Source: a virus. From it: DNA of 64,000 nucleotides. The notes beneath the pieces are model-generated. The model was not told the origin of the DNA. It saw nothing but the letters and a program-made list of their open reading frames with translations, and ran no database searches. The stretch's first letter is position 1. Each line of letters opens with the position of its first letter. This document shows, one piece after another, positions 1 through 64,000 of the stretch. The position numbers and the translations under genes are program-made. The stretch lies in the IMG/VR virus record IMGVR_UViG_3300029267_002434; one strand, 5' to 3'.

Positions 1-39
1 AGTCGAGAAGAACAATGCGAAAGAGCGATCCGCACTCTA

Positions 40-672
40 TTGGATAGAGCGGATTCCGCTCATACTGAGTGGGAGCTGGATGTATATCCGAGCTGTTCCG
101 AGCCCGGATATGACGATGTTCCGGTTCTTACCGCGAACTGGAACAACGTACCGTCAAAGCTATTTGACTGGCTGGAGCGGAAGTTCGACTTATGCAACGA
201 TGATAGGCTATTGTTCCTCGGATGGTGCGACGAATGGATAAGATGCTCACACTGCAGGAGCGCTGTACGAGAATCACCGGACAGCTACGGCTGGCTGCCG
301 TCCTACGTGTGGGTATCAGATTGCGAGATCCTATGCCTGCATTGTTGCGATAGCGAAGACTTCCAAGAGGAGGTCATCGAATGGTATGCCAACAATCCTC
401 GTATGGCGCTGGGACCGGAATGGGATAATATCTTGGAGGACCGGGGCTTTGAATGCGCTACTGAGGACGATCGTGCGTGCCCTCGGTACGAAACCGGCCT
501 CCACCCAGGGCAAGACGATGATCCCAAAGAGGTCTTCGCCCAGCTGAAGAAACGGTTTGAGAAGGTATGGGATCGAACCCAAATCATCTTCATCATGAAA
601 TCCAAAGGGCAGTTCGATCTTGACTGGGGCGTATATTACCGAGTACTTGAAGAGGAGGAAGGCAATGATTAA
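40..672 (+). CDS. hypothetical Cys-rich protein; 5' end may lie upstream of the window
   Basis: ORF-track ORF with a TTG start at 40. The same frame has no stop back to nt 1, so the true start may be outside the window. Contains Cys clusters (CSHC, CLHCC). No family recognised. Confidence 0.5.
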   Translation: MDRADSAHTEWELDVYPSCSEPGYDDVPVLTANWNNVPSKLFDWLERKFDLCNDDRLLFLGWCDEWIRCSHCRSAVRESPDSYGWLPSYVWVSDCEILCLHCCDSEDFQEEVIEWYANNPRMALGPEWDNILEDRGFECATEDDRACPRYETGLHPGQDDDPKEVFAQLKKRFEKVWDRTQIIFIMKSKGQFDLDWGVYYRVLEEEEGND

Positions 673-1180
673 AGGCGGCACTGAAATCAGTCAGAAGTAC
701 GGAGAGGCTTGGGAATCATTGAATCCAGGCGAACGGTGCTCCTTCGAAGACTTCGCAGAACTAGCGGAGCTGGATATCAATGACAAGAAAACCAAAACTC
801 GCTTGTACTCCTTTTTTGCACGACTCCGCAAGCACGGCAGAGTGAAAAAGGAAGGCCATGAGTTTGTCAAGCTCGAAAGCAGCAAAACCATATACAAAAC
901 CCAAACTAAAAAGGACGTGGAGAAATACCAATTCACTATGTTCGAGCTGGGCGAAGCGGTGATGGAATTTATTAAAAACCTCAAATTGGAGATTTCGGCT
1001 CTGAAACGGCAGAGTGACGAGTACGAAAGAGAACTTTCGGAGCAATCATCGGAACTGCATCAGCTCCAAGGAGAATTGAGCGCAGCCAAGAGCAAGATCC
1101 ACGAGCTGAATAATCGTCAATTCAACGGCAAGAAAGCTTCACTGCATGATCTACAAGAGTCTTTGAGAGGAGGTGTATAA
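665..1180 (+). CDS. hypothetical coiled-coil protein
   Basis: ATG at 665 is preceded by GAGGAGGAAGG and overlaps the upstream stop at 670-672. The 620 start in the ORF track has no SD. The C-terminal half is heptad-like (LKLEISALKRQSDEYERELSEQSSELHQLQGELSAAKSKIHELN). Confidence 0.6.
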   Translation: MIKGGTEISQKYGEAWESLNPGERCSFEDFAELAELDINDKKTKTRLYSFFARLRKHGRVKKEGHEFVKLESSKTIYKTQTKKDVEKYQFTMFELGEAVMEFIKNLKLEISALKRQSDEYERELSEQSSELHQLQGELSAAKSKIHELNNRQFNGKKASLHDLQESLRGGV

Positions 1181-1186
1181 ACAGAA

Positions 1187-1408
1187 ATGGCATTGACAGT
1201 AGACGGTATGACCTTTCATTTAACCAAACACGCTGTAAAACGGTATGCCCAACGTATTGGCCCCTATGAAAATGAGGAGGAGATTATCAGGAATTGCCTC
1301 AACGGGCTTCCAGATCACGAACCGGTCTGGGAGCCCCACCGGTTCAAAAAGGGCTTGGTACTGAAGTCGGTTGTACCTAACAACAAAGCACGCAAACTCT
1401 ACTATTGA
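1187..1408 (+). CDS. hypothetical small protein (73 aa)
   Basis: ATG is preceded by GAGAGGAGGTG and the gene is tightly packed with its neighbours. No family recognised. Confidence 0.55.
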   Translation: MALTVDGMTFHLTKHAVKRYAQRIGPYENEEEIIRNCLNGLPDHEPVWEPHRFKKGLVLKSVVPNNKARKLYY

Positions 1409-1420
1409 GAGGAGGATATC

Positions 1421-1720
1421 ATGGAAGAAACCAAAGACATCTGCCGGTACTCGGCAAGCAAAAGAGTCAAATTAACTACCAGAATCATTGCTATCGATGA
1501 GTACGAAGCTGAAACCATAGCGGACAGTCTGGACAGCGGCGATTGGGAGGAGGAGGAAGAGATTGACGGCCCCATGGTGTTTGATCAGGAAACGATTGCT
1601 GCTGTTACCATCGCATGGGACGAGCAATCGCTGGACCGTCGCCATGAAATATCCGAGCATACCTGGAAAGAGATCGTGGGTCTTATTTGCAAGGAATTTA
1701 ACATAGTAATAGACTACTAA
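1421..1720 (+). CDS. hypothetical strongly acidic small protein (99 aa)
   Basis: ATG is preceded by GAGAGGAGGA. Contains D/E-rich runs (DSLDSGDWEEEEEIDG). No family recognised. Confidence 0.55.
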   Translation: MEETKDICRYSASKRVKLTTRIIAIDEYEAETIADSLDSGDWEEEEEIDGPMVFDQETIAAVTIAWDEQSLDRRHEISEHTWKEIVGLICKEFNIVIDY

Positions 1721-1732
1721 GGAGGTGAAATT

Positions 1733-2074
1733 ATGACAAAGAAAGACCAAGAGAGATTGATCAATTTGAAGATCAAAAAGAAGCGCCTTGAGGAGCAAAT
1801 CAAGGGACTCGAGGCCGTTGCAATGAACGAGGAATACGATGAAATCGTAGGCGCCAACGGGAAAGTACAGCTCCAGGCCCGAAAGAATTACAAGATCCCT
1901 TCCAATGTGCCCATAATTGATTACATGGGACAAAACGCCTTCAACGAGAGGGCCAAAATATCCGCCTCCGAAATCACCAAGGCTATTGGGGAGGAAGGAT
2001 TTGACGAACTATTGATCGAAGGCGCAGTGCTTAAAGGGAAAGACACCCGGTATTATAAACTCACCGAATTCTAA
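1733..2074 (+). CDS. hypothetical protein (113 aa)
   Basis: ATG is preceded by AAGGAGGTGA. The N-terminus is Lys-rich and helical. No family recognised. Confidence 0.55.
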   Translation: MTKKDQERLINLKIKKKRLEEQIKGLEAVAMNEEYDEIVGANGKVQLQARKNYKIPSNVPIIDYMGQNAFNERAKISASEITKAIGEEGFDELLIEGAVLKGKDTRYYKLTEF

Positions 2075-2088
2075 TAGTGAGCCACGGA

Positions 2089-2194
2089 TGGTAAGGGGTT
2101 GTTATCTTTTATAATAAAAATAGTAGACATAGGCCACGGATTTCGATATGCTACGCGGGCTGCTTTACTAAGAGGTTCAACCCCTTACCATTTT
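2089..2194 (+). promoter_or_regulatory. long-range stem (13 bp perfect) closing a 76-nt loop, followed by TTTT; candidate terminator or leader structure upstream of the sigma-like gene
   Basis: TGGTAAGGGGTTG (2089-2101) is the exact reverse complement of CAACCCCTTACCA (2178-2190). TTTT follows at 2191-2194. A GCCACGGAT direct repeat lies at 2081-2089 and 2133-2141. The loop is AT-rich (TTATAATAAAAATAG). Confidence 0.45.
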
Positions 2195-2213
2195 AGGAAA
2201 GGAGGATCAATGC

Positions 2214-2681
2214 ATGGTAGAAGACTATCAATGGCTGGTGGAAAAATATTCCAGCAAATTTGCAGCAGTTTCTAACCTAAGCCAAACCGAATTGAAGCAA
2301 CAAGGCTTCCTCATACTCCTGGAGGCCGCAGCTTCCTGGGATCCCGCAAAAGGATCTCTTCCTTCCAGACTCAAGTACAGACTAGCCACCGGACTTCATA
2401 ATTATACCAAGAAGTATTACACACAGCAAACAAACCAAATCTCCTACGAAGACATAAGCCCAACGGATGAATATAATCCGGAACGGCTGTGCATCTTCAA
2501 AGAGGCGTACAGCGCCTTGTCCCAAAACGCTAAGTTGGCCATGCTGCTGCTGATGGAGGAAGTGGACACATCCGTCCCTCCCTTACAAGTGCGAGGTCTT
2601 TTGGTCGAAGCGTTACACAACTATATGGGAAAAGGCAAAGCGTGGCACACCTTGAAAGAACTGAAAGCATTAGCACAATAG
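2214..2681 (+). CDS. sigma-70-family-like transcription factor (region 2-like)
   Basis: The segment ELKQQGFLILLEAAASWDPAKGSLPSRLKYRLATGLHNY resembles sigma region 2.1-2.3 (DLxQEGxxgLxxAxxxFDPxxG). SD AGGAAAGGAGGA lies upstream. Confidence 0.5.
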   Translation: MVEDYQWLVEKYSSKFAAVSNLSQTELKQQGFLILLEAAASWDPAKGSLPSRLKYRLATGLHNYTKKYYTQQTNQISYEDISPTDEYNPERLCIFKEAYSALSQNAKLAMLLLMEEVDTSVPPLQVRGLLVEALHNYMGKGKAWHTLKELKALAQ

Positions 2682-2691
2682 GAGGAGCAAA

Positions 2692-4635
2692 TTGAACTCA
2701 TCTGAAATAAAGCAGCGGATAAAGGATGACGATCTATTTGCTATCGGTGCCCTGCTCCGACTTCATCAATTCCAAACTCCCGACGAGCAGTTGCAGAAAA
2801 CAACAGCTTATGACAACGGTATAGGATTCAACGCTTTTGACGCTGGGATATTGAGCGATATAGCTGAATTCTATTTGAGGAGAGGCCGTCTGTCTCCTAA
2901 ACAATTGAAGCTTATCAAGCCTAAACTGTATAAGTACAGCGACCAATTGGCATCAGTCGGCGGCGCGGAACCGGTGAAAGAATTTAACAAAGAAGAGGAG
3001 CAGAAAAGCAAACGCACTACCAAGAAGAAATACGTGGTAGAAATGGACGAGGAATTGAAGATCATATTCCCCTACGATCCCGACATAGTGGCCAGAATCC
3101 GCACTATACCCGGACGGCGCTATGTAAAAGAGGAGAGGTCTTGGATTGTTCCAAAAACTGTTAGCGCCATAACCGTGCTGGTAGAGGAGTGCTTCGATAT
3201 CTCCGACGAATTGAACGAATGGTGGGAGTCCTACAAGAATGTGAAGGAACTGGACCCCAACTCGATCGAGATTGAAGGATTCAAGACCGAGCTTTATCCA
3301 TTTCAGAAACAAGGCGTTGCGTTCATTGAGTCCCGCGAGGGAAAGGCACTGATAGCAGATGACATGGGCCTTGGGAAAACCATACAGGCGCTGGCGTGGT
3401 TGCATATTCATACAGAAATCAGACCAGCGTTGATAGTGGTCCCAGCTTCCGTTAAGTTGAACTGGCGGAAAGAGGCCCTGCGATTTATGGACCCTGAACC
3501 GGGCATTTCTATACTGCAAGGAAAGACCCCGGACCCCTATGACGTAGGGGATGATATTGTTATTATTAACTATGACATCGTGCACGACTGGCGCGACGTG
3601 CTATTGGAAAAGCCTTTCAAAGCACTGATCCTCGACGAAGCCCACCGTACCAAAAACCCCAAGGCGTTACGATCGGCTGCAGTCATGCGGCTTGCCCGAA
3701 AGATCGACAATGTAATAGCCTTGACGGGCACCCCTATCTTGAACCGACCTATCGAAATCTTCAACTGCCTCAAAATGCTCCGACCGGCTATGTTCAAATC
3801 CCAATGGGCGTTCGCAAAAAGATATTGCGATCTTCGCCATAATGGGTTTGGATGGGAGATGAATGGAGCGACTAACAAAGAAGAACTCCATAAAATCCTA
3901 GCCGAGGAAGTAATGATCCGGCGGATGAAGACTGAGGTACTGACCGAGCTCCCGGACAAGCAACGCATACCGATGCCGGTAGAGATCGACAATACCAAAG
4001 AATATCGCAGAGCTGAAATGAACTTCATCGCGTACCTTCAAGACATCGATCCAAAGAAAGCATCTTCAGCCGCTAGAGCGCAAGTGTTAGCCGAGATAGA
4101 AGGCCTGAAACAACTGGCGCTCGCTGGGAAGATTAAAGAATGCATTAAGTGGATCGATGACTTTCTGGAAGATAGTGAGGAGAAGCTAGTGATATTCGCG
4201 GTCCACCACAGTGCTGTAGACCGACTGATGGAAGCCTACGGGCACAAAGCTGTGAAAATAGACGGACGGATCGCGCAAAGTAAACGCCAAGATATCGTTG
4301 ATAAGTTCCAAGAAGACCCCGACACCCGGCTATTCGTCGGGAATATTCAGGCGGCTGGTGAGGGTATTACTCTGACCTCCGCCTCGAATTGCGTATTCAT
4401 CGAACTGCCCTGGACGCCAGGAGCCCTGGAACAAGCATCCGACCGTATTCATAGAATAGGCCAAGAAGCCGACAGTGTGAATATATACTACCTGATCGCG
4501 GAAGGCACAATTGAAGAACGAATGATGCGAGTATTGGATGCTAAACGAAGGGTAATTCAAGAGGTTGTAGACGGCCTGTCTCAGGACGATCAAGAATCAA
4601 CCCTAGCTGCCTTGCTGGAGGAATATCGTGGATAA
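2692..4635 (+). CDS. SNF2/Rad54-family helicase
   Basis: SNF2 motifs are present: LIADDMGLGKT (I), LILDEAHRTKN (II), LTGTPILNRP (III). The helicase-C part has GEGITLTSASNCVFIELPWTPGALEQASDRIHRIGQ (V-VI). TTG start. Confidence 0.9.
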   Translation: MNSSEIKQRIKDDDLFAIGALLRLHQFQTPDEQLQKTTAYDNGIGFNAFDAGILSDIAEFYLRRGRLSPKQLKLIKPKLYKYSDQLASVGGAEPVKEFNKEEEQKSKRTTKKKYVVEMDEELKIIFPYDPDIVARIRTIPGRRYVKEERSWIVPKTVSAITVLVEECFDISDELNEWWESYKNVKELDPNSIEIEGFKTELYPFQKQGVAFIESREGKALIADDMGLGKTIQALAWLHIHTEIRPALIVVPASVKLNWRKEALRFMDPEPGISILQGKTPDPYDVGDDIVIINYDIVHDWRDVLLEKPFKALILDEAHRTKNPKALRSAAVMRLARKIDNVIALTGTPILNRPIEIFNCLKMLRPAMFKSQWAFAKRYCDLRHNGFGWEMNGATNKEELHKILAEEVMIRRMKTEVLTELPDKQRIPMPVEIDNTKEYRRAEMNFIAYLQDIDPKKASSAARAQVLAEIEGLKQLALAGKIKECIKWIDDFLEDSEEKLVIFAVHHSAVDRLMEAYGHKAVKIDGRIAQSKRQDIVDKFQEDPDTRLFVGNIQAAGEGITLTSASNCVFIELPWTPGALEQASDRIHRIGQEADSVNIYYLIAEGTIEERMMRVLDAKRRVIQEVVDGLSQDDQESTLAALLEEYRG

Positions 4636-4921
4636 AAAACGAGCTGTCCAACTCCGGCGATCCGGAGACGTGTTCAAGATGAGATTCGACGGTGTGAAAT
4701 CCGGGCATAAGTTGGCCCGGATTAAGCACCTGGATGCAAAAACCCTGAAGGCCCGGGTAGAATACCCAGAAGGTCCCTTCAATTCAGAATACCCTTGGAT
4801 CCGCTACCCTCTGCATATGATAGAAGAAGTTGAAGAACGAATTCCACTTTATTCCACTTCTAACGACATGCCTAGTAGACGAACCAGGGTAAATGGAAAA
4901 AAGCCAAGACGCACAAAATGA
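4628..4921 (+). CDS. hypothetical basic protein (97 aa)
   Basis: GTG start overlaps the SNF2 stop. No family recognised. Confidence 0.45.
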   Translation: MDKKRAVQLRRSGDVFKMRFDGVKSGHKLARIKHLDAKTLKARVEYPEGPFNSEYPWIRYPLHMIEEVEERIPLYSTSNDMPSRRTRVNGKKPRRTK

Positions 4922-5552
4922 AGTGGGTTCTGTGGCCATTAAAAGGAGAGGAGACAAGCCATTGCCGGCAAAGATAGATTGGAATGGATTAGCAGAGTAC
5001 ATGAATTACAGTTCTGTGAAGGAAATGCTTGAATCGGAGATAGCCAAGGAAGCCCACGCCAAATTCGTAGGACACAATGTGACAAGTTTCGCGAAAAAGT
5101 TGGGCGTGAGCACGGTCAGCTTGGCCAAGAAGATGAAAGAAGTGGGAGTGGAAGCGCCACCGAAAGGAATGAAATATTACTTCTTTCCTGAACGGTTCGG
5201 ATATTCTAGCGAGAAGGCAATGTTTCAATGTTGGCGATTCGATGAAGGAAAGTCACCAGAGGAAATCCAAGATCTTTTGAAAGAAAAGATTACGGAGCTC
5301 CCAGTTCGCCGACAGAATGTTATAAAACGATTGAAAGAATACAAGTGCTTTAACGGGATTGAGCGGCAATACATTTATCACAAGGACGGAACGTGGAGCT
5401 GGAGAAAACTATGCCCTATATGCGGAGGGGCGACGGTTCGCAAACCAAACAATGAACGCGGGTACGCCGGATCTTGGTGTACCCGATGCGACTGGGAAAC
5501 ACCGCAGAACAGAAAGGAAGATATTTATGTTCCAAGCCCGGAGGTTCTATGA
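4893..5552 (+). CDS. hypothetical protein with HTH-like segment and C-terminal zinc ribbon
   Basis: NVTSFAKKLGVSTVSLAKKMKEVG looks HTH-like. CPICGG...CTRCDW is a CxxC...CxxC ribbon. Confidence 0.5.
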   Translation: MEKSQDAQNEVGSVAIKRRGDKPLPAKIDWNGLAEYMNYSSVKEMLESEIAKEAHAKFVGHNVTSFAKKLGVSTVSLAKKMKEVGVEAPPKGMKYYFFPERFGYSSEKAMFQCWRFDEGKSPEEIQDLLKEKITELPVRRQNVIKRLKEYKCFNGIERQYIYHKDGTWSWRKLCPICGGATVRKPNNERGYAGSWCTRCDWETPQNRKEDIYVPSPEVL

Positions 5553-6435
5553 AGACTATGGAATTGACTACAGCGATGGAACGATTAGTCATAAGCACAC
5601 TCGAAGAGGTTGGATTAACCGCCCGTGTCCGTTCTGTACGGGCAATCCCGGACTCCACCTCGGATATAACGAAAGCAATGGATATTACGTTTGTTATCGA
5701 TGTGGAGGCCATTCCGCAGCTAAAGTGGTTCGGGCTCTCCGAGGCAGCAGCTGGACGGAAGCTAAGAGACTCGTTTCTGCATATGGCGGCGAGGAAGCTT
5801 ACAAAACGAAGAGAGCGCGTGAAGCAAAAGAGAAAGAGATTGAAGTGGTACTACCGAAAGGCAGTGGTCCGCTTATTGAACAACACCGCGTCTACCTTGT
5901 TGCGAGATACTTTGACCCTGAAGCCCTGGAGGACATATGGGGCTTGCTCGGAACGAACCACCTGGGACCATACAAGTGGCGAATCATCGCCCCTATCTTG
6001 TTTGGGGGAAAACTCGTGTCTTACCAAGGCCGAGATATCACGGGGCGGTCTGATAAGAAATACAAAGCATGCGCGAGAGATAGCGAACAAATACATCACA
6101 AACAGGTTCTCTACGGATATGACTTAGCCGATCGAGATGTCCTGGTTGTGGAAGGAGTAACGGACGTATGGCGAATGGGTCCTGGGTCGGTAGCTACGTT
6201 TGGAATAAAATATACACCGGCCCAGGTCAAATTGTTGAGCCAATTCCGGCGAGTGTTTGTATGGTTCGATGAAGAAGATCCCGAGGCTGAAGAGAAAAAC
6301 CTACAGCTGGCCTCAGAACTGACGGCACTTGGAGTCGATTCTGAGGTTATCCGAGCTGGGATCGAAGGAGATCCTGGAGACTTGAATCAAAAGGATGCAG
6401 ACTACGTTATGCGAGAACTGTTGATAAGAAGGTGA
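5527..6435 (+). CDS. DNA primase (zinc finger + TOPRIM, DnaG-like)
   Basis: Zn finger CPFCTG...CYRCGG. TOPRIM residues VVEGVTDVWRM (Glu) and VWFDEEDPEAEE (DxD-type). ATG at 5527 avoids the long overlap implied by the 5359 start in the ORF track. Confidence 0.8.
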   Translation: MFQARRFYEDYGIDYSDGTISHKHTRRGWINRPCPFCTGNPGLHLGYNESNGYYVCYRCGGHSAAKVVRALRGSSWTEAKRLVSAYGGEEAYKTKRAREAKEKEIEVVLPKGSGPLIEQHRVYLVARYFDPEALEDIWGLLGTNHLGPYKWRIIAPILFGGKLVSYQGRDITGRSDKKYKACARDSEQIHHKQVLYGYDLADRDVLVVEGVTDVWRMGPGSVATFGIKYTPAQVKLLSQFRRVFVWFDEEDPEAEEKNLQLASELTALGVDSEVIRAGIEGDPGDLNQKDADYVMRELLIRR

Positions 6436-6476
6436 CTAACATACCAGGATGGATAGAGTTTCAAAGAAGGGGTGCC

Positions 6477-6514
6477 GTTATATATAACTTGTTATATATA
6501 ACTACGCGCGTAGT
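6477..6514. promoter_or_regulatory. tandem palindromes: 2 x GTTATATATAAC plus ACTACGCGCGTAGT (operator- or origin-like)
   Basis: The 12-bp perfect palindrome GTTATATATAAC occurs at 6477-6488 and 6491-6502. It is followed directly by the 14-bp palindrome ACTACGCGCGTAGT (6501-6514). TACGCGCG recurs at 6521-6528. The site lies in the 198-nt primase-downstream intergenic region. Confidence 0.5.
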
Positions 6515-6550
6515 TCTTATTACGCGCGCCCGAGCGCCTCAGCGCGTGCA

Positions 6551-6590
6551 GGATACCCTTATCCCACCCCTAAAGGGGTGGGGGGTATCC
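6551..6590 (+). promoter_or_regulatory. GC-rich hairpin (imperfect ~17-bp stem, TAAA loop)
   Basis: GGATACCCTTATCCCACCCC TAAA GGGGTGGGGGGTATCC. The core CCCACCCC/GGGGTGGG is perfect and the outer GGATACC/GGTATCC arms also pair. No clean U-tract follows. Confidence 0.45.
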
Positions 6591-6633
6591 TCACCCCTTT
6601 GGGTTGCAAGAGTAGGTTTTGAAGGAGGTTTTT

Positions 6634-7452
6634 ATGAGAACTAAATTCCCAGGAAAAAGAAAAACTATGGGAACAAAAATCAAAGATAAGAAACCTCCCA
6701 AAAAGGTTTCTCCCAAGAAAAAGATTAGACAAGAAGGATATGAAATACTTGTAAAAAATCTTACCATTCATTCCATGATATCTCTATGGATCAATACAGA
6801 AGGATTAACCGGCCATACTAAGCGAGTGCAAGAAAGATGCGCTTATTTCCTGTCTGCTTTAGCAGAAGGGAAATTAGTCCCTGCTCTTCAAAGATATTAT
6901 GGCAAAGCTAAGGTAAACCTTCCACCTGAACAATTAGAGATAGTTTCCAAACGAATAGGCATTACCAGAGTGGACCGAATGGTATTAGATTACATCGAGT
7001 ATTATCTTGATCCCACTTTACTTACCAAGTACATGACACCCAGTTTAATACAAGCTATCTACCATGAATACTACCAAAGTTCACCGCTGATTTATTACAC
7101 GCAGATCGCTATTCCCAGATCCATATTCCCAGATCCAATTGACTCTGCGAGAGATGTTGATATCAAATTAGGAGCCCATACATTTATCAAAGATTATTAT
7201 TGGATAAATGGAAAGAAAGATAATTATCAAACGCGCAAGCAAGTAGCAGCACTGGCCAAAACTCTTATTCAAATATTCCGCAGCTCGGATACTACTATGG
7301 CTTCAGGAATTACAGATCCAGTTGATATGATGGAGGAGTATGCGTTCTGGTTAAACCAAAGCGGAGCCAAAGCTTCGCCGCTTGGATTAGGCCCCACCAG
7401 TGGATGGTGGAAATCTTTCAGAGACGAAGTTCTACATCTTGCAGATGAGTAA
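6634..7452 (+). CDS. hypothetical protein (272 aa)
   Basis: ATG at 6634 is preceded by GAAGGAGG. The N-terminus is Lys-rich. No family recognised. Confidence 0.6.
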   Translation: MRTKFPGKRKTMGTKIKDKKPPKKVSPKKKIRQEGYEILVKNLTIHSMISLWINTEGLTGHTKRVQERCAYFLSALAEGKLVPALQRYYGKAKVNLPPEQLEIVSKRIGITRVDRMVLDYIEYYLDPTLLTKYMTPSLIQAIYHEYYQSSPLIYYTQIAIPRSIFPDPIDSARDVDIKLGAHTFIKDYYWINGKKDNYQTRKQVAALAKTLIQIFRSSDTTMASGITDPVDMMEEYAFWLNQSGAKASPLGLGPTSGWWKSFRDEVLHLADE

Positions 7453-7463
7453 GGAGGTGAGAA

Positions 7464-9059
7464 TTGAAGATAGAGAGAACCAAACCGCAGGACGCCCAAT
7501 CTGAACGCTATATTGTGACTGCGATGATTATGTCCGGGCGGTGTTGCAAAGCATTCAAAGATATGGACTGCAAAGAGTATCTCCAAACTAGCTTTGCAAA
7601 AACTATAGCCGATTGGTGCTTACAGTATTACGACAGATACGAGACGGCACCGGCGTACCAAATAAAAGCTATCTTTGAAGAGGAATCGGATTTCCTTGAA
7701 CAAGACATAGCGGATATGACGGAGAAGTTTTTGGAAAGCTTGAGTGAGGAATTTGAAAGGACGGAGCATTTCAATTCCCAGTACTGGATTGACTATGGCG
7801 AGAAGTATTTCAAAGCCCGTAGTTACAAGAAGCTTGCCAAGGAGATAGCCAGAGCTGCAGATCAAAACGATGTGAAGAGAGCCGATGAGCTATACTCTGA
7901 TTTTAACCGCGTTGAAGTTGCGCAATTAGATGGGGTAAATGTTTTCGATCAAAAGGAAATTACAGAACTTCAAATCAGAAGTGAGGAATCTGATACGCGA
8001 AAGTTATTCAAGATGCCAGGGGCGTTGGGCGAAATGATAGGATGGGTTGAAAGAGAAACATTCTTTGCGTTCCTCGCCAGGGAGAAAGCAGGTAAATCTT
8101 ATGTACTGGAAGAGTTCGGATTCAGGGCTTATCGGGAGGGGTGTAAGGTTGCTTACTTCGACATGGGAGATATGTCCAAGGACCAAAGTGATTACCGATA
8201 TTTATCTTACGTCACAGGAAAGCCGTACAACGACCGATATGCTGGCCCTACCTGGATCCCCATTTTGGATTGCTTGTGGAATCAAGACGGTCGTTGCACC
8301 GATGGTTGCTCGGCTGATATTGTAAAACAAGATGACAAAGGCAAAAGGTATTTTGCTTGCGGACCTTGGGATGAGGAAGGAGAAGATCATGAAACATGTA
8401 TTGAATGCAAAAAAGAAAAACCGAGGAAGTTCAGGGGATCGGTATGGTGGAAGAAGGTAAATTTATCAGTTTGGGCCTGGACAGAGGCTCGAAGGAGAGC
8501 AAAGTGGTTTGAAACAAAGTTCCGCCGGGGAGTTTTTGAACGATGCAATTGGCCAATGGGAACTCGTAGAATCAGCGACGTGGAGTCCTGGATTGTGCAA
8601 AACCGAGAACGTAACGGATGGGTTCCTGACGTTGTTATCGTAGACTACCCTGATATTGCGCTGCCTGAGGATGCAAGAATGGAGTTCCGGCACAGGGAGA
8701 ACGAGAAGTGGATGAGGCTCAGAAGTATTTCTCAAAAGTTCCACTGCTCGGTCATCACTGTTACTCAGAGTGACGCAGCCGGATACAAAAAGAAAAACCT
8801 CGACCTGTCCAATTTCAATGAGGATAAACGAAAATATGGACATGTTACTCACTTCTATGCAATCAATAAAACGCTGGAGGAGCAAGAGCTAGGGCTTATG
8901 AGGATAGCGGCTTTGATACTGCGCGAGGACGAAATGAGCACTGTGAATAATGTAACAGTCCTACAAGCTTTGCGCAAAGGCAGACCTTACACAGCAAGTT
9001 TTTTTGGAAGTACGCCGAAATTACCCGTAGTTCAAGACAAGGTCCAAGTATATATATAG
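7464..9059 (+). CDS. DnaB-like replicative helicase (RecA-fold ATPase) with a Cys-rich insertion
   Basis: Walker A is LAREKAGKSY and Walker B-like is PDVVIVDYPDI, followed by VITVTQSD. The N-terminal part is DnaB-N-like (SERYIVTAMIMSGRC). A Cys cluster CLWNQDGRCTDGC...CGPW...CIEC lies between the Walker motifs. TTG start after GGAGGTGAGAA. Confidence 0.7.
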   Translation: MKIERTKPQDAQSERYIVTAMIMSGRCCKAFKDMDCKEYLQTSFAKTIADWCLQYYDRYETAPAYQIKAIFEEESDFLEQDIADMTEKFLESLSEEFERTEHFNSQYWIDYGEKYFKARSYKKLAKEIARAADQNDVKRADELYSDFNRVEVAQLDGVNVFDQKEITELQIRSEESDTRKLFKMPGALGEMIGWVERETFFAFLAREKAGKSYVLEEFGFRAYREGCKVAYFDMGDMSKDQSDYRYLSYVTGKPYNDRYAGPTWIPILDCLWNQDGRCTDGCSADIVKQDDKGKRYFACGPWDEEGEDHETCIECKKEKPRKFRGSVWWKKVNLSVWAWTEARRRAKWFETKFRRGVFERCNWPMGTRRISDVESWIVQNRERNGWVPDVVIVDYPDIALPEDARMEFRHRENEKWMRLRSISQKFHCSVITVTQSDAAGYKKKNLDLSNFNEDKRKYGHVTHFYAINKTLEEQELGLMRIAALILREDEMSTVNNVTVLQALRKGRPYTASFFGSTPKLPVVQDKVQVYI

Positions 9060-9065
9060 GCAAAG

Positions 9066-9082
9066 GGCGGAGATGTTCCGCC
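9066..9082 (+). terminator. short hairpin after the helicase gene (weak terminator candidate)
   Basis: GGCGGA GATGT TCCGCC forms a 6-bp stem. The downstream GATTATTA is only weakly U-rich. Confidence 0.3.
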
Positions 9083-9116
9083 GATTATTAACAACTTCCA
9101 ACAAGAGGAGGACATT

Positions 9117-9770
9117 ATGGAAAAGAAAGATCTCAAGAAACTGGCTAAGGAAATGAACAAGGTTATGGGACTGGACCCGGCGATCGATCTCAAATTGGAC
9201 GCCGAAAAACTCGAGGACTATATCAAGAAAAGCCTAGATGAGGTGTATGATACTGATATCGAACCGGAGAACGAAGGGGATGATTGTTTTTCCGACGCAG
9301 CGGTGAAGACGCTGGCTGAATTGGGGCACGAATACGCTCAGAAGTACCTCGAAAAGCAAGATGAAGGCGAAGAGGAGCCTGAGCCTGAGCCTGAAGAGAA
9401 GAAACCCTCCAGGCGCTCGAGCAGCAAGGGCAAGAAGAAGGAAGAGCCCAAGAAGGAAGAGAAACCTTCACGTAGCAAGGGCAGCAAGAAAGAGGAGCCG
9501 AAACAGTCCAAGAAATCTGACAAAGAGCCTACGACACGAAAGATGACGCGGCTCGATTCTATTGTTCAGGGCATCGCCAACGCTCACAAACAAAAGAAGA
9601 ATTGGGAGTTGGATGAAATCACCAAAATTACCAATGAACTCTACTCCTCCAACGGCGGCAAAGAAAACCACCGTGAGGCGAAGTTCTTTGTGAATATCGC
9701 TATCCAATGTATGGCAGGCATTGGAGTAGTAGAATTCAACAAAGAAAAAGAACATGTGAAGTTCGCCTAA
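9117..9770 (+). CDS. hypothetical protein with central Lys/Glu/Ser low-complexity tract
   Basis: SD AGAGGAGGA. The central tract is EEPEPEPEEKKPSRRSSSKGKKKEEPKKEEKPSRSKGSKKEEPKQSKK. No family recognised. Confidence 0.6.
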   Translation: MEKKDLKKLAKEMNKVMGLDPAIDLKLDAEKLEDYIKKSLDEVYDTDIEPENEGDDCFSDAAVKTLAELGHEYAQKYLEKQDEGEEEPEPEPEEKKPSRRSSSKGKKKEEPKKEEKPSRSKGSKKEEPKQSKKSDKEPTTRKMTRLDSIVQGIANAHKQKKNWELDEITKITNELYSSNGGKENHREAKFFVNIAIQCMAGIGVVEFNKEKEHVKFA

Positions 9771-10216
9771 TGGGACGTTGGAAAAGTATACCTGGATACC
9801 CTGGCTATTGGGCTTCGGCCCAAGGTCAGGTTCTAGGTAAAAAGGGCGGAGTTCTCAAGCCGAAGCTTAAGAAATATGCATATGTTGATTTGTATAGGAA
9901 CAACAAGAGGGCGCGTAGGCCCATCCACCAATTGGTACTGGAGGTTTTCGGACCTCCTAGGCCTTCTCCTAACCACTTCCCGAATCACAAAGATGGTAAC
10001 AAATTGAATAATAGTATTTCTAATCTTGAATGGCTCACTCCTAAAGAGAATATGAGACACGCTGTGAAAACTGGTCTGTTCGTTATCCCATCCGGTCCCA
10101 AGAATCATTGGCATGGAAAGGCTCAGTCCGCTTCTCATATTCTAAAAAGATCAGAAGCCATGAGAGGTAAGAAAAACCATCAGTATAAACATGGGAGGTA
10201 TTCTGCTTATGAGTAA
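9770..10216 (+). CDS. free-standing HNH homing endonuclease (NUMOD4-like N-terminus + HNH_3-like core)
   Basis: The N-terminus WKSIPGYPGYWASAQGQV is the typical W-x-I-x-G-Y-x-Y-x-V/A-S-x-x-G start. The core is HKDGNKLNNSISNLEWLTPKENMRHA. ATG at 9770 overlaps the upstream TAA. Confidence 0.8.
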   Translation: MGRWKSIPGYPGYWASAQGQVLGKKGGVLKPKLKKYAYVDLYRNNKRARRPIHQLVLEVFGPPRPSPNHFPNHKDGNKLNNSISNLEWLTPKENMRHAVKTGLFVIPSGPKNHWHGKAQSASHILKRSEAMRGKKNHQYKHGRYSAYE

Positions 10217-11288
10217 GCATGGTTTATCAGTGCGTGGTGATTGTTTATACTGCCCGCTTCCCCTCTCCATAGACCCATACAACAACTGCCTCGTAGACTG
10301 CCACCATTGTTATATGAGGCGGTTGAATCATGTATGGGGCAAAGAACTCAAGCCGTTGGATCCAGAAGCTTTGAGAAAGAAGCTCACCAACGGCTTGAAA
10401 AACAAGAATCCCAAATCCTCGATGGCCAACTGTCTCGCCAGAAAGAAAACTATACGGATTGGCAACAAGGCTGATGGCTTCCAACCGATCGAGGACGATC
10501 TGCATATCACGGCCCAAGTGATACAGATCTTGGAAGAACTGGAGTGGAGTTATGTTATCCAAACAAGATTCCTATCAAGAGTCTGGGAATTTGGCTCCGA
10601 CTATCGAGACGCCCTCTCTCCAAGAAACGCCGTTATTCTTCCGATTATTAGTCCTGGCCTTGAGATGGACTGGGAGATCCTCGAGAGAAGAAGAACGGAT
10701 CCGCCAAGGGTTAGACTGCGGATCCTCAAAGAGTTTCGAGAGCGCGGATTCCACGGCGGCGTCAATGGAGAGCCTTTCATTCCTGGGTATCATACGGTGC
10801 AGGATTTCGAGGACACGCTCAAAACGCTCAGGGACTATGGGATCGACCGGTACAACACATACAACTTACACTTGAATGATTACGTTCTGAAACGACTAAA
10901 CGATATCAATTTGGATATCGAGAAGATTTGGACCATGAATCAGGACAAGAATTGGAAGCCGATCCAACAGCAGCTTTGCGATCTTGCGAAAAAACATAAT
11001 ATCATACTGGGCTGTCCCGACTTTGTAAACACCGGACCTGACTGGAAGGAGGAGGCTAATACTTGTTGCGGCATAGACGTTCCGAATCCAAGCCGATTTA
11101 ATACCCATTACTTCAAGAAGACTATGCAGGCCGGAGTCAAGGCCCCTAACGCTGTACTAACGCAGCATTGGGAGGGTATCGGGGAGTTTGAGGAGGCCTT
11201 GAAGATAGTCCAAGGGAAACGATCCGATATGTATACAATGGCTGATGCTGGATTGGTTAAGAAGCCCAAGAAAGGATTGATAGTATAA
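10209..11288 (+). CDS. radical SAM enzyme, SPL/SplB-like (COG1533-type), paralogue 1
   Basis: CxxxCxxC cluster NCLVDCHHCY, preceded by CLYCPLPLSIDPY. Same layout as the 15609 gene. Confidence 0.65.
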   Translation: MSKHGLSVRGDCLYCPLPLSIDPYNNCLVDCHHCYMRRLNHVWGKELKPLDPEALRKKLTNGLKNKNPKSSMANCLARKKTIRIGNKADGFQPIEDDLHITAQVIQILEELEWSYVIQTRFLSRVWEFGSDYRDALSPRNAVILPIISPGLEMDWEILERRRTDPPRVRLRILKEFRERGFHGGVNGEPFIPGYHTVQDFEDTLKTLRDYGIDRYNTYNLHLNDYVLKRLNDINLDIEKIWTMNQDKNWKPIQQQLCDLAKKHNIILGCPDFVNTGPDWKEEANTCCGIDVPNPSRFNTHYFKKTMQAGVKAPNAVLTQHWEGIGEFEEALKIVQGKRSDMYTMADAGLVKKPKKGLIV

Positions 11289-11458
11289 TGGAAACGTATT
11301 GGGAACAAGTACAGCAGTTGCATGATCAATTAACCCACGTTGCTATTTCTTGCTTAGGCAAGGATCCCTTCGATCGGGACAAAGCCAAGTTTACTATAGC
11401 GGTCCTCGATGGACCAATGGAAGGAGAAATTGTCACTGTTGAAATGAGGATAGTATGA
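11288..11458 (+). CDS. small hypothetical ORF (56 aa), not in the ORF track
   Basis: Hand-translated: METYWEQVQQLHDQLTHVAISCLGKDPFDRDKAKFTIAVLDGPMEGEIVTVEMRIV. The ATG overlaps the upstream TAA and its TGA overlaps the next ATG (11455), exactly filling the gap. Confidence 0.45.
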   Translation: METYWEQVQQLHDQLTHVAISCLGKDPFDRDKAKFTIAVLDGPMEGEIVTVEMRIV

Positions 11459-12162
11459 AAACAAATACGATATTAGCTGGAGACGCTCAGATGATGAGCG
11501 AGGATTACATACCTGACGGTTCGATTGACTTTGTTTTGACGTCTCCTCCGTATGATGGTGCGAACACTCCGAAGGGCGCTGCTCCGAACTTATACCAGTA
11601 CGGCTTTGAGTTGAGTCGGGTGTTGAAAGATGGGGGTGTTTGCGTCTTGGTCATACAGGACATAGTCCACAACGGCATCAAGCGCGGCCACTCCATTCGA
11701 ATCCCGTCCTATTGGATAGATCACACCAAGCTAAATCTTTGGGACGATTATATCTATTGGCGCGGAGGGCAGGAGGGGTATTGGTGGAAGAATCGGATCC
11801 GCAAAGACCACGACTATATGTGGATCTTCGTCAACAATGCGAACAAACCTAAAACCTTCAACAAGATCCGCTACTCCAATCAGGGCTCTATCTTTGATTA
11901 CCGAACCGAGAAGCGGAAGACCAATTTGAGGCGTCACAAAAAAGAGAAAGGCAAGCTATACCCGGTTGCGTTTCCTTTCCAGTTGGCTGAGGATATGATC
12001 CGGATCTTCACCAAAAAGGATGACTTGGTACTAGATCCTTTTTGCGGGTACGGAACGACTCTCGCCGCAGCGAAGGTTTTGAATAGACGGTACTTGGGAA
12101 TAGAACTGTTGGAGCACGTAGCATCGATCGCTACCAAGCACCTGGAGGCTGGATTACTATGA
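11455..12162 (+). CDS. DNA methyltransferase, beta-class N4-cytosine/N6-adenine type (SPPY catalytic motif)
   Basis: Motif IV VLTSPPYDG lies N-terminal. The SAM-binding motif I LDPFCGYGTTLAAAKVLNRRYLGIEL lies C-terminal. Confidence 0.85.
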   Translation: MKTNTILAGDAQMMSEDYIPDGSIDFVLTSPPYDGANTPKGAAPNLYQYGFELSRVLKDGGVCVLVIQDIVHNGIKRGHSIRIPSYWIDHTKLNLWDDYIYWRGGQEGYWWKNRIRKDHDYMWIFVNNANKPKTFNKIRYSNQGSIFDYRTEKRKTNLRRHKKEKGKLYPVAFPFQLAEDMIRIFTKKDDLVLDPFCGYGTTLAAAKVLNRRYLGIELLEHVASIATKHLEAGLL

Positions 12163-12980
12163 GTTTAGGACTGAGAAAAACTCCTCGGCTCTTGGACCAA
12201 TGGAAATCCCTCGCCAATATAATAAACAATCCTGTTGAGTATTGGGATTTCCCTACCACAATGCTCGCCTTTGCTAAATCTTTGAAGAACTCTCAGCTTT
12301 TGCTTATGGAAGGCGGCGTTGTGTTCAGGATAAGGGGAAAGCAAGCGACATTGATCAATTGGTTCGGGGAAGAGGAGGATATGCGAGCAGCGGTATTTGC
12401 TCTTCAATCTCAAGATATCAAAGTGAAAAGCCTTAATTGGGAGAAGACTATGTTCTTCCCGGACAAGGGAGCGAAGGTCAAAGAATTCATTGTCTATGGC
12501 TTATATGACTTTGATCTTTCTACACAATGCCACTCGAGCAAGACCCGTGAAACTTTGAGGAGGAAGCACCGCCAGGGCAAGAAACGGTACACCGTAGGAC
12601 ATAAGCTGCCAGCTAGAGAGAAGATGGATGAACTATTTGCTAAATGGGCTGAGGAAGCCAGCAAGCGTCATTTTATGGTTGTTAAAGGACATTACCAAGC
12701 CTATATCGATCTACTTTACAAAGGCTTTGCTAGCTGTATTTGCTTTTGGGAAGGCGAGGAACTGATAGGCATATGCGGTTACGAGGTTTTCGGCAGCTGT
12801 GCGCAAATAACTTTGATGAAGAATCGAAAGGCGCACAGTTGTTTCCCAGTTTACTTTTGGGTTGCGTCTGTAGAGACTATATCCCGGCACTATAACAAAG
12901 TATTTTGCGGATCAACCGCCGAGGGGCTCAAGCAACAGTTAGGTTTCCTGCCTTATGATACCTATAAGTTGAAGCTTTAG
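12159..12980 (+). CDS. hypothetical; FemAB/DUF2156-like (GNAT-fold acyl/aminoacyl-transferase-like), paralogue of 18464..19270
   Basis: The C-terminal GSTAEGLKQQLGFLPYDTYKL resembles the G-x-GL-x-x-FK-x-x-x-x-P ending of FemAB/lysyl-PG-synthase-C-type proteins. It shares this and its overall length with the 18464 ORF. The family call is tentative. Confidence 0.35.
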   Translation: MSLGLRKTPRLLDQWKSLANIINNPVEYWDFPTTMLAFAKSLKNSQLLLMEGGVVFRIRGKQATLINWFGEEEDMRAAVFALQSQDIKVKSLNWEKTMFFPDKGAKVKEFIVYGLYDFDLSTQCHSSKTRETLRRKHRQGKKRYTVGHKLPAREKMDELFAKWAEEASKRHFMVVKGHYQAYIDLLYKGFASCICFWEGEELIGICGYEVFGSCAQITLMKNRKAHSCFPVYFWVASVETISRHYNKVFCGSTAEGLKQQLGFLPYDTYKLKL

Positions 12981-12982
12981 TA

Positions 12983-13069
12983 TTTTTATCCTTAAAAATA
13001 AATATTTCCTTTATTAAAAACCATTTTATAGCCCTAGTTCAAGTCGGATTAGGGCTATATTTATGGGCG
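12983..13069 (+). repeat. 87-nt intergenic element, copy A (AT-rich box + 9-bp hairpin); putative terminator/promoter cassette
   Basis: Matches 26917-27003 at 82 of 87 positions by hand alignment. The hairpin is ATAGCCCTA (13028-13036) / TAGGGCTAT (13050-13058). It sits between a stop (12980) and an SD+ATG (13084). Confidence 0.75.
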
Positions 13070-13083
13070 GAAGGAGGGCCGGG

Positions 13084-13926
13084 ATGACGATTCGATTGAT
13101 ACCAAATACTCCAGTGGAGGAGTATACCGTTAAAGGGCAAACGGTTTTAGTCAAAAGGGAAGATCGCGCTACACCTTATCCCGGTCCTCCATTTTCTAAA
13201 GTACGGGGGTTGGTGCCCTACCTATGGGATTTAAAAGAGTTGGGATTCACAACCATAGGCTACGTGGAAACCTCTGTCTCTATGGCCGGATGGGGAGTCG
13301 CGTGGGCGTGCTATCACCTCGGCCTCGAGTGCATTTTATGGGACCCTCAATACGAGAAGACGCCACCGCTGCTTCGCTACCATCGGAAACAATGGAAGAA
13401 GTTCAACCCTAAGATTCTACCGATTAAGGCAGGGATGGCAGCGGTAAACTATAATATAGCAGCTAAAGAGGTTCGCAAGACACCGGATTGTTTCTTGCTT
13501 CCGCTCGGATTGCCTCTCCCTTATACCGTAATGGAAACTGCTAAGATCGCCCGGGAGACGTGGAATAGCAATGTATTTCGTACCGTAGTAACATCGGTCG
13601 GTAGTGGTACAATATGTGCGGGACTCTTGAAAGGACTCCCTGGAGATGTTAAGATATTCGGAGTAATGACCAGAACCGGTTCATCAAAACACAAAGCAAA
13701 AACGATCCATAAAAAAGCACACATCCCTATCGGCGGTTTTTTAGGGAACAAAAACCTGAGTGTAGTAGATCCGGGATGGAGATATGCTGACCGAAGCTCT
13801 TGGCCGTGTCCTTTCCCATGCCACCCTTGGTATGATCGGAAGGCGTGGCAATGGTTAGACCAATGGATGGGGATGCAGCAAATGGATGGGCCAGTAATGT
13901 TTTGGAATATCGGGAGGGTGCGATGA
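13084..13926 (+). CDS. PLP-dependent enzyme, fold type II (ACC deaminase / D-cysteine desulfhydrase-like)
   Basis: VLVKREDRATPYPGPPFSKVRGL matches the KR(E/D)D...GNKxRKL lysine region. The Gly loop is TSVGSGTICAGLL. ATG 13084 follows GGAAGGAGG. The 13063 ATG in the ORF track lies inside the repeated non-coding element. Confidence 0.6.
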   Translation: MTIRLIPNTPVEEYTVKGQTVLVKREDRATPYPGPPFSKVRGLVPYLWDLKELGFTTIGYVETSVSMAGWGVAWACYHLGLECILWDPQYEKTPPLLRYHRKQWKKFNPKILPIKAGMAAVNYNIAAKEVRKTPDCFLLPLGLPLPYTVMETAKIARETWNSNVFRTVVTSVGSGTICAGLLKGLPGDVKIFGVMTRTGSSKHKAKTIHKKAHIPIGGFLGNKNLSVVDPGWRYADRSSWPCPFPCHPWYDRKAWQWLDQWMGMQQMDGPVMFWNIGRVR

Positions 13927-14141
13927 ACCGCATAAGTACAGACAACTACCCGTTACTGAAAGCGTTCGCTGATGCGTTGAAGCTGACTATTTTAGAAGAG
14001 ATCGACGTTGAAGGGAAGTGCAAGATATTGCAAGGCGAGTGCAAGTGCCCAAAGTGCCAAATCGCAAATATGCCTACAGAAGATTTGATCAACGATTCGG
14101 TGGACCGGTACGGGAAATCTTTCAATTGGAGGAAATTGTAA
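13923..14141 (+). CDS. hypothetical small protein (72 aa) with CxC/CxxC cluster
   Basis: ATGA overlap with the upstream stop. Contains CKILQGECKCPKCQ. TAATG overlap with the next gene. Confidence 0.5.
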   Translation: MNRISTDNYPLLKAFADALKLTILEEIDVEGKCKILQGECKCPKCQIANMPTEDLINDSVDRYGKSFNWRKL

Positions 14142-14623
14142 TGCACGTAATTGAGACTGAGCGTAGGCCACGATGGAACGACCATTGGATGAAGGTCGCG
14201 CGGGTAATCTCCGAGCGATCCACCTGCTTGCGGCGTCAGATCGGAGCGGTACTGGTACGGGATAAGAGAATCATTGCCTCAGGGTACAATGGAGTCCCGA
14301 CCAAGATCGATCACTGTTTAGATCTCGGTTGCCGAAAAGACGCGGCTGGTGCGGAAAGTGGTAAGGGACTCGAGGTCTGTCCAGGATTGCACGCAGAACA
14401 AAATTGTTTGATTCAATGCGCGAGATATGGTATAGTAGCGGAAGGCGCTACGTTGTATTGTACTCTATCTCCTTGTATCCTTTGTGCTAAGGAGGTTATC
14501 AACGCTGGCATCCACATGGTGGTCTATGACGCCGCAGATAAATATCCCGATAAGCTCGGGCTGGAGATGCTAAGTCAATCCGAAGTCGCTTTGATGGCGT
14601 GGGAGTGCGACAATGCGCAATAA
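14141..14623 (+). CDS. deoxycytidylate (dCMP) deaminase
   Basis: Zinc motifs CPGLHAEQNC and SPCILCAKEVINAGI. The N-terminal WNDHWMKVARVISERSTCLRRQIGAVLV is typical of dCMP deaminase/ComEB. Confidence 0.9.
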   Translation: MHVIETERRPRWNDHWMKVARVISERSTCLRRQIGAVLVRDKRIIASGYNGVPTKIDHCLDLGCRKDAAGAESGKGLEVCPGLHAEQNCLIQCARYGIVAEGATLYCTLSPCILCAKEVINAGIHMVVYDAADKYPDKLGLEMLSQSEVALMAWECDNAQ

Positions 14624-15077
14624 AGAAGTTATTACAGAGGCCAGGAAGCGCGGCTTTGTCACAGGGTCTAAAGTGTTCGGAGGCTACGACCGGGAGCTGT
14701 CTGATATAGACATAATGGTTCCTTACGACTTCCACTATAAGTTCGACGACATGCTCCGGATATGCGAAGGGGCGCGCTATTTGCCCCATAGCTATAGGGA
14801 TGCAACTACCACCAGTATTTATATCCCACTCAACAATAAAGACTACAATATCATAATCGCTATGGACGCGGCGACGTTCAGAATTTGGCGTGAGGCAACA
14901 AAGATTCTTATTGCTGCGGTGAACGCCAGCGATAGTTTAAAGGAGGTGGTGTATTTCGATAAGCAAACAAGAGTAGATATGTTCAAGACTTTCCGATGGA
15001 CGCTCGGGGATCTAAGCTTGCGGCTGAAAGCGCCTGAGCCGGTAGATCAACCATCGGAAGACGACATTCCATTTTAG
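14613..15077 (+). CDS. Pol-beta-superfamily nucleotidyltransferase-domain protein
   Basis: The minimal NTase signature G-S ... D-x-D is present: VTGSKVFGGYDRELSDIDIMV. Confidence 0.5.
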   Translation: MRNKEVITEARKRGFVTGSKVFGGYDRELSDIDIMVPYDFHYKFDDMLRICEGARYLPHSYRDATTTSIYIPLNNKDYNIIIAMDAATFRIWREATKILIAAVNASDSLKEVVYFDKQTRVDMFKTFRWTLGDLSLRLKAPEPVDQPSEDDIPF

Positions 15078-15088
15078 AGGAGGAGCGT

Positions 15089-15607
15089 ATGAATATTAAA
15101 GGCTCAGTACGAGGCGAAAAACTGTTCGAGTTTTTTGAGGGACTTAGAAGTGATGGAAAAGTATTGGGACCAGCGGTTTGGGAATGGTGGCATTTAAAAG
15201 TCAGCAAGCCCTATGATAAAGGAACCGTTCTGTCTTATATAGATGAATTGGGAACCGGCGTTCCTGTCCTGGGCGGAGTTAGTAATGCCGAATTCAACAC
15301 CAAGCTCTGTAAGATACTAAAACCGGGAAGCAACATTCAAGCCCTTTATGAGTATAAGAATCGTCTACTAACCAAGGGGTTTGGCATTGCTCAAGAACAA
15401 GGAATCAAAAACTTCCGGGAGGAAGAAACTAGAAACCACCTAACTGCTATGAGCAACCATTACGATGGTATCGAGGAGATATGGGGACGCGATGCGAGAA
15501 TCTATCGGGATAGTAAAGATGGACTATTCAAGGCCGATATCAAAATGGATCGTGCAGGGGGCTGGGAGAAAACAATGACCTTTGTTCAGAAGAATTGGGG
15601 CAGGTAA
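15089..15607 (+). CDS. hypothetical protein (172 aa)
   Basis: SD GAGGAGGAG. No family recognised and no P-loop. Confidence 0.55.
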   Translation: MNIKGSVRGEKLFEFFEGLRSDGKVLGPAVWEWWHLKVSKPYDKGTVLSYIDELGTGVPVLGGVSNAEFNTKLCKILKPGSNIQALYEYKNRLLTKGFGIAQEQGIKNFREEETRNHLTAMSNHYDGIEEIWGRDARIYRDSKDGLFKADIKMDRAGGWEKTMTFVQKNWGR

Positions 15608-15608
15608 T

Positions 15609-17012
15609 ATGAATTACTACGAATTGAGAGCGGAAGTTGCGAAGCTTGTGCCAAGAATGATCAATCTTGCCGGAGTGAAGGGGAAGATCGAATTGGTGAA
15701 GGAGAAAGGGCGCAAGACCAACTATAAAGAGTTCAGCCTGGACGTACAGGGCTTCCAGGATAAGCGTCGGCTCCTGAATCTGGAAGAGGTGTCCAGCTTC
15801 TTAGAAATCTCGCTCAGAGCAGTGGCGTGCCCGATGCCTTTCAATATGGATGTGTGGGACGGCATAATCTGCCCCTACAATTGTGCGTATTGTTACGCTA
15901 ACAACTTCCGCGCCTCGTTGTATACTTCTTTCTTCGATAACAGCAAATCGATGGGCCTTCGGCATTGTAACCCGAAGTACTACAAGAAGGAAATGGACAA
16001 TCTTTTCAAGCTCAGAGGCAAGGATCCCCATAGCGTAAAAGGTGATATCCAAAAGGCCATCGCTAAACAGATCCCTCTCCGTATGGGCATTCGGTTCGAG
16101 GACTTTCTGAAACCGGAGAAGAAAAAGGGCGTCAGTCTCGAGATGATGAGGTATCTCGCGGACAACGATTATCCTTTAATGATTAACACCAAGTCGGACC
16201 TGCTCGGGGAGGACGCCTATCTTAAAGCGTTGAGCGACAACGAAGCAGGTACTGCTGTACATATAACCATGATATCCAACGACCGGGAGTTCACTCGTAA
16301 GATCGAGCCCGGAGCGCCCACCTTCGAGGCTCGCGTGGAATCCGCAAAGCGCCTAACCGCTGCAGGCGTCAGGGTCGTTGCTCGGATCGAGCCCTACCTT
16401 GTCTTTTTAAATGACGATCCGGATGCGGTACGGGAATATATGGATAAGTGTTGGGAGGCTGGTATTCGCCATATCACCTTCGACACCTACTCCTACTCCG
16501 CAAAAAACCCGGGAATCCGCAAAGCCTTTTTGAAGGCCGGATATGATTTTGATCGCCTCTTCCTCCTCGGATGCGATAGTCAAGGCCTGGGCTCGATCCT
16601 TCTCGATAAGTTTATGGACCTGTTCCGGGAGTACGGCTTCAAGTGCTCCACTTTCGATCTTGGTTGTGTTCCCGGGAACAACCAGATGGTCTGTTGCGAG
16701 GTCGGCGATCTATTCCAAGGCAGCGGTTGGAATTATGGCTGCGTTGTATCCGCTATCCGGTTTATCAAAAACAAGGACAGACCGGTTGGATGGGTTGAAT
16801 TTGAAGAGTACGTCAACAAGAACGGGGGATTTCTCAGCGAGTCCCTGCGCTACGCTATGCACCAACTGTGGAATTGGGACGGTAATCTTTCCTACCGCGT
16901 CCAGTGGGGGCAAGGTATCGAGCCGATTGGAACGGACAGAGCCGGAATCGTATGGGAGTACCGGCAACACGAGGACTTCCGGGAGCAATTGCTGAAGGAG
17001 TTGTTATCGTGA
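15609..17012 (+). CDS. radical SAM enzyme, SPL/SplB-like, paralogue 2
   Basis: CxxxCxxC cluster ICPYNCAYCYANNF, preceded by ACPMPFNMDVW. This parallels CPLPLSIDPY...CLVDCHHCY in the 10209 gene. ATG 15609 directly follows the upstream stop. Confidence 0.7.
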   Translation: MNYYELRAEVAKLVPRMINLAGVKGKIELVKEKGRKTNYKEFSLDVQGFQDKRRLLNLEEVSSFLEISLRAVACPMPFNMDVWDGIICPYNCAYCYANNFRASLYTSFFDNSKSMGLRHCNPKYYKKEMDNLFKLRGKDPHSVKGDIQKAIAKQIPLRMGIRFEDFLKPEKKKGVSLEMMRYLADNDYPLMINTKSDLLGEDAYLKALSDNEAGTAVHITMISNDREFTRKIEPGAPTFEARVESAKRLTAAGVRVVARIEPYLVFLNDDPDAVREYMDKCWEAGIRHITFDTYSYSAKNPGIRKAFLKAGYDFDRLFLLGCDSQGLGSILLDKFMDLFREYGFKCSTFDLGCVPGNNQMVCCEVGDLFQGSGWNYGCVVSAIRFIKNKDRPVGWVEFEEYVNKNGGFLSESLRYAMHQLWNWDGNLSYRVQWGQGIEPIGTDRAGIVWEYRQHEDFREQLLKELLS

Positions 17013-17221
17013 GAACCAAAGGCCTAAAAAACGTCACCGTTCGTATAGGACGCACTTACAATTTAGGCAATTACGAATCGGTGCGGATCGACGTGGGATG
17101 CGAACTCGAGGCGCAAAAAAACGATTCCAATGAAGATATCGTTGAACGCGCCAGCGAGTTTTGTGAGGACGCATTACTCAAACTTGAGAAGACCTGCGGG
17201 GTAGACTACTATGGCGATTAA
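17009..17221 (+). CDS. hypothetical small protein (70 aa)
   Basis: GTG at 17009 forms a GTGA overlap with the radical SAM stop. The longer 16904 start in the ORF track would overlap that gene by 109 nt. Confidence 0.4.
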   Translation: MRTKGLKNVTVRIGRTYNLGNYESVRIDVGCELEAQKNDSNEDIVERASEFCEDALLKLEKTCGVDYYGD

Positions 17222-17234
17222 GGAATACACAGTG

Positions 17235-17369
17235 ATGAGTAATAATGAGGAGTATCGTTGCTCGGTGTGCGGCGATGCCGAAATGCTCGTTGTTGATGAG
17301 GAGGGAGAGTTTATATGCACCGAATGTCTTTTTGAACGAGAATGCGAAGTGGACGAAGGAGATTGGTAA
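17235..17369 (+). CDS. small zinc-ribbon ORF (44 aa), not in the ORF track
   Basis: Hand-translated: MSNNEEYRCSVCGDAEMLVVDEEGEFICTECLFERECEVDEGDW (CxxC...CxxC). It stops 1 nt before the next ATG (17371). Confidence 0.4.
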   Translation: MSNNEEYRCSVCGDAEMLVVDEEGEFICTECLFERECEVDEGDW

Positions 17370-17370
17370 A

Positions 17371-17529
17371 ATGGCAAAAGGACTTAATATGTTTTGTAAC
17401 AAACAAACTTGGGCGAACGACGAATACAGAAACGCATACGACGAAGTTGAGTGGCCGGAGCATCCAAAGGATTGCAATTGCGCTCGTTGCTTCACAGAGA
17501 GGATGGATCGAAGTGAAAAAGAAACCTGA
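17371..17529 (+). CDS. small hypothetical ORF (52 aa)
   Basis: An internal ATG of the 17245 ORF-track ORF gives MAKGLNMFCNKQTW...CNCARCF. It abuts the zinc-ribbon ORF. Confidence 0.35.
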   Translation: MAKGLNMFCNKQTWANDEYRNAYDEVEWPEHPKDCNCARCFTERMDRSEKET

Positions 17530-17633
17530 ACCCTACTATGTTCCGGCTCAAGGATTTGACGATGCGCAACTTGGAAGAATCCTTGAGCGGCTCAGTCAGC
17601 AACTAGATTATCTCATAAAGGCGGTGGAGGCGA

Positions 17634-18467
17634 ATGAAAGTATCAAAGAAGATCGAGACGCTGTTTGCCCATGCAGTAGCCCTCGAACAATCGGGTAGAC
17701 TGCGCAATACTGTTTATTGCATTGAGGACGAGATCTATATCTTGAACCCAGACAATACCGTACTGCTCCAGATAAACGTAGGGGAGCAAGTATTTGATGA
17801 GCCTGTATCGTTCCGGGCCAACGACTACGAGAGCAATAAGTTCTATGTAGAGGACGGTAAAATTGTCTTCGAGACAAGGGCTGAGGGCTTTGTCCGAAAG
17901 AAGCGGTGCGGCGTCCCGGAAGCCAATCCAGAGGACGTAAGGGACATGTTCAATGAATTCGAGCGCGCTCCGCGCAGTGCTCCTACTGTAAAGCTTCATA
18001 AAGGAGTCCTGAAGGTGTTGGACGATAACCTCTCTCATATTGAGTTCTCTGGCGATGAGAACGGGCTGCAGATCATCCAGCGTAACATTTACGATGGATC
18101 GACAGTAGATATAACGCGGGAAGCGCCCAAGGGCTTGATGGAAGTGACGAAGGATATCTTCCCAACGGAGTTCGGGCCGATCGGTATGCGAACAAATGAT
18201 TTCTTTGCTTTGTTCGTGTTTTTTGATACAATAGAATTCTCATTTACGGAATGGGGGTACTGTACGATCCTGGCAAGCAAAGCAGGAATAGTGATGCAAG
18301 GATTGGTCAGCTGGTGCCTCTACGATGAAATGGGAATAGTAGACGCCATTATAGAGGGGGTGAGAAAGAATGGGCGGAAAAAGTCGGAAGAGCGGGTCGG
18401 TGAGCAAGAAGCTAGTGGACCGCCTCGTAGAACAAAACAAAAAGGACAAAGCCGGAGGACAAAGTGA
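17634..18467 (+). CDS. hypothetical protein (277 aa) with basic C-terminal tail
   Basis: SD GGAGGCGA precedes the ATG. No family recognised. Confidence 0.6.
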   Translation: MKVSKKIETLFAHAVALEQSGRLRNTVYCIEDEIYILNPDNTVLLQINVGEQVFDEPVSFRANDYESNKFYVEDGKIVFETRAEGFVRKKRCGVPEANPEDVRDMFNEFERAPRSAPTVKLHKGVLKVLDDNLSHIEFSGDENGLQIIQRNIYDGSTVDITREAPKGLMEVTKDIFPTEFGPIGMRTNDFFALFVFFDTIEFSFTEWGYCTILASKAGIVMQGLVSWCLYDEMGIVDAIIEGVRKNGRKKSEERVGEQEASGPPRRTKQKGQSRRTK

Positions 18468-19270
18468 TAAACCATCCAGTGGATCCAAAGGCTTACGAAT
18501 ATTTAAGGACTCTGAGCAATCGTGGTCGTAGGCCTAATTTCTGGACATCGGCTGAGTATTTCAATCGCGCAGGATGGAGGGATAACTCATTTGACGGATG
18601 GGTTTGGATCGAGGACGAATCCGGCAAGTGTATGCTCCCTCCTTTAATCCAGCGAGGAGCGACGCCCCAAACTCAATTTCCAATGGGCATCGATTATGTA
18701 TGGAGCGACTTTCCAAATTGGGGACAGCCGGATTGGAATAAGTGGTTCCTAGATTTTGAATACCTCTACCGTCCCAAGTCCTTCCATAAGATGGAGGGCA
18801 AGCGGTGGATGAAGTTCCGTAAGAACATCCGCAAGTGGCCGCGTAGTTTGCCTGATAAGATTGAGCCTGAATATACCTTCGCCACTCCCATCAAATCGAA
18901 TGTTGAAGAGTTGTTTGTCGAGTGGATGGGTACGTTCGGGGAGGGCCTGTCTTTTTACGATCCTGATGTTATGGCTGATTACGTCTTCCACCCACCTCAT
19001 CACCAAGCCGCGTACTTATATGCGGGTGGAAAGCTGATGGGGATGAATATATGGGACTCCAACCATATGTTCATCAACTACCGGTACGCTATACATCGGG
19101 AGGAGCCCTTTCTAAATGAGTACTTGCGGTATTGTTTCTATATGGACAAGTGGGAGTCCTTGACTATTGTGAATGACGGAGGTTGTTGCGGAAGCAAAGG
19201 TTTAAAACAATTCAAAGATACCCTCAATCCCTGGAGAATAAGGGAGGTGTACACATGGGAGGCAAAATGA
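18464..19270 (+). CDS. hypothetical; FemAB/DUF2156-like, paralogue of 12159..12980
   Basis: The C-terminal GCCGSKGLKQFKDTLNPWRIREVYTW parallels GSTAEGLKQQLGFLPYDTYKL of the 12159 ORF. GTGA overlap with the upstream stop. Confidence 0.35.
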   Translation: MINHPVDPKAYEYLRTLSNRGRRPNFWTSAEYFNRAGWRDNSFDGWVWIEDESGKCMLPPLIQRGATPQTQFPMGIDYVWSDFPNWGQPDWNKWFLDFEYLYRPKSFHKMEGKRWMKFRKNIRKWPRSLPDKIEPEYTFATPIKSNVEELFVEWMGTFGEGLSFYDPDVMADYVFHPPHHQAAYLYAGGKLMGMNIWDSNHMFINYRYAIHREEPFLNEYLRYCFYMDKWESLTIVNDGGCCGSKGLKQFKDTLNPWRIREVYTWEAK

Positions 19271-20283
19271 AAAGAGCAGATCTGTTGGAAGCCCTGGAGC
19301 GAGTAGCCCCGGGATTAGCTCAGAAAGAAAGCATTGAACAAGGCGATTGTTATGTGTTCCTCGGAGATCGAGTCGTGACCTTCAATGATGAAGTAGCGGT
19401 TTCGTTCCCTATTGATATCGGTTTCGAAGGAGCCGTCAACGCCAAGAAACTATATGAACTTGTGAAGCGGATGAAAACCAAAGAAATCACTCTAACCCCC
19501 AGCAAAGAGGAGCTGAAAATCAAGGGCGGCAAGGGCAAGGGTGGTATCCGGCTCCAGGAAAGTATTGCCCTCCCTATCGATGAGTTCAAAGGGGAGAAGG
19601 AGTGGGTGCCCTGTCCCCACGGCTTTCCTAAAGCCCTCCGGTTCGTTTTGTTCACCGTGAGCCAAGAGGAGCATCTGGGAGTTTGTACTGGAGTTCACGT
19701 GAGCGATACCTTCATGGAATCGACTGATAACTTCCGCGTGACCCGAAAGTATTATGAAGACCTGGAAATGCCTTTCGAGGACTTTGTGCTTCCCTCCGGA
19801 TCTGCCAAGCACCTAACCAACTACGACTTAGGCGAGATCTACGTTGACGGTTCGTGGGCGCACTTCCGAGCGTTAGACAATACTGAGATCTCCGCTCGAA
19901 TCTACAACGAAGAATATCCGAACTTGGACCGGTTCATCGATACAAAGGGCGGCGCTTGTATAGCTTTGCCTGATAACTTTCTGGAACTGGTAGCCAGAGC
20001 GGGGGTCTTCTCCGAGATGGACGAATCTCAGCCCTTGGAAAAGGTAAAGGTATCCCTCACCGATGACAAGATAACCGTTCGAGGCCGGAACGAACAAGGG
20101 TGGTTTGAAGAAGCGGCATCGACGGAGTACGATGGAGCGGATATTGACTTTATCTCTTCCCCAAAGCATTTGGCCGAAATGTACGCGGTGACCCCCAATC
20201 TGCGGATCATTGATGATAGGATCGTCTTCGAGAAGGAAGATGATTTTGTTTATATCACGGCCATGATTCAAGAAGACGACTAA
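19267..20283 (+). CDS. DNA polymerase sliding clamp, beta-clamp (DnaN)-like
   Basis: The N-terminus MKRADLLEALERVAPGLAQKESIEQGDCYVFLGDRVVTFNDEVAVSFPI...AVNAKKLYELVKRMKTKEITL follows the DnaN domain-I pattern. The 338-aa length fits three domains. ATGA overlap with the upstream gene. Confidence 0.55.
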   Translation: MKRADLLEALERVAPGLAQKESIEQGDCYVFLGDRVVTFNDEVAVSFPIDIGFEGAVNAKKLYELVKRMKTKEITLTPSKEELKIKGGKGKGGIRLQESIALPIDEFKGEKEWVPCPHGFPKALRFVLFTVSQEEHLGVCTGVHVSDTFMESTDNFRVTRKYYEDLEMPFEDFVLPSGSAKHLTNYDLGEIYVDGSWAHFRALDNTEISARIYNEEYPNLDRFIDTKGGACIALPDNFLELVARAGVFSEMDESQPLEKVKVSLTDDKITVRGRNEQGWFEEAASTEYDGADIDFISSPKHLAEMYAVTPNLRIIDDRIVFEKEDDFVYITAMIQEDD

Positions 20284-20289
20284 CCAAAA

Positions 20290-20365
20290 GCGGTGGTGGT
20301 GTAACTGGTAGCATACTTGGCCCCCAGCTAAGAGGTGTCGGTTCGAGTCCGATCCTGCCGCTCCA
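20290..20365 (+). tRNA. tRNA-like gene, best read as tRNA-Gly (anticodon CCC) with encoded CCA and non-canonical features
   Basis: Hand fold. The acceptor is GCGGTGG/CTGCCGC (7 bp, 2 G-U), with discriminator T and CCA. The D arm is GTGT/GCAT with an AACTGGTA loop. The anticodon stem is CTTGG/CTAAG with loop CCCCCAG. The T arm is GTCGG TTCGAGT CCGAT. Oddities are C at position 33 and one extra C between the T stem and acceptor stem. Confidence 0.6.
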
Positions 20366-20382
20366 ATCCGAAAGGAAAGGCA

Positions 20383-21105
20383 ATGGAATTGAAACCTGTA
20401 TATTTGGAAGCAAGGGACATACCGGATGCTTGGTTCCGGTTGATATACGCCCTGGTAGACGGGGCTGGATTTTCCTATGGCATAGACCAAGGCTCTTTTC
20501 AAAACGAGTTCAAGCGCCTTGAATTCGATTGGGTTACTGTTTACATCAAATTCCCCCATGGAGAGTGCCGACCAGTATTAAATCCTGCTTTGGGTCTGTC
20601 CGACCCAATCCCGCCAGATTTCGATATTGGATCCTACGCAGCGGACTACATCTTGACCGGAAACAAAAAGCCAGACGAGGCCTATACTTACGGACAGCGC
20701 CTGTCTAATTACAACTTAAACGCGGGCTCCTTCGACCAGATCCTATATTGGGTTGATAAGTTGAAGAAGGCCCCGCGTACCAACCAGGCTATTATGACCA
20801 TAGCCGTTCCAGAGGACGGACTGCTCGAGGACCCTCCTTGTCTGCGTCATATTGATATGAGAATACGGGAGGGCGTTCTGATCTTCTATCCGTACTTTCG
20901 ATCCTGGGACCTGTGGAGTGGCTTCCCGGCGAACCTCGGGGGTATTTCGATCCTCCAGCAGTTCATGGCGGAGGAGATCGGGGTAGAAGCGGGGCCTATG
21001 ATTTGCTCCAGTAAGGGCTTGCATTTGTATTCATATGTATGGGAATTCTCAGCACAGATCCGAGGCCGGAACGTAGGTGAGTTCTTGAAAGAGGTGGCTG
21101 CATGA
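20383..21105 (+). CDS. thymidylate synthase (ThyA) family protein: dUMP methylase or hydroxymethylase
   Basis: DPPCLRHIDMRI carries the catalytic Cys. YFRSWDLWSGFPANLGG matches ThyA RSxD...PxN with Asn retained. GLHLY matches the ThyA H-x-Y. The protein is short (240 aa) and divergent. ATG 20383 lies downstream of the tRNA, whereas the 20335 start in the ORF track lies inside the tRNA. Confidence 0.7.
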   Translation: MELKPVYLEARDIPDAWFRLIYALVDGAGFSYGIDQGSFQNEFKRLEFDWVTVYIKFPHGECRPVLNPALGLSDPIPPDFDIGSYAADYILTGNKKPDEAYTYGQRLSNYNLNAGSFDQILYWVDKLKKAPRTNQAIMTIAVPEDGLLEDPPCLRHIDMRIREGVLIFYPYFRSWDLWSGFPANLGGISILQQFMAEEIGVEAGPMICSSKGLHLYSYVWEFSAQIRGRNVGEFLKEVAA

Positions 21106-22331
21106 AAGGATTCTTTAGTACGTCAGAGATAAGAAAACCAAAGAAGACTATTACCAGTCCTCAATGCGGCAGGTGCGGCCTACATAAAGAATGCCGATCG
21201 CCAAAGATGGAGGTGGGTGGTAAAAAGGAAATCCCCATCTACTGGTTTGCTGAGGCCCCGGGAGCCCTCGAGGATAAACGGGGCACTCAACTTTGCGGCA
21301 AGGCCGGGAAGTACCTCCGGCGGATGGTCGAACGGATTGCCGATATTGATATTGAGGATTGCTTTAAGGACAACGCCGTTCGATGCCGACCGCCAGAGAA
21401 TCGAGATCCCAAGGATCATGAGATCGAATGCTGCCGCCCGAACGCAATTAAATCGATCAAAGAAGCCCAGCCCCATATCATAATACCGATGGGTACTTAT
21501 GCGAACCTAAGCTTATTGAAGCATACTTTCAAGAAGGACATCGGTACTGTTTCCAAATGGCAAGGGGCGACGATCCCAGACTATACTTTCAATGCTTGGA
21601 TATGTCCTACCTTTCATCCATCTTACATCATGAGGGAAACCACTCCTGCATCGGCCAAAGTCATAATGGAACGCGATATTGCTAGGGCCGCAAGGTTATT
21701 AGAGGTCCCTTTACCGGAGTGGCGAGATGATGAGAAATGCGTAGAGATATTGAAGCATCCGGATGAGATCCGAGCGTATATCAAGGAACTGATCCGATCT
21801 AAACATACCTACCCTTTTGCCGCGTTCGATTACGAAACCACTGGTTTAAAACCTCATAGGAAAGGGCATGATATCAAGTGCGTCTCTATTTGTACTGAGG
21901 CCTACCGATCGGTAGCGTTTCCTATGCTGGATGAGATACGCCCCGTCTTCAAGAAGTTCCTACGAGATCCGGACATTTGGAAAGTAGCGCAAAACCTTAA
22001 GTTTGAGGAAGCCTGGTCGCGGGTCATATTAGGACAGGAGGTAGCCGGATGGTTATTTGATACTATGGTAGGTTCTCATATACTTGACCACCGAGAGAAT
22101 ATTACTTCTCTCAAACACCAAGTCTACCGTCGATACGGAGTAGCAGATTACGACTCCCACCTCAATTCCTTATTGAAAGGGACGAAACCGGGAGCCAATG
22201 CTTTCAACCAGATTGAAAAGATAGCGATCCGCGACCTATTGATTTATTGCGGACTGGACGCGCTTTACGAATACAGATTAGCCCTAGACGAAATGGAGGA
22301 ACTCAGACCAAAATGGATAGAGCGACGATAG
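21102..22331 (+). CDS. family-4 UDG-like domain fused to DnaQ-type 3'-5' exonuclease (N-terminal portion of a family A DNA polymerase)
   Basis: UDG family 4 motifs are AEAPGALEDKRGTQLCGKAGKYL and ICPTFHPSYIMR, with Fe-S-type Cys (CGRCGLHKEC, VRCRPP, CCRP). The exonuclease motifs are Exo I AAFDYETTGL and Exo III CGLDALYEY. Confidence 0.8.
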   Translation: MKGFFSTSEIRKPKKTITSPQCGRCGLHKECRSPKMEVGGKKEIPIYWFAEAPGALEDKRGTQLCGKAGKYLRRMVERIADIDIEDCFKDNAVRCRPPENRDPKDHEIECCRPNAIKSIKEAQPHIIIPMGTYANLSLLKHTFKKDIGTVSKWQGATIPDYTFNAWICPTFHPSYIMRETTPASAKVIMERDIARAARLLEVPLPEWRDDEKCVEILKHPDEIRAYIKELIRSKHTYPFAAFDYETTGLKPHRKGHDIKCVSICTEAYRSVAFPMLDEIRPVFKKFLRDPDIWKVAQNLKFEEAWSRVILGQEVAGWLFDTMVGSHILDHRENITSLKHQVYRRYGVADYDSHLNSLLKGTKPGANAFNQIEKIAIRDLLIYCGLDALYEYRLALDEMEELRPKWIERR

Positions 22332-23713
22332 AAGCCAATTATTGTACGCCGCTAATGGTTGAGCCGACTACCCAATATGCGTACCGGTTCTTCCATGAAG
22401 GTATTTTAGCCCTGGCTGACGTGGAGCAAAACGGCATACGCATAGATGTGCCTAAGGCCAAGGAAGCTTACAAACAAGCTGGCAAAGACATAGATCGCCT
22501 TATGGATAAATTGGGAGACCATGAGGCTATGAAAGAGTGGAAGAAACAATACAAAAACAATGTCAATTTTGACTCCGATACCCAATTAAAAAAGGTACTG
22601 AAGAAGTTCGTCGGAGAGGACGTACCGAAGGCCGACGCGGAGACACTGAAGAAACTTGATTATGATAAGAAGTTCATATTAGACTTCATTCAAATCAGAA
22701 AGAAAAAGAAGCTCAGAAATACTTACCTCAACAGTATACTCCGTGAGACAGTAGATGGATGGCTCCATCCGTTCTTTCATCTACATATAGCGCGATCCTT
22801 TCGTTCTTCCTCTTCCGATCCCAACTTCCAGAACATGCCTAGCCGTGACTACGCAATGATGCAGATCGTGCGCTCGGTTATTCTAGGATGGCCTGGCCAC
22901 CACTTGGTCGAGTTGGATTATTCAGGCGTTGAAGTCTCGACCAGCTGTTGGTACCACCAAGACCCTGTGATGTTAGAATACCAAGCGGATCCAATCGCCA
23001 ACGATATGCATGGCGATATGGGCGTTCAGTTATATAAACTGGATACGCTGGATAAACATGATAGTCTTGAGAAACACATCAGAAAGTGTGCTAAGAATTC
23101 CTTCGTGTTTCCTCAATTCTATGGAGATTATTATGTAAAATGCGCGCAGAACCTTTGGGGGGATATCAATAAGTATGATCTCCATCTTCGGGATAATACG
23201 CCTCTCAAGCGGCACTTGTCCTCGAAGGGTATCAAAAACTATAAGCAGTTCGAAAAGCACGTGCAGGAGGTCGAGAAGGATTTTTGGGGTAGGCGCTTTA
23301 AGGTATACCAAGAATGGAAAGACGCAACTTGGGAGAAATATCTCAAGAATGGTTACGTTCAGTACCTAAACGGGTTTGTAGCCTCCGGTATGCTACGATA
23401 TAATCAAGCAACCAACCTCCCCATTCAAGGCCTCGCGTTCCACGCGCTGCTTTGGAGCTTGATTAGAATAAACAATAAACTCAAGGCTGAGGGATGGGAG
23501 TCCCGGATCGTTGGACAAATACATGATTCGATTATCGCTACGGTAGCTCCCCACGAACTACAAGACTTCCTCGGTATGGCTAACAAGGTTATGACCCGCG
23601 ACCTGCCGAAGGAATGGTCTTTTATTAACACGCCTCTGGAAATAGAGGCGGATTGCGCGGAGGTTGATGCGCCATGGAGTACGAAGGAAGAAATCGCCCT
23701 GCCCTCTGTATAG
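22313..23713 (+). CDS. family A DNA polymerase, polymerase domain
   Basis: SDPNFQNMPSR matches PNLQNIP. Motif A is LVELDYSGVEVS, motif B is RKCAKNSFVFPQFYG and motif C is VGQIHDSII. ATG 22313 lies 12 nt after GGAGGA and overlaps the upstream ORF by 19 nt in the -1 frame. Confidence 0.85.
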   Translation: MDRATIEANYCTPLMVEPTTQYAYRFFHEGILALADVEQNGIRIDVPKAKEAYKQAGKDIDRLMDKLGDHEAMKEWKKQYKNNVNFDSDTQLKKVLKKFVGEDVPKADAETLKKLDYDKKFILDFIQIRKKKKLRNTYLNSILRETVDGWLHPFFHLHIARSFRSSSSDPNFQNMPSRDYAMMQIVRSVILGWPGHHLVELDYSGVEVSTSCWYHQDPVMLEYQADPIANDMHGDMGVQLYKLDTLDKHDSLEKHIRKCAKNSFVFPQFYGDYYVKCAQNLWGDINKYDLHLRDNTPLKRHLSSKGIKNYKQFEKHVQEVEKDFWGRRFKVYQEWKDATWEKYLKNGYVQYLNGFVASGMLRYNQATNLPIQGLAFHALLWSLIRINNKLKAEGWESRIVGQIHDSIIATVAPHELQDFLGMANKVMTRDLPKEWSFINTPLEIEADCAEVDAPWSTKEEIALPSV

Positions 23714-23964
23714 GAGGGCCATTGGACGGGCAGTGGAGAGCTGAACAAAGTGAGTTCTTAGAGGTCCCAATATGGAAAGAGCTTCCGTTTGTAAAATTGG
23801 ATCCGCCCCCAGGAGCGATAATAGATGAGGCTACTCCGGCAGTGGAAATCGTTCATTACAAGCGTTACCATTTCGGTCCTTACGCAGATGTATTTGTAGC
23901 CACCGATTTGAAATTCGATGAAGCAATGGATCGATTGCTAAAATACTATCGGCCCATAAAATAA
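23674..23964 (+). CDS. hypothetical small protein (96 aa)
   Basis: Contains a GGPLDGQW motif common in small phage proteins. The start is uncertain because it overlaps the polymerase end by 40 nt. Confidence 0.45.
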   Translation: MEYEGRNRPALCIGGPLDGQWRAEQSEFLEVPIWKELPFVKLDPPPGAIIDEATPAVEIVHYKRYHFGPYADVFVATDLKFDEAMDRLLKYYRPIK

Positions 23965-23995
23965 GGAGGCGCAGAATGGAAGGAGAAGACGAATA

Positions 23996-24316
23996 ATGGG
24001 ATTTATAAGAGAACATGTAGTCAAACGATTGACCCGCAGCTCCAAGTGGCCAAAGGTCCGTAAGGAATATATCAAGAACCATCCGGAGTGCGAAGCTTGT
24101 GGCCGGACAGACGGGCTGGAGGTCCATCATGTTAGACCCTTTCACACACATCCCGAATTGGAGCTGGAGGAATGCAACCTCATGACTCTTTGCGATAAGG
24201 GAATGAAATGCCATTTTACCTTCGGTCATTTAGGGCATTGGAAGTGCTGGAACCCATTGGTAGAGAGCCACGCAGCAGCGTTCATAGCGCGGGTCAAAAA
24301 GAGGAGGTGTTCCTAA
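23996..24316 (+). CDS. HNH endonuclease
   Basis: CEACGRTDGLEVHHVRPFHTHPELELEECNLMTLC...CHFTFGH has the HNH core with flanking Cys pairs. Confidence 0.75.
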   Translation: MGFIREHVVKRLTRSSKWPKVRKEYIKNHPECEACGRTDGLEVHHVRPFHTHPELELEECNLMTLCDKGMKCHFTFGHLGHWKCWNPLVESHAAAFIARVKKRRCS

Positions 24317-24411
24317 TGAAAAACGCAATGATCACAATAGGTCTTTTGGCGTTCAGTGGCTTTATAGCAGTATCGGCAGTGTACGGTATAGTCAGATTCT
24401 TTATGGAGTAA
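24316..24411 (+). CDS. small membrane peptide (31 aa)
   Basis: MKNAMITIGLLAFSGFIAVSAVYGIVRFFME has one TM helix. SD AGAGGAGGTG lies upstream and a TAATG overlap joins it to the HNH stop. The 24208 start in the ORF track would overlap the HNH gene. Confidence 0.45.
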   Translation: MKNAMITIGLLAFSGFIAVSAVYGIVRFFME

Positions 24412-24421
24412 AGGAGGAGTA

Positions 24422-25354
24422 ATGAGTTTATATAACACTTACAGGCCTACTAGCTTAGAGGAAATACAGGGAAATACTAGCGCCAAGCGGTCCCTTTCCA
24501 GTATAATAGAACGTGGCGAGATACCGCACGCTGTGCTACTACAGGGACCAAGGGGATGCGGCAAAACTACCTTGGCACGGATAATGGCGAAGGAACTGAA
24601 ATGCGATACTATTGATCCAGCGCACTCCATGGACTTGCAAGAATTAGACATTGGGAGCTTCGGCGGCGTGGCTGAAGTAAAGTCTCTCAAGCGCAAGGTC
24701 TACCACAAGCCTATGAACGGTCCCGTCAGGGTCTGGATATTAGATGAGGCGCACGGTTTGAAATCAGAACAGGCCCGGAACGCTATGCTCAAGGTCTTGG
24801 AAGAGCCGCCTTCATATGTCTATTTCTTTCTATGCACTACCGATCCGCAGAAGCTCACCGCGACAATCAAGAGCCGGTGTACCCCTATCTCTGTAGGACC
24901 CCTCAATGAGAAACAAACTATCCGTTGGTTAAAGAAGATTTGCCAATTAGAGCAAACGAAAGTGCCTAATTCGGTGCTTCGAGAAGTATATAATGCTTCG
25001 CTAGGGCATCCGAGAGACGCGCTGTCCATACTGGAAACCATTCTAGGATTGGATCCTGAGGACATGGAAGGCGCTGCCCTAGAAGAGGCATCCAAACGGA
25101 ATGCTGGGATTGAACTGGCCCGGGCCATTTGGAAAGGCGAAGATTGGGAGGTGATAGCCTCAATCCTCAAAGGCATAGATGAAGAACCCGAAACAGTTCG
25201 ACGTATTTGTATGGGATATTTCAATACAATCCTTCTGTCGGGGAATGAAGCGGCGGCGGTGGCTATGGAACCTTTTTATGAAAAGAACACCTTCGATTGC
25301 GGAAAGCCCGGGCTTACTATGATGGCTTTCGCCGCATACAAAGACCTTCAGTAG
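24422..25354 (+). CDS. clamp loader AAA+ ATPase (DnaX/RFC small subunit-like)
   Basis: Walker A is LLQGPRGCGKTTLARIMA, Walker B is VWILDEAHGL and sensor 1/SRC is TIKSRCTPISVGPL. Confidence 0.85.
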   Translation: MSLYNTYRPTSLEEIQGNTSAKRSLSSIIERGEIPHAVLLQGPRGCGKTTLARIMAKELKCDTIDPAHSMDLQELDIGSFGGVAEVKSLKRKVYHKPMNGPVRVWILDEAHGLKSEQARNAMLKVLEEPPSYVYFFLCTTDPQKLTATIKSRCTPISVGPLNEKQTIRWLKKICQLEQTKVPNSVLREVYNASLGHPRDALSILETILGLDPEDMEGAALEEASKRNAGIELARAIWKGEDWEVIASILKGIDEEPETVRRICMGYFNTILLSGNEAAAVAMEPFYEKNTFDCGKPGLTMMAFAAYKDLQ

Positions 25355-25364
25355 GAGGTATCTA

Positions 25365-25889
25365 ATGGCTCAATCACTTTCGGAAGCAGAACTCAAGAAA
25401 ACCGTAAACACTTTCAAAGAGACAGGATCCAAAAAGGAGGCGGCAAGAAAGCTGGGTATACGACCTAAAACCGTAACACAGCGTCTCACTACGGCATGCC
25501 GAAAAGGTTTAACTTCCATGTCCGAACTGAGACAAAAGCCGACTCAATCTTGCTCCCTCGGATCCTCCTCTGTTATGAATCGGGAGCAATTTATGACCAA
25601 ATATGACATTAGGACCCGTCAAGAAGCCGCCATCAAAGAAGGCGTTAAGCGCCTTAAAGAAATGGCGAATGATCGACCGGAAGACGACCCCATCCTCGGC
25701 GACCAGGAATTCAAACAGGAGTGCTGTGGAGGAGTATTGTCCCAAGGATTTCGTTCCGTTGCGGAACAAAGGGAATTTCTGCAGTATCAATTCAAGGTCG
25801 GCGAGAAGGTATTTTGGACTACGCCGAGGACAAAGAAGTGGGCCTTGGCCAACGTGAGCAGAGCGAGGGATCTAAATGACGTCACGTAA
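25365..25889 (+). CDS. hypothetical protein with N-terminal HTH
   Basis: GSKKEAARKLGIRPKTVTQRL is HTH-like. No further family recognised. Confidence 0.5.
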   Translation: MAQSLSEAELKKTVNTFKETGSKKEAARKLGIRPKTVTQRLTTACRKGLTSMSELRQKPTQSCSLGSSSVMNREQFMTKYDIRTRQEAAIKEGVKRLKEMANDRPEDDPILGDQEFKQECCGGVLSQGFRSVAEQREFLQYQFKVGEKVFWTTPRTKKWALANVSRARDLNDVT

Positions 25890-26910
25890 TGAGTTCAAGC
25901 ACGAACATGATCCCAATCCGAAAGAAACCGCTTTAAGGAACTATGTTAAGAAGCTGGAGAAGGAGAACTCAGCTCTTAAGCGGCAGATCGGAACAGATGA
26001 ATCGTTATTCGATTGTATCAAATGCGCTCTTCATTCATTCCCACCCCCAGAGAAAGTCAAGTATGACAAGCCTAAACTAGGCCATGACGAAACCCATGCG
26101 GTTCTCGTAACAACTGATCAACATGCAGAGGAAACCGTCTTGGCGGAGGAGATGGAAGGACTTGCTTCATACAACTGGGCTACTTTCTTGGATCGAATGG
26201 ATGCTACCACAAGGAAGGCCTTAGAACTTGTGAACATAGCAAGACAGGCTGGTCCAGTGCGCTACCTGGACATTTTCAGTTTAGGAGATTGGTTCTGCGG
26301 TAAGATCCAACCTCAAGAAGGGGCCTATGCAGTGGAGATGCCTATGCCAGTAGCTGTGCCTTCTGTTGCAAAGGTATTCGCCAAGATGATCGTAGGACTA
26401 TCTGCCCATTTCGAAAAGATCCGGGTACATTGCATATGCGGCAATCATGGCAGGGACGGGAAGAAGCCTGTATTCAAAATGACCGCCGACCGTAACTGGG
26501 ACATGTCGGCGTACCTGATGGCCCAAGCTTTGACAGAGCAATGCGAGAACGTCGAGTGGAATCTCCCACGATCGATTATGACCGTGGTAGATATTATGGG
26601 GTGGAATTGCCTGTTGACTCATAGCGGTGAAGTAAACATGAATAATCGCACTCCATACTACCCGATCGAATCGACTTTTGACATGGAGTACAAAGCCCGA
26701 GCCGGAACTGATAAAGAATTCAAATATGTATTTACCGGCCACTGGCACCACCGCGCAGTGCTCGACGATTCTATCTTTCTGTGCCCTAGCATGATCGGCC
26801 CAAGTCAGTTTAGCAGGTTCAAACTGCACAAAAGAGCAGCCCCCGCGCAGCTACTTGGGTTCTTCTCTGAAAAGCTAGGCCTGATTGAGGAGCGGAAGAT
26901 TATGCTATAA
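25876..26910 (+). CDS. calcineurin-like metallophosphoesterase
   Basis: Ordered motifs are VTTDQHAEE (DxH), SLGDWFCG (GD), CGNHGRD (GNH), LTHSGE and TGHWHH (GHxH). Confidence 0.7.
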   Translation: MTSRNEFKHEHDPNPKETALRNYVKKLEKENSALKRQIGTDESLFDCIKCALHSFPPPEKVKYDKPKLGHDETHAVLVTTDQHAEETVLAEEMEGLASYNWATFLDRMDATTRKALELVNIARQAGPVRYLDIFSLGDWFCGKIQPQEGAYAVEMPMPVAVPSVAKVFAKMIVGLSAHFEKIRVHCICGNHGRDGKKPVFKMTADRNWDMSAYLMAQALTEQCENVEWNLPRSIMTVVDIMGWNCLLTHSGEVNMNNRTPYYPIESTFDMEYKARAGTDKEFKYVFTGHWHHRAVLDDSIFLCPSMIGPSQFSRFKLHKRAAPAQLLGFFSEKLGLIEERKIML

Positions 26911-26916
26911 GGGGTC

Positions 26917-27003
26917 TTTTTATCCTTAAAAATAAAGATTTCCTTTATTAAAAACCATTTTATAGCCCTAGTTCAAGACTGGCTAGGGCTATATTTATGG
27001 GCG
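26917..27003 (+). repeat. 87-nt intergenic element, copy B
   Basis: See copy A. The hairpin is ATAGCCCTAG/CTAGGGCTAT. The internal ATG (26997) runs into TAA after 6 codons, confirming that the element is non-coding. SD+ATG follows at 27018. Confidence 0.75.
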
Positions 27004-27017
27004 AAGGGGGAAAGTAA

Positions 27018-27560
27018 ATGGAAGGCCGCGAATTAAATTACCATAAAGATATCAAGATCGATCCCGACGCGCTGGACGTGGAATGGTTAGATCAACCAGA
27101 CCTCCTTTTGGATTACTCTCTGGCGCAAGATCAAGCTGGGAAAGAACGGGATGCGAAAAAGGTTGAGTTAGAGAAAGCAGAGCGGCACTTGAAAGAGGAA
27201 AAGGCCCGGATTGCTTTGGATATGAAGAAAAACCCGGAAGACTACGATCTTCCTAAAACCAGCGACTCTACCATAGAAGATGCCGTCACTATAGATCCTG
27301 ATTACAAAACAGCCAAGGATGCATACTTCAAAGCGCTGGAGGCCTTCAACGAAGCGAAGGATAACTTCAATCGGATATACTCCGCTACCAAGTCCATAGA
27401 AGGCAGAAAAGCCTCTCTCGAGAACCTAGTCAAGCTTCTCGGCCAGCGGTACTTCGCCGCTCCTAATGCGGAGAGGAACTTGAAAGACGAACACTACAAA
27501 CGGACTGCCCAGACCAAGAAGATGGCGAGAGAAAAGATCAAAGCGCGGAGGACTAAATGA
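27018..27560 (+). CDS. hypothetical coiled-coil protein; possible recombination mediator (UvsY-like by position and layout only)
   Basis: Helical and charged. It lies immediately upstream of the gp32-like SSB and RecA-like genes. No motif-level proof. Confidence 0.3.
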   Translation: MEGRELNYHKDIKIDPDALDVEWLDQPDLLLDYSLAQDQAGKERDAKKVELEKAERHLKEEKARIALDMKKNPEDYDLPKTSDSTIEDAVTIDPDYKTAKDAYFKALEAFNEAKDNFNRIYSATKSIEGRKASLENLVKLLGQRYFAAPNAERNLKDEHYKRTAQTKKMAREKIKARRTK

Positions 27561-27751
27561 ATTGGTACCACTGGGCGCTACTAGCGGTGGCATTGTTATT
27601 CTTTATACCAGCTGTAGTGCATATGTGTATGTTTATGGGGGCCACCGGCTTTTACAAAGCCAAGTCCCAATACGTTAAGGACTTTTTAAAAGGAGGAGTG
27701 AGTCATGGGGAAGATGAGCGCAAGAACAAAGAAGAGAGCCCAAGAGAATAA
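27557..27751 (+). CDS. small membrane protein (64 aa)
   Basis: ATGA overlap with the upstream gene. The N-terminal TM segments are WALLAVALLFFIPAVVHMCMFMGATGF. Confidence 0.4.
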   Translation: MNWYHWALLAVALLFFIPAVVHMCMFMGATGFYKAKSQYVKDFLKGGVSHGEDERKNKEESPRE

Positions 27752-28679
27752 AAACAAAGGGGCTGCCAACACATTCAAGCTGCCTGACGGCGCTGAAATG
27801 TACAAACCAAAAAAGGGAACGAAGTCTATCGATATCATACCATACACGGTGACTATCGATAACCATCCCGACGCGGAGAAAGGCGAGCAATGGTGGGAAC
27901 GCACTTACTTTGTACACTTCAATATTGGACCGGAAGAAAAGCCAAGGATCTGTCCAAAGACTTTCGGCAAGCCCTGTCCGATTTGCGAAGAGCGGAAAGA
28001 TTTGATGCGAGAGGATGATGAAGCAAACCAAGACCTCATCGACGAACTCAAGCCCAAGGAGCGCGTACTGTACAATATCATCGATCTTTCCGATCAGGAC
28101 AAGGGCGTTCAGCTCATGGATATGTCCTACTTCTTATTCGGAAAGCAGTTGGACGAAGAGATTCGCGAAGGCGATGACGAAGTAGCCGATTTCGCCGAGC
28201 TGAAAGGCGGCAAGACCCTCAAGGTCCGATGGGCTGAAAGATCATTGGGAACGAACACATTCGTCGATGCTTCCCGTATCGACTTCAAAGATCGGAAAGA
28301 CTACGATGACGACATCTTGGACGATTCGTTCGACTTGGACAATATCCTGATCGTTCGGAGTTATGAAGAACTCCAGGCCGAACTTCACGGTACTGAAGCG
28401 CCGCCGGAGGAGTCCGATGGCAAAAAGGAAGACAAGAGCGACGATGACGGCGACGATGACGGCGATGATGACGAAGAGGCCAAGAAAAAAGAAGAGATCA
28501 AGAAAGAGCGCGAACGCCGCCGAGCTGAGAAAGCTGCGAAGGCAGAGAAAGAAAAGGGCGACGATAAAGACAAATGCCCCCACGGCCACAAGTTCGGAGC
28601 AGACACCGATGATTACAACGAGTGCGATGACTGCGACCTCTGGGTAGAGTGCGACGACGCAAAAGAACAAAACAGCTAA
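27705..28679 (+). CDS. ssDNA-binding protein, T4 gp32-like, with acidic tract and C-terminal Cys cluster
   Basis: The layout follows gp32: SIDIIPY, the Zn site VHFN...CPKTFGKPCPICEE, KERVLYNIIDL and GGKTLKVRW. It then has the acidic run DDDGDDDGDDDEE and a terminal CPHGH...CDDCDLWVEC. Confidence 0.55.
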   Translation: MGKMSARTKKRAQENKNKGAANTFKLPDGAEMYKPKKGTKSIDIIPYTVTIDNHPDAEKGEQWWERTYFVHFNIGPEEKPRICPKTFGKPCPICEERKDLMREDDEANQDLIDELKPKERVLYNIIDLSDQDKGVQLMDMSYFLFGKQLDEEIREGDDEVADFAELKGGKTLKVRWAERSLGTNTFVDASRIDFKDRKDYDDDILDDSFDLDNILIVRSYEELQAELHGTEAPPEESDGKKEDKSDDDGDDDGDDDEEAKKKEEIKKERERRRAEKAAKAEKEKGDDKDKCPHGHKFGADTDDYNECDDCDLWVECDDAKEQNS

Positions 28680-28686
28680 ACCGGTT

Positions 28687-28773
28687 GCCCCCTCCTTAAT
28701 ACAATAGGAGGAAAGCCATTGTGGCCAATCCCGACTGAGCCTAAGACACAACAATTAGGGAGGGGGCTTTTTT
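28687..28773 (+). terminator. rho-independent-terminator-like structure with 14-bp stem, 53-nt loop and T6 tract
   Basis: GCCCCCTCCTTAAT (28687-28700) pairs with ATTAGGGAGGGGGC (28754-28767), including one G-U. TTTTTT follows at 28768-28773. A competing local hairpin is CCTCCT (28691-28696) / AGGAGG (28706-28711). Confidence 0.6.
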
Positions 28774-28786
28774 CAAAGGAGAAAAT

Positions 28787-29920
28787 ATGGGTAGGACAAC
28801 TAAAAAAACCAAGACCGAGAAGCTGGCAGAGCAAGTCGATTCGTTCGAGCCCGAAGTCAATGACGACGATGACCGGGACGCAAAAGACCCCAACAACTTT
28901 ATCCCTACCGGCTCTATTATGCTTAACCTCGGCCTATCTGATATGTGGAACGGCGGTTGGATGAAAGGCCGAATGCACCAGCTAATCGGAGACTCTTCCA
29001 CTGGGAAGACTCTCGTGGCTGTGACTACCCTGGCCTGTATGACCCAAGAGAAGCGATTCGATAATTATCGTTTGATATTCGACGATATTGAAAGGGGATG
29101 CGGCTTCGACATAACTGATGTGTCTAAACGACTGGCTGAACGGATAGAGCCCCCTAGAGAACCGACTGAAGAAGACGATGGGTATTCTGACAGCATCGAA
29201 GACTTCTGGGACAATATTACCAATGCAATCGAGGACGGTCGGCCCTTTGTTTACATAGTGGACTCTTGGGACTCATTGGACTCACTGGATGATAAGAAGA
29301 AATTAGCCCAACAGAAAAAAGACCGGGAGGAGGGCAAAGAAACCAAAGGCTCTTATGGAGGAGCCAAGCCCAAGAAAGCCTCCGAGTTGCTTCGAAACAT
29401 CAAATCATCAATTAAGAAAACCGATTCTATTTTGATTATCATATCTCAAACCCGAGAAAGCATGGATACCTTCTCCTTTGAGAAACGATATGTGGCGGGA
29501 GGCAAAGCCATTAGGTTTTACAGCTGGAGCCGAATGTGGCTAGTATGGGCTGGTAAGATTACCAGGGGCTCCGACAAAAAGAAGGTACAGATCGGCGGTC
29601 GGTCCCTCATCGATATAGACAAAAACCGGACCACCGGAAAGAAACGCAAAGTCCCTATGGCTATCTATGATGAGTTTGGATTAGACGATTTGGGACCAAC
29701 GATCGATTTTATGGTGGAGTGGAGTGAGAAATGGAAGAAATCTAAAGCCTCTATCAAGTGCCCTAAAACATTTCTGGACGGAGCCACCATGTCTAGGACC
29801 AAGCTCATTGAGACCATCGAAGCAAAGGGATTGGAAAAAGAACTGGCCAAGCACGCCCAAAAGGCATGGAACGAGCGGGAAGCGTCCTTGAAATTGAATA
29901 GGAAAAAGAGGTTTCACTAA
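28787..29920 (+). CDS. RecA/UvsX-like recombinase
   Basis: IPTGSIMLNLGLS..GGWMKGRMHQLIGDSSTGKTLVAV parallels RecA [37 protein letters not shown]. Walker B-like is PFVYIVDSWDSL. Confidence 0.8.
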   Translation: MGRTTKKTKTEKLAEQVDSFEPEVNDDDDRDAKDPNNFIPTGSIMLNLGLSDMWNGGWMKGRMHQLIGDSSTGKTLVAVTTLACMTQEKRFDNYRLIFDDIERGCGFDITDVSKRLAERIEPPREPTEEDDGYSDSIEDFWDNITNAIEDGRPFVYIVDSWDSLDSLDDKKKLAQQKKDREEGKETKGSYGGAKPKKASELLRNIKSSIKKTDSILIIISQTRESMDTFSFEKRYVAGGKAIRFYSWSRMWLVWAGKITRGSDKKKVQIGGRSLIDIDKNRTTGKKRKVPMAIYDEFGLDDLGPTIDFMVEWSEKWKKSKASIKCPKTFLDGATMSRTKLIETIEAKGLEKELAKHAQKAWNEREASLKLNRKKRFH

Positions 29921-30783
29921 TGAAAATAGTAGTGTTGGATTCTAACTACCTTTGTTACAGGGCGCTTCATACTACTGGAGGGCTTTCGTATAAAAACATC
30001 AAAACCGGCGTGATATATGGGTTCTTAAACCAACTTCTTACTATCGCAGGGCAGACCCGTCCTGATTCAGTAGTATTCGCTTGGGACTCCCGGCAATCCA
30101 AACGCCGGGAGATCTGCCCTTCCTACAAAAACCGTAAACATCGGAGCGATCCTGTAGAAGCAGAGGAGATGCGAGATGTATTCAAGCAATTCCGCACTCT
30201 CAGGAAGGAAGTAATTCCTAATATTGGCTTCGATGATATCTTCAAATTCCGGGGCCTCGAGGCTGATGATATCATAGCCCAGATGGTAATGGATGAACGG
30301 TACAAGGATCATGAGTTCACTGTAGTCACTGGCGATGACGATCTTCTTCAGCTCCTCGACTACTGTCGGATCTACCACCCTATGAAATTGGAATGGAAGG
30401 ACCGGGATTGGTTTATCAAGTCCTATGGCATCGTCCCGCAGAAATGGACTATGGTCAAGCAAATGGCCGGTTGTACATCAGACAACGTAAAAGGGATCTC
30501 CGGGGTAGGTGAGAAGAAAGCGATCCAGTACCTGACCGGGAAGATGAGCCCTAACTCCAAGATATACAGTCGTATTGAATCTAAGGAAAGTCAGTTTATT
30601 ATCAATCGCAACAAAGAGTTGGTTTGCCTTCCTTTCAAAGGAACGCCCAAAGTAGACCTGAGCGAATCAGAGGTACGAGTCCATATGCGGAGACTGAGAA
30701 GGATCTGTAAGGAATTAGGAATACGAACGCTAATCAGTCCTGATAAGCATGATGAATGGGAAGCTTATCTAAACGGAGAATGA
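29920..30783 (+). CDS. 5'-3' exonuclease / flap endonuclease (PIN-like + H3TH)
   Basis: VVLDSNYLCYRA, VVFAWDS, YKNRK, GLEADDIIAQ, VVTGDDDLLQL and SDNVKGISGVGEKKAIQYL. Confidence 0.85.
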   Translation: MKIVVLDSNYLCYRALHTTGGLSYKNIKTGVIYGFLNQLLTIAGQTRPDSVVFAWDSRQSKRREICPSYKNRKHRSDPVEAEEMRDVFKQFRTLRKEVIPNIGFDDIFKFRGLEADDIIAQMVMDERYKDHEFTVVTGDDDLLQLLDYCRIYHPMKLEWKDRDWFIKSYGIVPQKWTMVKQMAGCTSDNVKGISGVGEKKAIQYLTGKMSPNSKIYSRIESKESQFIINRNKELVCLPFKGTPKVDLSESEVRVHMRRLRRICKELGIRTLISPDKHDEWEAYLNGE

Positions 30784-30784
30784 T

Positions 30785-30946
30785 ATGATAATGCCTTGGG
30801 GAAAATACAAAGGACAGGATCTTGAAAAGGTTCCGTCTGGGTATCTTCGGTGGTTGTCGCTTAATTGTGAGGATGACGAGATTGCCACCGCTGCTGATGA
30901 AGAATACAGGTGGCGCACCGATATGAATGCGCACTTCAGCGATTAG
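30785..30946 (+). CDS. DUF3820-like small protein (53 aa), not in the ORF track
   Basis: Hand-translated: MIMPWGKYKGQDLEKVPSGYLRWLSLNCEDDEIATAADEEYRWRTDMNAHFSD. The PxGKYKGxxLxxVPxxYLxWL signature is present. Confidence 0.55.
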   Translation: MIMPWGKYKGQDLEKVPSGYLRWLSLNCEDDEIATAADEEYRWRTDMNAHFSD

Positions 30947-30961
30947 GAGGATAGGCCACCA

Positions 30962-31153
30962 ATGTGGGAGTTATATTATTATTTTTGGAAAGCATGGGCA
31001 AGGCGGAAGAAGTTTAAATGTATTGAATTCTATCTCTACCGTACCGCCATGTGGGTTCTGACCGCTAAAAAGCACTTCAATAGGAGAAATTATCCTATGA
31101 TGCGACAAGCTGTTTGGTGCGCGTTTACTCCAAGCGGTTTATGGAGATTATAA
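30962..31153 (+). CDS. hypothetical small aromatic/basic protein (63 aa)
   Basis: ORF fills the gap and is co-oriented with its neighbours. No family recognised. Confidence 0.35.
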   Translation: MWELYYYFWKAWARRKKFKCIEFYLYRTAMWVLTAKKHFNRRNYPMMRQAVWCAFTPSGLWRL

Positions 31154-31154
31154 A

Positions 31155-31745
31155 ATGGCTTCTAATAAAGGTCCAAACTTCGAGAGATTGATACCAAGGG
31201 AACTGTCCCTTTGGTGGAGCGGGGGGAAGAGAGATGACATATTCTGGAGAGTCAAAGGATCCGGCGGTCGGGCCAAGACCCGACTCCGGACCAAAAAAGT
31301 CACAACATACGGCCAACATGGGGATATCAAAGCTGAAGACCCAATTGGAGCTCCTCTCCTTACAGTTATCACTCTTGAGCTCAAGAACGGATATGGCCAG
31401 TGGAGCTTTCTCGACGTTCTCGACCATCCTCCAATGCGCAAAGGACAAAAGCATAGGACACTTCAAACCTTCGAAAGCTTTATGAATCAGGTCCAAGAGG
31501 ATGCGGATGCGGTAGGGACTCACCCTGTCCTTATATGTAAGAGGGACAAAAGGCGCAAGTTCATCGTATTGCCCCTCTTGCTTTTTGCCGAGATACAAAC
31601 TGGATATGGCGAGTATCAAGGTTTCACTATTACTATCGAGCGCAATGAATTCATCAAACAACCTATGATTGCGGTAGACTACGACCGCTTCTTTGGCTGG
31701 TGTCTGCCGGAGTTCTTCTTGAATTACGAGAAACGTAAAAGGTGA
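31155..31745 (+). CDS. PD-(D/E)xK nuclease, archaeal Hjc-like Holliday junction resolvase type
   Basis: FERLIPRELS...RVKGSGG...GDIKAED...LTVITLELKNG follows the Hjc E...D...ExK layout. Confidence 0.45.
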   Translation: MASNKGPNFERLIPRELSLWWSGGKRDDIFWRVKGSGGRAKTRLRTKKVTTYGQHGDIKAEDPIGAPLLTVITLELKNGYGQWSFLDVLDHPPMRKGQKHRTLQTFESFMNQVQEDADAVGTHPVLICKRDKRRKFIVLPLLLFAEIQTGYGEYQGFTITIERNEFIKQPMIAVDYDRFFGWCLPEFFLNYEKRKR

Positions 31746-31749
31746 TAAA

Positions 31750-32058
31750 ATGACAGAAAGAAAGCCCATAGCCGCGTGGCAAAAAGAGACGCACAAGTGT
31801 GCAGTAAGCAAAGGATGGTATGATGAAGATCGAGAGGTTCCAGAGTTATTATGCCTTCTTCATTCGGAAATCTCTGAAGCACTGGAGGCGTACCGAAACA
31901 ATCTGGGACACGCTGAGTTCGGAGAGGAGCTGGCCGATTTAGCTATCCGACTTTTGGACTGCTGCGAGTACTGGGGGATAGATCTCGAAGCTGAGATCGC
32001 TAAGAAACACCACTATAATTTGAACCGTCCCTACCGGCACGGTAACAAAAAGTGCTGA
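31750..32058 (+). CDS. MazG-like all-alpha nucleoside triphosphate pyrophosphohydrolase
   Basis: LLCLLHSEISEALEAYRN and EELADLAIRLLDCCEYWGIDLEAEIAKKHHYNLNRPYRHG carry the E-x-x-E and E-x-x-D metal motifs. Confidence 0.7.
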   Translation: MTERKPIAAWQKETHKCAVSKGWYDEDREVPELLCLLHSEISEALEAYRNNLGHAEFGEELADLAIRLLDCCEYWGIDLEAEIAKKHHYNLNRPYRHGNKKC

Positions 32059-32120
32059 ATTACAATCGGGGGACGTAGTAGGATTGGATTTAAATTTGAG
32101 GTTCGAGCCGGGGTTTGCAG

Positions 32121-33197
32121 ATGATCAATACAATCGAAATAGAGAACTTCCAAAATATTCGCCACGCATCGATGGATCTGGATCCGGGGATTAACATCTT
32201 CATTGGGGAGTCGGATCAAGGGAAGTCAGCTATTGTAAAGGGCCTGTATTGGCTTTTCTTCAACCGGCCTTCGGGCGATGCGTTCGTGCGAGATGTCTCG
32301 CCAAATAAAAAAGCCTCTCGCTGTAGTTGTTCTGTTACCCTGGACAACGGTACAAAAATCGAGAGATATAAAGAGAGGAGCGAAAATGCGTACCTTATCG
32401 GCCAGAAAAAGAAGAAGGCGCTGCGGTCGGACGTACCCGAGGAAGTACTGGAAGCCCTCCCACTCTCTGAGACTAACATCCAAGCCCAATTCACCCCGTT
32501 CTTCTTGCTCTCCCTCTCCCCAGGACAACGGGCCAAGCTTCTCAACTCCGCTGTGGGACTTGATCAAATCGATCGGAGCCTGGGCTGCGTAAACTCTTTA
32601 CAACGCGCTGCTGTGAAGGAAAAGAACCGGCTGGAGCAATCGGTGGAAGAAAAGAAAGAGGAGCTGAGTTCCTATGCCTGGGTAGACGAAGCAATAGAAG
32701 CAATAGATCGATTGTGCAAACTTTACGATCGGGATAGCCAGCTCGCGGAGGACCGCGATTTCTTAAGGCACGTCCTAGAGCGTATTCAAGAATTGAACGC
32801 CACCCTCGACATTGATATCAAACCTACACTAGACGCGGCGGATGATATTAGTATACTCTCCGATAAAGCGCAGGAGTTCAAGCAGCAAGAAAAAGACTAT
32901 CATTACTTGAACGGTCGCGTAGATTTTTTAAGGATCCAGGAGGAAGAGCTGGAGAATGCTTTGGAAATATTAGAAGCCCAGGGAGATATCGAAAAATTAA
33001 ATGAATATATCTCACGTTTCAAAAGATTGGAAACTGAATCCGACTATCTGACCAGTCTAACTGAGCGGATGGCTAGATCCGCAAAGCAATTGAAGCTCGC
33101 TCAAAGAGACAAAAAGAAGGCTGAGGAACGATATGATAATCTAATGGAAGGGTATAAACAATGCCCATTGTGCGGAAGTCATTTAAATGAAAATTGA
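32121..33197 (+). CDS. Rad50/SbcC-like ATPase, N-terminal lobe + coiled coil ending at a CxxC zinc hook
   Basis: IEIENFQNIRHASMDLDPGINIFIGESDQGKSAIV gives the Walker A. A long coiled coil follows. QCPLCGSHL lies at the extreme C-terminus. The ORF track starts 6 nt earlier at a TTG. Confidence 0.7.
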   Translation: MINTIEIENFQNIRHASMDLDPGINIFIGESDQGKSAIVKGLYWLFFNRPSGDAFVRDVSPNKKASRCSCSVTLDNGTKIERYKERSENAYLIGQKKKKALRSDVPEEVLEALPLSETNIQAQFTPFFLLSLSPGQRAKLLNSAVGLDQIDRSLGCVNSLQRAAVKEKNRLEQSVEEKKEELSSYAWVDEAIEAIDRLCKLYDRDSQLAEDRDFLRHVLERIQELNATLDIDIKPTLDAADDISILSDKAQEFKQQEKDYHYLNGRVDFLRIQEEELENALEILEAQGDIEKLNEYISRFKRLETESDYLTSLTERMARSAKQLKLAQRDKKKAEERYDNLMEGYKQCPLCGSHLNEN

Positions 33198-33564
33198 AAG
33201 GTACGGAGTTCATAAAATAAGCGGGGAGACTTGCTTTCTGTTGGAGTTTTGGGGAGATCCCGGGATTGGCAAAAAGATCTTGGAAGCTTTTGATCGTATT
33301 ATTGCTGAGTCTATTGTGCCGAAACCCGAAAAGCCTACGCCTAAATCAAATCGTAGAATACCAATTGAAGAACTTTGGGAATCCCTGATGAGGAATGATT
33401 GGACTGTGTCGCGGGTAGCTGCGGAATATGACCTCAGTCGGGGTACTATTTATAATCGAATGTCTGTTCAAGGCATAAGCCGAAACAAGGAGAAAGCCAT
33501 TGCACGTTGGGGGCATGCCGGACCTTCATCTAAGAGGGACCGCACCGGCGAGACGAACAGATAA
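33187..33564 (+). CDS. hypothetical HTH protein inserted between the Rad50 N-lobe and Mre11 genes
   Basis: WTVSRVAAEYDLSRGTIYNRMSVQGI is a resolvase/Psq-type HTH. Confidence 0.45.
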   Translation: MKIERYGVHKISGETCFLLEFWGDPGIGKKILEAFDRIIAESIVPKPEKPTPKSNRRIPIEELWESLMRNDWTVSRVAAEYDLSRGTIYNRMSVQGISRNKEKAIARWGHAGPSSKRDRTGETNR

Positions 33565-34402
33565 GTATTACGATACTCAATTTGAAAAGGCAGAGTTCTG
33601 CTTTGAGACTTTCGAAGACAGAGGCGTTGAAGTAGTTTGCTTTCCGGGAGATGTATTCAATAATTATGGCAGAGATCCCTATTATTTATTGGTAGACCTG
33701 CTGCAACTCCTGAGACGGTACAGCTTCGAAGTCGTAATGGTTTATGGGCAGCACGATCTCCGCTTCCATGATCTAACCGATCGCAATACTCCGGCCAGAG
33801 CCTTGACCTGTAATGAGCAGGTCACGCTTTTAGAATCCTCTCCCCATTCTATTGGCGATGCATTGTTTCACGGAGCCAGTTGGGGAGAGCCTATTCCGAA
33901 GTTCAAAAGAAAGGAGGCCTCCAATGTGTTGGTCTGTCACAAGACTATCGGCAAGGCCTGGAAGGGTCAAACCGGCTATCTCCCGGCTAAAAGATTTCTC
34001 AAAGGGAATCCTTTTGATCTTATCATTTCCGGCGATAATCATGCTAGTTTTCATACGGTGGATGGTTCTGGGCGTTGTCTTGTTAATAGCGGTTCTTTGT
34101 GTAGGATGGAAAAGGACCAGGCCGACCATAAACCGAATTGTTCGATCTTCAATACAAAATCTAAAGAACTTGAGATCATAAAAATTCCAGTTCAGCCCTT
34201 TGAAGAAATAATGGATTTGTCCTCGGAGCCTGAACCGAAGGCAGCCGAGTACAGTGAGAAATATCTGGCCTCTTTCGTAAAGGGGCTTGAAGAAAAGATG
34301 GGGAGCAGTAATAAATCCGCGTACCGGAACGCATTGGACTTGTTGTTCCCATCCATTAACCCTAGCGCGCAAAATATTATAAAGGAGTGTTGTAATGGTT
34401 GA
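33500..34402 (+). CDS. Mre11/SbcD-like metallophosphoesterase nuclease
   Basis: GGMPDLHLRG (DxH), FPGDVFNN (GD), VYGQHDL and ISGDNHASFH. TTG start. Overlaps the upstream ORF by 65 nt. Confidence 0.65.
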   Translation: MHVGGMPDLHLRGTAPARRTDKYYDTQFEKAEFCFETFEDRGVEVVCFPGDVFNNYGRDPYYLLVDLLQLLRRYSFEVVMVYGQHDLRFHDLTDRNTPARALTCNEQVTLLESSPHSIGDALFHGASWGEPIPKFKRKEASNVLVCHKTIGKAWKGQTGYLPAKRFLKGNPFDLIISGDNHASFHTVDGSGRCLVNSGSLCRMEKDQADHKPNCSIFNTKSKELEIIKIPVQPFEEIMDLSSEPEPKAAEYSEKYLASFVKGLEEKMGSSNKSAYRNALDLLFPSINPSAQNIIKECCNG

Positions 34403-34649
34403 CAATGCGTTGGAAGAACTTATGGAAGAAGCTGAAGGCCTTGTTCGCCGGATAGAGAAGGCCAAGATTGAAGAGGCGAAAGTACGCGGTAAAATTGAGG
34501 AAGCCAAGGAAGCAATGGTGGAACGGTTTGGCGTGGAAAAAACCAAAGATGCTAAGAAGAAGCTAGAGGAAATCGAGGAAGAAATGGACAAGGTCGGAGA
34601 GGAAATGAGAGCGCTCCGAGAAGGCATCAAGGATAAGTACGGGATATGA
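34395..34649 (+). CDS. coiled-coil protein (84 aa), possible descending Rad50 coil segment
   Basis: Entirely heptad-like and E/K-rich. ATGA overlap with the next gene. Confidence 0.45.
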   Translation: MVDNALEELMEEAEGLVRRIEKAKIEEAKVRGKIEEAKEAMVERFGVEKTKDAKKKLEEIEEEMDKVGEEMRALREGIKDKYGI

Positions 34650-35266
34650 ACGAAGCAGAGGATCTGACAAAGCTCCAAGAAACAATACACAAACGAGTAG
34701 CCACGCGAGATTACATCGCGCAGGACCTGAAGCGGCTGAAGCTCAAACTCCGCGCCCAGAAGCGTTACCTGGAAGACGTAGAAGAGGCGCGGGGGGTAAT
34801 GCAGATGGCGGCGGAGATGGCGCAACGGCATTTGGAGTTCCATATTGCCAATCTAGTGTCCTCAGCATTGTACGCAGTATTTCCAGATCCGTACAAGTTC
34901 GTGGTTCGGTTCGTCTCCAGGCGAAACACTACCGAGTGCGATATGTTCTTCGAGAAAAACGGGATTGAGATGGAGCCTGAGTTCGCCTCCGGGGGAGGTC
35001 CACTAGATGTCGCTTCCTTCGCCTCCCGAATAAGCCAATTGACCTTGGAAGAGGTTATGCCCTTAGTAATCCTGGATGAGCCTTTTAAAAACCTTAGCAA
35101 GAACCTGATAGAAAATGCGTGCGCTATGTTAAATGCTCTGAAAGAAAAGTTGGGGATTCAATTTATTATAGTAACGCATGTACCGGAACTGGTCAAGGCC
35201 GGTGATGCCGTCTTTCAGGTCCACAATGGAGAGGTGCGATCATGGCAGGAATCCACGAAATCTTAG
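34646..35266 (+). CDS. Rad50/SbcC-like ATPase, C-terminal lobe
   Basis: The signature-like motif is FASGGGPLDVASFA, Walker B is PLVILDEPFKNL and the H-loop is FIIVTHV. Confidence 0.7.
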   Translation: MNEAEDLTKLQETIHKRVATRDYIAQDLKRLKLKLRAQKRYLEDVEEARGVMQMAAEMAQRHLEFHIANLVSSALYAVFPDPYKFVVRFVSRRNTTECDMFFEKNGIEMEPEFASGGGPLDVASFASRISQLTLEEVMPLVILDEPFKNLSKNLIENACAMLNALKEKLGIQFIIVTHVPELVKAGDAVFQVHNGEVRSWQESTKS

Positions 35267-35472
35267 CGCAGGACAATTTCTATGTAGACGAGACGCATCC
35301 GAGAAAATCCTGTACTTTATACAACGAGCATATCGTCTGCCATCCTGACGATCTTGATTTGGTAAGGGAAGGCTTGAGGGCGTTCTTTACCGCTCAAGAT
35401 GTTCAGAAATGCACTGGCAAGAAGTTCTGGTTCCAACCGGCTGGAACAAAATCTAGGAGGACTAAAAAATGA
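35242..35472 (+). CDS. hypothetical small protein (76 aa)
   Basis: Co-oriented, with an ATGA overlap downstream. No family recognised. Confidence 0.45.
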   Translation: MAGIHEILAQDNFYVDETHPRKSCTLYNEHIVCHPDDLDLVREGLRAFFTAQDVQKCTGKKFWFQPAGTKSRRTKK

Positions 35473-35708
35473 GCTTGCCAGATCCTAATCGCATGCCCTG
35501 TATTAGCGTAGATCGGCCTTGTGATATCCATCGTATAGAATGCGAAGTTAGAGGCTTAAAGGAAGTACCAGAAGCTGCCAAGTGCCGCTATTGGGAAACT
35601 GGATGCACTGAAGAATGCTGCCGTAGGGCAAATAGAAACCGCGAGGTATGCAACCTGGAGTATTGGGAGAATAGACGGTACGGGGAGAGTCTCTGGCCCA
35701 TACCATAA
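35469..35708 (+). CDS. hypothetical Cys-rich small protein (79 aa)
   Basis: Eight Cys residues, including CTEECC. No family recognised. Confidence 0.45.
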   Translation: MSLPDPNRMPCISVDRPCDIHRIECEVRGLKEVPEAAKCRYWETGCTEECCRRANRNREVCNLEYWENRRYGESLWPIP

Positions 35709-35718
35709 GGAGGACTAA

Positions 35719-36321
35719 ATGATCGCTTTTGATTTAGATGGAGTTTTGGTTGATCTCATGCCCATCATAAAAGATGAGATTGAGAAAGCTGGGGACCAGA
35801 TTCTCCCTGGAGACCAATATCATGTGACTACCTATAATGGTATGAGTAATAGGGACTTTTGGGAGTGCGTTGCTAAAGCATATAAGAGGCCCAAAGATAT
35901 TTGCCCGCGTACCGGAGCGCAAGAATTGTTAGAGGTAGTTCACGAAACCACAAACCGTCCTATTGACATTGTGACAGCGCGGCCTTCTTGGTCAGCAACA
36001 GAAACCTACCTCTCGTTGGAAGAGATTTTCAAAGTACCACTCCGCATTGTATTTGCAAAGGGCGGATCGAAAGAGAAGTGGCGCTATCTGAACGGTTATC
36101 ATTTTTTCGTAGAGGACCGGCGCAGGACTGCTTGCGAATTAGGATCCCACCGAATAACTACGTTTTTATTGGACGCGCCCTACAACCAAATGGCCGATCC
36201 GCCACATGTAGTGCGGATATACAGCCTCAATCAGTTGACCTCGCTGATTATGGCAGAAGTGATAGACATCAAGGAAGGAGCGCTGGCTTATGAAAGACAG
36301 TGGATCGAGACAAGAGTTTGA
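35719..36321 (+). CDS. HAD-superfamily 5'(3')-deoxyribonucleotidase-like phosphatase
   Basis: HAD motif I is MIAFDLDGVLVD. IDIVTARP is the motif II Thr/Ser region. FFVEDRRR is motif IV-like. Confidence 0.6.
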   Translation: MIAFDLDGVLVDLMPIIKDEIEKAGDQILPGDQYHVTTYNGMSNRDFWECVAKAYKRPKDICPRTGAQELLEVVHETTNRPIDIVTARPSWSATETYLSLEEIFKVPLRIVFAKGGSKEKWRYLNGYHFFVEDRRRTACELGSHRITTFLLDAPYNQMADPPHVVRIYSLNQLTSLIMAEVIDIKEGALAYERQWIETRV

Positions 36322-36649
36322 AACAGGAGCGGTTCGGGACACGGCGGAGGGCAAACCGCGACCGGATTTAATATCACCCTACGCCAATCTCCGCGAAGGC
36401 CGATGGCTCCAAAAAGGCGCAGAGAAGTATGATGAACGCAATTGGGAGAAAGGAATACCAATCTCCCGATGCATTGCTTCTCTGGAACGGCACTTATTAG
36501 CCTACAAGCAGGGCTTAACCGACGAAGATCATATGGCAGCGATCCGATGTAATGCGGGGTTCATTCTTCATTTCGAAGAGCTCATAGACCGGGGAATCAT
36601 CCCACCTGAATTAGACGACATGCCGCACTATGAAGAGCCGCCGAACTAA
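36290..36649 (+). CDS. dATP/dGTP diphosphohydrolase N-terminal-like (MazZ-N/DUF5664-type) domain protein
   Basis: DSGSRQEFETGAVRDTAEGKPRPDLISP...GAEKYDERNWEKGIPISRCIASLERHLLAYKQGLTDEDHMAAIRCNAGF matches the SGxRxxFxTGAxRD...KYxxRNW...RHl...DEDH pattern as I recall it for that domain. Confidence 0.5.
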   Translation: MKDSGSRQEFETGAVRDTAEGKPRPDLISPYANLREGRWLQKGAEKYDERNWEKGIPISRCIASLERHLLAYKQGLTDEDHMAAIRCNAGFILHFEELIDRGIIPPELDDMPHYEEPPN

Positions 36650-36842
36650 GAACGTCAAACGCTTTTGCCGCCGATGCGGCAAGTGTTGCAACCCCAACTA
36701 CTTTTATTGCAAGTACTGCCACCCCATTGTATCCAATGAGTGTGGCGGCGAAGCAGAAGCCGTATTTCATGGAAATACTGTTAAAGAAAATCTACTCTCA
36801 GAATCTCCGTTACCGGAGGACCGCTTCAAGGAGGAACTCTAA
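36630..36842 (+). CDS. small zinc-ribbon protein (70 aa)
   Basis: CRRCGKCC...CKYC. Confidence 0.4.
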   Translation: MKSRRTKNVKRFCRRCGKCCNPNYFYCKYCHPIVSNECGGEAEAVFHGNTVKENLLSESPLPEDRFKEEL

Positions 36843-37201
36843 TGGGACACAGAAAAGTGAAACTAGGTTTGCTGGAGAACGGGTCAATTATGATCGGGAC
36901 GTTAACAAAAGGGGAACTGACCGATGCCTTCCGTTTGGTAGCGAAACCGTCTGAGAAACCAGGCGACTTTGCTATCGAGTTTATAAACCCGTTCGTTCCT
37001 TACAATGGGAAGATGAATTCAGCTCTGGACCGGATGGGAACCCGGGCTTTTATTGCTTTTTCGTCTGCCAGTGAGAACATTGAGGCAAAATATTTAGAAC
37101 TGGTGACTGGCGTAACCTTGCCGCAACGCAAAAATGCGCGGGGCGGCAAAATAGTCTCGGCCAATATTATTGACGGGGTCAATTTTAAAGATGGGAAGTA
37201 A
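36842..37201 (+). CDS. hypothetical protein (119 aa)
   Basis: TAATG overlap upstream. No family recognised. Confidence 0.5.
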   Translation: MGHRKVKLGLLENGSIMIGTLTKGELTDAFRLVAKPSEKPGDFAIEFINPFVPYNGKMNSALDRMGTRAFIAFSSASENIEAKYLELVTGVTLPQRKNARGGKIVSANIIDGVNFKDGK

Positions 37202-37904
37202 ACCAACCATTACTGTAATCTCCTTTCTATGGGGAGGGTGGTATGGCCTGAAAAAAGAGTACCTGTCCGCTCTGGAAAAAGGCATCCGCTCCCATACCAC
37301 TTTTCCCCTTAGATTTGTGTGCCTTTCTCCTGATGAAAAGGGACCTATCGGCTCCTGGGAATTCTTGCCTTTAAAAGCTCCTAGCGAAAAACAGAACCTA
37401 AAGAAGTTAGGATTATACAATCCCGCCAACGGATTCCACGGGAGGCTGTTCGTTGTAGACCTAGATGTTATAATCGTTGGATCGCTGGACGATCTCTTCT
37501 CCTTAGATGGAGAATTTTATGTCAAAGCGGAACATACCCCTTATTTAAGAGGGACTTTAGTGCCAGACGGCGACATATACCTTCAAAACGTAAATAAAGC
37601 CACCTGGGATAAAGTCTGGAATTTTATAAACAGAAATATTGGAGCAATACAAGCGAATACACGAGGCCGAGAGCGAAAGTTCTATCAACGATATGCTGAA
37701 TTGTTCTGGAACGTGACTTTCCTTCAGGCAGTATGCCCAGGCCGGATCTTCTCCTACAAAAGGGACAAGATTTATAGAACAAAGGAGATACCGGAGGGGG
37801 CCAGCTTAATAAGCTTCCACGGGCGAAAGGCTAAACCGCACTACCACAATTGGATAATGGAAAGGTATTGGTATGAAAATCACATTGATAACAGGGGCTC
37901 CTAG
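37191..37904 (+). CDS. GT-A-like (DxD) glycosyltransferase-like protein, paralogue of 56537..57250
   Basis: TITVISFLWGGWYG...FVCLSPDE...RLFVVDLDVIIVGSLDDLF...LISFHGRKAKP parallels MINIVCWKWDAG...FHCITDDPE...IVSIDLDCVILRDISDLF...VVFFNG in the minus-strand gene. Confidence 0.45.
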   Translation: MGSKPTITVISFLWGGWYGLKKEYLSALEKGIRSHTTFPLRFVCLSPDEKGPIGSWEFLPLKAPSEKQNLKKLGLYNPANGFHGRLFVVDLDVIIVGSLDDLFSLDGEFYVKAEHTPYLRGTLVPDGDIYLQNVNKATWDKVWNFINRNIGAIQANTRGRERKFYQRYAELFWNVTFLQAVCPGRIFSYKRDKIYRTKEIPEGASLISFHGRKAKPHYHNWIMERYWYENHIDNRGS

Positions 37905-38568
37905 ATCTGGAACCAGCATGATTGCTGGGATAATTGCTAAGTGCGGAGCTTTCGGCGGCAAGACCAGTCCACCCAATCCTAATAATCAAAAGGGCATGTT
38001 TGAAAACATGTATATTCGCAATCAGCTGGTCAAGCCCTTTTTGAAGAATCTAGGAGTGGACCCTTTGGGCCAGTTTCCTCTACCGAATCCGAGGCGCTTC
38101 ATCCCCAAAAACAAATATGCCAAACCCATGCTACAAGGAAGGGAACTGCGGCGGCAAGTACTAACGACCTTCCACAATGAAGGGTGGGATCGGAAAGCTC
38201 CCTTGTATTATAAGGGACCCAAGATGTGCATCATGTGGCCCTTTTGGGTATTCTCTTTTCCAGAAGCTAAATGGCTATTGGTTCACCGGGATATTGATCA
38301 AATAGCAGCCTCTTGTAAACGGACTCCTTTTATGAAAGCCTATGAGAGCGCGCATGAGTGGAAATGGTTCGCTGAAAAATACAGGGAGTATATGGGCAAA
38401 ATAAAAGAATACATACCGGAAGACAGATGGCGCGAAGTATGGAGCAACAAAGTGATTGAAGACTATACTCTAATGAAACCTATGATCGATTGGCTCGGGC
38501 TCGAGTGGAAAGAAGATGAGGTGAGAGAATTCATCGATCCCGCTTTGTATAATCAAGGGCGTAGTTAA
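37873..38568 (+). CDS. sulfotransferase (PAPS-dependent type)
   Basis: The 5'-PSB-like loop is LITGAPRSGTSMIAG. The 3'-PB-like motif is LLVHRDIDQIAASC. Confidence 0.55.
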   Translation: MKITLITGAPRSGTSMIAGIIAKCGAFGGKTSPPNPNNQKGMFENMYIRNQLVKPFLKNLGVDPLGQFPLPNPRRFIPKNKYAKPMLQGRELRRQVLTTFHNEGWDRKAPLYYKGPKMCIMWPFWVFSFPEAKWLLVHRDIDQIAASCKRTPFMKAYESAHEWKWFAEKYREYMGKIKEYIPEDRWREVWSNKVIEDYTLMKPMIDWLGLEWKEDEVREFIDPALYNQGRS

Positions 38569-38980
38569 ACCCAACATACTTTCCATCTATGTAGCCCCAC
38601 CTATCGTGCTTCCCAGTGACCTGATAACGACCCCGGATATCCAAATGAAATCCGGGGTTGTTCCATTGTGGATAGATCCCCAATCCAATAAAACCAGACA
38701 GCTGTAGTCTGTCCAATATTTGTAACATTTTGATTACCTGAGAATAGAAGGAGAGATCTTCCTCAATATGGAAGTCGGAGGCCTCCCCGGTATAGTGGTA
38801 GGAGGCCTCCGAATGGCCAGAGGTAGCGAACCCGGCATGGATCTTGAAAGGATAGTTGTAAACGCGGCGAATGCTTTCTAAAGTGAACAGCTGAGCGCCG
38901 CTCATTTTGTCCGGATCACCCCAAGCTTCTCCCGGAGAGAAGTGCTTAATTAGTTCCCAGATCACTGTCCGGGACCTCAT
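38531..38980 (-). CDS. peptidase M15-type cell-wall hydrolase (endolysin candidate)
   Basis: HAGFATSGHSEASYHYTGEASDFHI fits the M15A H...S-x-H...G-x-A-x-D zinc motif layout. It follows a membrane protein gene. Confidence 0.6.
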   Translation of the reverse strand: MRSRTVIWELIKHFSPGEAWGDPDKMSGAQLFTLESIRRVYNYPFKIHAGFATSGHSEASYHYTGEASDFHIEEDLSFYSQVIKMLQILDRLQLSGFIGLGIYPQWNNPGFHLDIRGRYQVTGKHDRWGYIDGKYVGFNYALDYTKRDR

Positions 38981-39302
38981 CAGGAAACGCGATGCTGCGG
39001 GAAGGAGGACTGTTCATTTTCATAAACTGACTTACATTTCCCATGAACTTTGATATATTCCTCATAAATGTTTCTATTTTTTCCAGCCTACGGCTTAAAT
39101 CAGTTTGACATTCCCGGCGACAGGCTTCGCAGTGCTTGGTATGATTTGTGACTGACTCTTTGAGGCTCTTAATTTGTTCGTCTTCGTATGCCAACATAGC
39201 AGAAGCTTTGCCCCATATGAAAGCAACACCTGCTACTGTAATAATAAAATTGATCACGAGTGCGATCACGTACCAATTTACAGTGATCACATTTGGCTCC
39301 AT
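38946..39302 (-). CDS. membrane protein with N-terminal TM helix and coiled coil (holin- or spanin-like)
   Basis: The TM helix is WYVIALVINFIITVAGVAFIWG, followed by a helical charged region. Adjacent to the M15 peptidase. Confidence 0.45.
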   Translation of the reverse strand: MEPNVITVNWYVIALVINFIITVAGVAFIWGKASAMLAYEDEQIKSLKESVTNHTKHCEACRRECQTDLSRRLEKIETFMRNISKFMGNVSQFMKMNSPPSRSIAFPDEVPDSDLGTN

Positions 39303-39314
39303 AGGGGCCTCCTC

Positions 39315-39665
39315 TTAAGTTATGTTTCCAAGGTTCTCCACATAAAACTTGACCTCTTTCTTCAAAGGCAAATCATTTCCATAGGTGGAATTGTAGGTGC
39401 CTGAGAAAGTGATCACCCTAGCCACATGGTACTCAGTTTCGCCCGACTGTATGGCGAGGTCATCGCCAGATAATACTACACATTCAGTAGTTGAAATTGG
39501 AGCGGCGGCATCTACAGCTTCTCTGCTATTGATGACGGTACCACTCATATCAGTCAGGGTCCACGATAGGGTTTCAGGAGCAACAGCAGAACCAGCCTCA
39601 TCAGTGAAGGATCCACAAATCACCCCCGTTCCCTTTTCTTTCAATACCGTAGTAGAGATTTCCAT
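39315..39665 (-). CDS. hypothetical beta-rich protein (116 aa), probable virion component
   Basis: Located in the fibre gene block. No family recognised. Confidence 0.45.
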   Translation of the reverse strand: MEISTTVLKEKGTGVICGSFTDEAGSAVAPETLSWTLTDMSGTVINSREAVDAAAPISTTECVVLSGDDLAIQSGETEYHVARVITFSGTYNSTYGNDLPLKKEVKFYVENLGNIT

Positions 39666-39676
39666 AATCTCACCTA

Positions 39677-40201
39677 TTACGAGTTACTGGCGATGAACGT
39701 ATACTGAACTTCCAACGTATCACCTTCGTCCAAACCGGTCTTGTCGCCGCCAGAAAACGCCCCACCACAAAGCAACACACCAGTGGAACCCGTATCTACG
39801 CTAGCAAGAAAAGCACCGCCAACGGTTTCGTCAGAGCCCCCGGAGGCAATGGTAAACTCGGCTTTGCTTGCGGAGTTGTCCATCTGAGGAGCTGCAGGGG
39901 AAGTCACATCAATCACTTCCAGAAACTCTTTTCGTGTGCCGTCATAGGTAGTAAACTCTGGCAGATCTGCAATCCCATCGGTCGCTGAAACTGAACCGCC
40001 CGAGTTCAATAAACCAATAAACCAGGGCGCGCTGTTGCTTTCCCCACTACTCTCAGTGCCGTAAAATATCCTTTGCAGGATATGAGAGAGGCCTTCATTC
40101 ACAACCATGTTATCGAATTCTTCCCTCCACTTTACGTTGCCGTGTTTGTCTTTGCACGTCATTGTAAAGAACCCGCCAACCGCCAACTTCGTTGAATTCA
40201 T
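39677..40201 (-). CDS. hypothetical fibre-associated protein, related in motif to 62088..62906
   Basis: NMVVNEGLSHILQRIFYG...WFIGLLNSGGSVSATDG resembles ESLALNHVMLGS...LFLALFTSDPAGAGEG and NGLINHLLNISAF...IQVGLSTTNPGADGG in the 62088 ORF. Confidence 0.45.
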   Translation of the reverse strand: MNSTKLAVGGFFTMTCKDKHGNVKWREEFDNMVVNEGLSHILQRIFYGTESSGESNSAPWFIGLLNSGGSVSATDGIADLPEFTTYDGTRKEFLEVIDVTSPAAPQMDNSASKAEFTIASGGSDETVGGAFLASVDTGSTGVLLCGGAFSGGDKTGLDEGDTLEVQYTFIASNS

Positions 40202-40217
40202 AGTACATTCCTCCTTT

Positions 40218-42320
40218 TTACTTGACTTCTACTGAAGCTCCAGCCTGTTTTATTTCCGCAGTAACCCCAACTTGTTTTACAGTTGCAGTCACATTGCTCT
40301 GAGATATAGTAACTGTCATTGTTACTTTCCCAACCGGGACGCGGAATGTTTCCTGAGACCAATCATAAAACTCTACACCGTCTTCTACATATACAGAATA
40401 ATCCGCGAGTCCCCAAGCAGTGTCTGATACTACTATATTATCGATTATTGAAGCCCGAAAGACAAGAGAAAGTATCTCCCGTTCCTCACTAAACTCAACG
40501 TGATCGATCACACTAACAGTTTCTATATTTTTCCAAGCCCTGGCAATATCCTGAAATTGTACCCCATCTTCCACTAAAGCTAACAAACCAGTGATCACAA
40601 CTTCGATAGGATCCTGGAAGTATGCTGTTTCTAGAATCTGCGCGATAGCTGCTTTGGAAGCTTGGGGGGTGTCCGAGAAGTAAACGGTTTCCGACATCAG
40701 CGCGGTAAGCAATGGCAGGTATACTGTATCATTGAAGTAAACAGTATCTCTTACCTCCACACTTGCGACTAGACTGGGCTGAACGGTCGTGCTTATATAA
40801 ACTGTTTCCTCATTCAAAGCTTGTTTTACAATATTATGAGGAGACAAACTATCACTCACATAGACTGTATCTGTTACTGAAACTATAGTAGAAGCAATCC
40901 TGCTCGATTCATCCGAGAAGCAGACAGTGTCTTCCACTGTCTCCAACCACTTGTTCCAGGCATACGTCCAGGACAGCCAGAACACTACCCGATCTCTGAC
41001 CATCCCAACCAGCGCCCCCGATCGATCTTGAAGCGTGGTAAGGTATAGTATCTCTTCTATAGAACTCGTAGCATCTTTACGAGGATAAGGAATCGAATCA
41101 GACACAGCGAGAGCGTCTTCCATTTCTGAACTGGCTCTAACTGCAGGCACTGGGTCTTGCGCAGTCACATAAACCGTATCAGAAATAGCGGCTGGAATCG
41201 TATAAGTCGCTAGTGCGTTCTCATTCAGGTACAGGTAGTCCTCTATTTCTAAATGAACAACTGTCCTGGGCTGAAGCGCCTCCGATAAATATAAAGTCTG
41301 AGCGATTGAGGCCCTAGCTACTCGCGCCGGATCGGGACGTAGATCATTGAAGTAAACTGAATCGGACAAGGAGCCCTGAACAAGCAGTCCTACCAAAGGA
41401 TTTCCATCGCTGAAATAGACCGTTTCGCCAATGGAGGACCTACCTACTGCCCTGGGCGCTAGAACTGTTGAGAAGTACGCTGTTTCCACCCGAGATGGGT
41501 GCAAAGTACTAAAGCCATGTAATGCCTCGGACAAATACAAAGTATCTGTGATAACAACAGCTGCGGAACGCACAGGGTCCGCGCGCATCTCACTAAAGTA
41601 CACTGTTTCGGTAGCAGAGGGGCGTACTGTCGCAATTACTGCAGGAGTCCCATCGTCAAAATAAACAGTTTCAGAAACAGAAGGACGAACCGCAGCAATG
41701 ACACTAGGACTCCCATCGTTGAAATAGACTGTTTCAGAAATCCTACCAGCTACGATCGGGATCTCTTCCCAACGATCAATCCTCCATACCACTTTATCCT
41801 CGTATGAGACTACAGTGACTCCATCCCCTGTAGGCCCATTTGTTATTCCAGTGTGGTATTGAATGGGAGTTCTGGGACTGGACAAAGAGCCCTCATCAAT
41901 CTCCGATTCACCTGCTGTTTTCCATTCCCCAGCTGCAACATCTACACGATCATACATATATTGAATTCTAGTGAAGGTATTCCAATCAAAAGGCTCCCAC
42001 GCCCCAAAATGCCAATCTCCAGCTTCGTCGTCATCATAAAAACAACCCCTCCAACGAAGCTGCCCTCCATTGTTCTCAATCTCTACATAAGCAACCTTAT
42101 CACTATTGGCATCCTTTAGAATCATTGTTTCAAAGCTACTTCCATCGGGCAAGCCGCCTGTAGGAATCAATTGCCACTTGTGGCAATAACTCAAATTGGC
42201 AGCATTCTTCTCTTGATAAGTGTAATCATCTCCCTCGCCATTAGTATAGCCAAACTTACCAACATAATCGCCCTCGGGAGCTGTAACATCGCTATTATAC
42301 AGATCATGATATCGTGCCAT
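40218..42320 (-). CDS. fibre-like protein: jelly-roll/LamG-like N-terminal domain + 23 tandem ~20-residue repeats
   Basis: Repeat core [E/D]-T-V-Y-F-x-D recurs at residues 196, 217, 238 ... 647 (hand count). The start overlaps the stop of the upstream giant gene. Confidence 0.6.
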   Translation of the reverse strand: MARYHDLYNSDVTAPEGDYVGKFGYTNGEGDDYTYQEKNAANLSYCHKWQLIPTGGLPDGSSFETMILKDANSDKVAYVEIENNGGQLRWRGCFYDDDEAGDWHFGAWEPFDWNTFTRIQYMYDRVDVAAGEWKTAGESEIDEGSLSSPRTPIQYHTGITNGPTGDGVTVVSYEDKVVWRIDRWEEIPIVAGRISETVYFNDGSPSVIAAVRPSVSETVYFDDGTPAVIATVRPSATETVYFSEMRADPVRSAAVVITDTLYLSEALHGFSTLHPSRVETAYFSTVLAPRAVGRSSIGETVYFSDGNPLVGLLVQGSLSDSVYFNDLRPDPARVARASIAQTLYLSEALQPRTVVHLEIEDYLYLNENALATYTIPAAISDTVYVTAQDPVPAVRASSEMEDALAVSDSIPYPRKDATSSIEEILYLTTLQDRSGALVGMVRDRVVFWLSWTYAWNKWLETVEDTVCFSDESSRIASTIVSVTDTVYVSDSLSPHNIVKQALNEETVYISTTVQPSLVASVEVRDTVYFNDTVYLPLLTALMSETVYFSDTPQASKAAIAQILETAYFQDPIEVVITGLLALVEDGVQFQDIARAWKNIETVSVIDHVEFSEEREILSLVFRASIIDNIVVSDTAWGLADYSVYVEDGVEFYDWSQETFRVPVGKVTMTVTISQSNVTATVKQVGVTAEIKQAGASVEVK

Positions 42321-45300
42321 TACATACCTACCGTATCGTCAATCCAGTAACTGTCCGCATACCAATCCATCATCAGAAAAGCGTAAGGATTCTCCCAATC
42401 TTCCTCGCCAGCAGGATCATCCCCCGGCCCCGCCGGGTCTTCAAATCCTTCATCAATCCAAACAACCGAAAGGGGATATGTTATGGTAAGTGATTGCTCT
42501 GCGCCCTCGGTTGATCCAAAGGCTTGTCCAGTTGATCCGCTGTATATCGTGCCGATCATTTCGTTCGTGTCCAAGTCAACGTCAATAATAGAATAACCGC
42601 CCGTGTAGTACCCGTCCCCCACATTGTTTTTGTGTATTATACAATAGTCGCCGGGAGCCTCCGTATATCCGCTATCGTCTCCATCCACCATCCACGAACC
42701 TGTCATGTAGGTGGCAGAATACTGACAAGGCCCGGAGTCAAGTTGATAGTAAAAATCGTCACTATGCTCGGCTTGGTCGATTGCGTGGAAGTGCCGATCC
42801 CCGACCAAATACATAAGGTTTGGGTTTGTTATCTCTGCTTGTATGTATTCTCTTGCTCCACTCCCCTTCCAATAACGATTGTACGAAGCATATGTGGCTG
42901 GATCTTCTGCCGTGAACTCGGCCCCCGTTGGTGGAGTGCTTGCGGTTGTGGAATCTCCGGTTGCCGTGACAAGCTCTTTGTCACTATATTCTGTTATGGT
43001 TTCATCTACCAAAAACTCTCCATTTGGCATACCCTCATATGAATAAGTAATATGCATCCCATAGCTGTCTTCATGTATAGCATAGTCCCAACCAGTTGCA
43101 GCAATATCATCTTCTATGCCAAGTTGAGTATCTGAGTCTTCCGAAGTTACATAAGTATAATAATACGTCTCGCCAGAATCCAACTTATTGTTATTGTTTT
43201 CATCATCAAAAACCAATACAGCGTCACCAACATCTACATACCGGCCTCTGACATCTGGACTAGAGAAATCTGCCCCACTATCTATAAGTTTGTTTGTGTC
43301 AGTATCGGTTGTCGTGCCAGTAGTAATATTAGGTATTTCGACATTTGTGACAAGCGTAAGAGTGTTTCCATCATCAATTTCATCAATTCTAGCGACGGCT
43401 CCCGATGTTTCTCCTACCAGATAATACCCCTCATTGAGTGAGGCGGTAGAGGCAACGTCCATTTTGAGTTCTCGAAGGTCATAATAATTTACAGACGCGT
43501 CATATCTGTCACTGTTAACAAAACAGGTCATATCTTTTTCGCCAGCAGTGTCACCCGTTCGTGCTTCGTTGTGTTTAAATACGACGGACGACAACAACAC
43601 CTGCGCCCTAGTCGCTGAGTCCTCCAGGCCCTTGTCAAACCATTCTCGTTGTACGTGTCCGGCTGCATCTGCTGCTTCATGTGAGTTATATACTGTGCCG
43701 CCTGATTCGTGTATCGTATAAGACCAGTTTCCTCCCGATGCAATATCAGTATCTAAGACCAAAATAGAGTCGCTCTCTACTTCTTCCACATGCCCGTACC
43801 AATCTGTTCCACTTTTCGTGACTATAACGCCGTCACCAACATCGACGGTTGTTAGGAAATTTTGTCCAGCGTCTTTGAGATCGCCACTATCCCCATCCGC
43901 ATCTGTCGTACCGCTGTCCTTAGAGTCCGTCAAATAAGCCGTTCCATCAAACCAATCAGTGCCTACATACAACGGGTCAGCTTTGGTACGAACATCAACC
44001 AAGAAAAACTCTACCATAGCGCCGTACTGGAACTTTTGCCACAGTCCTGCTACCTTTACCCGGAAACTATCACCGCTCGATACACTTTCAACTGCATCTC
44101 CGTATTTATCAATCAAGCCATAAGTTGAAGATTGATGAACCAACTCAATTGTATCCGTGCTATCGTTGACGGACTTTACTATCCCATATGCATGAGTGGG
44201 CGGAGTGGATTGGTCTGTATAATGCACAACCATTCCGTTTCTCACATCGCTCAAATCTTTTCCATCGCACTCAATTGTGTTAGCATCACTATCGGCATCC
44301 AGTGTTCCTTCTACATCTTCAAGGGCGTTGCCATTGTAATCTGGAGATACATGAGAATCGCCCATATCAAACCTGGGCATCCAATCATGGAGCACGTCGT
44401 AGTTGCGATAATTTCGCATATACTCAATATCTCCGGTAGCCGGTTCGCCCGGCCCGATTTTGGTCGCATTGTCCCAACCATAATCATGGTCATCCCACAA
44501 ATTGATCCAGGGAGTTTCGGTCAAGCACTCAAGAGTCATGTGCCGTGCCCCCTGGAATCCTGTACTTTGGGAAAACGACCAAAACAGAGAAAAGTCAGTG
44601 TCGCCTGTGTCATTTATAAAATCACCAATATGAATCATAAATGCCGGAATTTCATGTGTAGTTCCACTATCTCCCCCCGACATCATGTATTTCCATATGT
44701 CCGGCCTATCCGCTTGATGCCTATCGCACACAAAAGCAAAATGGACATCTTCTTCTGTGCTGGTCGCCGGGAATGTTTTTAGAGAAAAGAGGTCATTGTC
44801 CATCTCTTGTATAAGCTCATTAGACGTTCCGTCCAATCTGTACCAACTCACCCACGATGAAGCATTCTCTCCCTTTACCCGAATGTCATAATAAACGGTT
44901 TGGCCCTGAAAAGAAGACCAGTCTAGTGTAGCGTCTGGACTGCCATCTAGGGTTTCATCATAGGCATATACTGAATCTCCATCGGAGATATTAACCTGGA
45001 ACATATATTGCCCGCTCTCTGTAGCAGTTGTTACGTCAACCTCATCTGTTGTATAAACTCCACTGGAATTGCTCTTTACATCGGCCTCTACAGTCCCAAA
45101 GCGCACCTGTACATATCCCGGGCCACTAAGCCTACCATTGGTACAAAAGCCATCTTCGCTCATACAGCCAGAGCCTGTAAAATGAGTCATATATTCTTGG
45201 CTGTCATTTGTTGACAAGGCTCTCACTGTAACTTCTGAAACTTTTGCCCCGCCAGAACAGGAGTCATCAGCGGGTCGTTTGTTTGGCCTCAGCGCAAACA

Positions 45301-48300
45301 AAGCGGCATTTATATCGCTCCAAGTTAGGTCATCGGTATGTATATCAGCGTCAATTGTCGCATAGTCTCCAGAATCAACTGACGAACAGTCTGCATTCGA
45401 ACACCTTGATAGCCGTTCTCCCGGATAAAAAGAGAAATGAGCGTCTGTTCCGTTTTCAAGATTTTGTAGCAGACCCCGATAAACCATACCCAAGCGCAAC
45501 TCGTCGTCTGTCGTATCGTGGCCCCAAACTCTCGCCCTGGTTCCTGTTATAGCGGTACGACTCCCAGGCACACCGTCTCTGTAGGCAGTAACAGCAAAGC
45601 CTTCACTGACCGTAGAGTCCCAGTCTCCTTGTGGAGAAGAGTATTCAAGATATAGCCGTGGGTCTTGATCAAACTCTCTATAATACCAATTAAAAGTGTC
45701 TCCTAAATAAATAGGCCAGTTAGGATGAAATTCAGCAAATGTGCCATTATTGCCGAAATACCATGTTGCCGTTATTCGATTGTGAACGGTTTGGTACTCT
45801 TTTGCCTTGTAATTATAACGTAACCCAATTGGAGAACCGATTTGCTCCGGGTCTTCTATGGACATAATTAAAAAATCGTCTATAGCCTCGTAGGAGGAAG
45901 GATCTCCATCAATTTGCATGTACGTCGAATCACTATCGTCTGACAAAATATCGAGTGTCCCTATATCTGTATCATCAACACTTCTGTCTTTCCATACAAT
46001 ATTGTCAATGAGAAAGGCTGAAGCTTCGTCTTGTGGCGTTCCTCCCCATATGCCTATACGAATAAGGTCAACGCCCTGCTCGTCAAGAGTGTCAGAAGTA
46101 GAAACTTCCGTCCCATCAATGGTTACAACTGTTGTTCCGTTGTCTTCATAATCTATTTCAATAGGAATCCAGGTGTTTTCTGAAACCGAAACCCACCCTA
46201 TCTGATCAACAGCAGGGATGTCCTCCAAAACATAAACATAAATTCTATCGTTGTTGCCATCATACCGAAGCATTGCAAGAACTTGATCCCCAATTTCATA
46301 CAAATAAAAAAAGTCTAAGACTTCTGCGCCACCATCCTCAACATAAAAATCAAAACTTACCCCAAAATGCTCCCTGTTTGCCGTAGGCAAAGTATACCCA
46401 GCCCACGCTCTTTCAGTGTGAGCTGTGGTCTTTGAGACTTTGAAACACTGTTCTCCCTCACTAACTTGTGTTGTATAGTCTTTGTCAATAGTACCGCCGT
46501 CTTCAGTTTCGTCCCAATCCAGGCCATAACCGCTTCCCTCAAAACCCTCTGCACCGATTATTGCGCTGTCATCATTTTCCCAACTTGTTGTTGAAACAGA
46601 TGCTGCAAGTTCTTGCTTGACTATCCCCAAAGCCCCTTGCTGCGATGAATCGCTCCATCTCCATGCATCATAATAAACGGTAGTTGTAGAGTTACAAAAG
46701 GTTGGCTCTAATGCCCCATAAACCAGATCATCAGCCGACCTTCCGTTTGTTAAGGCGTCCTCACTATACGCAAACCCAAGAGATGAATAGATGCCGTTGT
46801 CGCAAGAATAAACCTCAAGGTCACACTCATCAGCATCATAGAAGCCTGTGAGAAAATACCACGTATCTATCGTGATCGTTTTTGTTGACGTGTTATTCCA
46901 TCCATCGTGGTATTCGTAAATAGTAAGCTGAAGATCACTGCCGGACTTGGAGACTTCGCCATAAACTGCTTCCGTTCCACCACTTGCCCTTAGTTCAAAA
47001 ATTCTGAAGTCATCTCCATCTGAAAGGCCGTCATCTGTTATGCGAAAATAGCCGTCGATATAGTGGGTCGCTCCAGTTGGATCAGCGTTTGTTTCCGTAT
47101 TGTTGGCTTCGGTATCGCTGCCCTCAGAGTCTATTTGATAATCACAGTCATCGCCTAATCCGGTTGGTCTTTCATCGGCGGGGAATGAAGTGTCTGTACT
47201 CTCTATCGAAGCACAGTTACCATCGGCAGAACAATCCGAATCGCAGCAGTCAATGTCGCCATCTCCGTCATTATCAATGCCATCATTACAAGTGCTTTCC
47301 GGGTCTTCGCAATCGCCCACACCATCACAATCGGAATCTGCGCAGTCAATATCTCCGTCCGCATCGTTATCAACGTCATCGTCGCAAGTCAGTTCCGTGC
47401 CATATTCGCAATCACCCAAGGTGTCGCAATCATCGTCTGCACAGTCGATAAAACCATCACCATCATTGTCCTCTCCATCGCTACATAAATCAGCCGTGTC
47501 TTCGTCTGTTTGGTATTCTTCCTCATCACCCCAAGCAGAGATAAAACCACTGGGATTGCTGGTCATGTTGTAGAACGTGCCAATCCAATCCGCTCCTTTC
47601 TCATCACTTGTGATTATTAGCTCGTCAATATCTCCGTCATAATCGTAAGTAGTATCGTTCCAGCCAGTACCAAGGGTAAAAACCTTAATATAATTATTCC
47701 AATTCTCGCCATCCGAAGTACTGCCAGACTCAACACCATCAACAAATATATCCCAATCCCCACCCCCGCTTTCATCCCTTGTAATAACCAAGAGCTGCCA
47801 TGTTCCATCAAAATCGGAACCATCTCCAAGATAATTATAAGTTGATCTCCTTAACCCAATTCCGTTATTGCTGCCATTTAGCCATCTAGCGATATAGTCG
47901 TTATTGGCAGTATTTCTATCGCCTATTATGGTTTTAAGTGTAGTATTATCGTTTATCCACATCATCACCGTTGCATCTTGATTGGCAGACGATCCCCCTA
48001 TGTAAACCGCATCTGCCAAATCAATACTGTCAAGGCTGTCACTAAAGTCCTGAGCATAACCAACTTGACCACTTACCTGACCAACAGATCCGGTTTCCGT
48101 TGCATCGCTAGATTGATTACCAGTTGCATCCTCATGGGTGTTCCCGCTACCCTCAAGGTGCATGACTAACTCATACTCACTGTCCCACGTATTCGCTACG
48201 TCCTGCTGATCGCTTGATTGATCGGAGTCACCGTAGTAAATCCAAATAGTAGTGTTTGACCCACGATTTAAAGTGGCAACCTCAACCCAAAACTCGCCCG

Positions 48301-48634
48301 AAAAGCCAGCCCCATCGTCATCATCCCCTGGGTCTTCAGTCGCTGATACTCTCTCGTATGCCAACTCTGTGCCGGATGTTCCGTCAGTGCCTTGACAAAA
48401 AGCAATATCATAGTAGTCATCTCTGGTATTAGCGCCATCCATGTCTGTATCGTCTGTTATTTCAATATAGACAGGGTAATCGCTGAAAGTGCCAGAGCCT
48501 TCCACATCGTTACCGTCAATTGTGATCTCTTTGCGGTATGTATATGCCGTCATGTTGTCATGCCACGCATACGCCGAGGAACAAAACCCCAAAACCAAAA
48601 GCAAAACCAGTATGAGTCTAATTTTCATTTTCAT
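42320..48634 (-). CDS. giant secreted multidomain protein (2104 aa): signal peptide, DUF2341-like, LamG-like, Cys/Asp repeats, interrupted PhoD-like metallophosphatase
   Basis: MKMKIRLILVLLLVLGFCSSAYA-W is a Sec-type signal. YRKEITID...TIWIYYGDSD is DUF2341-like. CSDGEDNDGDGFIDCADDDCD-type repeats are present. Phosphatase motifs are HFAFVCDRHQ, IHIGDFIND, LWDDHDYGWDNA, FFLVDVRTKADP and YLVGDRHFHAID. Confidence 0.8.
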   Translation of the reverse strand: MKMKIRLILVLLLVLGFCSSAYAWHDNMTAYTYRKEITIDGNDVEGSGTFSDYPVYIEITDDTDMDGANTRDDYYDIAFCQGTDGTSGTELAYERVSATEDPGDDDDGAGFSGEFWVEVATLNRGSNTTIWIYYGDSDQSSDQQDVANTWDSEYELVMHLEGSGNTHEDATGNQSSDATETGSVGQVSGQVGYAQDFSDSLDSIDLADAVYIGGSSANQDATVMMWINDNTTLKTIIGDRNTANNDYIARWLNGSNNGIGLRRSTYNYLGDGSDFDGTWQLLVITRDESGGGDWDIFVDGVESGSTSDGENWNNYIKVFTLGTGWNDTTYDYDGDIDELIITSDEKGADWIGTFYNMTSNPSGFISAWGDEEEYQTDEDTADLCSDGEDNDGDGFIDCADDDCDTLGDCEYGTELTCDDDVDNDADGDIDCADSDCDGVGDCEDPESTCNDGIDNDGDGDIDCCDSDCSADGNCASIESTDTSFPADERPTGLGDDCDYQIDSEGSDTEANNTETNADPTGATHYIDGYFRITDDGLSDGDDFRIFELRASGGTEAVYGEVSKSGSDLQLTIYEYHDGWNNTSTKTITIDTWYFLTGFYDADECDLEVYSCDNGIYSSLGFAYSEDALTNGRSADDLVYGALEPTFCNSTTTVYYDAWRWSDSSQQGALGIVKQELAASVSTTSWENDDSAIIGAEGFEGSGYGLDWDETEDGGTIDKDYTTQVSEGEQCFKVSKTTAHTERAWAGYTLPTANREHFGVSFDFYVEDGGAEVLDFFYLYEIGDQVLAMLRYDGNNDRIYVYVLEDIPAVDQIGWVSVSENTWIPIEIDYEDNGTTVVTIDGTEVSTSDTLDEQGVDLIRIGIWGGTPQDEASAFLIDNIVWKDRSVDDTDIGTLDILSDDSDSTYMQIDGDPSSYEAIDDFLIMSIEDPEQIGSPIGLRYNYKAKEYQTVHNRITATWYFGNNGTFAEFHPNWPIYLGDTFNWYYREFDQDPRLYLEYSSPQGDWDSTVSEGFAVTAYRDGVPGSRTAITGTRARVWGHDTTDDELRLGMVYRGLLQNLENGTDAHFSFYPGERLSRCSNADCSSVDSGDYATIDADIHTDDLTWSDINAALFALRPNKRPADDSCSGGAKVSEVTVRALSTNDSQEYMTHFTGSGCMSEDGFCTNGRLSGPGYVQVRFGTVEADVKSNSSGVYTTDEVDVTTATESGQYMFQVNISDGDSVYAYDETLDGSPDATLDWSSFQGQTVYYDIRVKGENASSWVSWYRLDGTSNELIQEMDNDLFSLKTFPATSTEEDVHFAFVCDRHQADRPDIWKYMMSGGDSGTTHEIPAFMIHIGDFINDTGDTDFSLFWSFSQSTGFQGARHMTLECLTETPWINLWDDHDYGWDNATKIGPGEPATGDIEYMRNYRNYDVLHDWMPRFDMGDSHVSPDYNGNALEDVEGTLDADSDANTIECDGKDLSDVRNGMVVHYTDQSTPPTHAYGIVKSVNDSTDTIELVHQSSTYGLIDKYGDAVESVSSGDSFRVKVAGLWQKFQYGAMVEFFLVDVRTKADPLYVGTDWFDGTAYLTDSKDSGTTDADGDSGDLKDAGQNFLTTVDVGDGVIVTKSGTDWYGHVEEVESDSILVLDTDIASGGNWSYTIHESGGTVYNSHEAADAAGHVQREWFDKGLEDSATRAQVLLSSVVFKHNEARTGDTAGEKDMTCFVNSDRYDASVNYYDLRELKMDVASTASLNEGYYLVGETSGAVARIDEIDDGNTLTLVTNVEIPNITTGTTTDTDTNKLIDSGADFSSPDVRGRYVDVGDAVLVFDDENNNNKLDSGETYYYTYVTSEDSDTQLGIEDDIAATGWDYAIHEDSYGMHITYSYEGMPNGEFLVDETITEYSDKELVTATGDSTTASTPPTGAEFTAEDPATYASYNRYWKGSGAREYIQAEITNPNLMYLVGDRHFHAIDQAEHSDDFYYQLDSGPCQYSATYMTGSWMVDGDDSGYTEAPGDYCIIHKNNVGDGYYTGGYSIIDVDLDTNEMIGTIYSGSTGQAFGSTEGAEQSLTITYPLSVVWIDEGFEDPAGPGDDPAGEEDWENPYAFLMMDWYADSYWIDDTVGM
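47213..47485 (-). repeat. Cys/Asp-rich tandem repeats (C-x-D-G-x-D-N-D-x-D-G-x-I-D-C-x-D-x-D-C) inside the 2104-aa gene
   Basis: Residues ~384-474: LCSDGEDNDGDGFIDCADDDCD / TCDDDVDNDADGDIDCADSDCD / TCNDGIDNDGDGDIDCCDSDC. Confidence 0.8.
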
Positions 48635-48637
48635 CTC

Positions 48638-51600
48638 CTACAGTCCTAATGCCTCGTCCAACCAATAATCGTCCGCAAAGCTCACAATATCTTCCCAGTC
48701 GTAAGTCGGTCCCGGGGCTCCATCATCTTCCCAATCCTCATAGATCCAAATCAGACTGGGGCGAAAAATGTAAGAAAGAGGAATTGCGTCGGCCTCAAAA
48801 GTAGACTCAGTAGGCCCCCACACCTCCCCATCTGCATCCATTATCTGTACATCCACGGTATTCGCAGTTGCATCGACCTGGATCAATATGAACCCTCCGG
48901 CCTGTCCCGGATCAATCTCGTTACTAAATATTCCATCGTTCACAGGATCTATTCCATAGCCTCTGTATATCTTAAAGAGGCAATTGGCTGTTCCTATGTC
49001 TTTGTCAAGGGTCAGTGTAGAATTACTATCTACATTGGTCACATGAGCGAACCACCGGATGTCCGAGCCCTGCTTCACCATTGCAATATCGTTGACCTCC
49101 ACGGTGGAGGCAAAGTTTTGGTCGCTATCATAAAGTTTATAAGATGCCCCACTCTCTGTAATACCATTGTCCACTAACGTCATAGAGTGCGGATAGAACG
49201 CTAATTCATCCCTTTCTATATGACCGCTATCATCCAAATCTATTCCCCAATCAGTAAACCCAAATGTATAGTTAGGGCCAAGCGGTCCTGGATCTAACTG
49301 GAGATAAAAGTCATCCGTATGGGTAGCGTCGTCGATCGCTCGATAATGCCTGTCTCCGACCAAATAGAAGATATTAGGCACCGGGGAAAGTTTATTCATA
49401 GAGTATTCCCGGCACCCGGAAGCTTTCCAAAACCTATTGTAATCATACGGCGTTTCTCCTGAAGTGGTGGTATTATTCGCCATAAAAGGCTTGCCCGATG
49501 GGGCTACCGTAATGGCCTGTGTTCCACTCGCGGTACTTAGAGCGCAATCCGTGTATTCATAAACCACCTCGTCTACAAACTCCCCATGAATCACGCTATG
49601 CCAACCGGGACAGTCAGGATGGTAAGGATCAATATACATCTCGGTGTAGAATGACAGCGTGTAAATCCCGTCTCCATTGTCGACCACATCCTTGATTCGC
49701 GCCCTCGCTCCAGACGATCCTCCCAATACATAATTCCCCAAGTCAAAATCCGCGTCTCCTCCTGAAATTGATTGGATATCTAACTTGGTCAGCAGAGGCG
49801 TGGAATAAAGGTCACTATCATACGTGGCAGATCCCTCTTTCGCCAGCTCTGCACTATTGCCGTAACAGACCCCATCCCTGTCTGGAATAGCGTCGTGCCA
49901 GCGGCCAGCGTTATGTTTGATGTTCGTGTCCGACAATATAAACTTGGCCAGCGCGGTCGTGTTATTCAGAGTGTTCTCCGTCCATGTCCTTTGGATATGC
50001 CCAGCCTCATGCGCCTCTGCTAAAGTATCATAAGCAGTCCCTCCTGCTTCGTTTATCACAAATGTACTCCCAGCCTCGTCCGCTATATCTCGATTAAGCG
50101 TGAGTGTCTCATCGTCATCTACTGTTTTTATATGCGCGTAATAATCTATCGTATCTGCTTTTGTTACAATTACCACATCGCCTACATTAACAGTCGAAGT
50201 AAAGTTCTGCAATGCTTCATAAAGCTTGAACGCGGAGGGCTGGGTCCCTACCGTTCCTGCGTCTTTATAACCTGATTCATAAGCCGTCCCATCATAATAG
50301 TCACAGCCCGGAGTCGCTACTGGATCGCTCTTCAAACGCGTATCTGTTACAAGAAACTCAGCCACATTTCCAAACTCTCGACTATGCCATATCCCAGCGC
50401 GGGACACCCGAAACTCATCGCCCACTTCCCAATCCAGAGCTTCTCCATGAAAATCTATACACTGTCCATTTACAGTTATAGTATCACCAGACGCAGACTC
50501 TGCGAAAGACACTGCATTCTTGGTAAGATTATGCACCGCCATTCCCTTCGCCACCCAATCATCTGTGGAAGAATCCCCAAATGTGCGCCCATTATCACTA
50601 ATGGTATAAGGGGTCCCAGTGGATGCAGAAGACACCACGCCGTCTGTAAGATCAGCCCAATACGTTCCTTCATAATCCGGCGACAGTTTGTAATCCCCGT
50701 TCGAATCCTGCGGAAAGGGAGTGTACTCTTTGTTCCCTTGCATGCCTATGTACGTTCTTAGATAAGTGGGCCGGTTCTTGAGGAACTTGTATGCTCCAGT
50801 TTTGGAAGCATCGTTGGCGAAATAATCATGGTCAGAATAGTCCTTTATGTAGGGCCACCGGGACCGTGTCTCGGTATAAGTGAACCGCTTGTTTTGAAAC
50901 CCTACAGTAGACTTCCACATATAGCGATTCGCGTACAATACGTCTCCTGGGTCTGGAACTTCGTCCCCCAATAGTAGAAAAAACGAACCATCATTGGCAG
51001 CTAACTGGGATCCTATTTGTGTCCAGGTACCAGGAGAATCAATGCCATGAGAATCCGATCCTACTACGAACGCAAGAGTGTCACTATAAGTAGAAGCAGG
51101 AAAAGTTTTGGTGGCTAGTAAATTATTGGTCATATCAGCCCAGACAGGATTACTGGTTTCTAACGAATCCATACTCCCCTCGAACCGAGCCATTGAGTAG
51201 TAGTTGGCAGCGTTCTCCCCCTTTATCAAAACATCATAGTAAACAACGGTATTATAAAGACCATCGCCTGAATAACTTACAGTATGCGAATCCCCATTAG
51301 TATCGGTTACGCTTTGTCCTTCCAAGATATTGACCTGGAAAGTATAGTCGCTGCTAGAGGAGAGCAGGGAACTTGCCGCTGTTGTCCACGTACTGCCTGT
51401 GTTATCCTCAACTCCGCCCTCTGACAATCCGTACCGGACCTTTATATAAGCTGGACCTGATGCCCTGGCCTTTATGCCTATTCCATCCGTCCAAGCGGTG
51501 GTGCCTATGAAATGAGATATATATTCCTGATTGCTTCCAGCTGATACAGCCTGTCCGTATGTTTCCGAAATCTCACCGCCGCCATCGGAAAAGTCATCTT

Positions 51601-54600
51601 CAAACCGCGTCTCTGGGCAGGTCTTGAACCCATAAAGCCAACTGTCTGCTTCACTCCAAGTCAGCGCCGTTCTCAGATTTTCAGTATCCCAATCGGATGC
51701 TACAGGAACTCGACGTACTAATTCATACCGGTTGTTCTTAGGATTCTCTGGAAATGCGGAACTGAAAGTCAGGGTATCTGAATCATTACTGGCCACTTCC
51801 TTGATCTCATCCGCATCTACTTCGCCACTATCATCCGTATCGCATCGAACGAGCCACCCAGCATATTCATTGTCGCTCCATTCTCCTCTGTCTTGCTCAT
51901 TGCCTACTTGAATATCATTGTCTTCGATGGCCGTGGTGGTACTGTCCCCATCAGCCCACCTCTTTGCAAACTGATCATAGTCGAAAAGGTTCAGAGTTTC
52001 ATTCTGTCGAATATCAAAGTAGGCCCCCTCATATATATACTGCCCTTCAATTCCCATTAAGGGCATCAGCTTAGCAACTGTAATAGTATTTGCAAGCGTA
52101 TCAAAATCCATTACATAACCGCCGATACCAGTATCAGTTCGTACTACATCCAGTTTGTCCAACCTGCTCTCAAACAGACCATTCGGATTATATCTAAGGT
52201 TATTAATGGCAGGATAACGATCCACTTCCCGATACATCCATTCAAAATCAGTCCCGACCCATACCGGGAGCTGGGGATGGATCCATTGTTGGTTTAGGGT
52301 GTCTTGCTCATGATAGTACCCCACTACAAGCCTGTGGTCGATAACGCCTACCTCCTTGGCCTTGAAGAACATACGCAGCGCCTTAATATCTCCCAAGTGG
52401 GCGGGAGCTGATGGATCCACTACCAAGGTATCCTCCATGCTAAAGAAGCCCTGAGTCTCCTGCGCATTGAAGAAATAAGTAGAGTCATCCCCATCCGCAA
52501 GCAGATTCTCTGGACCTAATGGAGGGAAGCTTGAAGTGGTTAGGAATATATCATCTTGCCACCATTGAAAACCACCCTCTGGATCCTCTAAGATTCCAAA
52601 CCGAACTCCCTCCACATAAGAGGAGCTAGATGTGATGGTCCCAGTATAATCAAAGGACATGTCCATATCATCATCTATTGGCTCTACCAATATGTTAAAA
52701 CCCACATCGCTCCCAGCTTGCCATTCTACCCTAATCAAATAAGTAGTAGTTGCATGATCGATCGTACCCGACTCAGGGTAGGTGTACACTTTCGTATCGC
52801 CCTGATAAAAATGAATTTGGTTTTCTCCGTCCGCGCTCCCCGGAGCCCCAATTCGTGCGGTCCAACAGTCTCCTGCGTCTCCTACCAATTGAGCTATCTT
52901 GATATCGTCTGTGCCATTAGTAGCCACGAATATGGCCTTGAAGCTGGTATAAACATGCGTAGGCAAGGGGTCGGTATTGAAATGGGCAGTATCTTGTAGG
53001 TATACATAAGCATCATCCTCCACCGTCCCTCCGCCGGTGTTATAACGAGCGCTGTACTGACCATTAATTATTACATCAGTCCAGGTGACATTCACTGAAG
53101 CGTTAGCCGATGGCTTAGTCCAAGCTGGGTTTGACATCCCATTATCATCATGATAGGCCCGGGCATCGAAATCTTCGTAAACTAAAACGTCTGTCTCACT
53201 ACCATCCAATGTCGGCCACCACCCAAGCGCGAAGTAAGGCTCCACCGCTACATTTTGCTTGACCATACCAGCAGGACCCGGCTGTTCTGAATTACTGTAA
53301 TCCCATTCATCATGATACAATATAGTAGGAACATTATTACACGCATCGCAATCGGTTAAGTCTCGAACACCATATCTAAGAAAATCTGGGGACGCTCCTC
53401 CCGACAAACCTGTGGCAGAATAATTTATGATTCTATTATAAATTCCATTATTGCAAGTAAATGCTTGGATACTGCAAGCAGTCTCTGTATAAGATATCTG
53501 AGCATAAATCCAAGTGCCATCTGGAATAATAGCGCTTTCCGTTGGATTGTTATTTGGGGTATGGGACGTATGGTAATCTTCGAAATAAAGCTCCAGGTTC
53601 CCCCCAGACATTTCCATAGTTGCTCTTACTGCTAGGTCTGTAGTAGAACTATTAAGCAGCAAAAAAGGTCTGAAGTGCTCCCCTTCCGATAAATCAGTTT
53701 GAGATACCCTCCAGTACCCCCTCCAATACTCTTGCGTGCTACCAGCGTCAATATCAGCGTGTGCCGTTTTTCCTACCGATGATGCTTTAAGATCGCATGT
53801 ATCTCCTAATCCAGTAGGACGCTCGGTTCCAATGTTCCATAATTCGGAATAGTTTATATCAGAAATAGTACTAGACGAACAAAACGCATCATCGCAAAAA
53901 GAATCACAACAGTCAATATCCCCATCCCCATCATTGTCGAACGTATCGCAGCAATTATCATTGAATGAGGCTTCATCTTCGCAAACATAACCATCAGACC
54001 CGTGTTCCACCCCTTCGCAATTAGGATCAGCGCAGTCTTTCCCATTTTCTCCGTCATTGTCAATCCCATCGCTACAAAGAGCCGGTGTGTTCTCGATTGT
54101 AGGAGTGTTGTTCTCTTCAACGGCCATATCCCAAAAGCTACCGGAGGGAGTTGGATCGTTCTGATTGTTGTAACAAGTATACACCCATTCATCCGATTTA
54201 AACTCATTCAATATAATTATTTCATCAATATCTCCTTCCCAATCATAGTTGGTACTGTTAAGCCCATTGCCTATATTCCTTATTCCTAAAAAAGTATTCA
54301 TCGATAACGATCCAGAACTTTTTTCATCGTTTAAAAAACAGTACCACGTATCGGAAGCCGTTCTAGTAATTGCAGCAAAGGCCCAGTCTGCTCCTATAGA
54401 CTCTGTTGAAAAATTGTAAGTGTTTTGATTACCGCTAGTTTGAAGCCTGAACTCATCATCGTTAGACCAAGTTGCTATATAACTATCCTCATCCGCTCCT
54501 TGATACCCCAGTAGACTGTCAGTACTAGAAAAAGCTCCACTTGGACACTCAAACCAAATCATCAAAGTACCGCCTTGGTCAGCGCCGCTGCCCCCTACAT

Positions 54601-55189
54601 AAATTGTGGATGCTGGTGCGATATCAAAAGTCGCAACATCTGTTGGGAAACTTTGACACCCATCGATTTGTCCGGTGGGATCCAGGGAAATAGTTCCTGT
54701 CTCACTAAAACTAATATTGTTGGTAGAATCCTCTGCGACCCCCGATTCTTCCATATGCATAACCAATTGGTATTCCCCGTCCCAAGTCGCGGTTGTGTCC
54801 TGCCGATCGGTAGTCTGATTGGAGTTTCCATAATAAAGGTATAGAGTGGTATCACTAGAGGAGGAAAGATTGTCAACCTCAATCCAAAGAGTGGTATCTA
54901 TCTGCGAGTTCCCAGTATCCCGATAGAAATAAGAACGCTCGTAAGCCAGCTCCGTTGAATCATCTCCAGCTATGATCGCAATATCGTATCCGCTTGTGCT
55001 GGTGAGATGACTATATAGATCAGAGTCATTCTGTATTTGTAGAACTACCACATAATTCCCTGTAACCTCTACCAACGAAGAACTTACTGTAAGTTCTTTT
55101 CGGTAGTCCCAATTGGTATCCCACCAGGCCTGGGCGAGAGAAGGGAACATTATTATAATCAACGATACCAACAAGAGCACTCTTTTCAT
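48638..55189 (-). CDS. giant secreted multidomain protein (~2183 aa), collinear paralogue of 42320..48634
   Basis: The start at ATG 55189 (MKRVLLLVSLIIIMFPSLAQA-WW) abuts the upstream stop at 55191. It has the same domain order as its paralogue: YRKELTV...TLYLYYGNSN, LamG-like, ALCSDGIDNDGENGKDCADPNC...DNDGDGDIDCCDSFC, FVVGSDSHG, LLLGDEVPD, DYSDHDYFANDA, FLVTDTRLKSDP and YLVGDRHYRAID. Confidence 0.8.
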   Translation of the reverse strand: MKRVLLLVSLIIIMFPSLAQAWWDTNWDYRKELTVSSSLVEVTGNYVVVLQIQNDSDLYSHLTSTSGYDIAIIAGDDSTELAYERSYFYRDTGNSQIDTTLWIEVDNLSSSSDTTLYLYYGNSNQTTDRQDTTATWDGEYQLVMHMEESGVAEDSTNNISFSETGTISLDPTGQIDGCQSFPTDVATFDIAPASTIYVGGSGADQGGTLMIWFECPSGAFSSTDSLLGYQGADEDSYIATWSNDDEFRLQTSGNQNTYNFSTESIGADWAFAAITRTASDTWYCFLNDEKSSGSLSMNTFLGIRNIGNGLNSTNYDWEGDIDEIIILNEFKSDEWVYTCYNNQNDPTPSGSFWDMAVEENNTPTIENTPALCSDGIDNDGENGKDCADPNCEGVEHGSDGYVCEDEASFNDNCCDTFDNDGDGDIDCCDSFCDDAFCSSSTISDINYSELWNIGTERPTGLGDTCDLKASSVGKTAHADIDAGSTQEYWRGYWRVSQTDLSEGEHFRPFLLLNSSTTDLAVRATMEMSGGNLELYFEDYHTSHTPNNNPTESAIIPDGTWIYAQISYTETACSIQAFTCNNGIYNRIINYSATGLSGGASPDFLRYGVRDLTDCDACNNVPTILYHDEWDYSNSEQPGPAGMVKQNVAVEPYFALGWWPTLDGSETDVLVYEDFDARAYHDDNGMSNPAWTKPSANASVNVTWTDVIINGQYSARYNTGGGTVEDDAYVYLQDTAHFNTDPLPTHVYTSFKAIFVATNGTDDIKIAQLVGDAGDCWTARIGAPGSADGENQIHFYQGDTKVYTYPESGTIDHATTTYLIRVEWQAGSDVGFNILVEPIDDDMDMSFDYTGTITSSSSYVEGVRFGILEDPEGGFQWWQDDIFLTTSSFPPLGPENLLADGDDSTYFFNAQETQGFFSMEDTLVVDPSAPAHLGDIKALRMFFKAKEVGVIDHRLVVGYYHEQDTLNQQWIHPQLPVWVGTDFEWMYREVDRYPAINNLRYNPNGLFESRLDKLDVVRTDTGIGGYVMDFDTLANTITVAKLMPLMGIEGQYIYEGAYFDIRQNETLNLFDYDQFAKRWADGDSTTTAIEDNDIQVGNEQDRGEWSDNEYAGWLVRCDTDDSGEVDADEIKEVASNDSDTLTFSSAFPENPKNNRYELVRRVPVASDWDTENLRTALTWSEADSWLYGFKTCPETRFEDDFSDGGGEISETYGQAVSAGSNQEYISHFIGTTAWTDGIGIKARASGPAYIKVRYGLSEGGVEDNTGSTWTTAASSLLSSSSDYTFQVNILEGQSVTDTNGDSHTVSYSGDGLYNTVVYYDVLIKGENAANYYSMARFEGSMDSLETSNPVWADMTNNLLATKTFPASTYSDTLAFVVGSDSHGIDSPGTWTQIGSQLAANDGSFFLLLGDEVPDPGDVLYANRYMWKSTVGFQNKRFTYTETRSRWPYIKDYSDHDYFANDASKTGAYKFLKNRPTYLRTYIGMQGNKEYTPFPQDSNGDYKLSPDYEGTYWADLTDGVVSSASTGTPYTISDNGRTFGDSSTDDWVAKGMAVHNLTKNAVSFAESASGDTITVNGQCIDFHGEALDWEVGDEFRVSRAGIWHSREFGNVAEFLVTDTRLKSDPVATPGCDYYDGTAYESGYKDAGTVGTQPSAFKLYEALQNFTSTVNVGDVVIVTKADTIDYYAHIKTVDDDETLTLNRDIADEAGSTFVINEAGGTAYDTLAEAHEAGHIQRTWTENTLNNTTALAKFILSDTNIKHNAGRWHDAIPDRDGVCYGNSAELAKEGSATYDSDLYSTPLLTKLDIQSISGGDADFDLGNYVLGGSSGARARIKDVVDNGDGIYTLSFYTEMYIDPYHPDCPGWHSVIHGEFVDEVVYEYTDCALSTASGTQAITVAPSGKPFMANNTTTSGETPYDYNRFWKASGCREYSMNKLSPVPNIFYLVGDRHYRAIDDATHTDDFYLQLDPGPLGPNYTFGFTDWGIDLDDSGHIERDELAFYPHSMTLVDNGITESGASYKLYDSDQNFASTVEVNDIAMVKQGSDIRWFAHVTNVDSNSTLTLDKDIGTANCLFKIYRGYGIDPVNDGIFSNEIDPGQAGGFILIQVDATANTVDVQIMDADGEVWGPTESTFEADAIPLSYIFRPSLIWIYEDWEDDGAPGPTYDWEDIVSFADDYWLDEALGL

Positions 55190-55190
55190 T

Positions 55191-55700
55191 CTACAATACT
55201 CCTTCGAAGACGATCTCAAAATTTCTCCAGCGGTGCCATTCGTCCGATAAAGTATCTGGACAGGTCCCAGCCCACCATCGGTGCCGAGCACCTACATAAT
55301 ACTCAGTCTTGGCGACGAGTTCAGAACAAACGGGCATGCCCGTAAAGCTTAGATATTTCGCAAGAGGAGGTACGACATGGAGGGGAAGTCTCCACCATGG
55401 ATAAATGTCCCCTACGTGGTCTAGGAGCATTAAAAAAGCCTTTTCCCATCTGCGTTCCTCCAGCTCAGTGTATCGAGCGATCACCACCTGGCGACCAGTA
55501 TAGCGCTCAAATAGATTATTGACCTCAACTTTCCAGAGGCTTTCTATCATATCTCCCTCGGGATTTATGATAATCCCAGCATGGGTATAAAGACTCTGGT
55601 TGTCCCTGCTATTCCACTTTTGGACAGCACTAATCCCGCAACCGAGAACGGCTGAGGGATTAGCGGTCGCAAAGAAATCGCAATGTTTAAGATCAATCAT
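55191..55700 (-). CDS. permuted papain-like (NlpC/P60 superfamily, YiiX/C92-like) hydrolase
   Basis: YTHAGIIINPEGDMIESLWKV (His region) precedes MPVCSELVAK (Cys region). This is the permuted order typical of the YaeF/YiiX family. Confidence 0.45.
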   Translation of the reverse strand: MIDLKHCDFFATANPSAVLGCGISAVQKWNSRDNQSLYTHAGIIINPEGDMIESLWKVEVNNLFERYTGRQVVIARYTELEERRWEKAFLMLLDHVGDIYPWWRLPLHVVPPLAKYLSFTGMPVCSELVAKTEYYVGARHRWWAGTCPDTLSDEWHRWRNFEIVFEGVL

Positions 55701-55900
55701 TTCTTGGTCTCTTCAAGAGCAGCCTTGATCTTCTCAGCCTTATGGCCTACTCCCAAGACGCCCAAAGCTCCAGCGGCTGCAAACAGCGCGTTAGCTATGT
55801 CCGACTGCCCTAAAATCTGAAGAATCACGCCCCCTAAAGCAACTAAGAATGAGGTCTTCACTTTCCATCCGCCAATCGGAATTTGTTTAGGAATCGACAT
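55697..55900 (-). CDS. small two-TM membrane protein (holin-like)
   Basis: TSFLVALGGVILQILG and ALFAAAGALGVLGVG are hydrophobic segments, followed by a charged C-terminus. Its stop overlaps the start of the hydrolase gene. Confidence 0.45.
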   Translation of the reverse strand: MSIPKQIPIGGWKVKTSFLVALGGVILQILGQSDIANALFAAAGALGVLGVGHKAEKIKAALEETKK

Positions 55901-55913
55901 TTAGATCACCTCC

Positions 55914-56321
55914 TTATTGCGGTTCGGTTGGTATCGTAATAGTAAAGGGCGGCGGCGCCAGGAAGTCAAGTACCGTACTCACCTCATTGCTCTTCTCGCT
56001 CTCATTACCGCTTTCATCGTAAGCCGTAGCGACAAAGTAATAAGTAGTCTCATCCTCATCCGGAGCCGTAATAGAGTTTTCAGAAGTATAAGTAGTCTGC
56101 CCTTCCACATAGGGAACGTCTACAACAAGATCGGGGCTATCTGCACCGAGAGCCTGTCCGTCAGCAGTCAGGCTGGCGTAAATCCGGAATCCCGCTAGAT
56201 CCGCTGGAGGGCTGGGATAATCCCACTGGAGGGCCACCGGTTCGCTTCCGGCGAAAGCGGTAGGCGCGAATATGCAAAACAGGATGGCAAAAATACTTAA
56301 AATACCTACGAATTTTTTCAT
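55914..56321 (-). CDS. secreted FN3/Ig-like small protein
   Basis: ATG 56321 follows GAAGGAG. The signal peptide is MKKFVGILSIFAILFCIFAPTAFA. The LQWDYPSPPADLAGFRIY...YYFVATAYDESGNESEKS pattern is FN3-like. Confidence 0.55.
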   Translation of the reverse strand: MKKFVGILSIFAILFCIFAPTAFAGSEPVALQWDYPSPPADLAGFRIYASLTADGQALGADSPDLVVDVPYVEGQTTYTSENSITAPDEDETTYYFVATAYDESGNESEKSNEVSTVLDFLAPPPFTITIPTEPQ

Positions 56322-56536
56322 TGGTAATACTCCTTCTTCTGAGTTTCGAGTGCTCATCGCACTCCTGTAAAAGATCTAAATCACGTTCTATTCGTTTGCG
56401 AAGCCCACTACCGCAATCATCACCTCCTTTCAATTGCAAATAAGCGTGAATCGCCAGTAGGTCTTCTTTTAATTCTAGTATACGCACTGTGCCCCTCTAA
56501 AATAGTATACCTAGCAGGGGAGTTTTTTACAATAAC

Positions 56537-57250
56537 TTATCGCCAGTACTTTTTAATCCAAGGGAATTCTTTACAGATCTGCCGCTGGGACGGGTCGTAA
56601 ACCCCATTGAAGAAAACCACCCGAGTGTTACTTGGCAAAGGCCTCGCTCCTTTTCGAAACTTCCTGAACAAATAAATCCCTTCGTCCCCCGGCTCCCAAA
56701 CCGGCTCGTCTTTGAGGACATGACTGATATAGGCCTGGTCTGTGCCTACAAACTTAGTTTTCCTACGAGTTCGAGGAGAACGCACCCGTTCCAATTCTTT
56801 GGCCTTCATCGGATCAAAATCATCCCAAACCTCTTTCCGCGCTCCAGCCCTGAGCATGAATAGCGTACCGGAATAGAATGTTCTGGGATTGGTACCTTTG
56901 AGCGCCTTGAAATCCGGGCGCTGATCGAATAAATCTGAAATGTCTCTGAGTATAACACAGTCCAGATCGATAGAGACAATATAATCCCCAATTTGATCCT
57001 TCATTTCCTCCGAGAAGATCTTGAGTCTCCGGTAACACCCTCCCATATCCGCATAGTCATCCCACAGAGGAATGCAGTTTACCGAGTCCTCGACACCCTC
57101 CGGGTCATCAGTAATACAATGGAATTGGTAGGGTATGCTAAGATTTCTACTCAACATATGCCCAAGCCGATTCACATGCGTACTTGTAAACAAGAGCTTT
57201 TTCTTAGGGTGAAGACCAGCATCCCACTTCCAGCAGACTATATTGATCAT
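56537..57250 (-). CDS. GT-A-like (DxD) glycosyltransferase-like protein, paralogue of 37191..37904
   Basis: See 37191..37904. The DxD candidate is SIDLDCVIL. Confidence 0.45.
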   Translation of the reverse strand: MINIVCWKWDAGLHPKKKLLFTSTHVNRLGHMLSRNLSIPYQFHCITDDPEGVEDSVNCIPLWDDYADMGGCYRRLKIFSEEMKDQIGDYIVSIDLDCVILRDISDLFDQRPDFKALKGTNPRTFYSGTLFMLRAGARKEVWDDFDPMKAKELERVRSPRTRRKTKFVGTDQAYISHVLKDEPVWEPGDEGIYLFRKFRKGARPLPSNTRVVFFNGVYDPSQRQICKEFPWIKKYWR

Positions 57251-57981
57251 ACGACCCTCTCGTACGGCGTTTGCAAGGTCATGATTCCTCTGCCCGTCTG
57301 CTTCTTCATAGCCTTGATTTCAGCTTTTTTCCTATTATTCTCATCACCCTTCAAAATCATACGGTCGCGGGGCACACTGGAATCAGGAATGATCTCCCTG
57401 GGATAACGGACCAACGGAACCTCCAACCGGATCCTTTGGCCCCCTGTAAGTTTCAACAGCCGATTGACTTTCTTATTATAACTAGGAGAGGGCCAGTCCG
57501 CCGTTCCGTAGGTCCCAGCGAAGTCCTCATCATAACCTCCTATTCGCCAATACATCTTTCTGGTCATAAAATAAGAATCGTTGTGTGGTTTGTACGGGGT
57601 TTTATCAGGCGCGTCTACCCTCTCGAACTGATAGATATTGTTCGGATCAAACTCACCTCGCAACAATGTCGTATAAGTTTCCAGTGGAACCAAGTGGTCC
57701 ATATCTGAAACCATCAGCCATCCGTCATCAGCATGATACGCCCCTACGTTCCTAGCCATCCGCCAATTCCAATCAATGTGCTCCTTAATGCGGTAGACCC
57801 TGTGCTTGACCATACACGGGGCGCTTTTGAATACTTCTGCCGCCGGAGTTTCGTTCGAGCAATCGTCTGTGACTATCACTTCGAGTTGGGAACCGAAAGG
57901 ATAGGCGTTCCAAGTATCGATATGCTCTCGTAGCATCCCAGGATTGTTCCAATACGAATACACAAATGTGAAAGAGTTCAT
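57247..57981 (-). CDS. family 2 glycosyltransferase (GT2, GT-A fold)
   Basis: FTFVYSYWNNPGMLREHIDTWNAY...LEVIVTDDCSNE is the classic GT2 N-terminus. VSDMDHLV is the DxD-like motif. Confidence 0.7.
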   Translation of the reverse strand: MNSFTFVYSYWNNPGMLREHIDTWNAYPFGSQLEVIVTDDCSNETPAAEVFKSAPCMVKHRVYRIKEHIDWNWRMARNVGAYHADDGWLMVSDMDHLVPLETYTTLLRGEFDPNNIYQFERVDAPDKTPYKPHNDSYFMTRKMYWRIGGYDEDFAGTYGTADWPSPSYNKKVNRLLKLTGGQRIRLEVPLVRYPREIIPDSSVPRDRMILKGDENNRKKAEIKAMKKQTGRGIMTLQTPYERVV

Positions 57982-58904
57982 TATTTTACCCCCGAGTAGA
58001 AAAACGTGAAGTCCTGTTCGTAGATCTCCCTGACTATCTTTTGCTCCTCCGGCCCATAGTATTCTTTCCAGGGCTTGCGCTCCGAACGAGCATTGATTCC
58101 TTTTTCAGGCAAAGGAATTTGCATCCCAGTGTACGAAGCAACCTGATGCCAAGTTTTATCCAATTGCTCCAACTTTAAAACTAGGGACGGCGCTATTCGC
58201 CACCGGCCCTTTTTATCGAGAAAACAAATGTAATAAAATTGAGGAATAAAATGGTAGTTGTACCTCTCAATAGGTTGATCTCTGAGGAAACGAACGAACT
58301 CCGGGAACTCCATACCGGAAGTTGGAAGCCCTGTGGGATCCTCCTCCTGCTTAGTAGGCGCGTATACTTTATCATACCATGCAGAAACCAATCGTGCGTA
58401 AGGATTACGAACCACTGCAATCGATCGATAACTACGGCGCTGCCAATAAAACATTGCGCCCATGTCTATATATGGAATCTCTCCTCGTTCATCCTGGCGC
58501 AAAGCATCCTTTCTAAGCACATCATTATCTGGATAGTACCCCCACCCCTTAGCAAAGGCGTTCTTCAAAGCAGTAGAAGCATTCTTAGGGATCGCCATGA
58601 AGATTGTACGGTGTTTGTGGGATAGCATATTATTCCGTTTGATATTCATCATCCGCGCATCATTGTAAAAATCACTCCTTTCACTCACCCACTTCTCTTC
58701 ATTGTATTCTTTTAATTTAGCAACGATCCGCTTGGCCATCGTAACGCCTATTCGGATCTTTGTTTCTAACTCCTCAGTCTCCGGCGAGTCATCTAAGGTC
58801 TGTACAATTTTCCACATCTCCCTAAAATTTTCGCATATGGTATACCTACTGCCTCCCTGTAACAACTCCTCCAGAGAACAAGGTTCATGTTTATGAAGCG
58901 CCAT
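57981..58904 (-). CDS. sulfotransferase (Sulfotransfer_2-like, carbohydrate sulfotransferase type)
   Basis: The 5'-PSB motif is IFMAIPKNASTALKNAF. The 3'-PB motif is VVRNPYARLVSAWYDKV. Confidence 0.65.
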   Translation of the reverse strand: MALHKHEPCSLEELLQGGSRYTICENFREMWKIVQTLDDSPETEELETKIRIGVTMAKRIVAKLKEYNEEKWVSERSDFYNDARMMNIKRNNMLSHKHRTIFMAIPKNASTALKNAFAKGWGYYPDNDVLRKDALRQDERGEIPYIDMGAMFYWQRRSYRSIAVVRNPYARLVSAWYDKVYAPTKQEEDPTGLPTSGMEFPEFVRFLRDQPIERYNYHFIPQFYYICFLDKKGRWRIAPSLVLKLEQLDKTWHQVASYTGMQIPLPEKGINARSERKPWKEYYGPEEQKIVREIYEQDFTFFYSGVK

Positions 58905-59577
58905 ACTCCTCTCCTTTCAGCTTTATTCCAGTAGCTGCCACCCACTCCCTGCCTATATCTTTCACCATCAAGGACTTATCAGGCCCAAATAACACCAGCT
59001 GTTGCTTGGTATTTATAAATTCCAAGAACACAGGATGCTTTCGCATCATAGGGCTTGGATCGTTCTTAGCGGGTGGTTTTCTCATTCTGCGGAGCATACC
59101 TTTCACATAGCTTTTCTCCATCAATGCCGGAGGAAAATGAGGCCGGTTGCGCGCCCTGACCCCAAGATCCAAGCCCTTGTACGAAAACCGACCGGTGACC
59201 GGAGTCGGTCCTTTATAAAAACCAATTAGTGATACCTTATCATGCGATTGCAGGTAGTCTATGCACAGATCCAAATCCAACGGCTGTAGTAACTCCCAAT
59301 CATCTTCCCATTGCAAAACAAACTCTGTCTGGCACAAATTCCATACAGTACGAACAGCATGAAAGAACGAGGCCTGAGCAGGTTGATGGAAAAGCGCCGT
59401 CTCAAAGAAAAGAGATGCTTGGGCCATAACCTCCTCCCGAGTGGTACCATCCCCCTTCGGATCAATATTCATTATTAAACGAAGTTCGTGGGAGGTCTTC
59501 AAATTGCGCTTCAAAGATTCAAACACAACCTTATGGACATCGGGTCTGATACATGCTGTCATTGTTATATCAATCAT
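58891..59577 (-). CDS. hypothetical; possible GT-A-like nucleotide-sugar transferase
   Basis: ITMTACIRPDVHKVVFESLKRNL and LQWEDDWELL give a TTxR...EDD-type layout. The evidence is weak. Confidence 0.3.
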   Translation of the reverse strand: MIDITMTACIRPDVHKVVFESLKRNLKTSHELRLIMNIDPKGDGTTREEVMAQASLFFETALFHQPAQASFFHAVRTVWNLCQTEFVLQWEDDWELLQPLDLDLCIDYLQSHDKVSLIGFYKGPTPVTGRFSYKGLDLGVRARNRPHFPPALMEKSYVKGMLRRMRKPPAKNDPSPMMRKHPVFLEFINTKQQLVLFGPDKSLMVKDIGREWVAATGIKLKGEEYGAS

Positions 59578-60128
59578 TTTTTCCTACCACAAAACCAAAA
59601 CACAGGATCGAACAAATCTTCGTGAACCCGGACAATGTTCTCTTTTTCCATGGACTCCGCTATATCAGCCAGTGTGATTTCGCACCACCATGCATCGCTA
59701 GTCCTGCCCTCGGGCCAGAAGTCGTGCGCCATTATAAAGTCACCTGATTTCAATATAGGTCCAAACGCCTGAACCTCCTTAATCTTATTACCATTGTCAC
59801 AAAGCACTAAAGTAGGACCAGAGCGTTGTATCGCCACTTTAATAGACCGTTTGATCTCCCAAAGGTCGGTGCTAGAATAAACCTTGCCGCTTAATCCTAC
59901 AATTAGTTTAACAACTGACCTGCTCACGTGCTTGATTTCATAAGTATAGAATTTTCCTTGTGTAATGTATTGGCAATACGCAAAGAAAGTAGAAAGGGAG
60001 CCCCGCCCCGTGCCCAATTCTATAATCTGGGTAAACTGATGATCCCGAAAGAACTCCACAAAGGCCGCGATCGTCCCACGCGCTTGCGCCATTCCTGTCC
60101 CGAATAAAATCTCCTTACTTGGTTTCAT
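59574..60128 (-). CDS. class I SAM-dependent methyltransferase
   Basis: Motif I is IIELGTGRGSLSTFFA, the acidic motif II is FYTYEI and LVLCDNG follows. Confidence 0.6.
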   Translation of the reverse strand: MKPSKEILFGTGMAQARGTIAAFVEFFRDHQFTQIIELGTGRGSLSTFFAYCQYITQGKFYTYEIKHVSRSVVKLIVGLSGKVYSSTDLWEIKRSIKVAIQRSGPTLVLCDNGNKIKEVQAFGPILKSGDFIMAHDFWPEGRTSDAWWCEITLADIAESMEKENIVRVHEDLFDPVFWFCGRKK

Positions 60129-60786
60129 ATTGCTCCTTTCGATAGCCTCGATAATATTCTACCAACCGCCCGAGGTCCAGCGCCTGTCGGCCTCGTTGGC
60201 ATAATTCTGCGGCCAATACGGTTGCGGCAGGGCCTAAGAACAGTACATACAGACTATGCTTGGGCAATTCCATCATACGCTTAAGGAGTCTTTCTTTGTG
60301 AGAGTAAGCATCCCGTTCCGGCCCCCTAATTATTTGCAGACTCTTAGCGGAACCAAAGAAGCCCCCCTTCTCATAATTCCGATGAGAACCCCGCAACATA
60401 ACTACGTCCCGGCCCGAGAGTACACTAGCCCATAGCTCCCAATACGCATCGTTCATGATAGGAGCCTGATCCCCCCGGCTAACGAAAGCTGAACCAAACG
60501 TAGTAAATAGGTCTGCATGCCGACGAAACCTACTCATCTGCCTCCTCCAAAACTTGTGAAGCTTCGGATCAACGCAAGCATTATGACGAGGTATCCCTAC
60601 TATCAGATCTGGAATCTTGTTATTAAGGATCCGACGAAGATCGTAAGTTATCCCAGGAACAAGCATCTGGCAGTTCCTTTGGTGTTTCCCGTCCACTAAT
60701 TTCAGTTCTCCATCTCCGAACCTGGCTAAACTTTTACCGTGGCGTAGAATTGATTCTACAGTGGTGAATTCGTCCATTATTTCCAT
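60115..60786 (-). CDS. GT-D-type (DUF1792-like) glycosyltransferase
   Basis: SLARFGDGELKLVDG matches the RFGDGE signature of DUF1792. LIVGIP follows. Confidence 0.5.
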   Translation of the reverse strand: MEIMDEFTTVESILRHGKSLARFGDGELKLVDGKHQRNCQMLVPGITYDLRRILNNKIPDLIVGIPRHNACVDPKLHKFWRRQMSRFRRHADLFTTFGSAFVSRGDQAPIMNDAYWELWASVLSGRDVVMLRGSHRNYEKGGFFGSAKSLQIIRGPERDAYSHKERLLKRMMELPKHSLYVLFLGPAATVLAAELCQRGRQALDLGRLVEYYRGYRKEQYETK

Positions 60787-61427
60787 GAGAGCGCCTTTTC
60801 AATACTTACTTTGGGAAACCCTCTGATCTCACTATCAGGGTTGGCGTTAAACACCTTAATACTCGGCCAGCGCCTGGGTAAAAACTTAGCAACCCGGGAA
60901 GTCCGACTGACGATACACGAATACATATCTTTTTCACTTTCCTTATAATGCTTCATCCAATTACGAGCCGAGCCAGCGCCCTTGCCATCGTAGCCTACCA
61001 ATACCAACCTCGTTGCTCCCATAAGAATAGCCAAACTAATGGCGCATCCACCGGATGATCCATTATAACTAAGTACGGGCTTATGGAATATAGTGCCAGC
61101 CCCATACTTGTATTTTACATAAGTCAATCCAGGCTCGTATCTAACAGTAGGATTCTTCCCTTTTGCTACATCTAGGACACTACCACGATCGATGGTATAT
61201 TTGGGACCTTGAAAGGACTCTACCGCTTTCTTATTCCACCAGTACCATTTTGCGTCTCCAAAAAACAGCACGTCAGTGCAAGGCAGATAAACCGCATTGT
61301 TTATTCCTAATACATTTTTATCCATAAGACGCTCTATCAGATTACTACACAGATCCTGGCCGACCACACTCGGGCCTCCTCCGAGCAAAAACACCGTAGA
61401 TCCTGGCCATCTCCTTTCAATTATCAT
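60777..61427 (-). CDS. DUF115/Maf-like or GT42-like (sialyltransferase-type) transferase, paralogue 1
   Basis: VFLLGGGPSV...VLGINNA...FFGDAKWYW...LVLVGYDG resembles the GxGPS...N...D motifs of DUF115/Cst-type enzymes. Confidence 0.4.
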   Translation of the reverse strand: MIIERRWPGSTVFLLGGGPSVVGQDLCSNLIERLMDKNVLGINNAVYLPCTDVLFFGDAKWYWWNKKAVESFQGPKYTIDRGSVLDVAKGKNPTVRYEPGLTYVKYKYGAGTIFHKPVLSYNGSSGGCAISLAILMGATRLVLVGYDGKGAGSARNWMKHYKESEKDMYSCIVSRTSRVAKFLPRRWPSIKVFNANPDSEIRGFPKVSIEKALSWK

Positions 61428-62095
61428 AATACAGACTCCAAGCTGACATACGGAATATACTCATTTAACGCAGAAACTTTTGAACAAGAGACTATCTCTA
61501 CCTTGGGCATCGCTGCTATGGTCTTTACAAAAGCCCTTTTGAACTTATCATAGCGTTCGGGTTTAGTCGCATTTTTGCGCTTCTCATCATAACAATCGTG
61601 AAAATGCGTTTCTCCTCTGCGCTTGGCATCTTTGTCTAAGTCGCATCCCAAAAGATAAATAGGATTGAGTCCCATTATATTAGCGATTCGAATAGCCGTG
61701 ACTCCTGCATTGTTCCAGGTAGGCACTCTATCATTCCACTTCTCGGGAGCAATAGGATGATTCTTCTCGCTGCCCATTGGGAACTGTAACGCGTTCTTTA
61801 TAGTCACGCTCGTCAACTTGCTCGGATAGAACATGATAGTCTTTTGAAGAGATTTGAGATCTTGATTAAAGGTCCTCCAATATCCCCGATCTATAAAAAT
61901 AAGGTAAGTCGGCTCAAACAACTTGAAAGCATGGTTGGAGCCGACTGTTATCTCTTGTTTCAGCTTCTCAACTATCTCCGGGGAAATGTCTCGAATAGAC
62001 GGACCTCCGCCTATTACAAAACCTCGTTGTCCTCGGTGCTTCTTTTCATAGAGCCGCAGCTTGCGTCCTTGCACTAGACTATTCTCCTTAACCAA
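61424..62095 (-). CDS. DUF115/Maf-like or GT42-like transferase, paralogue 2
   Basis: GFVIGGGPSIRD...TVGSNHA...IFIDRGYW...IYLLGCDL has the same layout as 60777..61427. Confidence 0.4.
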   Translation of the reverse strand: MVKENSLVQGRKLRLYEKKHRGQRGFVIGGGPSIRDISPEIVEKLKQEITVGSNHAFKLFEPTYLIFIDRGYWRTFNQDLKSLQKTIMFYPSKLTSVTIKNALQFPMGSEKNHPIAPEKWNDRVPTWNNAGVTAIRIANIMGLNPIYLLGCDLDKDAKRRGETHFHDCYDEKRKNATKPERYDKFKRAFVKTIAAMPKVEIVSCSKVSALNEYIPYVSLESVL

Positions 62096-62906
62096 AATTG
62101 AGACTGAGCTGACTGGCTGAGAACCTAACCGATTCTCCTGAACTTACAGTGACGCCTCCGCTTGCCAAATTACCATAAAATAATAAGTTAGAGGACTGAT
62201 TTAATATATAACCATGACCCACTAATCCCCAATTAGAAGCAGCGGCGGTAAACGTAATGGTAGAACTATTAGCCACCGCTGTCCCCGCACTAGAAGTAGT
62301 CCAATCGGTATGAGTTACCAAAGTAGTACCAGGAGTCCCAGTCGGATCAGTAATATTACCACCATCTGCTCCCGGATTAGTAGTAGACAGTCCGACTTGG
62401 ATACTGGAAGATTGGGAGAAAGCTGAAATATTTAACAAATGATTGATTAAACCATTGCCCATATAGTTAGATATAATAGCACTCCCAGCCGTCAAACTCA
62501 ACTCTCCCGCCTGTACTCTAACTGAGGTTCCTGAAGTAACAGTCTTTGAAGAACTAAACTCCCCATGAAACAGCATATTGGCTTCTGATTGAAGCGTTAA
62601 ATCATCCATCACCGCATAATGGGTAATGGTACTCCAATCCTCCCCCGCGACTCCAAAATCAATCAGATTCTGATTCGTAGATGATTTGTTGGTGGAAGTA
62701 GTCCAATTGGCGCTCCCCACTCCAATTTGCTGCCTTTCATAACTCGCGCCATCGGGCTCGCCTGAAAAAGAAATAGCCCCCTCTCCGGCCCCTGCGGGAT
62801 CGCTAGTGAATAAGGCTAAAAACAGATCGGTAGGCTGCGGGCACGCCGACCCTAGCATTACATGATTCAAAGCCAAGCTTTCCCAGTAATTAGTCAAACA
62901 CCCCAT
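62088..62906 (-). CDS. hypothetical fibre-associated protein with internal duplication
   Basis: Two similar halves (see 39677..40201) and a T/S/G-rich beta composition. Confidence 0.5.
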   Translation of the reverse strand: MGCLTNYWESLALNHVMLGSACPQPTDLFLALFTSDPAGAGEGAISFSGEPDGASYERQQIGVGSANWTTSTNKSSTNQNLIDFGVAGEDWSTITHYAVMDDLTLQSEANMLFHGEFSSSKTVTSGTSVRVQAGELSLTAGSAIISNYMGNGLINHLLNISAFSQSSSIQVGLSTTNPGADGGNITDPTGTPGTTLVTHTDWTTSSAGTAVANSSTITFTAAASNWGLVGHGYILNQSSNLLFYGNLASGGVTVSSGESVRFSASQLSLNFG

Positions 62907-62916
62907 GACTGCCTCC

Positions 62917-64000
62917 TTAAGTTATCTTAACCAATGTAAGGGTTCTTTCTTCCTGAGCCCAATTATAAGTCTTTTCTGTAACCATGAAATTATACAATCC
63001 ACCGGTCTGATAAGGGACCAATAAAGCCAACGACTCGTTCCCCACTCCCGTGGTTTGTAGATTGAGGTAATCTCCCATCTCGTAATCGATCGCCCTCCAT
63101 TGGAAGTTGGCTTCAAGTACCATTCGTTCTTGGCCATTAAATTCAGCCCAGAAGCCCAAAACCTCCGAGGCCATCCCTCTATCTTTTATCCAAGGCAACG
63201 ATATCACCTCTTCTGAAGTTCCATAGGTCCCCACGCCTGAAGAATAGCTACGGCCTATAGCCTCTTGTAAAGCCTCTTCGCCCGACTTATTCCAGTGCAT
63301 CTTATATCGGCCTTTATAAGAGGTAGTGAGTGATTCAATCGAAGTAAAACTCATTGTTACGTCTATTACCTCATCAGGTATAACAGTGGTCGCAGTTATC
63401 GCTTCATTGGAGGAAGCGTATAATATCGCCTCACTGGCAAATTGACCCGTCCAGGACGCTTGTACAAATAAAGGACCAAAAAACGATAGGTCGGCTGCTG
63501 TATTGAATTCCCCTTGCCAATCAGCAGCGGCTCCATGGACCGTACCAACCGCAGTAGTAAGAATACCGGTGGTACTGAACTCACCTTGCCAATCAGCTTG
63601 GGCCGCTATCTGTTGTGCCGAAGTTATATCAGCGATTGTCGAAAACTCCCCTTGCCAATCGGCAGAGGCAGGAGCATAAGTTCGCAGATGATAGTGATCT
63701 ACACGCCAGACCTCTTCATCATGGCGCGTAATAATAGTACCAGAGGACTGATCGCTATCTTGCTGACCTACCCCCAACGCTACAGGAGCAGGAGCCCCCT
63801 CTGGTAGAGTTCCATACCCCCCTCTGGCAGTATCTACATAGACTTCCCACGCATCATTAACTTTATCATATTTGTATTGGAGACGAACCCAGGTATCAAG
63901 CGAGAAAGCTATGGGAGAGCTGAAAAGACCGGTTTGCCAAACAGCTCCGTCATAATACTCAAAATCTATTTCGTAGGTTCCGCCATTGTTGGTAATTCGA
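62917..64000 (-). CDS. fibre-like protein, 5'-truncated by the window edge; LamG-like N-part, ADWQGEF repeats, C-terminal domain
   Basis: The ORF-track start at 63777 is a TTG. The same frame stays open to nt 63999 (hand-translated ITNNGGTYEIDFEYYDGAVWQTGLFSSPIAFSLDTWVRLQYKYDKVNDAWEVYVDT...). The gene therefore continues beyond the window. Confidence 0.6.
   Translation of the reverse strand, partial: RITNNGGTYEIDFEYYDGAVWQTGLFSSPIAFSLDTWVRLQYKYDKVNDAWEVYVDTARGGYGTLPEGAPAPVALGVGQQDSDQSSGTIITRHDEEVWRVDHYHLRTYAPASADWQGEFSTIADITSAQQIAAQADWQGEFSTTGILTTAVGTVHGAAADWQGEFNTAADLSFFGPLFVQASWTGQFASEAILYASSNEAITATTVIPDEVIDVTMSFTSIESLTTSYKGRYKMHWNKSGEEALQEAIGRSYSSGVGTYGTSEEVISLPWIKDRGMASEVLGFWAEFNGQERMVLEANFQWRAIDYEMGDYLNLQTTGVGNESLALLVPYQTGGLYNFMVTEKTYNWAQEERTLTLVKIT

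Follow-up and report, generated by a model that had tools for sequence, protein, structure and literature searches.

An uncultured phage with a genome of ~106 kb carries, among its replisome genes, an island of enzymes that we give an even chance of carrying out post-replicative DNA base hypermodification, in an amino-acid-derived variant possibly entered from Gly-tRNA. What we demonstrate is homology, fold, gene order and conservation; the base acted on, the amino acid used and all the chemical steps proposed below are inferred from these. The original prediction had grouped the PLP, radical SAM and GNAT-like open reading frames (ORFs) of this locus with phage thymidine hypermodification enzymes. 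Homology to gp52 and gp53 of Pseudomonas phage M6, together with the genomic context of a putative transferase, DUFa, bears this grouping out, and the link to hypermodification now rests on homology and gene context, beyond enzyme class.

The window is a stretch of 64,000 nucleotides, and the analysis as a whole covered 84 kb of the genome. As had been described, the genes at 10209-21105 form a co-oriented run on the + strand, which is the strand of every feature given below, and the proposed translational coupling is seen in start/stop overlaps at 11288, 11455-11458, 12159-12162, 14613-14623, 18464-18467 and 21102-21105. A 56-aa ORF (11288..11458), to which we give no function, is coupled to the genes on both sides. 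The neighbours of the island are replication and repair genes (UDG, exonuclease, RecA, FEN and Mre11-like). Flanking it is a fusion of a family-4-like UDG domain and a 3'-5' exonuclease (21102..22331), and the exonuclease part is the N-terminal half of a split PolA.

The gene order rSAM1-[cargo]-rSAM2-PCNA-like clamp-DUFb-beta clamp-UDG/exonuclease-PolA is common to 33 IMG/VR loci. The two radical SAM enzymes, the PCNA-like clamp and DUFb make up a core engine present in at least 33 related viral contigs, with rSAM1 in 29/33 and DUFb in 30/33. Tailoring genes that vary between loci fill the slot between rSAM1 and rSAM2. In this phage they encode an SPPY methyltransferase, DUFa, the PLP enzyme, a dCMP deaminase and a possible nucleotidyltransferase, alongside ORFs of unknown function; in relatives the cargo includes PLP enzymes, Amidoligase_2, FAD oxidoreductase (in L006), aldo-keto reductase and DNA methyltransferases. 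The PLP, flavin oxidoreductase and amidoligase classes are also found in hypermodification clusters (Lee et al.).

We confirmed the fold-type II assignment of the PLP enzyme (13084..13926). It is a homologue of M6 gp52 along its entire length (36% identity, tblastn E 9e-47; E 8e-45 when searched against the phage collection), matches phrog_7093 at 1.5e-46 and keeps the catalytic Schiff-base lysine (FSK), the invariant equivalent of gp52 K36. The functions of gp52 and gp53 have been established biochemically, and gp52 is a decarboxylase whose substrate is a DNA-linked amino acid and which produces 5-aminoethyl-dU on DNA (PMC8989533). The PLP gene is present in 14/33 relatives and follows rSAM1 immediately in 12 of these, an adjacency of radical SAM and PLP genes that resembles M6.

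Two SPL-type radical SAM enzymes had been proposed, and indeed both ORFs, rSAM1 (10209..11288) and its paralogue rSAM2 (15609..17012), contain the invariant CX3CX2C motif. rSAM1 is distantly homologous to gp53, the N-alpha-GlyT isomerase of M6: its profile aligns with gp53 at an hhalign probability of 96% (E 4e-9) over 257 columns, C-terminal Cys motif included, and four more conserved cysteines (C21, C275, C292 and C293) are consistent with a second cluster. The probability for rSAM1 against rSAM2 is 95%, and the similarity of rSAM2 to gp53 is weak (E 0.005). Both score below the gathering threshold of Pfam Radical_SAM. Their closest NCBIfam families are the uncharacterised SplB-like PA0069/Rv2578c groups, and with spore photoproduct lyase and these COG1533 proteins they share the radical SAM core motif and the occurrence of an intein-containing subgroup. 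However, they score far under the family cut-offs (45-56 bits versus 360-430), neither profile matched any PDB sequence, and their context here points to modification rather than repair. rSAM2 is the best-conserved gene of the module (52-60% identity across relatives, versus 36-44% for PolA), contains inteins in some relatives and belongs to an almost wholly viral family, with 5 MAG contigs among 185,579 species genomes.

DUFa (12159..12980) is a putative GNAT/FemAB-superfamily acyl or aminoacyl transferase and probably a tailoring enzyme. Its family has no curated model, and a few members match Acetyltransf_6 or LPG_synthase_C. DUFa genes adjoin gp52-like PLP genes in 5/5 other viral loci; 4/5 have a gp53-like radical SAM gene and 3/5 have recognisable genes for a 5-hmdU DNA kinase (HMUDK) and/or an amino acid:DNA transferase (AADT). 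Four of these loci lie outside the clade (L041 and L043-L045), with PLP proteins 44-62% identical to gp52 and radical SAM proteins 40-58% identical to gp53, and in the fifth, clade member L042, DUFa lies beside PLP and rSAM2. L041 additionally encodes HMUD2 and ADDT, L044 homologues of gp54, gp55 and gp58, and L045 ADDT and a P-loop kinase. DUFa was found in 0/33 related loci carrying the rSAM/DUF2156 core. It had been paired with DUFb as one of two paralogous FemAB/DUF2156-like ORFs. The fold was borne out for DUFb (18464-19270), but DUFa is only faintly similar to it (hhalign E 0.004), and the two are not close paralogues.

We considered whether these genes could serve repair, with no hypermodification at all: the radical SAM proteins would be DNA repair lyases acting with a repair clamp, the ThyA-like enzyme and dCMP deaminase would make dTMP, methylation would be simple, and the PLP and GNAT-like proteins would be unrelated metabolic cargo. 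The JGI label for the rSAM2 family is indeed 'DNA repair photolyase', and the SplB-like NCBIfam families and the repair genes nearby fit this account, as do the higher conservation of rSAM2 than of PolA and its inteins, elements frequent in core DNA metabolism genes. Even so, a PLP enzyme specifically homologous to one whose substrate is an amino acid linked to DNA, a match of rSAM1 to the gp53 isomerase, tailoring-type enzymes in the inter-rSAM slot of relatives and recurrence of the DUFa-PLP-rSAM trio in clusters with known hypermodification enzymes make repair an unlikely explanation.

The putative entry enzyme of the hypermodification island is DUFb (18464..19270). Its AF2 model (pLDDT 90) has a tandem-GNAT DUF2156/MprF/FemX-type fold; the top Foldseek matches were 2hqy, MprF, Sba18/Sbb17 and FemX (E 2e-11 to 2e-6, query-normalised TM 0.53-0.73, identity 10-14%), and the model also resembles DUF2156 and aa-tRNA-dependent peptide synthases. 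The Pfam score is 24.1 bits against a gathering threshold of 27.5. The model suggests a putative aminoacyl-tRNA-dependent transferase whose donor and acceptor cannot be read from the fold, a limit of the GNAT fold that the authors of the Mom study also state (PMC13219725). DUFb shares its predicted fold with the C-terminal aminoacyl-phosphatidylglycerol synthase of MprF, FemX and Sba18/Sbb17, but it is phage-encoded, has no membrane domain and lies between two sliding clamp genes. These are a PCNA-like two-domain clamp with a basic C-terminal tail (17634..18467), conserved between rSAM2 and DUFb, and a DnaN-like beta clamp (19255..20283).

The sole tRNA found in the window, a non-canonical tRNA-Gly(CCC) (20290..20365), follows DUFb at a distance of 1 kb. 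Its GlyRS identity set is intact and its CCA is encoded; the anticodon loop carries C32, C33 and G38, and one additional base precedes the acceptor stem. In the closest relative, 75/76 bases are identical, C33 included, and the flanking DNA is ~71% identical; the tRNA was not found in 32 relatives that are more distant but retain DUFb. GGG accounts for 22% of the glycine codons, so the tRNA may simply serve translation. Neither clamp nor this tRNA was part of the original prediction.

These parts suggest a route. DUFb would move an amino acid (glycine is the likeliest) from a charged tRNA onto a pyrimidine in DNA, with the odd phage tRNA-Gly(CCC) as a possible dedicated donor. The radical SAM enzymes may then form or rearrange the linkage to give a C-linked alpha-amino acid, in the way gp53 works in M6, and the PLP enzyme would decarboxylate it to an aminoalkyl base in the manner of gp52. 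The freed amine could be acylated by DUFa, comparable to the PaMx11 acetyltransferase gp48 acting on 5-NmdU, and the PCNA-like clamp may hold the island enzymes on newly made DNA. There is precedent for the first step. Mom of phage Mu is a GNAT that moves glycine from Gly-tRNAGly onto adenine N6 in double-stranded DNA (Silva et al. 2026; PMC13219725), and the proposed route for DUFb shares with it the GNAT-superfamily fold, a charged tRNA-Gly donor and a subsequent on-base rearrangement. Mom has a single GNAT domain and acts by itself, whereas DUFb is a tandem-GNAT protein accompanied by two radical SAM enzymes and by tailoring enzymes; the likeness drawn here is one of fold. The PaMx11 5-AcNmdU pathway, with the FAD lyase gp47 and the GNAT gp48, similarly offers the logic of acylating an unmasked primary amine on a modified base, and the FAD oxidoreductase of L006 occupies the same slot. 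The acetyltransferase role of DUFa is putative, however, and we found no AADT or kinase here.

The same chemistry could instead build or modify something other than DNA, with free nucleotides, small molecules, tRNAs and proteins such as a clamp or polymerase as candidates, as in the nucleoside-antibiotic pathways of PacB and Sba18 or the L/F-transferase. The proteins closest to DUFb in structure have lipids, peptides and natural products as substrates and never DNA, and the locus has tRNA-related genes, tRNA-Gly here and RtcB in L020. Yet DNA is the substrate of every homologue of the PLP enzyme and rSAM1 that has been characterised, a PCNA-like clamp belongs to the conserved core, which is coupled to replisome genes, and the variable slots are shared with DNA methyltransferases. 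We therefore find a non-DNA target improbable.

A modification of DNA might also follow the standard M6 5-NedU pathway, which comprises gp51 AADT, gp52 PLP decarboxylase, gp53 radical SAM isomerase, gp54/gp55 5-hmdU DNA kinase and gp58 dUMP hydroxymethylase (Lee et al. 2018, 2021). The ThyA-like enzyme would then be a dUMP hydroxymethylase fed by the dCMP deaminase, and a kinase and AADT encoded elsewhere, or too divergent to recognize, would phosphorylate and glycinylate 5-hmdU in DNA; rSAM1 and the PLP enzyme would complete 5-NedU, with DUFb and rSAM2 unrelated. As in M6, the island lies beside DNA polymerase and nucleotide metabolism genes. The dCMP deaminase (14141..14623; 4e-22) is inside the island, as had been proposed, and within the clade it is kept in the closest relative alone. 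The predicted divergent ThyA-family enzyme (20383..21105; Pfam 2e-12) retains the catalytic Cys together with an Asn of the dUMP type. Annotated dUMP hydroxymethylases and thymidylate synthases match it about equally well, and its best NCBIfam family, below cut-off, is the archaeal-type thymidylate synthase TIGR03283; the product may be dTMP or 5-hmdUMP. Neither of the two genes was found in any of the 33 related loci that keep the rSAM/DUF2156 core, and homologues of the ThyA-like gene occur on 11 unrelated viral contigs without any island genes. The predicted supply of 5-hmdU by these two enzymes thus found no support, and ordinary provision of dTMP is enough to explain them.

The prediction that a P-loop 5-hmdU kinase is missing stood: Walker A motifs are confined to the helicase, clamp loader, RecA and AAA_15 ORFs, and a Walker A-like string occurs in the gp32 ORF. 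HMUDK (PF18748, PF18747, PF18723) and ADDT (PF18724) were found neither in the window ORFs scanned nor among the precomputed Pfam matches for 84 of ~106 kb; the M6 proteins used as positive controls gave strong matches. The 33 relatives gave none in the representative cargo genes scanned, nor by BLAST with M6 proteins. Since neither known entry enzyme was found, the route drawn above needs an unproven first step. The M6 helical partner and Nmad5 were likewise not found in the 84 kb, and M6 differs further from this phage, where the archaeal-type ThyA-like gene lies outside the conserved module and a second radical SAM paralogue, a DUF2156-fold transferase, a PCNA-like clamp and tRNA-Gly are present instead. 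A standard M6 pathway gains from the ~22-25 kb of genome outside the search and from the HMUDK and ADDT genes of other DUFa clusters, but in known clusters the kinase and AADT adjoin the PLP and radical SAM genes. Taken with the scans above, this leaves it a small chance of being right.

The slot of the hypermodification island also holds a 172-aa ORF without a family match (15089..15607) and a possible minimal nucleotidyltransferase (14613..15077). For the latter, the GS-x11-DID motif agrees with the earlier assignment, but the Pfam match is weak (E 0.016). The predicted SPPY DNA methyltransferase (11455..12162) was confirmed; it is a member of the N6_N4 family (Pfam 1.3e-31) and of the beta class, and its target may be N4-C or N6-A. 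It is variable cargo, and 3/33 relatives carry one.

The genes at 10209-21105 probably form an island for DNA hypermodification, one related to the thymidine systems, as judged from sequence. The original prediction was largely right in what it observed and right in kind about the island, whose members are indeed atypical; its 5-hmdU supply arm and its pair of paralogous transferases fared less well. The window spans the replication-to-structural portion of the genome of an uncultured phage. Its genes occupy the plus strand as far as about 38 kb and the minus strand thereafter, and the GC skew flips at the same point. Exact-protein look-ups placed it on circularly permuted contigs of about 106 kb from several JGI and ENA metagenomes, which makes a complete genome, circular or terminally redundant, the probable reading. 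We took gene coordinates from the JGI gene calls. All genes of the region lie on the plus strand, and most junctions show overlapping start and stop codons, in line with the tight translational coupling described earlier; between the larger genes sit ORFs of 56 amino acids (11288-11458), 72 amino acids (13923-14141) and 172 amino acids (15089-15607) and three small ORFs (16952-17529). Megablast returned no cultured-phage match to the region. By tblastn against phages, the radical SAM gene rSAM1 and the putative transferase gene DUFa had no match and the second radical SAM gene, rSAM2, had two weak matches only, so this collection contains no cultured relative. The module lies between two HNH endonuclease genes, just 5′ of rSAM1 (9770-10216) and just after PolA (23996-24316).

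We scanned IMG/VR with rSAM2 (15609-17012), obtained 33 viral loci, and scored gene presence by tblastn. Besides rSAM2 itself (33/33), the loci carry a PCNA-like clamp (17634-18467; 31/33), the second putative transferase gene, DUFb (18464-19270; 30/33), rSAM1 (10209-11288), a beta clamp (19255-20283) and a UDG/exonuclease (29/33 each), and PolA (25/33). The PLP enzyme (13084-13926) is present in 14 of the 33 and the SPPY N6_N4 methyltransferase (11455-12162) in three, while the ThyA-like enzyme (20383-21105), dCMP deaminase (14141-14623), a possible minimal nucleotidyltransferase (14613-15077) and DUFa (12159-12980) were each found in none. Gene order is fixed: helicase, o217-like gene, rSAM1, zero to three variable genes, rSAM2, PCNA-like clamp, DUFb, beta clamp, UDG/exonuclease, PolA and clamp loader. 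The real unit extends beyond the set originally proposed and has clearer bounds: rSAM1, rSAM2, the PCNA-like clamp and DUFb form its clade-wide core, and the tailoring slot is swappable. Across the 33 loci, rSAM2 is 52-60% identical versus 36-44% for PolA, which argues that its function is strongly constrained. The family is also large: its profile retrieved 582 homologous proteins. It is almost confined to viral sequence: in 185,579 species genomes it appeared on just five MAG contigs, each binned to a different phylum. In some relatives, rSAM2 holds inteins (Hint/Intein_splicing Pfam) or is split by a NUMOD3/DUF559 homing endonuclease ORF (L024, 9069-9899; proteins P0105 and P0129; L025-L031); insertions of this kind usually sit in genes that are essential and highly conserved.

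The variable slot of the relatives carries PLP, Amidoligase_2, FAD oxidoreductase, aldo-keto reductase or unknown families, and PLP lies immediately 3′ of rSAM1 in 12 of the 14 relatives that have it. DUF362, RtcB, a further radical SAM protein and three classes of DNA methyltransferase occupy slots nearby. PLP enzymes, flavin oxidoreductases and amidoligases are classes reported near thymidine hypermodification clusters (Lee et al.). The closest relative, L057, has no methyltransferase or DUFa, and its tailoring slot contains a CxxCxxCC (PF03692) protein (4153-4599), so cargo turns over even at about 71% nucleotide identity. The RtcB RNA ligase, found in L020 between rSAM2 and the PCNA-like clamp (11404-12582, 4.8e-110), is a second tRNA-related element at the module position. 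In the window, the ThyA-like ORF is followed by the UDG/3′-5′ exonuclease ORF and then PolA. This PolA is split into an ORF with a UDG domain and 3′-5′ exonuclease (21102-22331) and a polymerase-domain ORF (22313-23713) that overlap by 19 nt; the UDG domain is family-4-like, with an AEAPG motif and an N-terminal Cys cluster. Phages with hypermodified thymidine have been linked to UDG-fused PolA (bioRxiv 10.1101/2025.03.26.645540).

We then considered the proposed supply of 5-hmdU by the ThyA-like enzyme and dCMP deaminase. The translation of the ThyA-like ORF contains DPPCLRH, RSWDLWSGFPAN and GLHLYSY (PPC Cys; RS.D....P.N; H.Y), and it has the catalytic Cys and the dUMP-type Asn. Its Pfam score is 47.2 bits against a cut-off of 24.3, with only the C-terminal half matching. 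It misses every NCBIfam equivalog cut-off, the best model being archaeal-type thymidylate synthase, and it lies about as far from annotated thymidylate synthases as from annotated dUMP hydroxymethylases. The two enzymes may supply 5-hmdU, or just dTMP. Both genes are shared with L057 only, and ThyA-like homologues of 40-51% identity occur in 11 viral contigs that have none of the module genes. The conserved module is independent of these two enzymes, and with neither gene in any of the 33 relatives, the supply arm is wrong or unproven.

The link to thymidine chemistry comes from Pseudomonas phage M6 and its 5-NedU pathway. The nearest cultured-phage relatives of the PLP enzyme are all gp52 proteins from M6-like phages of Pseudomonas and phages akin to them (66 records; about 36% identity over 95% of its length, E 8e-45 in the phage collection). 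A second comparison gave 9e-47 with M6 gp52, and the match to phrog_7093 was 1.5e-46. In M6, the radical SAM isomerase gp53 makes C-alpha-glycinylthymidine in DNA, and gp52, a PLP-dependent decarboxylase, turns it into 5-aminoethyl-dU (PMC8989533). The profile of the window's PLP family is that of fold type II. We aligned the window protein with gp52 and eight metagenomic homologues, and the lysine of the FSK motif, equivalent to gp52 K36, does not vary among them. This ORF is a putative gp52-type decarboxylase with a predicted Schiff-base lysine. As for the radical SAM proteins, an rSAM1 profile of 21 sequences matched gp53 over 257 columns (hhalign probability 96%, E 4e-9), extending to the conserved C-terminal Cys motif, while BLAST identity is about 22%; the profile match points to homology, not orthology. 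rSAM2 is a paralogue of rSAM1 (probability 95%) and matches gp53 weakly by profile (E 0.005). The CX3CX2C motif is invariant across homologues (C33/C37/C40 in rSAM1, C97/C101/C104 in rSAM2), and the Pfam radical SAM scores of 23.4 and 27.0, respectively, lie below the gathering value of 29.5. Each protein has four additional conserved cysteines, a pattern consistent with two clusters as in gp53, for which two have been measured (PMC8989533). Both had been called spore photoproduct lyase (SPL)-type; their profiles, run against PDB sequences at E<=10, gave chance matches only and none to SPL (PDB 4fhe). gp53 matches SPL by Phyre2 (PMC8989533), and the likeness is thus indirect, via gp53.

We searched for the enzymes that start the M6 pathway, using the Pfam families of the 5-hmdU DNA kinase (HMUDK_HMUD1 PF18748, HMUD2 PF18747, HMUDK_hel PF18723) and of the amino acid:DNA transferase, or AADT (ADDT, PF18724). 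As controls, M6 gp51 was assigned to ADDT (1.4e-46), gp54 and gp55 to HMUDK_HMUD1 and HMUDK_hel (8e-18 and 8e-56, respectively), and gp56 to Nmad5. Among the scanned window ORFs of at least 94 amino acids between 40 and 42320, none matched the HMUDK families, ADDT or Nmad5, and precomputed Pfam annotation of the flanks (7.8 kb before and 8.9 kb after the window) listed none of these either. Together, window and flanks make up all but some 22-25 kb of the genome of about 106 kb. Walker A motifs turned up in the gp32 ORF, as a motif-like string, and otherwise just in RecA, the clamp loader, the helicase and an SMC-like ATPase; the window has no small Walker A protein. The earlier remark that no P-loop 5-hmdU kinase is obvious is thereby confirmed for the window and its flanks. 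Two alternative 5-hmdU activators were set aside: the nucleotidyltransferase is missing from all 33 relatives, and a Sulfotransfer_3 family protein (37873-38568, 4.5e-8) lies 17 kb off and is missing from related loci. The latter closes the plus-strand early/replication block. To our knowledge, amino-acid-derived DNA hypermodification starts in one of two ways: on 5-hmdU, through a kinase and an AADT, or on adenine, through Mom by itself.

A candidate for a different entry is DUFb. Its AlphaFold2 model, from a 26-sequence alignment (pLDDT 90.3, pTM 0.88), has as its best Foldseek match in PDB the DUF2156 protein 2hqy (E 2e-11, TM 0.73), followed by MprF aminoacyl-phosphatidylglycerol synthase domains (3e-9), Sba18 (5e-8) and FemX (1.5e-6), and also Sbb17, which like Sba18 is a peptide synthase dependent on aminoacyl-tRNA. 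The model thus predicts a tandem GNAT fold like those of MprF-C and FemX. At the sequence level, the DUFb profile matches 2hqy at E 0.008, and its LPG_synthase_C score, 24.1 bits, is under the 27.5 gathering cut-off; Foldseek against viral models added nothing specific. The characterized proteins among the top fold matches all take aminoacyl-tRNA as donor, and 2hqy has no assigned function. DUFb is flanked by two clamps. The ORF 5′ of it was modelled (AF2 pLDDT 83) as a clamp of the PCNA/9-1-1 type, with two domains and a basic, disordered tail, and Foldseek matched it to PCNA and 9-1-1 at 1e-9 (TM 0.5-0.6, about 255 columns); it has no sequence-level family match, and a profile search of PDB sequences yielded nothing useful. 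The ORF 3′ of DUFb is a beta clamp by profile comparison with DnaN structures (5e-19). Hhalign of the two clamp families shows no relationship, and duplication was dismissed; the phage apparently encodes two different clamps. Both are conserved in the clade, where the PCNA-like one accompanies rSAM2 and DUFb.

The sole tRNA in the window, tRNA-Gly(CCC) at 20290-20365 on the plus strand, lies 1 kb downstream of DUFb (ARAGORN, Rfam), and no further tRNA was found in 16.7 kb of flanks. It keeps G1-C72, C2-G71, G3-C70, U73, C35 and C36, which we take to be bacterial GlyRS identity elements, and its CCA is encoded. Its anticodon loop reads C32-C33-CCC-A37-G38; U33 is near-universal in tRNAs. C32 could pair with G38, leaving a 5-nt loop, and one additional base separates the T stem from the acceptor stem. 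L057 has a tRNA at the same site that is identical at 75 of 76 bases, oddities included, in flanking DNA of about 71% identity, and the unusual sequence therefore appears to be under selection. It is absent from the 32 more distant relatives, and its anticodon arm has no exact match in IMG/VR. That the tRNA serves translation is possible since GGG makes up 22% of glycine codons. The tRNA is no passenger of a ThyA-like cassette, as the 11 ThyA-like loci have no tRNAs. The M6 and PaMx11 pathways both use glycine. Furthermore, Mom of phage Mu modifies DNA with glycine from Gly-tRNAGly (PMC13219725) and shares with DUFb the GNAT superfamily and a proposed tRNA-donor logic. By this analogy, a tRNA-Gly beside DUFb is suggestive, though not probative, of DUFb using the charged tRNA-Gly(CCC) as donor.

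DUFa had been paired with DUFb as a paralogous FemAB-like transferase. The relation is faint (profile-profile E 0.0042, probability 8%, collinear over 126 columns), and "paralogous" is too strong a word for it. DUFa belongs to no curated family; a full HMMER scan gave 88 cluster representatives. It has no LPG_synthase_C match itself, one of 50 family members does (4.8e-4), and Acetyltransf_6 and LPG_synthase_C matches are scattered through the family. Its profile found nothing useful among PDB sequences, and it is no divergent AADT, being unrelated to gp51 (hhalign E 0.06). Homologues occur in five viral loci, and a gp52-like PLP gene adjoins in all five. L041 and L043-L045, outside the clade, have a PLP gene 44-62% identical to gp52 and a gp53 orthologue of 40-58% identity; L041 also has HMUD2 (1e-27) and ADDT, L045 has ADDT and a P-loop kinase, and L044 has homologues of gp54, gp55, gp58 and gp62. 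In L042, from the window's own clade, DUFa and PLP are followed by a 138-amino-acid ORF, rSAM2, the PCNA-like clamp and DUFb. DUFa thus recurs alongside 5-NedU enzymes. In PaMx11, the gp48 acetyltransferase acts on the amine unmasked on 5-NmdU; by analogy, DUFa would acylate the amine freed by the PLP decarboxylase.

Compared with M6, the module keeps the downstream enzymes, and the known entry enzymes were undetected in the scanned regions; its other members are a clamp, a further radical SAM enzyme and a protein with the canonical fold of aminoacyl-tRNA transferases. We infer all of the chemical steps that follow. A widespread clade of uncultured phages would bypass both 5-hmdU phosphorylation and AADT: a FemX/MprF-type transferase would load an amino acid from a charged tRNA straight onto DNA, the donor here being glycine from a dedicated phage tRNA-Gly ill-suited to translation. 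The two SPL-like radical SAM enzymes would forge or rearrange the bond between base and amino acid on the PCNA-like clamp, a platform that may tether the modifying enzymes to DNA. Exchangeable PLP, FAD, amidoligase, GNAT and methyltransferase genes would diversify the product, and the final base or bases would be undescribed. That the entry chemistry is genuinely new, with aminoacyl-tRNA-dependent loading and radical SAM bond formation in place of kinase and AADT, is a tentative proposal that we consider rather unlikely. If real, it would be a third entry route with new radical SAM chemistry on DNA and the second case of tRNA-dependent DNA modification, with perhaps the first phage tRNA dedicated to such a purpose. 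With the minimal conserved gene set defined, heterologous reconstitution is feasible.

Outside the module, a protein with a MazZ-like dATP/dGTP diphosphohydrolase N-terminal domain (36290-36649, Pfam 1.8e-19), which may remodel nucleotide pools, adjoins a weak HAD-like hydrolase (35719-36321); we saw no PurZ-like gene among the window ORFs scanned. A minus-strand cluster of MptE-like, GT-D, Sulfotransfer_2 and GT2 genes at about 57250-62100, within the structural module (precomputed Pfam, L037), may serve glycan synthesis or virion glycosylation. Two giant unannotated minus-strand ORFs, 42320-48634 (2104 amino acids) and 48638-55291 (2217 amino acids), probably encode tail/fibre proteins or injected proteins.

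Follow-up and report, generated by a model that had tools for sequence, protein, structure and literature searches.

Two giant paralogous proteins from the late operon of an uncultivated tailed phage as possible exported lectin-phosphodiesterases

The late region of the phage genome described here carries, in tandem, two giant genes whose products begin like secreted proteins, which raises the question of whether they are parts of the virion or enzymes delivered to the envelope of the infected cell. Both lie in the window, i.e., the whole 64,000-nucleotide stretch of DNA that was analyzed, and were defined as follows.

42320..48634, minus strand: gpA, a giant late protein (2104 aa; 2102 aa if begun at the ATG 48628; ORF list, translation, P0001)
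48638..55189, minus strand: gpB, the giant late paralogue of gpA (2183 aa; ORF list, gpA/gpB BLASTP, Shine-Dalgarno site)

The two giant reading frames reported by a first-pass annotation of this DNA were thus both present, and the N- and C-terminal peptides that it quoted were correct, with a better-placed start giving gpA 2102 aa. The gpB open reading frame spans 48638-55291, and its ATG at 55189, preceded 9 nt upstream by the Shine-Dalgarno sequence AAGGAG, yields the 2183-aa product. For gpA, the second ATG (48628) has a GGAG 6 nt ahead of it and gives the 2102-aa product that gene callers report. Because these sites are directly upstream, the starts encoding the hydrophobic N-termini were favored. 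The end-to-end paralogy claimed earlier also held, as BLASTP returned two collinear HSPs (32-35% identity, about 34% between the paralogues; E 2e-107 and 6e-88) and a three-way alignment with the homologue P0002 was collinear from the AxA-W junction to the C-terminal ...YW.D..VG[ML]. Each giant contains 29-31 cysteines.

The possibility that the contig is a chimera, with host genes fused to phage DNA, had been raised as a caveat, and the first 480 residues of gpA and gpB do look like those of cellular secreted proteins. However, the contig represents an entire phage genome of about 106 kb that is circularly permuted, and assemblies from at least nine samples recovered it with differing end points (contigs of 105.9-106.0 kb in several of them). 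The same gpA/gpB arrangement recurs, with permuted ends, in at least nine contigs that are 50-200 kb long (JGI, ENA, Logan), and P0001, identical to gpA, on 12 contigs. GC content and GC skew are unbroken across the region, both genes overlap or abut phage neighbor genes, and homologues were found in four other phage contexts. A chimera is effectively refuted by these observations and was given a negligible probability. The genome carrying gpA and gpB is that of an uncultivated tailed phage of about 106 kb, only distantly T5-like.

The genes around the two giants include the following.

55191..56321, minus strand: three small genes upstream of gpB, with no gap (gene calls)
within 55191..56321, minus strand: 135-aa protein with a signal peptide and an FN3-like domain
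within 55191..56321, minus strand: 67-aa protein with a weak hydrophobic segment
within 55191..56321, minus strand: 169-aa protein with Cys/His motifs
40218..42320, minus strand: 700-aa fibre-like protein, translationally coupled to gpA
38531..39302, minus strand: probable lysis genes at the operon end (weak Pfam support)
within 38531..39302, minus strand: 118-aa probable lysis protein with an N-terminal TM segment
within 38531..39302, minus strand: 149-aa M15-like peptidase (HYTGEASD...FHLD), an endolysin candidate (weak Pfam support)

Replication genes occupy the plus strand, and the minus strand reads tape measure, 257, 1118, 695, 437, Gp80-like, glycosylation genes, gpB, gpA, 700, 174, TM protein and M15-like peptidase. 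This order confirmed gpA and gpB as members of a late tail-to-lysis operon and bore out the late-region context proposed earlier. A weak phrog_31 match was found among the three small genes, and the 700-aa protein combines a jelly-roll N-domain with at least 19 repeats of 20-21 aa (E-T-V-Y-F).

The position of gpA and gpB between baseplate-like and lysis genes is consistent with a serious rival explanation, in which they would be tail or side fibres of the virion with a built-in PhoD-type depolymerase. Their N-terminus would be unused for export, or some of the protein would escape export, and after assembly on the baseplate they would cleave a phosphodiester-linked receptor polymer during adsorption. 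The order of a giant followed by a 700-like gene, kept in L004 and L009, also fits fibres, and virion-borne enzymes that degrade teichoic acid are known, going by the references given in PMC6116005. The location of the giants among fibre-like genes, with translational coupling to them, was counted against export.

The N-termini of the two giants were defined as follows.

48566..48634, minus strand: Sec-type signal peptide of gpA, MKMKIR / LILVLLLVLGF / CSSAYA, then W (hydrophobicity, alignment)
55127..55189, minus strand: Sec-type signal peptide of gpB, MKR / VLLLVSLIIIMF / PSLAQA, then W (hydrophobicity, alignment)

Both signals, described in the first-pass annotation as textbook Sec signals ending in AYA-W and AQA-W, have n, h and c regions followed by AxA-W, and each is the sole strongly hydrophobic 19-mer of its protein. 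The signal peptide is kept in gpA, gpB and P0002 despite only 33-38% overall identity among them, with an invariant c-region F.PS.A.A-W. Signal peptides were also found in P0122, P0123 and P0140, all on phage-like contigs, and the cellular family members P0128 and P0145 carry a Tat and a Sec signal, respectively. Judged from these features, the gpA and gpB signal peptides look genuine. This argues against fibres, since a cleavable-type Sec signal would remove the protein from the cytoplasm, where tails are assembled, and no comparable N-terminus was found in the other tail proteins of the same phage. Additionally, neither gpA nor gpB matched any PHROG tail family or any of 50,697 phage genomes.

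The signal is followed by modules that were delimited as listed here.

47510..48565, minus strand: DUF2341 and LamG (Laminin_G_3) of gpA, residues 24-375 (Pfam scan; BLASTP to P0040)
54095..55126, minus strand: DUF2341 and LamG-like module of gpB, residues 22-365 (DUF2341 score; 35% identity to gpA)
47231..47485, minus strand: three Cys/Asp repeats C..G.DNDGDG..DC.D.DC of gpA, residues 384-468 (regex scan; phmmer)
53894..54076, minus strand: two Cys/Asp repeats of gpB, residues 372-432 (regex scan)

In the Pfam scan, Laminin_G_3 in gpA (38.2 bits, cut-off 27.6) and DUF2341 in gpB (27.9 bits, cut-off 23.4) were above threshold, and DUF2341 in gpA was borderline (23.1 bits, cut-off 23.4), so that both domain types proposed earlier were recovered along with the Cys/Asp repeats. 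The gpA module aligned with P0040, a bona fide DUF2341 and LamG protein, at 31% identity over 344 aa (E 2e-24), and phmmer matched the gpA repeat stretch to cellular MopE-related or PF11617 proteins at 45-67% identity. After the signal, roughly 450 residues form a Cys-rich module known otherwise from giant secreted proteins of cells (DUF2341, LamG, disulfide/Ca-type Cys/Asp repeats), which is a further point against fibres. The giant DUF2341/LamG/MopE-repeat exoproteins of uncultivated bacteria and archaea share this signal-DUF2341-LamG-Cys/Asp plan but are unrelated to the rest of gpA and gpB, and the resemblance to cell-surface proteins is limited to residues 1 to about 480. The claim that the architecture is typical of cell-surface proteins rather than tail fibres therefore applies to that part and needed correction for the remaining 1,600 or so residues, because these belong to a rare, mostly phage-borne family.

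Signal peptides combined with lectin-like modules would also suit exported adhesins of lectin type that remodel the cell surface or exclude superinfecting phages by masking the envelope, with catalysis secondary or lost. Small signal-bearing exclusion or moron genes adjoin fibre or receptor-binding genes in lambda (lom) and T5 (llp), a precedent for the gene placement, although the exclusion proteins known so far are, to our knowledge, small. A role in adhesion has also been suggested for giant exoproteins of Patescibacteria in which DUF2341 occurs (PMC11809585). We consider this explanation improbable, as no membrane or wall anchor, lipobox or second hydrophobic segment was found in gpA or gpB, expression from a structural-to-lysis operon would be late for exclusion, and the invariant or nearly invariant metallophosphatase motifs described below argue for a selected enzymatic function. 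Fibres and envelope remodeling, both suggested in the first-pass annotation, each have real support, at the likelihoods that we assign to them here.

The remainder of each protein contains jelly-roll domains and a predicted phosphatase.

46643..47125, minus strand: gpA jelly-roll, residues 504-664, homologous to the N-domain of the 437-aa and 700-aa fibre-like proteins (HMM E 1.5e-14)
53297..53734, minus strand: gpB copy of this fibre-like N-domain jelly-roll, residues 486-631 (HMM E 1e-5)
45965..46567, minus strand: second gpA jelly-roll, residues ~690-890, beginning E-G-F-E-G-S-G-Y (recurrent family motif)
44765..45217, minus strand: gpA beta-sandwich before the phosphatase, residues ~1140-1290, resembling PhoD_N or the purple-acid-phosphatase N-terminal domain
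42485..44752, minus strand: gpA PhoD-type metallophosphatase, residues ~1295-2050, split by small beta-barrel inserts; motifs DRH 1304-1306, GD 1337-1338, DHD 1382-1384, GHVQR 1659-1663, GDRH 1945-1948
48815..51547, minus strand: gpB PhoD_N-like sandwich and PhoD-type metallophosphatase, with one more C-terminal insert than gpA; motifs GSDSHG 1377, LLGDEV 1406, YSDHDY 1451, GHIQR ~1730, GDRH 1945
42323..42469, minus strand: gpA acidic/aromatic C-terminal tail (WIDEGFED...DWYADSYWIDDTVGM), repeating the internal jelly-roll first-strand motif

Two or three jelly-roll domains lie between the Cys/Asp repeats and the phosphatase. The first was detected with an HMM of the N-terminal domain of the 437-aa and 700-aa fibre-like proteins, so that the giants contain a domain of their fibre-like neighbors, a point in favor of fibres and against export. 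The start motif of the second recurs across the family, and its AF2 secondary structure is all-beta in a low-confidence model. In the pre-phosphatase region, PF16655 or PF16656 matched 4 or 5 of 14 family members and was not detected in gpA itself.

The PhoD-like phosphatase claimed earlier was supported at the level of the family. Pfam PhoD scored gpA alone at 23.6-26.8 bits, just under the threshold of 27, which counts against an enzyme. The family profile matched PDB 2YEQ (B. subtilis PhoD) in three collinear pieces (E 1.5e-13), and 12 of the 14 members matched Pfam PhoD (best E 7e-17). All 14 share DHD, GH.QR and D.H without exception, the GD motif and the Asp of motif I are nearly invariant (at least 90%), and invariance of the motif-I His is confined to the three-way alignment of gpA, gpB and P0002. 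With PhoD (PF09423) the giants share, collinearly, GD, (W/S)DHD/E, the YG..A.F..D.R strand, G..Q..WL and GD.H, as well as predicted secretion and, in several family members, a beta-sandwich before the catalytic domain. They differ in that small beta-barrel inserts, at least two or three of them, interrupt this domain within a 2,100-aa protein, and in that their signal is of Sec rather than Tat type, which the cellular member P0128 does have. The metal centre may also differ from that of PhoD, because the PhoD Cys ligand is replaced by Asp (motif I, D-x-H) and what we take, from the PhoD structure, to be the Tyr of GDYIY is missing. Altogether, the C-terminal core is, by sequence, a dinuclear metallophosphatase of the PhoD family in which the metal-binding motifs are conserved.

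In cells, PhoD belongs to the Pho regulon and is secreted, and gpA and gpB could likewise be auxiliary metabolic genes, with a secreted phosphatase that would supply phosphate for making phage DNA by scavenging. Published putative viral AMGs include PhoD-like phosphatases (PMC8269230). This is very unlikely here, as the genes belong to a late tail-to-lysis operon and not to early or metabolic genes, about 1,300 additional lectin and jelly-roll residues would be needless for scavenging, relatives are fused to fibre shafts, and the gene is duplicated in tandem.

The family of the 1,600-residue remainder comprises 17 proteins below E 1e-30 among 1.84 billion, with or without a signal peptide and in some cases fused to the fibre-like protein that here adjoins gpA, and seven of the nine contexts read were phage late or structural modules. 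The relatives lie directly behind baseplate-like genes or between head and tail genes, and in L010 and L014 a member directly follows a homologue of the 695-aa protein. In P0133 the fibre N-domain is combined with the PhoD core and with a shaft 56% identical to the 677-aa fibre-like protein, and P0129 matches, at its C-terminus, the domain that ends the 437-aa and 401-aa proteins; neither P0133 nor P0129 has a signal peptide. These gene orders and fusions speak for fibres, and the signal-less close relatives P0129, P0133 and P0153 look like virion fibres, an observation set against export. For gpA and gpB themselves, we regard a role as fibres as rather unlikely. Other neighbors of the family are SLT, patatin and two-TM protein genes just upstream of P0122, a PLA2-like gene upstream of P0133, and Wzy_C with three phosphodiesterase genes beside the cellular P0128. 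Envelope-active genes near family members and the lysis genes downstream of gpA were counted for export.

Just upstream of the giants are eight transferase-type genes (GT2, a second GT, GT-D, MptE/Maf-like, Sulfotransfer_2), with a Sulfotransfer_3 gene on the opposite strand. The first-pass annotation had suggested that gpA and gpB are substrates of this glycosylation/sulfation island, which would be compatible with the other readings. Both proteins are rich in Ser and Thr, and in a related 110-kb phage the family member has GT2, Sulfotransfer_2 and radical-SAM genes beside it. However, no signal peptide was found in the transferases, which would need to act on a Sec substrate ahead of its export, the family occurs without the island in L009, L010, L011 and L014, and virion proteins or host polysaccharides would be equally plausible targets. 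The suggestion found no direct support, and we consider it improbable.

The explanation that we prefer, tentatively and with somewhat less than even confidence, is that gpA and gpB are exported lectin-phosphodiesterases acting on a phosphodiester-linked envelope polymer. Export is favored because the signal is conserved, the Shine-Dalgarno sites are strong and the Cys-rich modules are of extracytoplasmic type, and an enzyme because the PhoD metal-binding motifs are conserved in both paralogues and the family. The proteins would leave the cytoplasm before lysis via the host Sec system, their lectin-like modules would bind an envelope glycopolymer, and the PhoD domain would cleave its phosphodiester bonds, candidate substrates being a teichoic-acid-like polymer, a phosphoglycan, capsule or a phospholipid head group. 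This may aid egress and/or strip receptors or barriers from the infected cell, debris and neighboring cells, and signal-less relatives fused to fibre shafts may perform the same chemistry from the virion.

A late phage enzyme with a signal has precedents in Sec-exported lysis enzymes such as SAR endolysins and the Oenococcus phage fOg44 endolysin Lys44, which has a typical signal peptide and is Sec-exported before lysis (PMC6116005). Those are peptidoglycan hydrolases of 200-450 aa, whereas gpA and gpB, at about 2,100 aa, are putative phosphoesterases that also carry lectin modules, and the M15-like endolysin candidate is encoded separately. According to references given in PMC6116005, the appendage protein gp12 of phi29 degrades teichoic acid and the baseplate of Lactobacillus phage Ld17 carries a glycerophosphodiesterase, and as far as that source goes these combine receptor binding with cleavage of a phosphodiester wall polymer, the type of mechanism proposed for gpA and gpB. 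They have a GDPD or beta-helix fold rather than a PhoD or calcineurin-like one, lack a signal peptide and are proven virion parts. If the export explanation is true, gpA and gpB would do the job of the virion-borne phosphodiesterases of other phages but reach the envelope by secretion, as giant enzymes that are probably exported to the host envelope rather than carried only on the virion.

The two giant genes lie head to tail on the minus strand, and the ORF list and translations reproduced the coordinates, lengths and peptides that the first-pass annotation had quoted for them.

gpA, 42320-48634, minus strand: ORF of 2104 aa
gpB, 48638-55291, minus strand: ORF with an ATG at 55189 that gives 2183 aa

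An AAGGAG Shine-Dalgarno sequence lies 9 nt 5' of the gpB ATG, and GGAG lies 6 nt 5' of the second ATG of gpA (48628), which yields the 2102-aa product given by public gene callers; these are the starts that encode hydrophobic N-termini, and their sites are good. Comparison of gpA and gpB by BLASTP returned collinear HSPs with 32-35% identity (E 2e-107 and 6e-88), and a three-way alignment with P0002, a third homolog, showed collinearity over the whole stretch between the signal-peptide junction and the final residue. The observation of two paralogous giants was sound, while the interpretation attached to them was only partly borne out.

A chimera of host and phage DNA, named earlier as the finding that would remove the giants from the phage, is effectively refuted. 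An identical gpA protein was found on 12 contigs. Nine of them fall in the 50-200 kb range and measure 105,891-106,017 bp, with gpA at varying positions relative to the contig ends. These near-equal lengths and differing positions indicate that the phage genome is complete and circularly permuted, and GC content and GC skew are continuous across the giant region. Replication genes lie on the plus strand between 1 and 38.5 kb, including helicases, a DnaB-like helicase, a clamp, a family-A polymerase, a UvsX-like recombinase and SbcCD-like nucleases. The minus strand is the late operon, running from the tape measure to the lysis genes.

Late-operon gene order, read along transcription in the window and the flanks of the same contig
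1: tape-measure protein, 2,428-2,873 aa
2: proteins of 257, 1118, 130, 139, 695 and 437 aa
3: Gp80-like fiber protein
4: eight glycosyl- or sulfotransferase-type genes
5: three small genes
6: gpB, gpA and the 700-aa protein, then proteins of 174 and 116 aa
7: 118-aa protein with a TM segment and 149-aa M15-like peptidase

The tape-measure protein (PF10145) was located beyond the right end of the window, at 1-1647 of contigs L005 and L007, and measures 2,456 aa in the related contig L014; its length of 2,428-2,873 aa implies an unusually long tail. A promoter and terminator scan gave signals that were not above shuffled expectation, and thus no evidence for the giants as an independent moron cassette. 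The phage lineage is uncharacterized: its polymerase shares only ~24% identity with the polymerases of T5-like Vibrio and Salmonella phages, and tblastn against 50,697 phage records returned no match for gpA or for the 700-, 695- or 1118-aa proteins. The Gp80-like protein gave just six weak partial matches and no clue to the host.

Several other features of the genome were recorded. The family-A DNA polymerase is encoded by overlapping ORFs in different frames (21102-22331 and 22247-23713, plus strand) that match consecutive parts of phrog_17 (positions 493-831 and 833-1236), an arrangement that a split gene, programmed frameshifting or a sequencing error could explain. Two paralogous Cys-rich proteins (10191-11288 and 15582-17012, plus strand) both match phrog_13321, a family without known function, and the first has a CX3CX2C motif (NCLVDCHHCY) that recalls radical-SAM enzymes. 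Between the clamp gene and the replication gene that follows it sits a single tRNA-Gly (anticodon CCC; 20290-20365, plus strand). A halophilic lifestyle was rejected as the cause of protein acidity, as acidity is confined to the structural and exported proteins, with the replication proteins neutral or basic.

The Sec-type signal peptides proposed for both giants were upheld by inspection and hydropathy scanning, with n-, h- and c-regions present and kept in P0002. The sequences are as follows, with a slash before the Trp at +1.

gpA: MKMKIR-LILVLLLVLGF-CSSAYA/W
gpB: MKR-VLLLVSLIIIMF-PSLAQA/W
P0002, with the ORF read from an upstream ATG: MKHRLR-ILLYFALFLMLF-PSVALA/W

The N-termini of gpA and gpB have the positive n-region, the h-region of 10-15 hydrophobic residues, the small residues at -3 and -1 and the lack of a lipobox by which Sec (SPase I) signals were predicted, and in each protein this is the sole strongly hydrophobic stretch. 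Neither the c-region nor the +1 Trp varies across the gpA, gpB and P0002 alignment. A lipoprotein signal was considered for gpA and rejected, the residue at -1 before the Cys being Phe. The hydropathy scan found no signal-type N-terminus in the tail-like proteins of 1118, 695, 437, 700 and 174 aa, and the only other late protein with one is a 135-aa FN3-like protein encoded just upstream of the giants.

Behind the signal peptides, the predicted DUF2341, LamG-like and Cys/Asp repeat modules were recovered. DUF2341 (PF10102) follows the signal peptide directly, scoring 27.9 bits on a gpB fragment against a cut-off of 23.4 and a borderline 23.1 bits on a gpA fragment. Laminin_G_3 (PF13385) matched gpA at 38.2 bits (E 2e-9; cut-off 27.6 bits); Pfam was silent on gpB for this family, where the region nonetheless shares 35% identity with gpA. 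The database protein P0040 has three DUF2341+LamG units, each of which aligns with gpA, the best at 31% identity over 344 aa (E 2e-24). The Cys/Asp repeats, three in gpA and two in gpB, attracted most of the phmmer matches, which were to secreted-type cellular proteins, some of them named MopE-related or carrying PF11617. As this likeness comes from phmmer matches only, and Pfam MopE (PF11617) did not match the giants at E up to 0.1, the MopE label was not adopted.

Further along, a jelly-roll (gpA 504-664, gpB 486-631) is homologous to the N-terminal domain of the 437- and 700-aa proteins; a second jelly-roll opens with E-x-F-E..GY..W, and SDDSDSTY marks the next domain. An acidic and aromatic C-terminal tail (42323-42469, minus strand, in gpA) repeats the first-strand motif of the internal jelly-roll, hydrophobic-x-D/E-E-x-F-E/D ... 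W. Many family members, whether or not they carry a signal peptide, end in this tail, among them P0002, P0122, P0125, P0135, P0136, P0141 and P0153; it may serve as a docking peptide or as a swapped or donated strand. Residues 1 to ~480 of the giants are a cellular-type secreted module, and the rest belongs to a mostly phage-borne family that trades domains with fiber-like proteins. The cell-surface-type architecture suggested by the first-pass annotation thus applies to the first ~480 residues but not to the remainder. AlphaFold2 models from three-sequence alignments had mean pLDDT values of 29.8 for the C-terminal half and 32.4 for the N-terminal half, below use for fold comparison.

The PhoD-like phosphatase emerged at the level of the family rather than of the single proteins. 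Against Pfam PhoD (PF09423; gathering score 27), gpA scored below the threshold, at 23.6 bits as a whole protein and 26.8 bits for its C-terminal half, and gpB on its own gave no match; 12 of 14 family members did match (best E 7e-17), and the precomputed PhoD matches of P0128 and P0146 are strong. A profile of these 14 members matched 2YEQ, the structure of B. subtilis PhoD, over three ordered segments (E 1.5e-13) and 9UYA at E 8e-10, with weak matches to purple acid phosphatases, whereas PDB sequence searches with either three-sequence alignment alone returned nothing useful. A beta-sandwich precedes the PhoD domain, and four or five of the 14 members match PhoD_N or purple-acid-phosphatase N-domains there. 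The motifs DHD, GH.QR and D.H are invariant in the 14 sequences, the motif-I Asp and GD are nearly so, and all of these metal-ligand motifs are present in gpA and gpB alike. Where PhoD has a Cys ligand, however, this family has Asp, and the Tyr of the PhoD GDYIY motif appears to be missing. Small beta-barrel-like inserts break the catalytic domain; they are also found alone in many small proteins, a few of which match phage families. Conservation of the metal-binding motifs argues for an active phosphoesterase in the giants, as far as sequence can indicate, and makes a purely non-enzymatic role in surface remodeling or exclusion improbable. A phosphate-scavenging AMG, in keeping with the PhoD-like AMGs listed in viromes (PMC8269230), is also improbable.

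An exhaustive search of 1.84 billion representative proteins with an HMM of the C-terminal half yielded 119 matches, 17 of them at E < 1e-30. The genomic contexts of nine relatives were read, seven being phage-like and two cellular.

Signal type and genomic context of family members
P0134: no signal; 110-kb phage contig, beside Gp80-like, GT2, sulfotransferase, head-completion and tail-terminator genes
P0129: no signal; after tape measure, 248, 726, 140 and 628, a module homologous to 257/1118/695 of the present phage
P0123: Sec; after a module homologous to 257/1118/695, in tandem with P0153
P0153: no signal; in tandem with P0123
P0122: Sec, full gpA architecture; lambda-like phage, between head and tail-tube genes, beside SLT, patatin and a two-TM protein
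P0133: no signal; between head and tail genes, PLA2-like gene upstream
P0146: Sec; phage-like contig, adjoining Gp77-like and tail-tube genes, head genes not on the contig
P0140: Sec; phage-like contig, adjoining a 2,507-aa LPD38 protein
P0128: Tat; cellular, with Wzy_C and three phosphodiesterase genes
P0145: Sec; cellular, with DnaX and GtrA

Some members are fused to fiber-like parts. In P0133, the fiber N-domain and the PhoD core precede a C-terminal stretch of 500 aa that shares 56% identity with the repeat shaft of a 677-aa protein, which is a separate gene after P0122; P0129 ends in a region that matches the C-terminal domain of the 401- and 437-aa proteins. The order of a giant followed by a homolog of the 700-aa protein was seen in the window and in contigs L004 and L009. 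On contig L010 (5971-18389), from a related phage, the tandem PhoD-type giants are P0123 (1645 aa), with a signal peptide, and P0153 (2176 aa), without one, and a 314-aa protein with a signal peptide is encoded between them. Pattern scans of IMG/VR, GTDB genomes and JGI metagenome contigs detected no relatives, and a homolog search with the cellular member P0128 found only P0128 itself.

Downstream of gpA, the 700-aa protein (40218-42320, minus strand) starts with the jelly-roll N-domain common to the 437-aa protein and the giants, followed by at least 19 tandem repeats of 20-21 aa centered on E-T-V-Y-F, which probably form a fiber shaft. Packed directly upstream of gpB are three small genes (55191-56321, minus strand) with no significant family assignment: the 135-aa protein, which combines an FN3-like domain with a Sec-type signal peptide of its own; a 67-aa protein with a weak hydrophobic segment; and a 169-aa protein that contains Cys...His motifs (GCGIS...YTHAGII) and may be a papain- or NlpC-like hydrolase. 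The late operon ends (38531-39302, minus strand) in what looks like a lysis cassette, in which the 118-aa protein has an N-terminal TM segment, coiled-coil-like sequence and a weak DUF948 match, and the 149-aa M15-like peptidase carries HYTGEASD...FHLD. No ORF with an o-spanin lipobox was found in 38300-40300, a result too weak for calling a monoderm host.

A glycosylation and sulfation island (56537-62095, minus strand, and 37873-38568, plus strand) encodes two GT2-type transferases, a GT-D-fold transferase, one or two MptE/Maf-like proteins, Sulfotransfer_2 and Sulfotransfer_3. In the related 110-kb phage (L008), GT2, Sulfotransfer_2 and radical-SAM genes likewise lie beside the family member. 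The island may modify virion proteins, host glycans or the giants; that the giants are its substrates, which is compatible with the other readings, carries a low probability.

The lines of evidence on where the giants act pull in opposite directions. Gene position within the tail module, in the window and in relatives, together with the shared domains and fusions, argues for a fiber-associated depolymerase. Yet neither PHROG nor tblastn against the 50,697 phage records provided a recognized tail-fiber family or a characterized phage homolog of the giants, and their only fiber likeness is the domain held in common with neighboring fiber-like proteins that are themselves uncharacterized. A fiber protein would be expected to be cytoplasmic without an export signal, whereas the giants carry an export-type N-terminus, which conflicts with a fiber-like ancestry. 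Exit from the cytoplasm is argued by a cleavable-type signal peptide that is conserved among homologs just 33-38% identical, that precedes Cys-rich modules known elsewhere from secreted proteins and that is missing from all other tail proteins of the phage. Export was ranked first mainly because of this signal retention, since a functional Sec signal on a protein that assembles into tails in the cytoplasm should be strongly counter-selected; a virion fiber or depolymerase is less probable but the strongest of the competing readings. Export of a late phage enzyme through Sec is known for Lys44 (PMC6116005). It is quite improbable that the giants are Sec-exported and then dock on released virions after lysis, possibly via the C-terminal strand motif and the fiber N-domain. 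This tailed phage would in that case be completed extracellularly, with part of its host-recognition and depolymerase apparatus formed beyond the cytoplasm, and the shaft-fused homologs lacking signal peptides would represent the conventional, cytoplasmically assembled version.

For exported giants, the target would be the envelope, as suggested by the lectin and jelly-roll modules and by recurring neighbors that act on peptidoglycan, phospholipid or surface polysaccharide. Candidate substrates are a teichoic-acid-type phosphodiester-linked glycopolymer, a phosphoglycan capsule or phospholipid head groups; phi29 gp12 and the Ld17 glycerophosphodiesterase are phage-carried enzymes that degrade teichoic acid (cited in PMC6116005).

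Altogether, the giants are predicted to be signal-bearing, phage-encoded enzymes of the PhoD type that act on envelope polymers. Should gpA and gpB be exported, ~12% of the genome of a lytic tailed phage would go to two giant secreted enzymes, and the known Sec-exported phage proteins would widen from small endolysins and morons to large lectin-enzyme machines. Additionally, the PhoD-type core would be a new enzymatic class among phage depolymerases, with phosphodiester-linked polymers as its likely targets, which bears on hosts with teichoic-acid-like or phosphoglycan surfaces. Since signal-bearing, signal-less and shaft-fused members occur within one family, it offers a natural experiment in which an envelope-degrading activity passes between secreted enzymes of cells, free phage enzymes and depolymerases carried by virions.

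Follow-up and report, generated by a model that had tools for sequence, protein, structure and literature searches.

The uncultivated phage analysed here, whose genome measures 106 kb, carries an island of eight genes that, judging from its sequence, is an elaborated, sulfating variant of a widespread phage cassette located in virion-building operons. The products comprise six glycosyltransferases, one methyltransferase and one sulfotransferase. We propose, with about an even chance of being right, that they would glycosylate the phage's own virion proteins stepwise in the cytoplasm and decorate the glycan with O-methyl and sulfate groups. All positions refer to the window, a stretch of 64,000 nucleotides of IMG/VR record IMGVR_UViG_3300029267_002434.

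Organization of the island and its neighbourhood

The eight ORFs lie back-to-back on the minus strand (56537-62095), neighbours overlapping by 1-14 nt (Table 1), exactly as the preliminary description had placed them, and all eight of its enzyme-family assignments hold in Pfam, PHROG, profile and structure-model matches. The genome is divided into a replication module on the plus strand and a fibre/lysis module on the minus strand. The former contains genes for a thymidylate-synthase homologue, a dCMP deaminase, a PLP enzyme and radical-SAM-like proteins, located more than 35 kb from the island. The island itself is part of the phage late operon, where it immediately follows a tail-fibre gene of Gp80 type. 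From its TTG start at 62095, ORF1 overlaps this fibre gene by 8 nt; in the alternative JGI call, a 216-aa product starts near 62074, 13 nt after the fibre gene. ORF8 is followed by a gap of 179 nt. Promoter-like and terminator-like sites were no more frequent at the island than in shuffled sequence.

Table 1. Genes of the island and its immediate neighbours, listed in the direction of transcription.
Feature	Position	Strand	Basis
Tail-fibre protein, two Gp80 (podophage GP4 fibre I) domains	62088..62906	-	Pfam PF23140, PHROG 240
ORF1, DUF115/GT42-like transferase, 223 aa from TTG	61424..62095	-	PHROG 4603, Pfam, GGGPS
ORF2, second DUF115/GT42-like transferase	60777..61427	-	PHROG 4603, profile, AF2 model
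ORF3, GT-D (DUF1792) glycosyltransferase, RFGDGE (DxE) motif	60115..60786	-	Pfam, PDB
ORF4, class I SAM-dependent methyltransferase, CmcI/rhamnosyl-O-methyltransferase type	59574..60128	-	homologues, profile
ORF5, predicted GT-A-fold glycosyltransferase, EDD(WE) motif	58891..59577	-	AF2 + Foldseek
ORF6, Sulfotransfer_2 sulfotransferase	57981..58904	-	Pfam 7.5e-21, PHROG 3347
ORF7, GT2-family GT-A glycosyltransferase, DD...DxDH	57247..57981	-	Pfam, profile
ORF8, DxD (DLD) GT-A-type nucleotide-sugar transferase, GT8-like	56537..57250	-	PHROG 1962, PDB
FN3-like protein, small, acidic, 147 aa	55914..56357	-	translation; PHROG 31 FN3 region 9e-5

The surroundings also agree with the preliminary description, which had placed fibre genes upstream and secreted proteins downstream. 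The upstream fibre protein matches the Gp80 family over two stretches (1.1e-47); with its acidic pI of 4.4 and a Ser+Thr content of 25.7%, it is a candidate acceptor. The first gene past the 179-nt gap encodes the FN3-like protein, which has a signal-peptide-like N-terminus (hydropathy 2.39, residue 17). It is accompanied by two giant proteins of ~2,100-2,200 aa with hydrophobic N-termini and DUF2341/PhoD-like domains. The flanking structural and secreted proteins are acidic and contain 17-26% Ser+Thr, and all eight island proteins are basic (pI 8.3-9.8). No likely membrane span was found in the latter (19-residue windows, maximum mean hydropathy 1.85), their two highest hydropathy windows being located within the conserved catalytic core, and all eight are predicted to be soluble.

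Neither Pfam nor PHROG revealed an initiating phosphoglycosyl transferase, flippase, polymerase or ABC exporter among the eight genes, and the island is thus not a complete polysaccharide pathway. The ~81 kb inspected of the 106-kb genome yielded no Pfam call for PAPS synthesis or for sugar-nucleotide synthesis, the latter not seen in the preliminary description either.

Glycosyltransferases of the island

ORF1 and ORF2 share 22% identity and the GGGPS motif. Both match PHROG 4603, annotated as 'alpha-2,3-sialyltransferase' (2.5e-19 and 1.8e-22, respectively). The Pfam MptE-like/DUF115 match of ORF1 is weak and below cutoff (1.9e-6), and PF01973 is present on homologues of ORF2. A profile of the family retrieves CstII/Cst-I (1.3e-5), and the AF2 model of ORF2 (pLDDT 88.6) is nearest to CstII (5.5e-6), with MptE second. 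Judged by fold, the phage DUF115-like proteins are about as near to the MptE pyrophosphokinase (TM ~0.5) as to CstII, whose catalytic His has no clear aligned counterpart in them. A distant DUF115-like gene (pmgO/pmgP) is found in phage P1.

ORF3 is a clear member of the GT-D family (Pfam 5.7e-28). It aligns with the solved DUF1792 structures, PDB 4phr GalT1 (1.7e-17) and also 5v4a, including the RFGDGE motif, in which G24, D25, G26 and E27 are invariant. ORF5 had been called a possible GT-A protein. It shows no sequence match to any Pfam or PHROG family, and its AF2 model (pLDDT 89.1) matches GT-A enzymes in Foldseek, namely SpsA (3.5e-9), GnT-I and TarP, in the range of 1e-8 to 1e-9, and also POMGnT1. 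The EDDWE motif is invariant, and 64 relatives of ORF5 occur in viral contigs. The model thus upholds the assignment of ORF5 as a predicted GT-A enzyme.

ORF7 matches Pfam Glycos_transf_2 above cutoff (5.2e-7), and its profile retrieves the GT2 structures 6yv7, TarS, TarP and GmaR. ORF8 matches the glycosyltransferases of PHROG 1962 (3.3e-14); its DLD motif is invariant, and at least 356 relatives occur in viral contigs. Its PDB match, to the Skp1 alpha-galactosyltransferase Gat1, is weak (8e-4).

Methyltransferase and sulfotransferase

The homologues of ORF4 carry PF04989 (CmcI) and are named 'cephalosporin hydroxylase'. Its profile retrieves CmcI itself (2bm8, 1.7e-4) and class I O-methyltransferases, and the motif E37-x-G39-T40 is conserved.

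In ORF6, the catalytic domain (residues ~90-305) is preceded by a lineage-specific extension of ~90 aa. Both PAPS-binding motifs reported in the preliminary description are intact: K107, R166 and R171 are invariant, and N167, P168, S174 and H218 nearly so (motif R166-N-P-x-x-R171-x-x-S174). At E<1e-30, only ORF6 itself and its orthologue in the related phage L007 were matched among 1.84 billion representatives. Phage sulfotransferase genes such as ORF6 are grouped in PHROG 3347. Such genes are carried by marine and ice phage genomes, where their role has been called unclear (PMC10580990). Those listed as auxiliary metabolic genes are isolated genes, for example of the Sulfotransfer_3 type (PMC10580990), whereas ORF6 is a Sulfotransfer_2 enzyme whose gene is set within an operon of glycosyltransferase and methyltransferase genes and translationally coupled to them, so that a glycan is a likely substrate. 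A second, unrelated sulfotransferase of the same phage is encoded in its early/middle module.

Related cassettes in other phages

The full island is kept, in the same gene order, in L007, a relative of ~50% identity. The linkage between the Gp80 gene and the island is conserved there as well, and the giant gene is relocated: the PhoD-like giant adjoins the Gp80 gene and the island upstream in L007 and lies downstream in the phage described here.

A homologous cassette is found in the Tetraselmis viridis virus S20/SI1 (NC_020840), which has five or six of the eight island genes in common. It encodes homologues of ORF2 (two copies), ORF3 (35% identity), ORF5 (26%), ORF7 (38%, ~1e-46) and ORF8 (34%, ~1e-46), oriented in one direction and in a similar order within a structural operon. 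A small methyltransferase gene is also present, although its product has no BLAST-detectable relation to ORF4. Unlike the island, this cassette lacks a sulfotransferase, and it does not follow a Gp80 fibre gene: in this 39-kb siphophage, it separates the capsid genes from those for head closure. Related gene sets follow the tail genes of Caulobacter jumbo phages.

Four of the genes (DUF115, GT-D, GT2 and the ORF8-type glycosyltransferase) form a core found in dozens of independent lineages of IMG/VR phages; of 60 dereplicated viral lineages with a GT-D gene, 45-49 have it. Cultured phages with this core include, besides S20, Caulobacter phage CcrColossus and Pseudomonas phage PP9W2. Among the best 80 GT-D loci from bacterial genomes, only three show this association. 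The usual site of the core is between the major head protein and head-closure genes; in 88 cassette loci, it is preceded by the portal, the protease and either the major head protein or a collagen-like fibre, with Hc1/Neck1 following. In L090, it is likewise inside a morphogenetic operon, and a Sulfotransfer_2 gene also occurs in a few independent cassettes (L090, L150). The L007 and S20 cassettes, the recurring core and these additional sulfotransferases indicate that the island is not unique.

The preliminary description had held that no such phage island was described, which is overstated in view of these deposited cassettes. In the literature searched, no paper dealt with the function of this cassette type or with a sulfated glycan made by a phage, and on that basis both are still undescribed.

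Proposed function and alternatives

The island would be a late-expressed, phage-encoded cytoplasmic glycosylation module. Its six soluble glycosyltransferases (two GT42/DUF115-like, one GT-D and three GT-A enzymes, i.e., ORF5, the GT2 and the GT8-like protein) would build, one sugar after another, a short hetero-oligosaccharide on co-produced Ser/Thr-rich phage proteins, with the Gp80-type fibre encoded next to the island, or virion proteins from nearby genes, as the most likely acceptor. Host nucleotide sugars would serve as donors, which, by analogy with GT42/Maf enzymes, may include a CMP-activated ulosonic acid. The CmcI-type enzyme would then O-methylate the glycan with SAM, and the Sulfotransfer_2 enzyme would sulfate it with host PAPS, providing the virion surface with an anionic, capped glycan coat. 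Such a coat could alter adsorption, shield the fibres against proteases or receptor mimics, or change the stickiness of the particles in a saline sediment.

Several precedents exist among the families represented here. The glycans of serine-rich adhesins are worked on by DUF1792 enzymes, flagellins are modified by Maf/DUF115 enzymes, and the targets of GmaR and Gat1 are cytoplasmic proteins. The island resembles the adhesin system (dGT1/GalT1) in its GT-D enzyme, homologous to the DUF1792 structures with their DxE motif, and the Maf system in the DUF115/GT42-type fold. As in bacterial cytoplasmic O-glycosylation in general, its enzymes are soluble and would act before export or assembly; however, a GtfA/B pair, an accessory Sec system and nonulosonic-acid synthesis genes were not seen here. 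The phage DUF115 proteins are also minimal (216 aa), devoid of the substrate-binding and flanking domains of Maf. Chloroviruses and mimiviruses encode multi-enzyme sets for their capsid and fibril glycans, methylated sugars included. These sets likewise build decorated glycans on virion surface proteins, although they belong to eukaryotic viruses, are accompanied by their own sugar-nucleotide synthesis and derive from unrelated gene families; we know of no report of sulfation among them.

A direct parallel is found in the mycobacteriophages Che8, Corndog and Myrna, in which phage-encoded glycosyltransferases modify capsid and tail-tube proteins (Freeman et al. 2023, summarized in PMC12363180 and PMC12619734). 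Soluble phage enzymes act there on the phage's own virion proteins in the cytoplasm, and this earlier demonstration also tempers the novelty claimed in the preliminary description. We know of no other system of the kind proposed here that has been shown by experiment; its hosts are actinobacterial.

The intact motifs, the soluble enzymes beside acidic, Ser/Thr-containing structural or secreted proteins, the lack of a complete polysaccharide pathway, the operon coupling to the fibre gene, the conserved Gp80 linkage, the phage-specific core within morphogenetic operons and the family and mycobacteriophage precedents all argue for virion glycosylation. The minimal size of the DUF115-like proteins, their MptE-like fold and the unclear His argue against it, as does the fact that, to our knowledge, no glycosylated P1 virions have been reported. 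A late-operon position is also typical of host-acting morons, and neither an acceptor motif nor a glycosylation site was identified. The interpretation given in the preliminary description is only partly supported.

The main rival, which we consider rather unlikely, is a remodelling of the host envelope from its cytoplasmic face. The target would be an undecaprenyl-linked intermediate (of O-antigen, capsule or EPS), the core of LPS, flagellin, pilin or a protein of the S-layer; the sugars, methyl groups and sulfate added to it would mask the receptor, blocking superinfection or preventing progeny from being trapped on cell debris. Bacterial surface-polysaccharide loci typically encode GT2, GT8-like, CmcI-type methyltransferase and Sulfotransfer_2 enzymes, homologues of ORF4 occur widely in metagenome contigs of cellular origin, and lipooligosaccharide is the substrate of GT42 enzymes such as CstII. 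Moreover, relatives of ORF6 and ORF8 are classed in PHROG as 'moron, auxiliary metabolic gene and host takeover', and the second sulfotransferase would fit host-directed sulfation. However, the island has no membrane-embedded Gtr-type or Wzx/Wzy-type component and, unlike classical seroconversion modules, neither a separate promoter nor an opposite orientation, being translationally coupled to the fibre gene. Many unrelated phages have the core inserted at one conserved site, with head genes on one side and neck genes on the other, a constancy that would be unusual if it were a host-conversion moron, and cellular loci hardly ever show the four-gene association.

It is less probable still that the exported FN3 protein and the two giants are the acceptors, becoming mucin-like sulfated glycoproteins that are released or displayed on the envelope. 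They are encoded directly downstream in the same transcriptional direction, are acidic with ~17-18% Ser+Thr, and possess N-terminal hydrophobic segments; the giant next to the island in L007 also fits. Nevertheless, the only cases known to us of proteins glycosylated in the cytoplasm and then exported by Sec involve dedicated accessory Sec systems, none of which was seen here, the position of the giant is not conserved, and the core cassette occurs in many phages without such giants. A decoration of hydroxymethylated bases in the phage DNA with a modified glycan, evading restriction, is very improbable. DNA-hypermodifying phage glycosyltransferases are known (Pyle et al. 2024, as cited in PMC12619734), and the products of the plus-strand genes listed above, from the thymidylate-synthase homologue to the radical-SAM-like proteins, could make modified bases. 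These genes belong, however, to the distant replication module and not to the late fibre operon, and the core cassette resides in head modules of 40-60-kb phages. We also know of no DNA-modifying member of the GT-D, GT42-like or sulfotransferase families.

Genome Context and Layout of the Island

The window is phage DNA. Its plus strand, from position 1 to ~38.5 kb, carries genes for an SNF2-type and a DnaB-like helicase, a primase, a family-A DNA polymerase in split form, exonucleases and a UvsX-like recombinase. Its minus strand, from ~38.5 to 64 kb, carries those for fibre-like proteins, an endolysin-like protein and a pair of proteins of ~2,100–2,200 aa (the giants). The window belongs to a contig of 106,017 bp, which two JGI metagenome assemblies contain with differing start points; this suggests a complete genome that is circularly permuted or terminally redundant. 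The two assemblies are 3300018065 Ga0180430_10000086 and 3300017992 Ga0180435_10000051; a 106,038-bp version is also recorded. Identical island proteins are found on 13 contigs, including the Logan runs SRR6963492, SRR6963312 and SRR6963308, and blastn against 50,697 phage genomes returned no nucleotide-level relative of positions 56100–64000.

The eight minus-strand genes of the island (ORF1–ORF8 in order of transcription, 62095 down to 56537) lie where the preliminary description had placed them. Neighbouring genes overlap by 1–14 nt, ORF1 overlaps the fibre gene upstream or directly adjoins it, and ORF8 is followed by a gap of 179 nt. The GC content of the island is unremarkable. Promoter-like and terminator-like sites were as frequent in a scan as expected from shuffled sequence, which therefore gives no evidence of operon boundaries, and co-transcription of the island with the fibre genes is the simplest reading. 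All eight proteins are basic (pI 8.3–9.8); the neighbouring structural and secreted proteins are acidic (pI 4.0–4.4) with a Ser+Thr content of 17–26%. In none of the eight does a 19-residue window look like a probable membrane span (maximum mean hydropathy 1.85), and the two highest values fall within the conserved catalytic core. An archaeal (haloarchaeal) virus was considered as the source of this DNA and rejected, as the enzymes are basic, not acidic, and, in our reading of the start contexts, AGGAGG-like Shine-Dalgarno sequences precede several genes.

Features of the island, its surroundings and other parts of the window, with predicted assignments
Feature	Position	Strand	Predicted assignment	Evidence or remark
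ORF1/ORF2		-	DUF115/GT42-like	PHROG 4603 'alpha-2,3-sialyltransferase', 2.5e-19 / 1.8e-22
ORF3		-	GT-D (DUF1792, PF08759)	Pfam 5.7e-28, 98.6 bits against a cutoff of 27
ORF4		-	CmcI-type class I SAM methyltransferase (CmcI / rhamnosyl O-methyltransferase family)	Homologues carry PF04989
ORF5		-	GT-A fold	AF2 pLDDT 89; Foldseek matches to SpsA, POMGnT1, GnT-I and TarP, 1e-8 to 1e-9
ORF6	57981-58904	-	Sulfotransfer_2 (PF03567)	Pfam 7.5e-21, 75.8 bits against a cutoff of 22
ORF7		-	GT2 (GT-A fold)	Pfam above cutoff; profile matches to GT2 structures
ORF8		-	DxD GT-A, GT8-like	PHROG glycosyltransferase, 3.3e-14
Gp80 tail-fibre gene	62088-62906	-	Tail fibre	Two Pfam Gp80 domains, 1.1e-47; directly upstream of the island
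Giants	42320-48634, 48638-55291	-		Adjacent, acidic, ~2,100 and ~2,200 aa, hydrophobic N-termini
437-aa protein	62917-64000, continuing past the window	-		Upstream of the Gp80 fibre gene
169-aa protein	55191-55700	-		
Second sulfotransferase	37873-38568	+	Sulfotransfer_3	231 aa; Pfam 4.5e-8, above cutoff
Base-modification set	~11455-21105, 36290-36649	+	Possible DNA base modification	Replication module
PLP-dependent enzyme	13063-13926	+	PALP	In the possible base-modification set
Two paralogous proteins	10191-11288, 15582-17012		Radical-SAM-like	Both PHROG 13321; in the possible base-modification set
Thymidylate-synthase homologue	20335-21105	+		
tRNA-Gly(CCC)	20290-20365	+		Single gene
Split DNA polymerase	21102-23713	+	Family A	

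Predicted Enzymes of the Island

Pfam, PHROG and profile searches, together with comparisons to the PDB and by AF2/Foldseek, uphold all eight family assignments of the preliminary description. No NCBIfam match above cutoffs was obtained for any of the eight proteins. What is said here on the function of the island is predicted from sequences and structure models.

The Pfam MptE-like match of ORF1 and ORF2 is weak, lying under the gathering cutoff, and their homologues carry PF01973. The profile of this family matches the GT42 sialyltransferases CstII and Cst-I (1.3e-5). Both the N-terminal nucleotide-binding motif G-x-G-P-S (GGGPS, aligned to GNGPS of CstII) and the central core S-G...L-G...L-x-G-x-D (SSG..AI.LA..LG...I.LLG.D, aligned to TSG..LG..IYLSGID) are present. 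The AF2 model of ORF2 (pLDDT 88.6) is nearest to CstII (5.5e-6, TM ~0.5), only slightly ahead of the archaeal MptE kinase (3.3e-4). The family has no conserved His in the region aligned to the CstII segment that holds His188, and a partly conserved one is located elsewhere, in 'NW.PH'. Because the catalytic His of CstII is not clearly conserved, we only infer a glycosyltransferase activity and a CMP-sugar donor for ORF1 and ORF2.

ORF3 aligns with solved DUF1792 structures (PDB 4phr, 1.7e-17) over residues 12–216, the whole domain. Its metal-binding DxE motif (R-x-G-D-G-E) reads RFGDGE, as in the aligned GalT1, with D25 and E27 invariant in three phage orthologues. ORF4 by itself reaches just 0.096 against Pfam Methyltransf_23, so its family membership rests on the profile of its homologues, which matches CmcI (2bm8) at 1.7e-4 and also class I O-methyltransferases. 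The Rossmann SAM-binding motif I (E/D-x-G-x-G) is found as IIELGTGRG, where E37 and G39 are invariant and T40 is nearly so. For ORF5, no sequence family matched and the profile search of PDB sequences was empty, and the fold is therefore predicted from the structure model; its acidic motif EDDWE is invariant. Invariant residues are also present in ORF7 (D39 D40 and D93-x-D95) and in ORF8 (D95-L-D97). ORF8 weakly matches the Skp1 alpha-galactosyltransferase Gat1, and its predicted GT-A assignment is less firmly supported than those of ORF5 and ORF7.

ORF6 is a predicted PAPS-type sulfotransferase with intact motifs. The Lys that binds the 5'-phosphosulfate (P-K-x-x-S-T) corresponds to K107 in IPKNAST, and the 3'-phosphate-binding motif R-x-P-x-x-R-x-x-S to RNPYARLVS; K107, R166, R171 and S174 are invariant or nearly so among 30 homologues, and His218 is near-invariant. 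Close relatives are limited to one cluster among 1.84 billion representative proteins. ORF6 alone found no relative in a scan of IMG/VR and, by tblastn, just two weak partial matches in phage genomes. Residues 1–90 form a lineage-specific N-terminal extension, which is missing from the 232-aa orthologue of a related Logan contig (L007). This stretch of ~90 aa, almost wholly unmatched in the homologues found among the 1.84 billion representatives, could be an acceptor-recognition or docking domain.

The gene of the second sulfotransferase is the last of the plus-strand module and faces the lysis/fibre module. Orthology of the two was rejected, as BLASTP shows no similarity of this protein to ORF6. 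That one phage has two such enzymes suggests that sulfation is important to it. In published genome surveys, the role of such enzymes in phages is described as unclear (PMC10580990).

A Core Cassette Shared with Other Phages

The preliminary description took the island to be undescribed, a claim that goes too far: its core occurs in phage genomes already deposited as well as in many metagenomic phages. In the deposited genomes, the genes are annotated singly, as 'alpha-2,3-sialyltransferase', 'glycosyl transferase' or 'methyltransferase'. Tetraselmis viridis virus S20/SI1 (TvV-S20/SI1), a 39-kb member of the Caudoviricetes, carries two homologues of ORF2, homologues of ORF3 (35%), ORF5 (26%), ORF7 (38%) and ORF8 (34%), and a methyltransferase. 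This cassette is located between the capsid genes and a head-closure gene, and the sulfotransferase is absent. The entire island, in conserved order (Gp80, two DUF115, GT-D, methyltransferase, ORF5-like, Sulfotransfer_2, GT2 and ORF8-like), was found in L007, with proteins 34–62% identical to those of the window. A DUF115-like gene also occurs in Caulobacter and Brevundimonas jumbo phages; in CcrColossus it comes right after a tail-protein gene, with more transferase and methyltransferase genes behind.

In scans of IMG/VR, ORF8 had at least 356 relatives, the GT-D enzyme at least 179 and ORF5 64. Co-occurrence was determined with HMMs built from our own alignments, within ±9 kb of each match, for the best 80 loci per scan and with simple six-frame ORFs. 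The 79 GT-D loci contain an ORF8-type glycosyltransferase in 62 cases, a DUF115-like gene in 62 and an ORF7-type GT2 in 57. After dereplication at 90% identity, the respective numbers are 49, 49 and 45 of 60 lineages, and at 60% identity 32, 28 and 30 of 36. In bacterial genomes, this four-gene association (the core cassette) occurs in only 3 of the best 80 of 409 GT-D relatives, and is thus phage-specific. The three carriers are a Bradyrhizobium genome and two contigs, one binned with a Syntrophobacteraceae MAG, the other from a Steroidobacteraceae MAG and also bearing portal and protease genes; the Bradyrhizobium locus holds the cassette and, in the labelled gene set, no recognisable head genes. 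In bacterial assemblies, the closest GT-D is encoded on a contig (L237) that was binned with a Syntrophobacteraceae MAG. Neither the CmcI-type methyltransferase nor the ORF5 GT-A was detected in the GT-D and ORF8 locus sets at E<=1e-5. These two and the sulfotransferase are additions of this lineage to the shared core. Sulfotransfer_2-like genes within or beside the cassette are found on a few independent viral contigs, most clearly L090 and L150, with 28–29% identity to ORF6.

The flanks of 88 cassette loci were compared by clustering three genes on each side, from crude longest-ORF gene calls, and running the cluster representatives on PHROGs. On the upstream side, genes for portal, prohead protease, head decoration and major head proteins and for collagen-like fibres (10 loci) recur; where a major head protein is present, it is immediately upstream in 11 of 12 loci. 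Downstream, the head-closure protein Hc1 and Neck1 recur. Given these neighbours, the core cassette is a conserved insert of the morphogenetic operon, beside genes of surface-exposed virion proteins: capsid, decoration or collagen-like fibre genes in other phages and the Gp80 fibre gene in the window. The order in L090 is portal, collagen-like fibre, DUF115, head-tail adaptor, GT-D, sulfotransferase, two DUF115, GT2, ORF8-type glycosyltransferase, endonuclease, Neck1, major tail, tube and tape measure.

Distant DUF115-like homologues of ORF2 (~24% identity) are also encoded by the 'putative morphogenetic' genes pmgO/pmgP of P1 (NC_005856, 79652–80188) and hdmB/hdmC of P7. In the Pseudomonas phages PP9W2 and PaD_phPA-G, such distant homologues adjoin head-tail adaptor genes. 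A different phage glycan island was observed at 2571–11063 of the contig ERZ27254811 k141_60348 (ENA), adjoining DNA polymerase A and portal genes. Its glycosyltransferases are an ORF5-family GT-A, two GT1 and a GT2, and it further encodes three methyltransferases, a hexapeptide acyltransferase and a radical-SAM protein.

Neighbouring Genes and Candidate Acceptors

Gp80 is fibre I of the podophage GP4. According to PMC11445570, citing Zheng et al. 2023, fibres I and II of GP4 are attached around the tail. Farther upstream, the contig encodes proteins of 437, 695, 139, 130, 1118, 257 and 2428 aa, the last with tape-measure-like segments. Downstream of the island come an FN3-like protein of 147 aa whose N-terminus resembles a signal peptide, a membrane protein of 67 aa, a further protein of 169 aa and the giants. 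The latter show weak DUF2341 matches, and one of them also a weak match to PhoD-like phosphatases. Neither the giants nor the upstream proteins of 1118, 695 and 437 aa had a match in PHROGs, which leaves these acceptor candidates unannotated.

The 437-aa protein (8677–9990 on the contig L010) appears in the window as a TTG-start ORF of 286 aa. It contains three to four tandem repeats of ~22–24 aa starting with ADWQGEF(S/N)T and has no Pfam or PHROG match. Neither has the 169-aa protein, whose His/Cys motifs THAGII and VCSELV recall, by eye, permuted NlpC/P60 or YiiX-type cysteine peptidases.

Predicted Role of the Island

As a translationally coupled part of the late operon, the island combines six soluble transferases with a SAM methyltransferase and a PAPS-type sulfotransferase, all with their catalytic motifs intact. 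It encodes no lipid-carrier initiating transferase, flippase, polymerase or exporter, and a self-contained polysaccharide pathway was rejected for that reason. We see roughly even prospects that its enzymes glycosylate virion proteins of the phage in the cytoplasm. Host nucleotide sugars, SAM and PAPS would serve as donors and cofactors, and the product on the virion proteins would be a methyl-capped, sulfated and hence anionic oligosaccharide. Genes for the synthesis of sugar nucleotides, which the preliminary description had not seen, and of CMP-sugars or PAPS are absent from the precomputed Pfam calls in the ~81 kb of the 106-kb genome inspected.

This reading is supported by the action of close structural relatives in cytoplasmic protein glycosylation and by the precedent of mycobacteriophages. 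Serine-rich adhesins are the targets of DUF1792 enzymes, flagellins those of Maf/DUF115 enzymes, and cytoplasmic proteins those of GmaR and Gat1. In mycobacteriophages, glycosylation of the virion alters antibody recognition; to our knowledge, virion glycosylation has been demonstrated experimentally only in a few of these phages. Two papers, citing Freeman et al. 2023, describe experiments in which phage glycosyltransferases glycosylate capsid and tail-tube proteins (PMC12363180, PMC12619734). In that system, the glycan is attached covalently to structural proteins of the virion and depends on the phage's glycosyltransferase genes; for the island, the comparison is one of genomic position, adjacent to a fibre gene here and, for the core cassette of other phages, between head and neck genes. 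More tentatively, phage enzymes alone could make an O-methylated and sulfated oligosaccharide, perhaps with an ulosonic acid, that coats the tail fibres or other surface proteins of the virion.

Virion glycosylation has to be weighed against a modification of host-envelope glycoconjugates, which we consider rather unlikely. LPS and CPS loci typically hold these enzyme families too, a further sulfotransferase is encoded elsewhere in the phage, and relatives are filed by PHROG under morons; however, membrane components are absent, the island is coupled to late genes, and the position in the head module is conserved. Phage modules for seroconversion or O-antigen modification (Gtr-, Wzy/Oac-type) comprise an integral-membrane transferase or flippase, and their expression, mostly from the prophage, does not depend on the late genes. 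The island, in contrast, has no likely membrane span and no match to the Gtr, Wzx, Wzy or Oac families, and its genes are co-oriented and overlapping with the late genes.

Glycosylation of the exported giants, encoded downstream of the island, appears improbable. The PhoD-like giant of L007 (1,862 aa) is encoded upstream of its Gp80 gene, while the giants of the window lie downstream; since L007 otherwise keeps the gene order, the linkage of island and Gp80 is conserved and the position of the giants varies. Glycosylation of DNA is least credible by far, and was rejected on the position of the island and the enzyme families.

Novelty and Implications

The island is not categorically new, as it resembles in its working a protein- or glycan-tailoring module built from known enzyme families. 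It is the richest version of the cassette, with eight enzymes and both methylation and sulfation. A literature search found no functional study of this cassette type, and nothing on the cassette in publications on DUF1792 in phages, phage fibre glycosylation or Maf. If the phage does carry the methylated and sulfated coat, this would be the first sulfated glycoprotein described on any bacteriophage, and the island the most elaborate member of a widespread, previously unrecognised class of virion-glycosylation cassettes in morphogenetic operons. Glycan-coated virions would then be common among environmental phages of Gram-negative bacteria. If the cassette serves the purpose shown in mycobacteriophages, such coats would be frequent among uncultivated phages, with the core in at least 179–356 IMG/VR contigs and dozens of independent lineages. 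This would bear on how phages adsorb, on their host range, on the stability of the particles, on immune recognition in phage therapy and on the reading of 'auxiliary metabolic' glycosyltransferases. The sulfotransferase-bearing variants would supply a first concrete substrate context for phage sulfotransferases. Tractable cultured carriers of core-cassette genes are TvV-S20, the Caulobacter and Brevundimonas jumbo phages, Pseudomonas phage PP9W2 and P1 (pmgO/pmgP), and the DUF115-like homologues of P1-like and Pseudomonas phages could be genetic test systems for the family.

Other Features of the Genome

The possible base-modification set includes an N6/N4 DNA methyltransferase, a dCMP deaminase, an LPG_synthase_C-like protein and a MazZ-like dGTP diphosphohydrolase N-terminal domain. 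The thymidylate-synthase homologue of this set could be a hydroxymethylase, since its match is confined to the C-terminal part. Two separate proteins make up the family-A DNA polymerase, one with UDG and 3'-5' exonuclease, the other with the polymerase domain.
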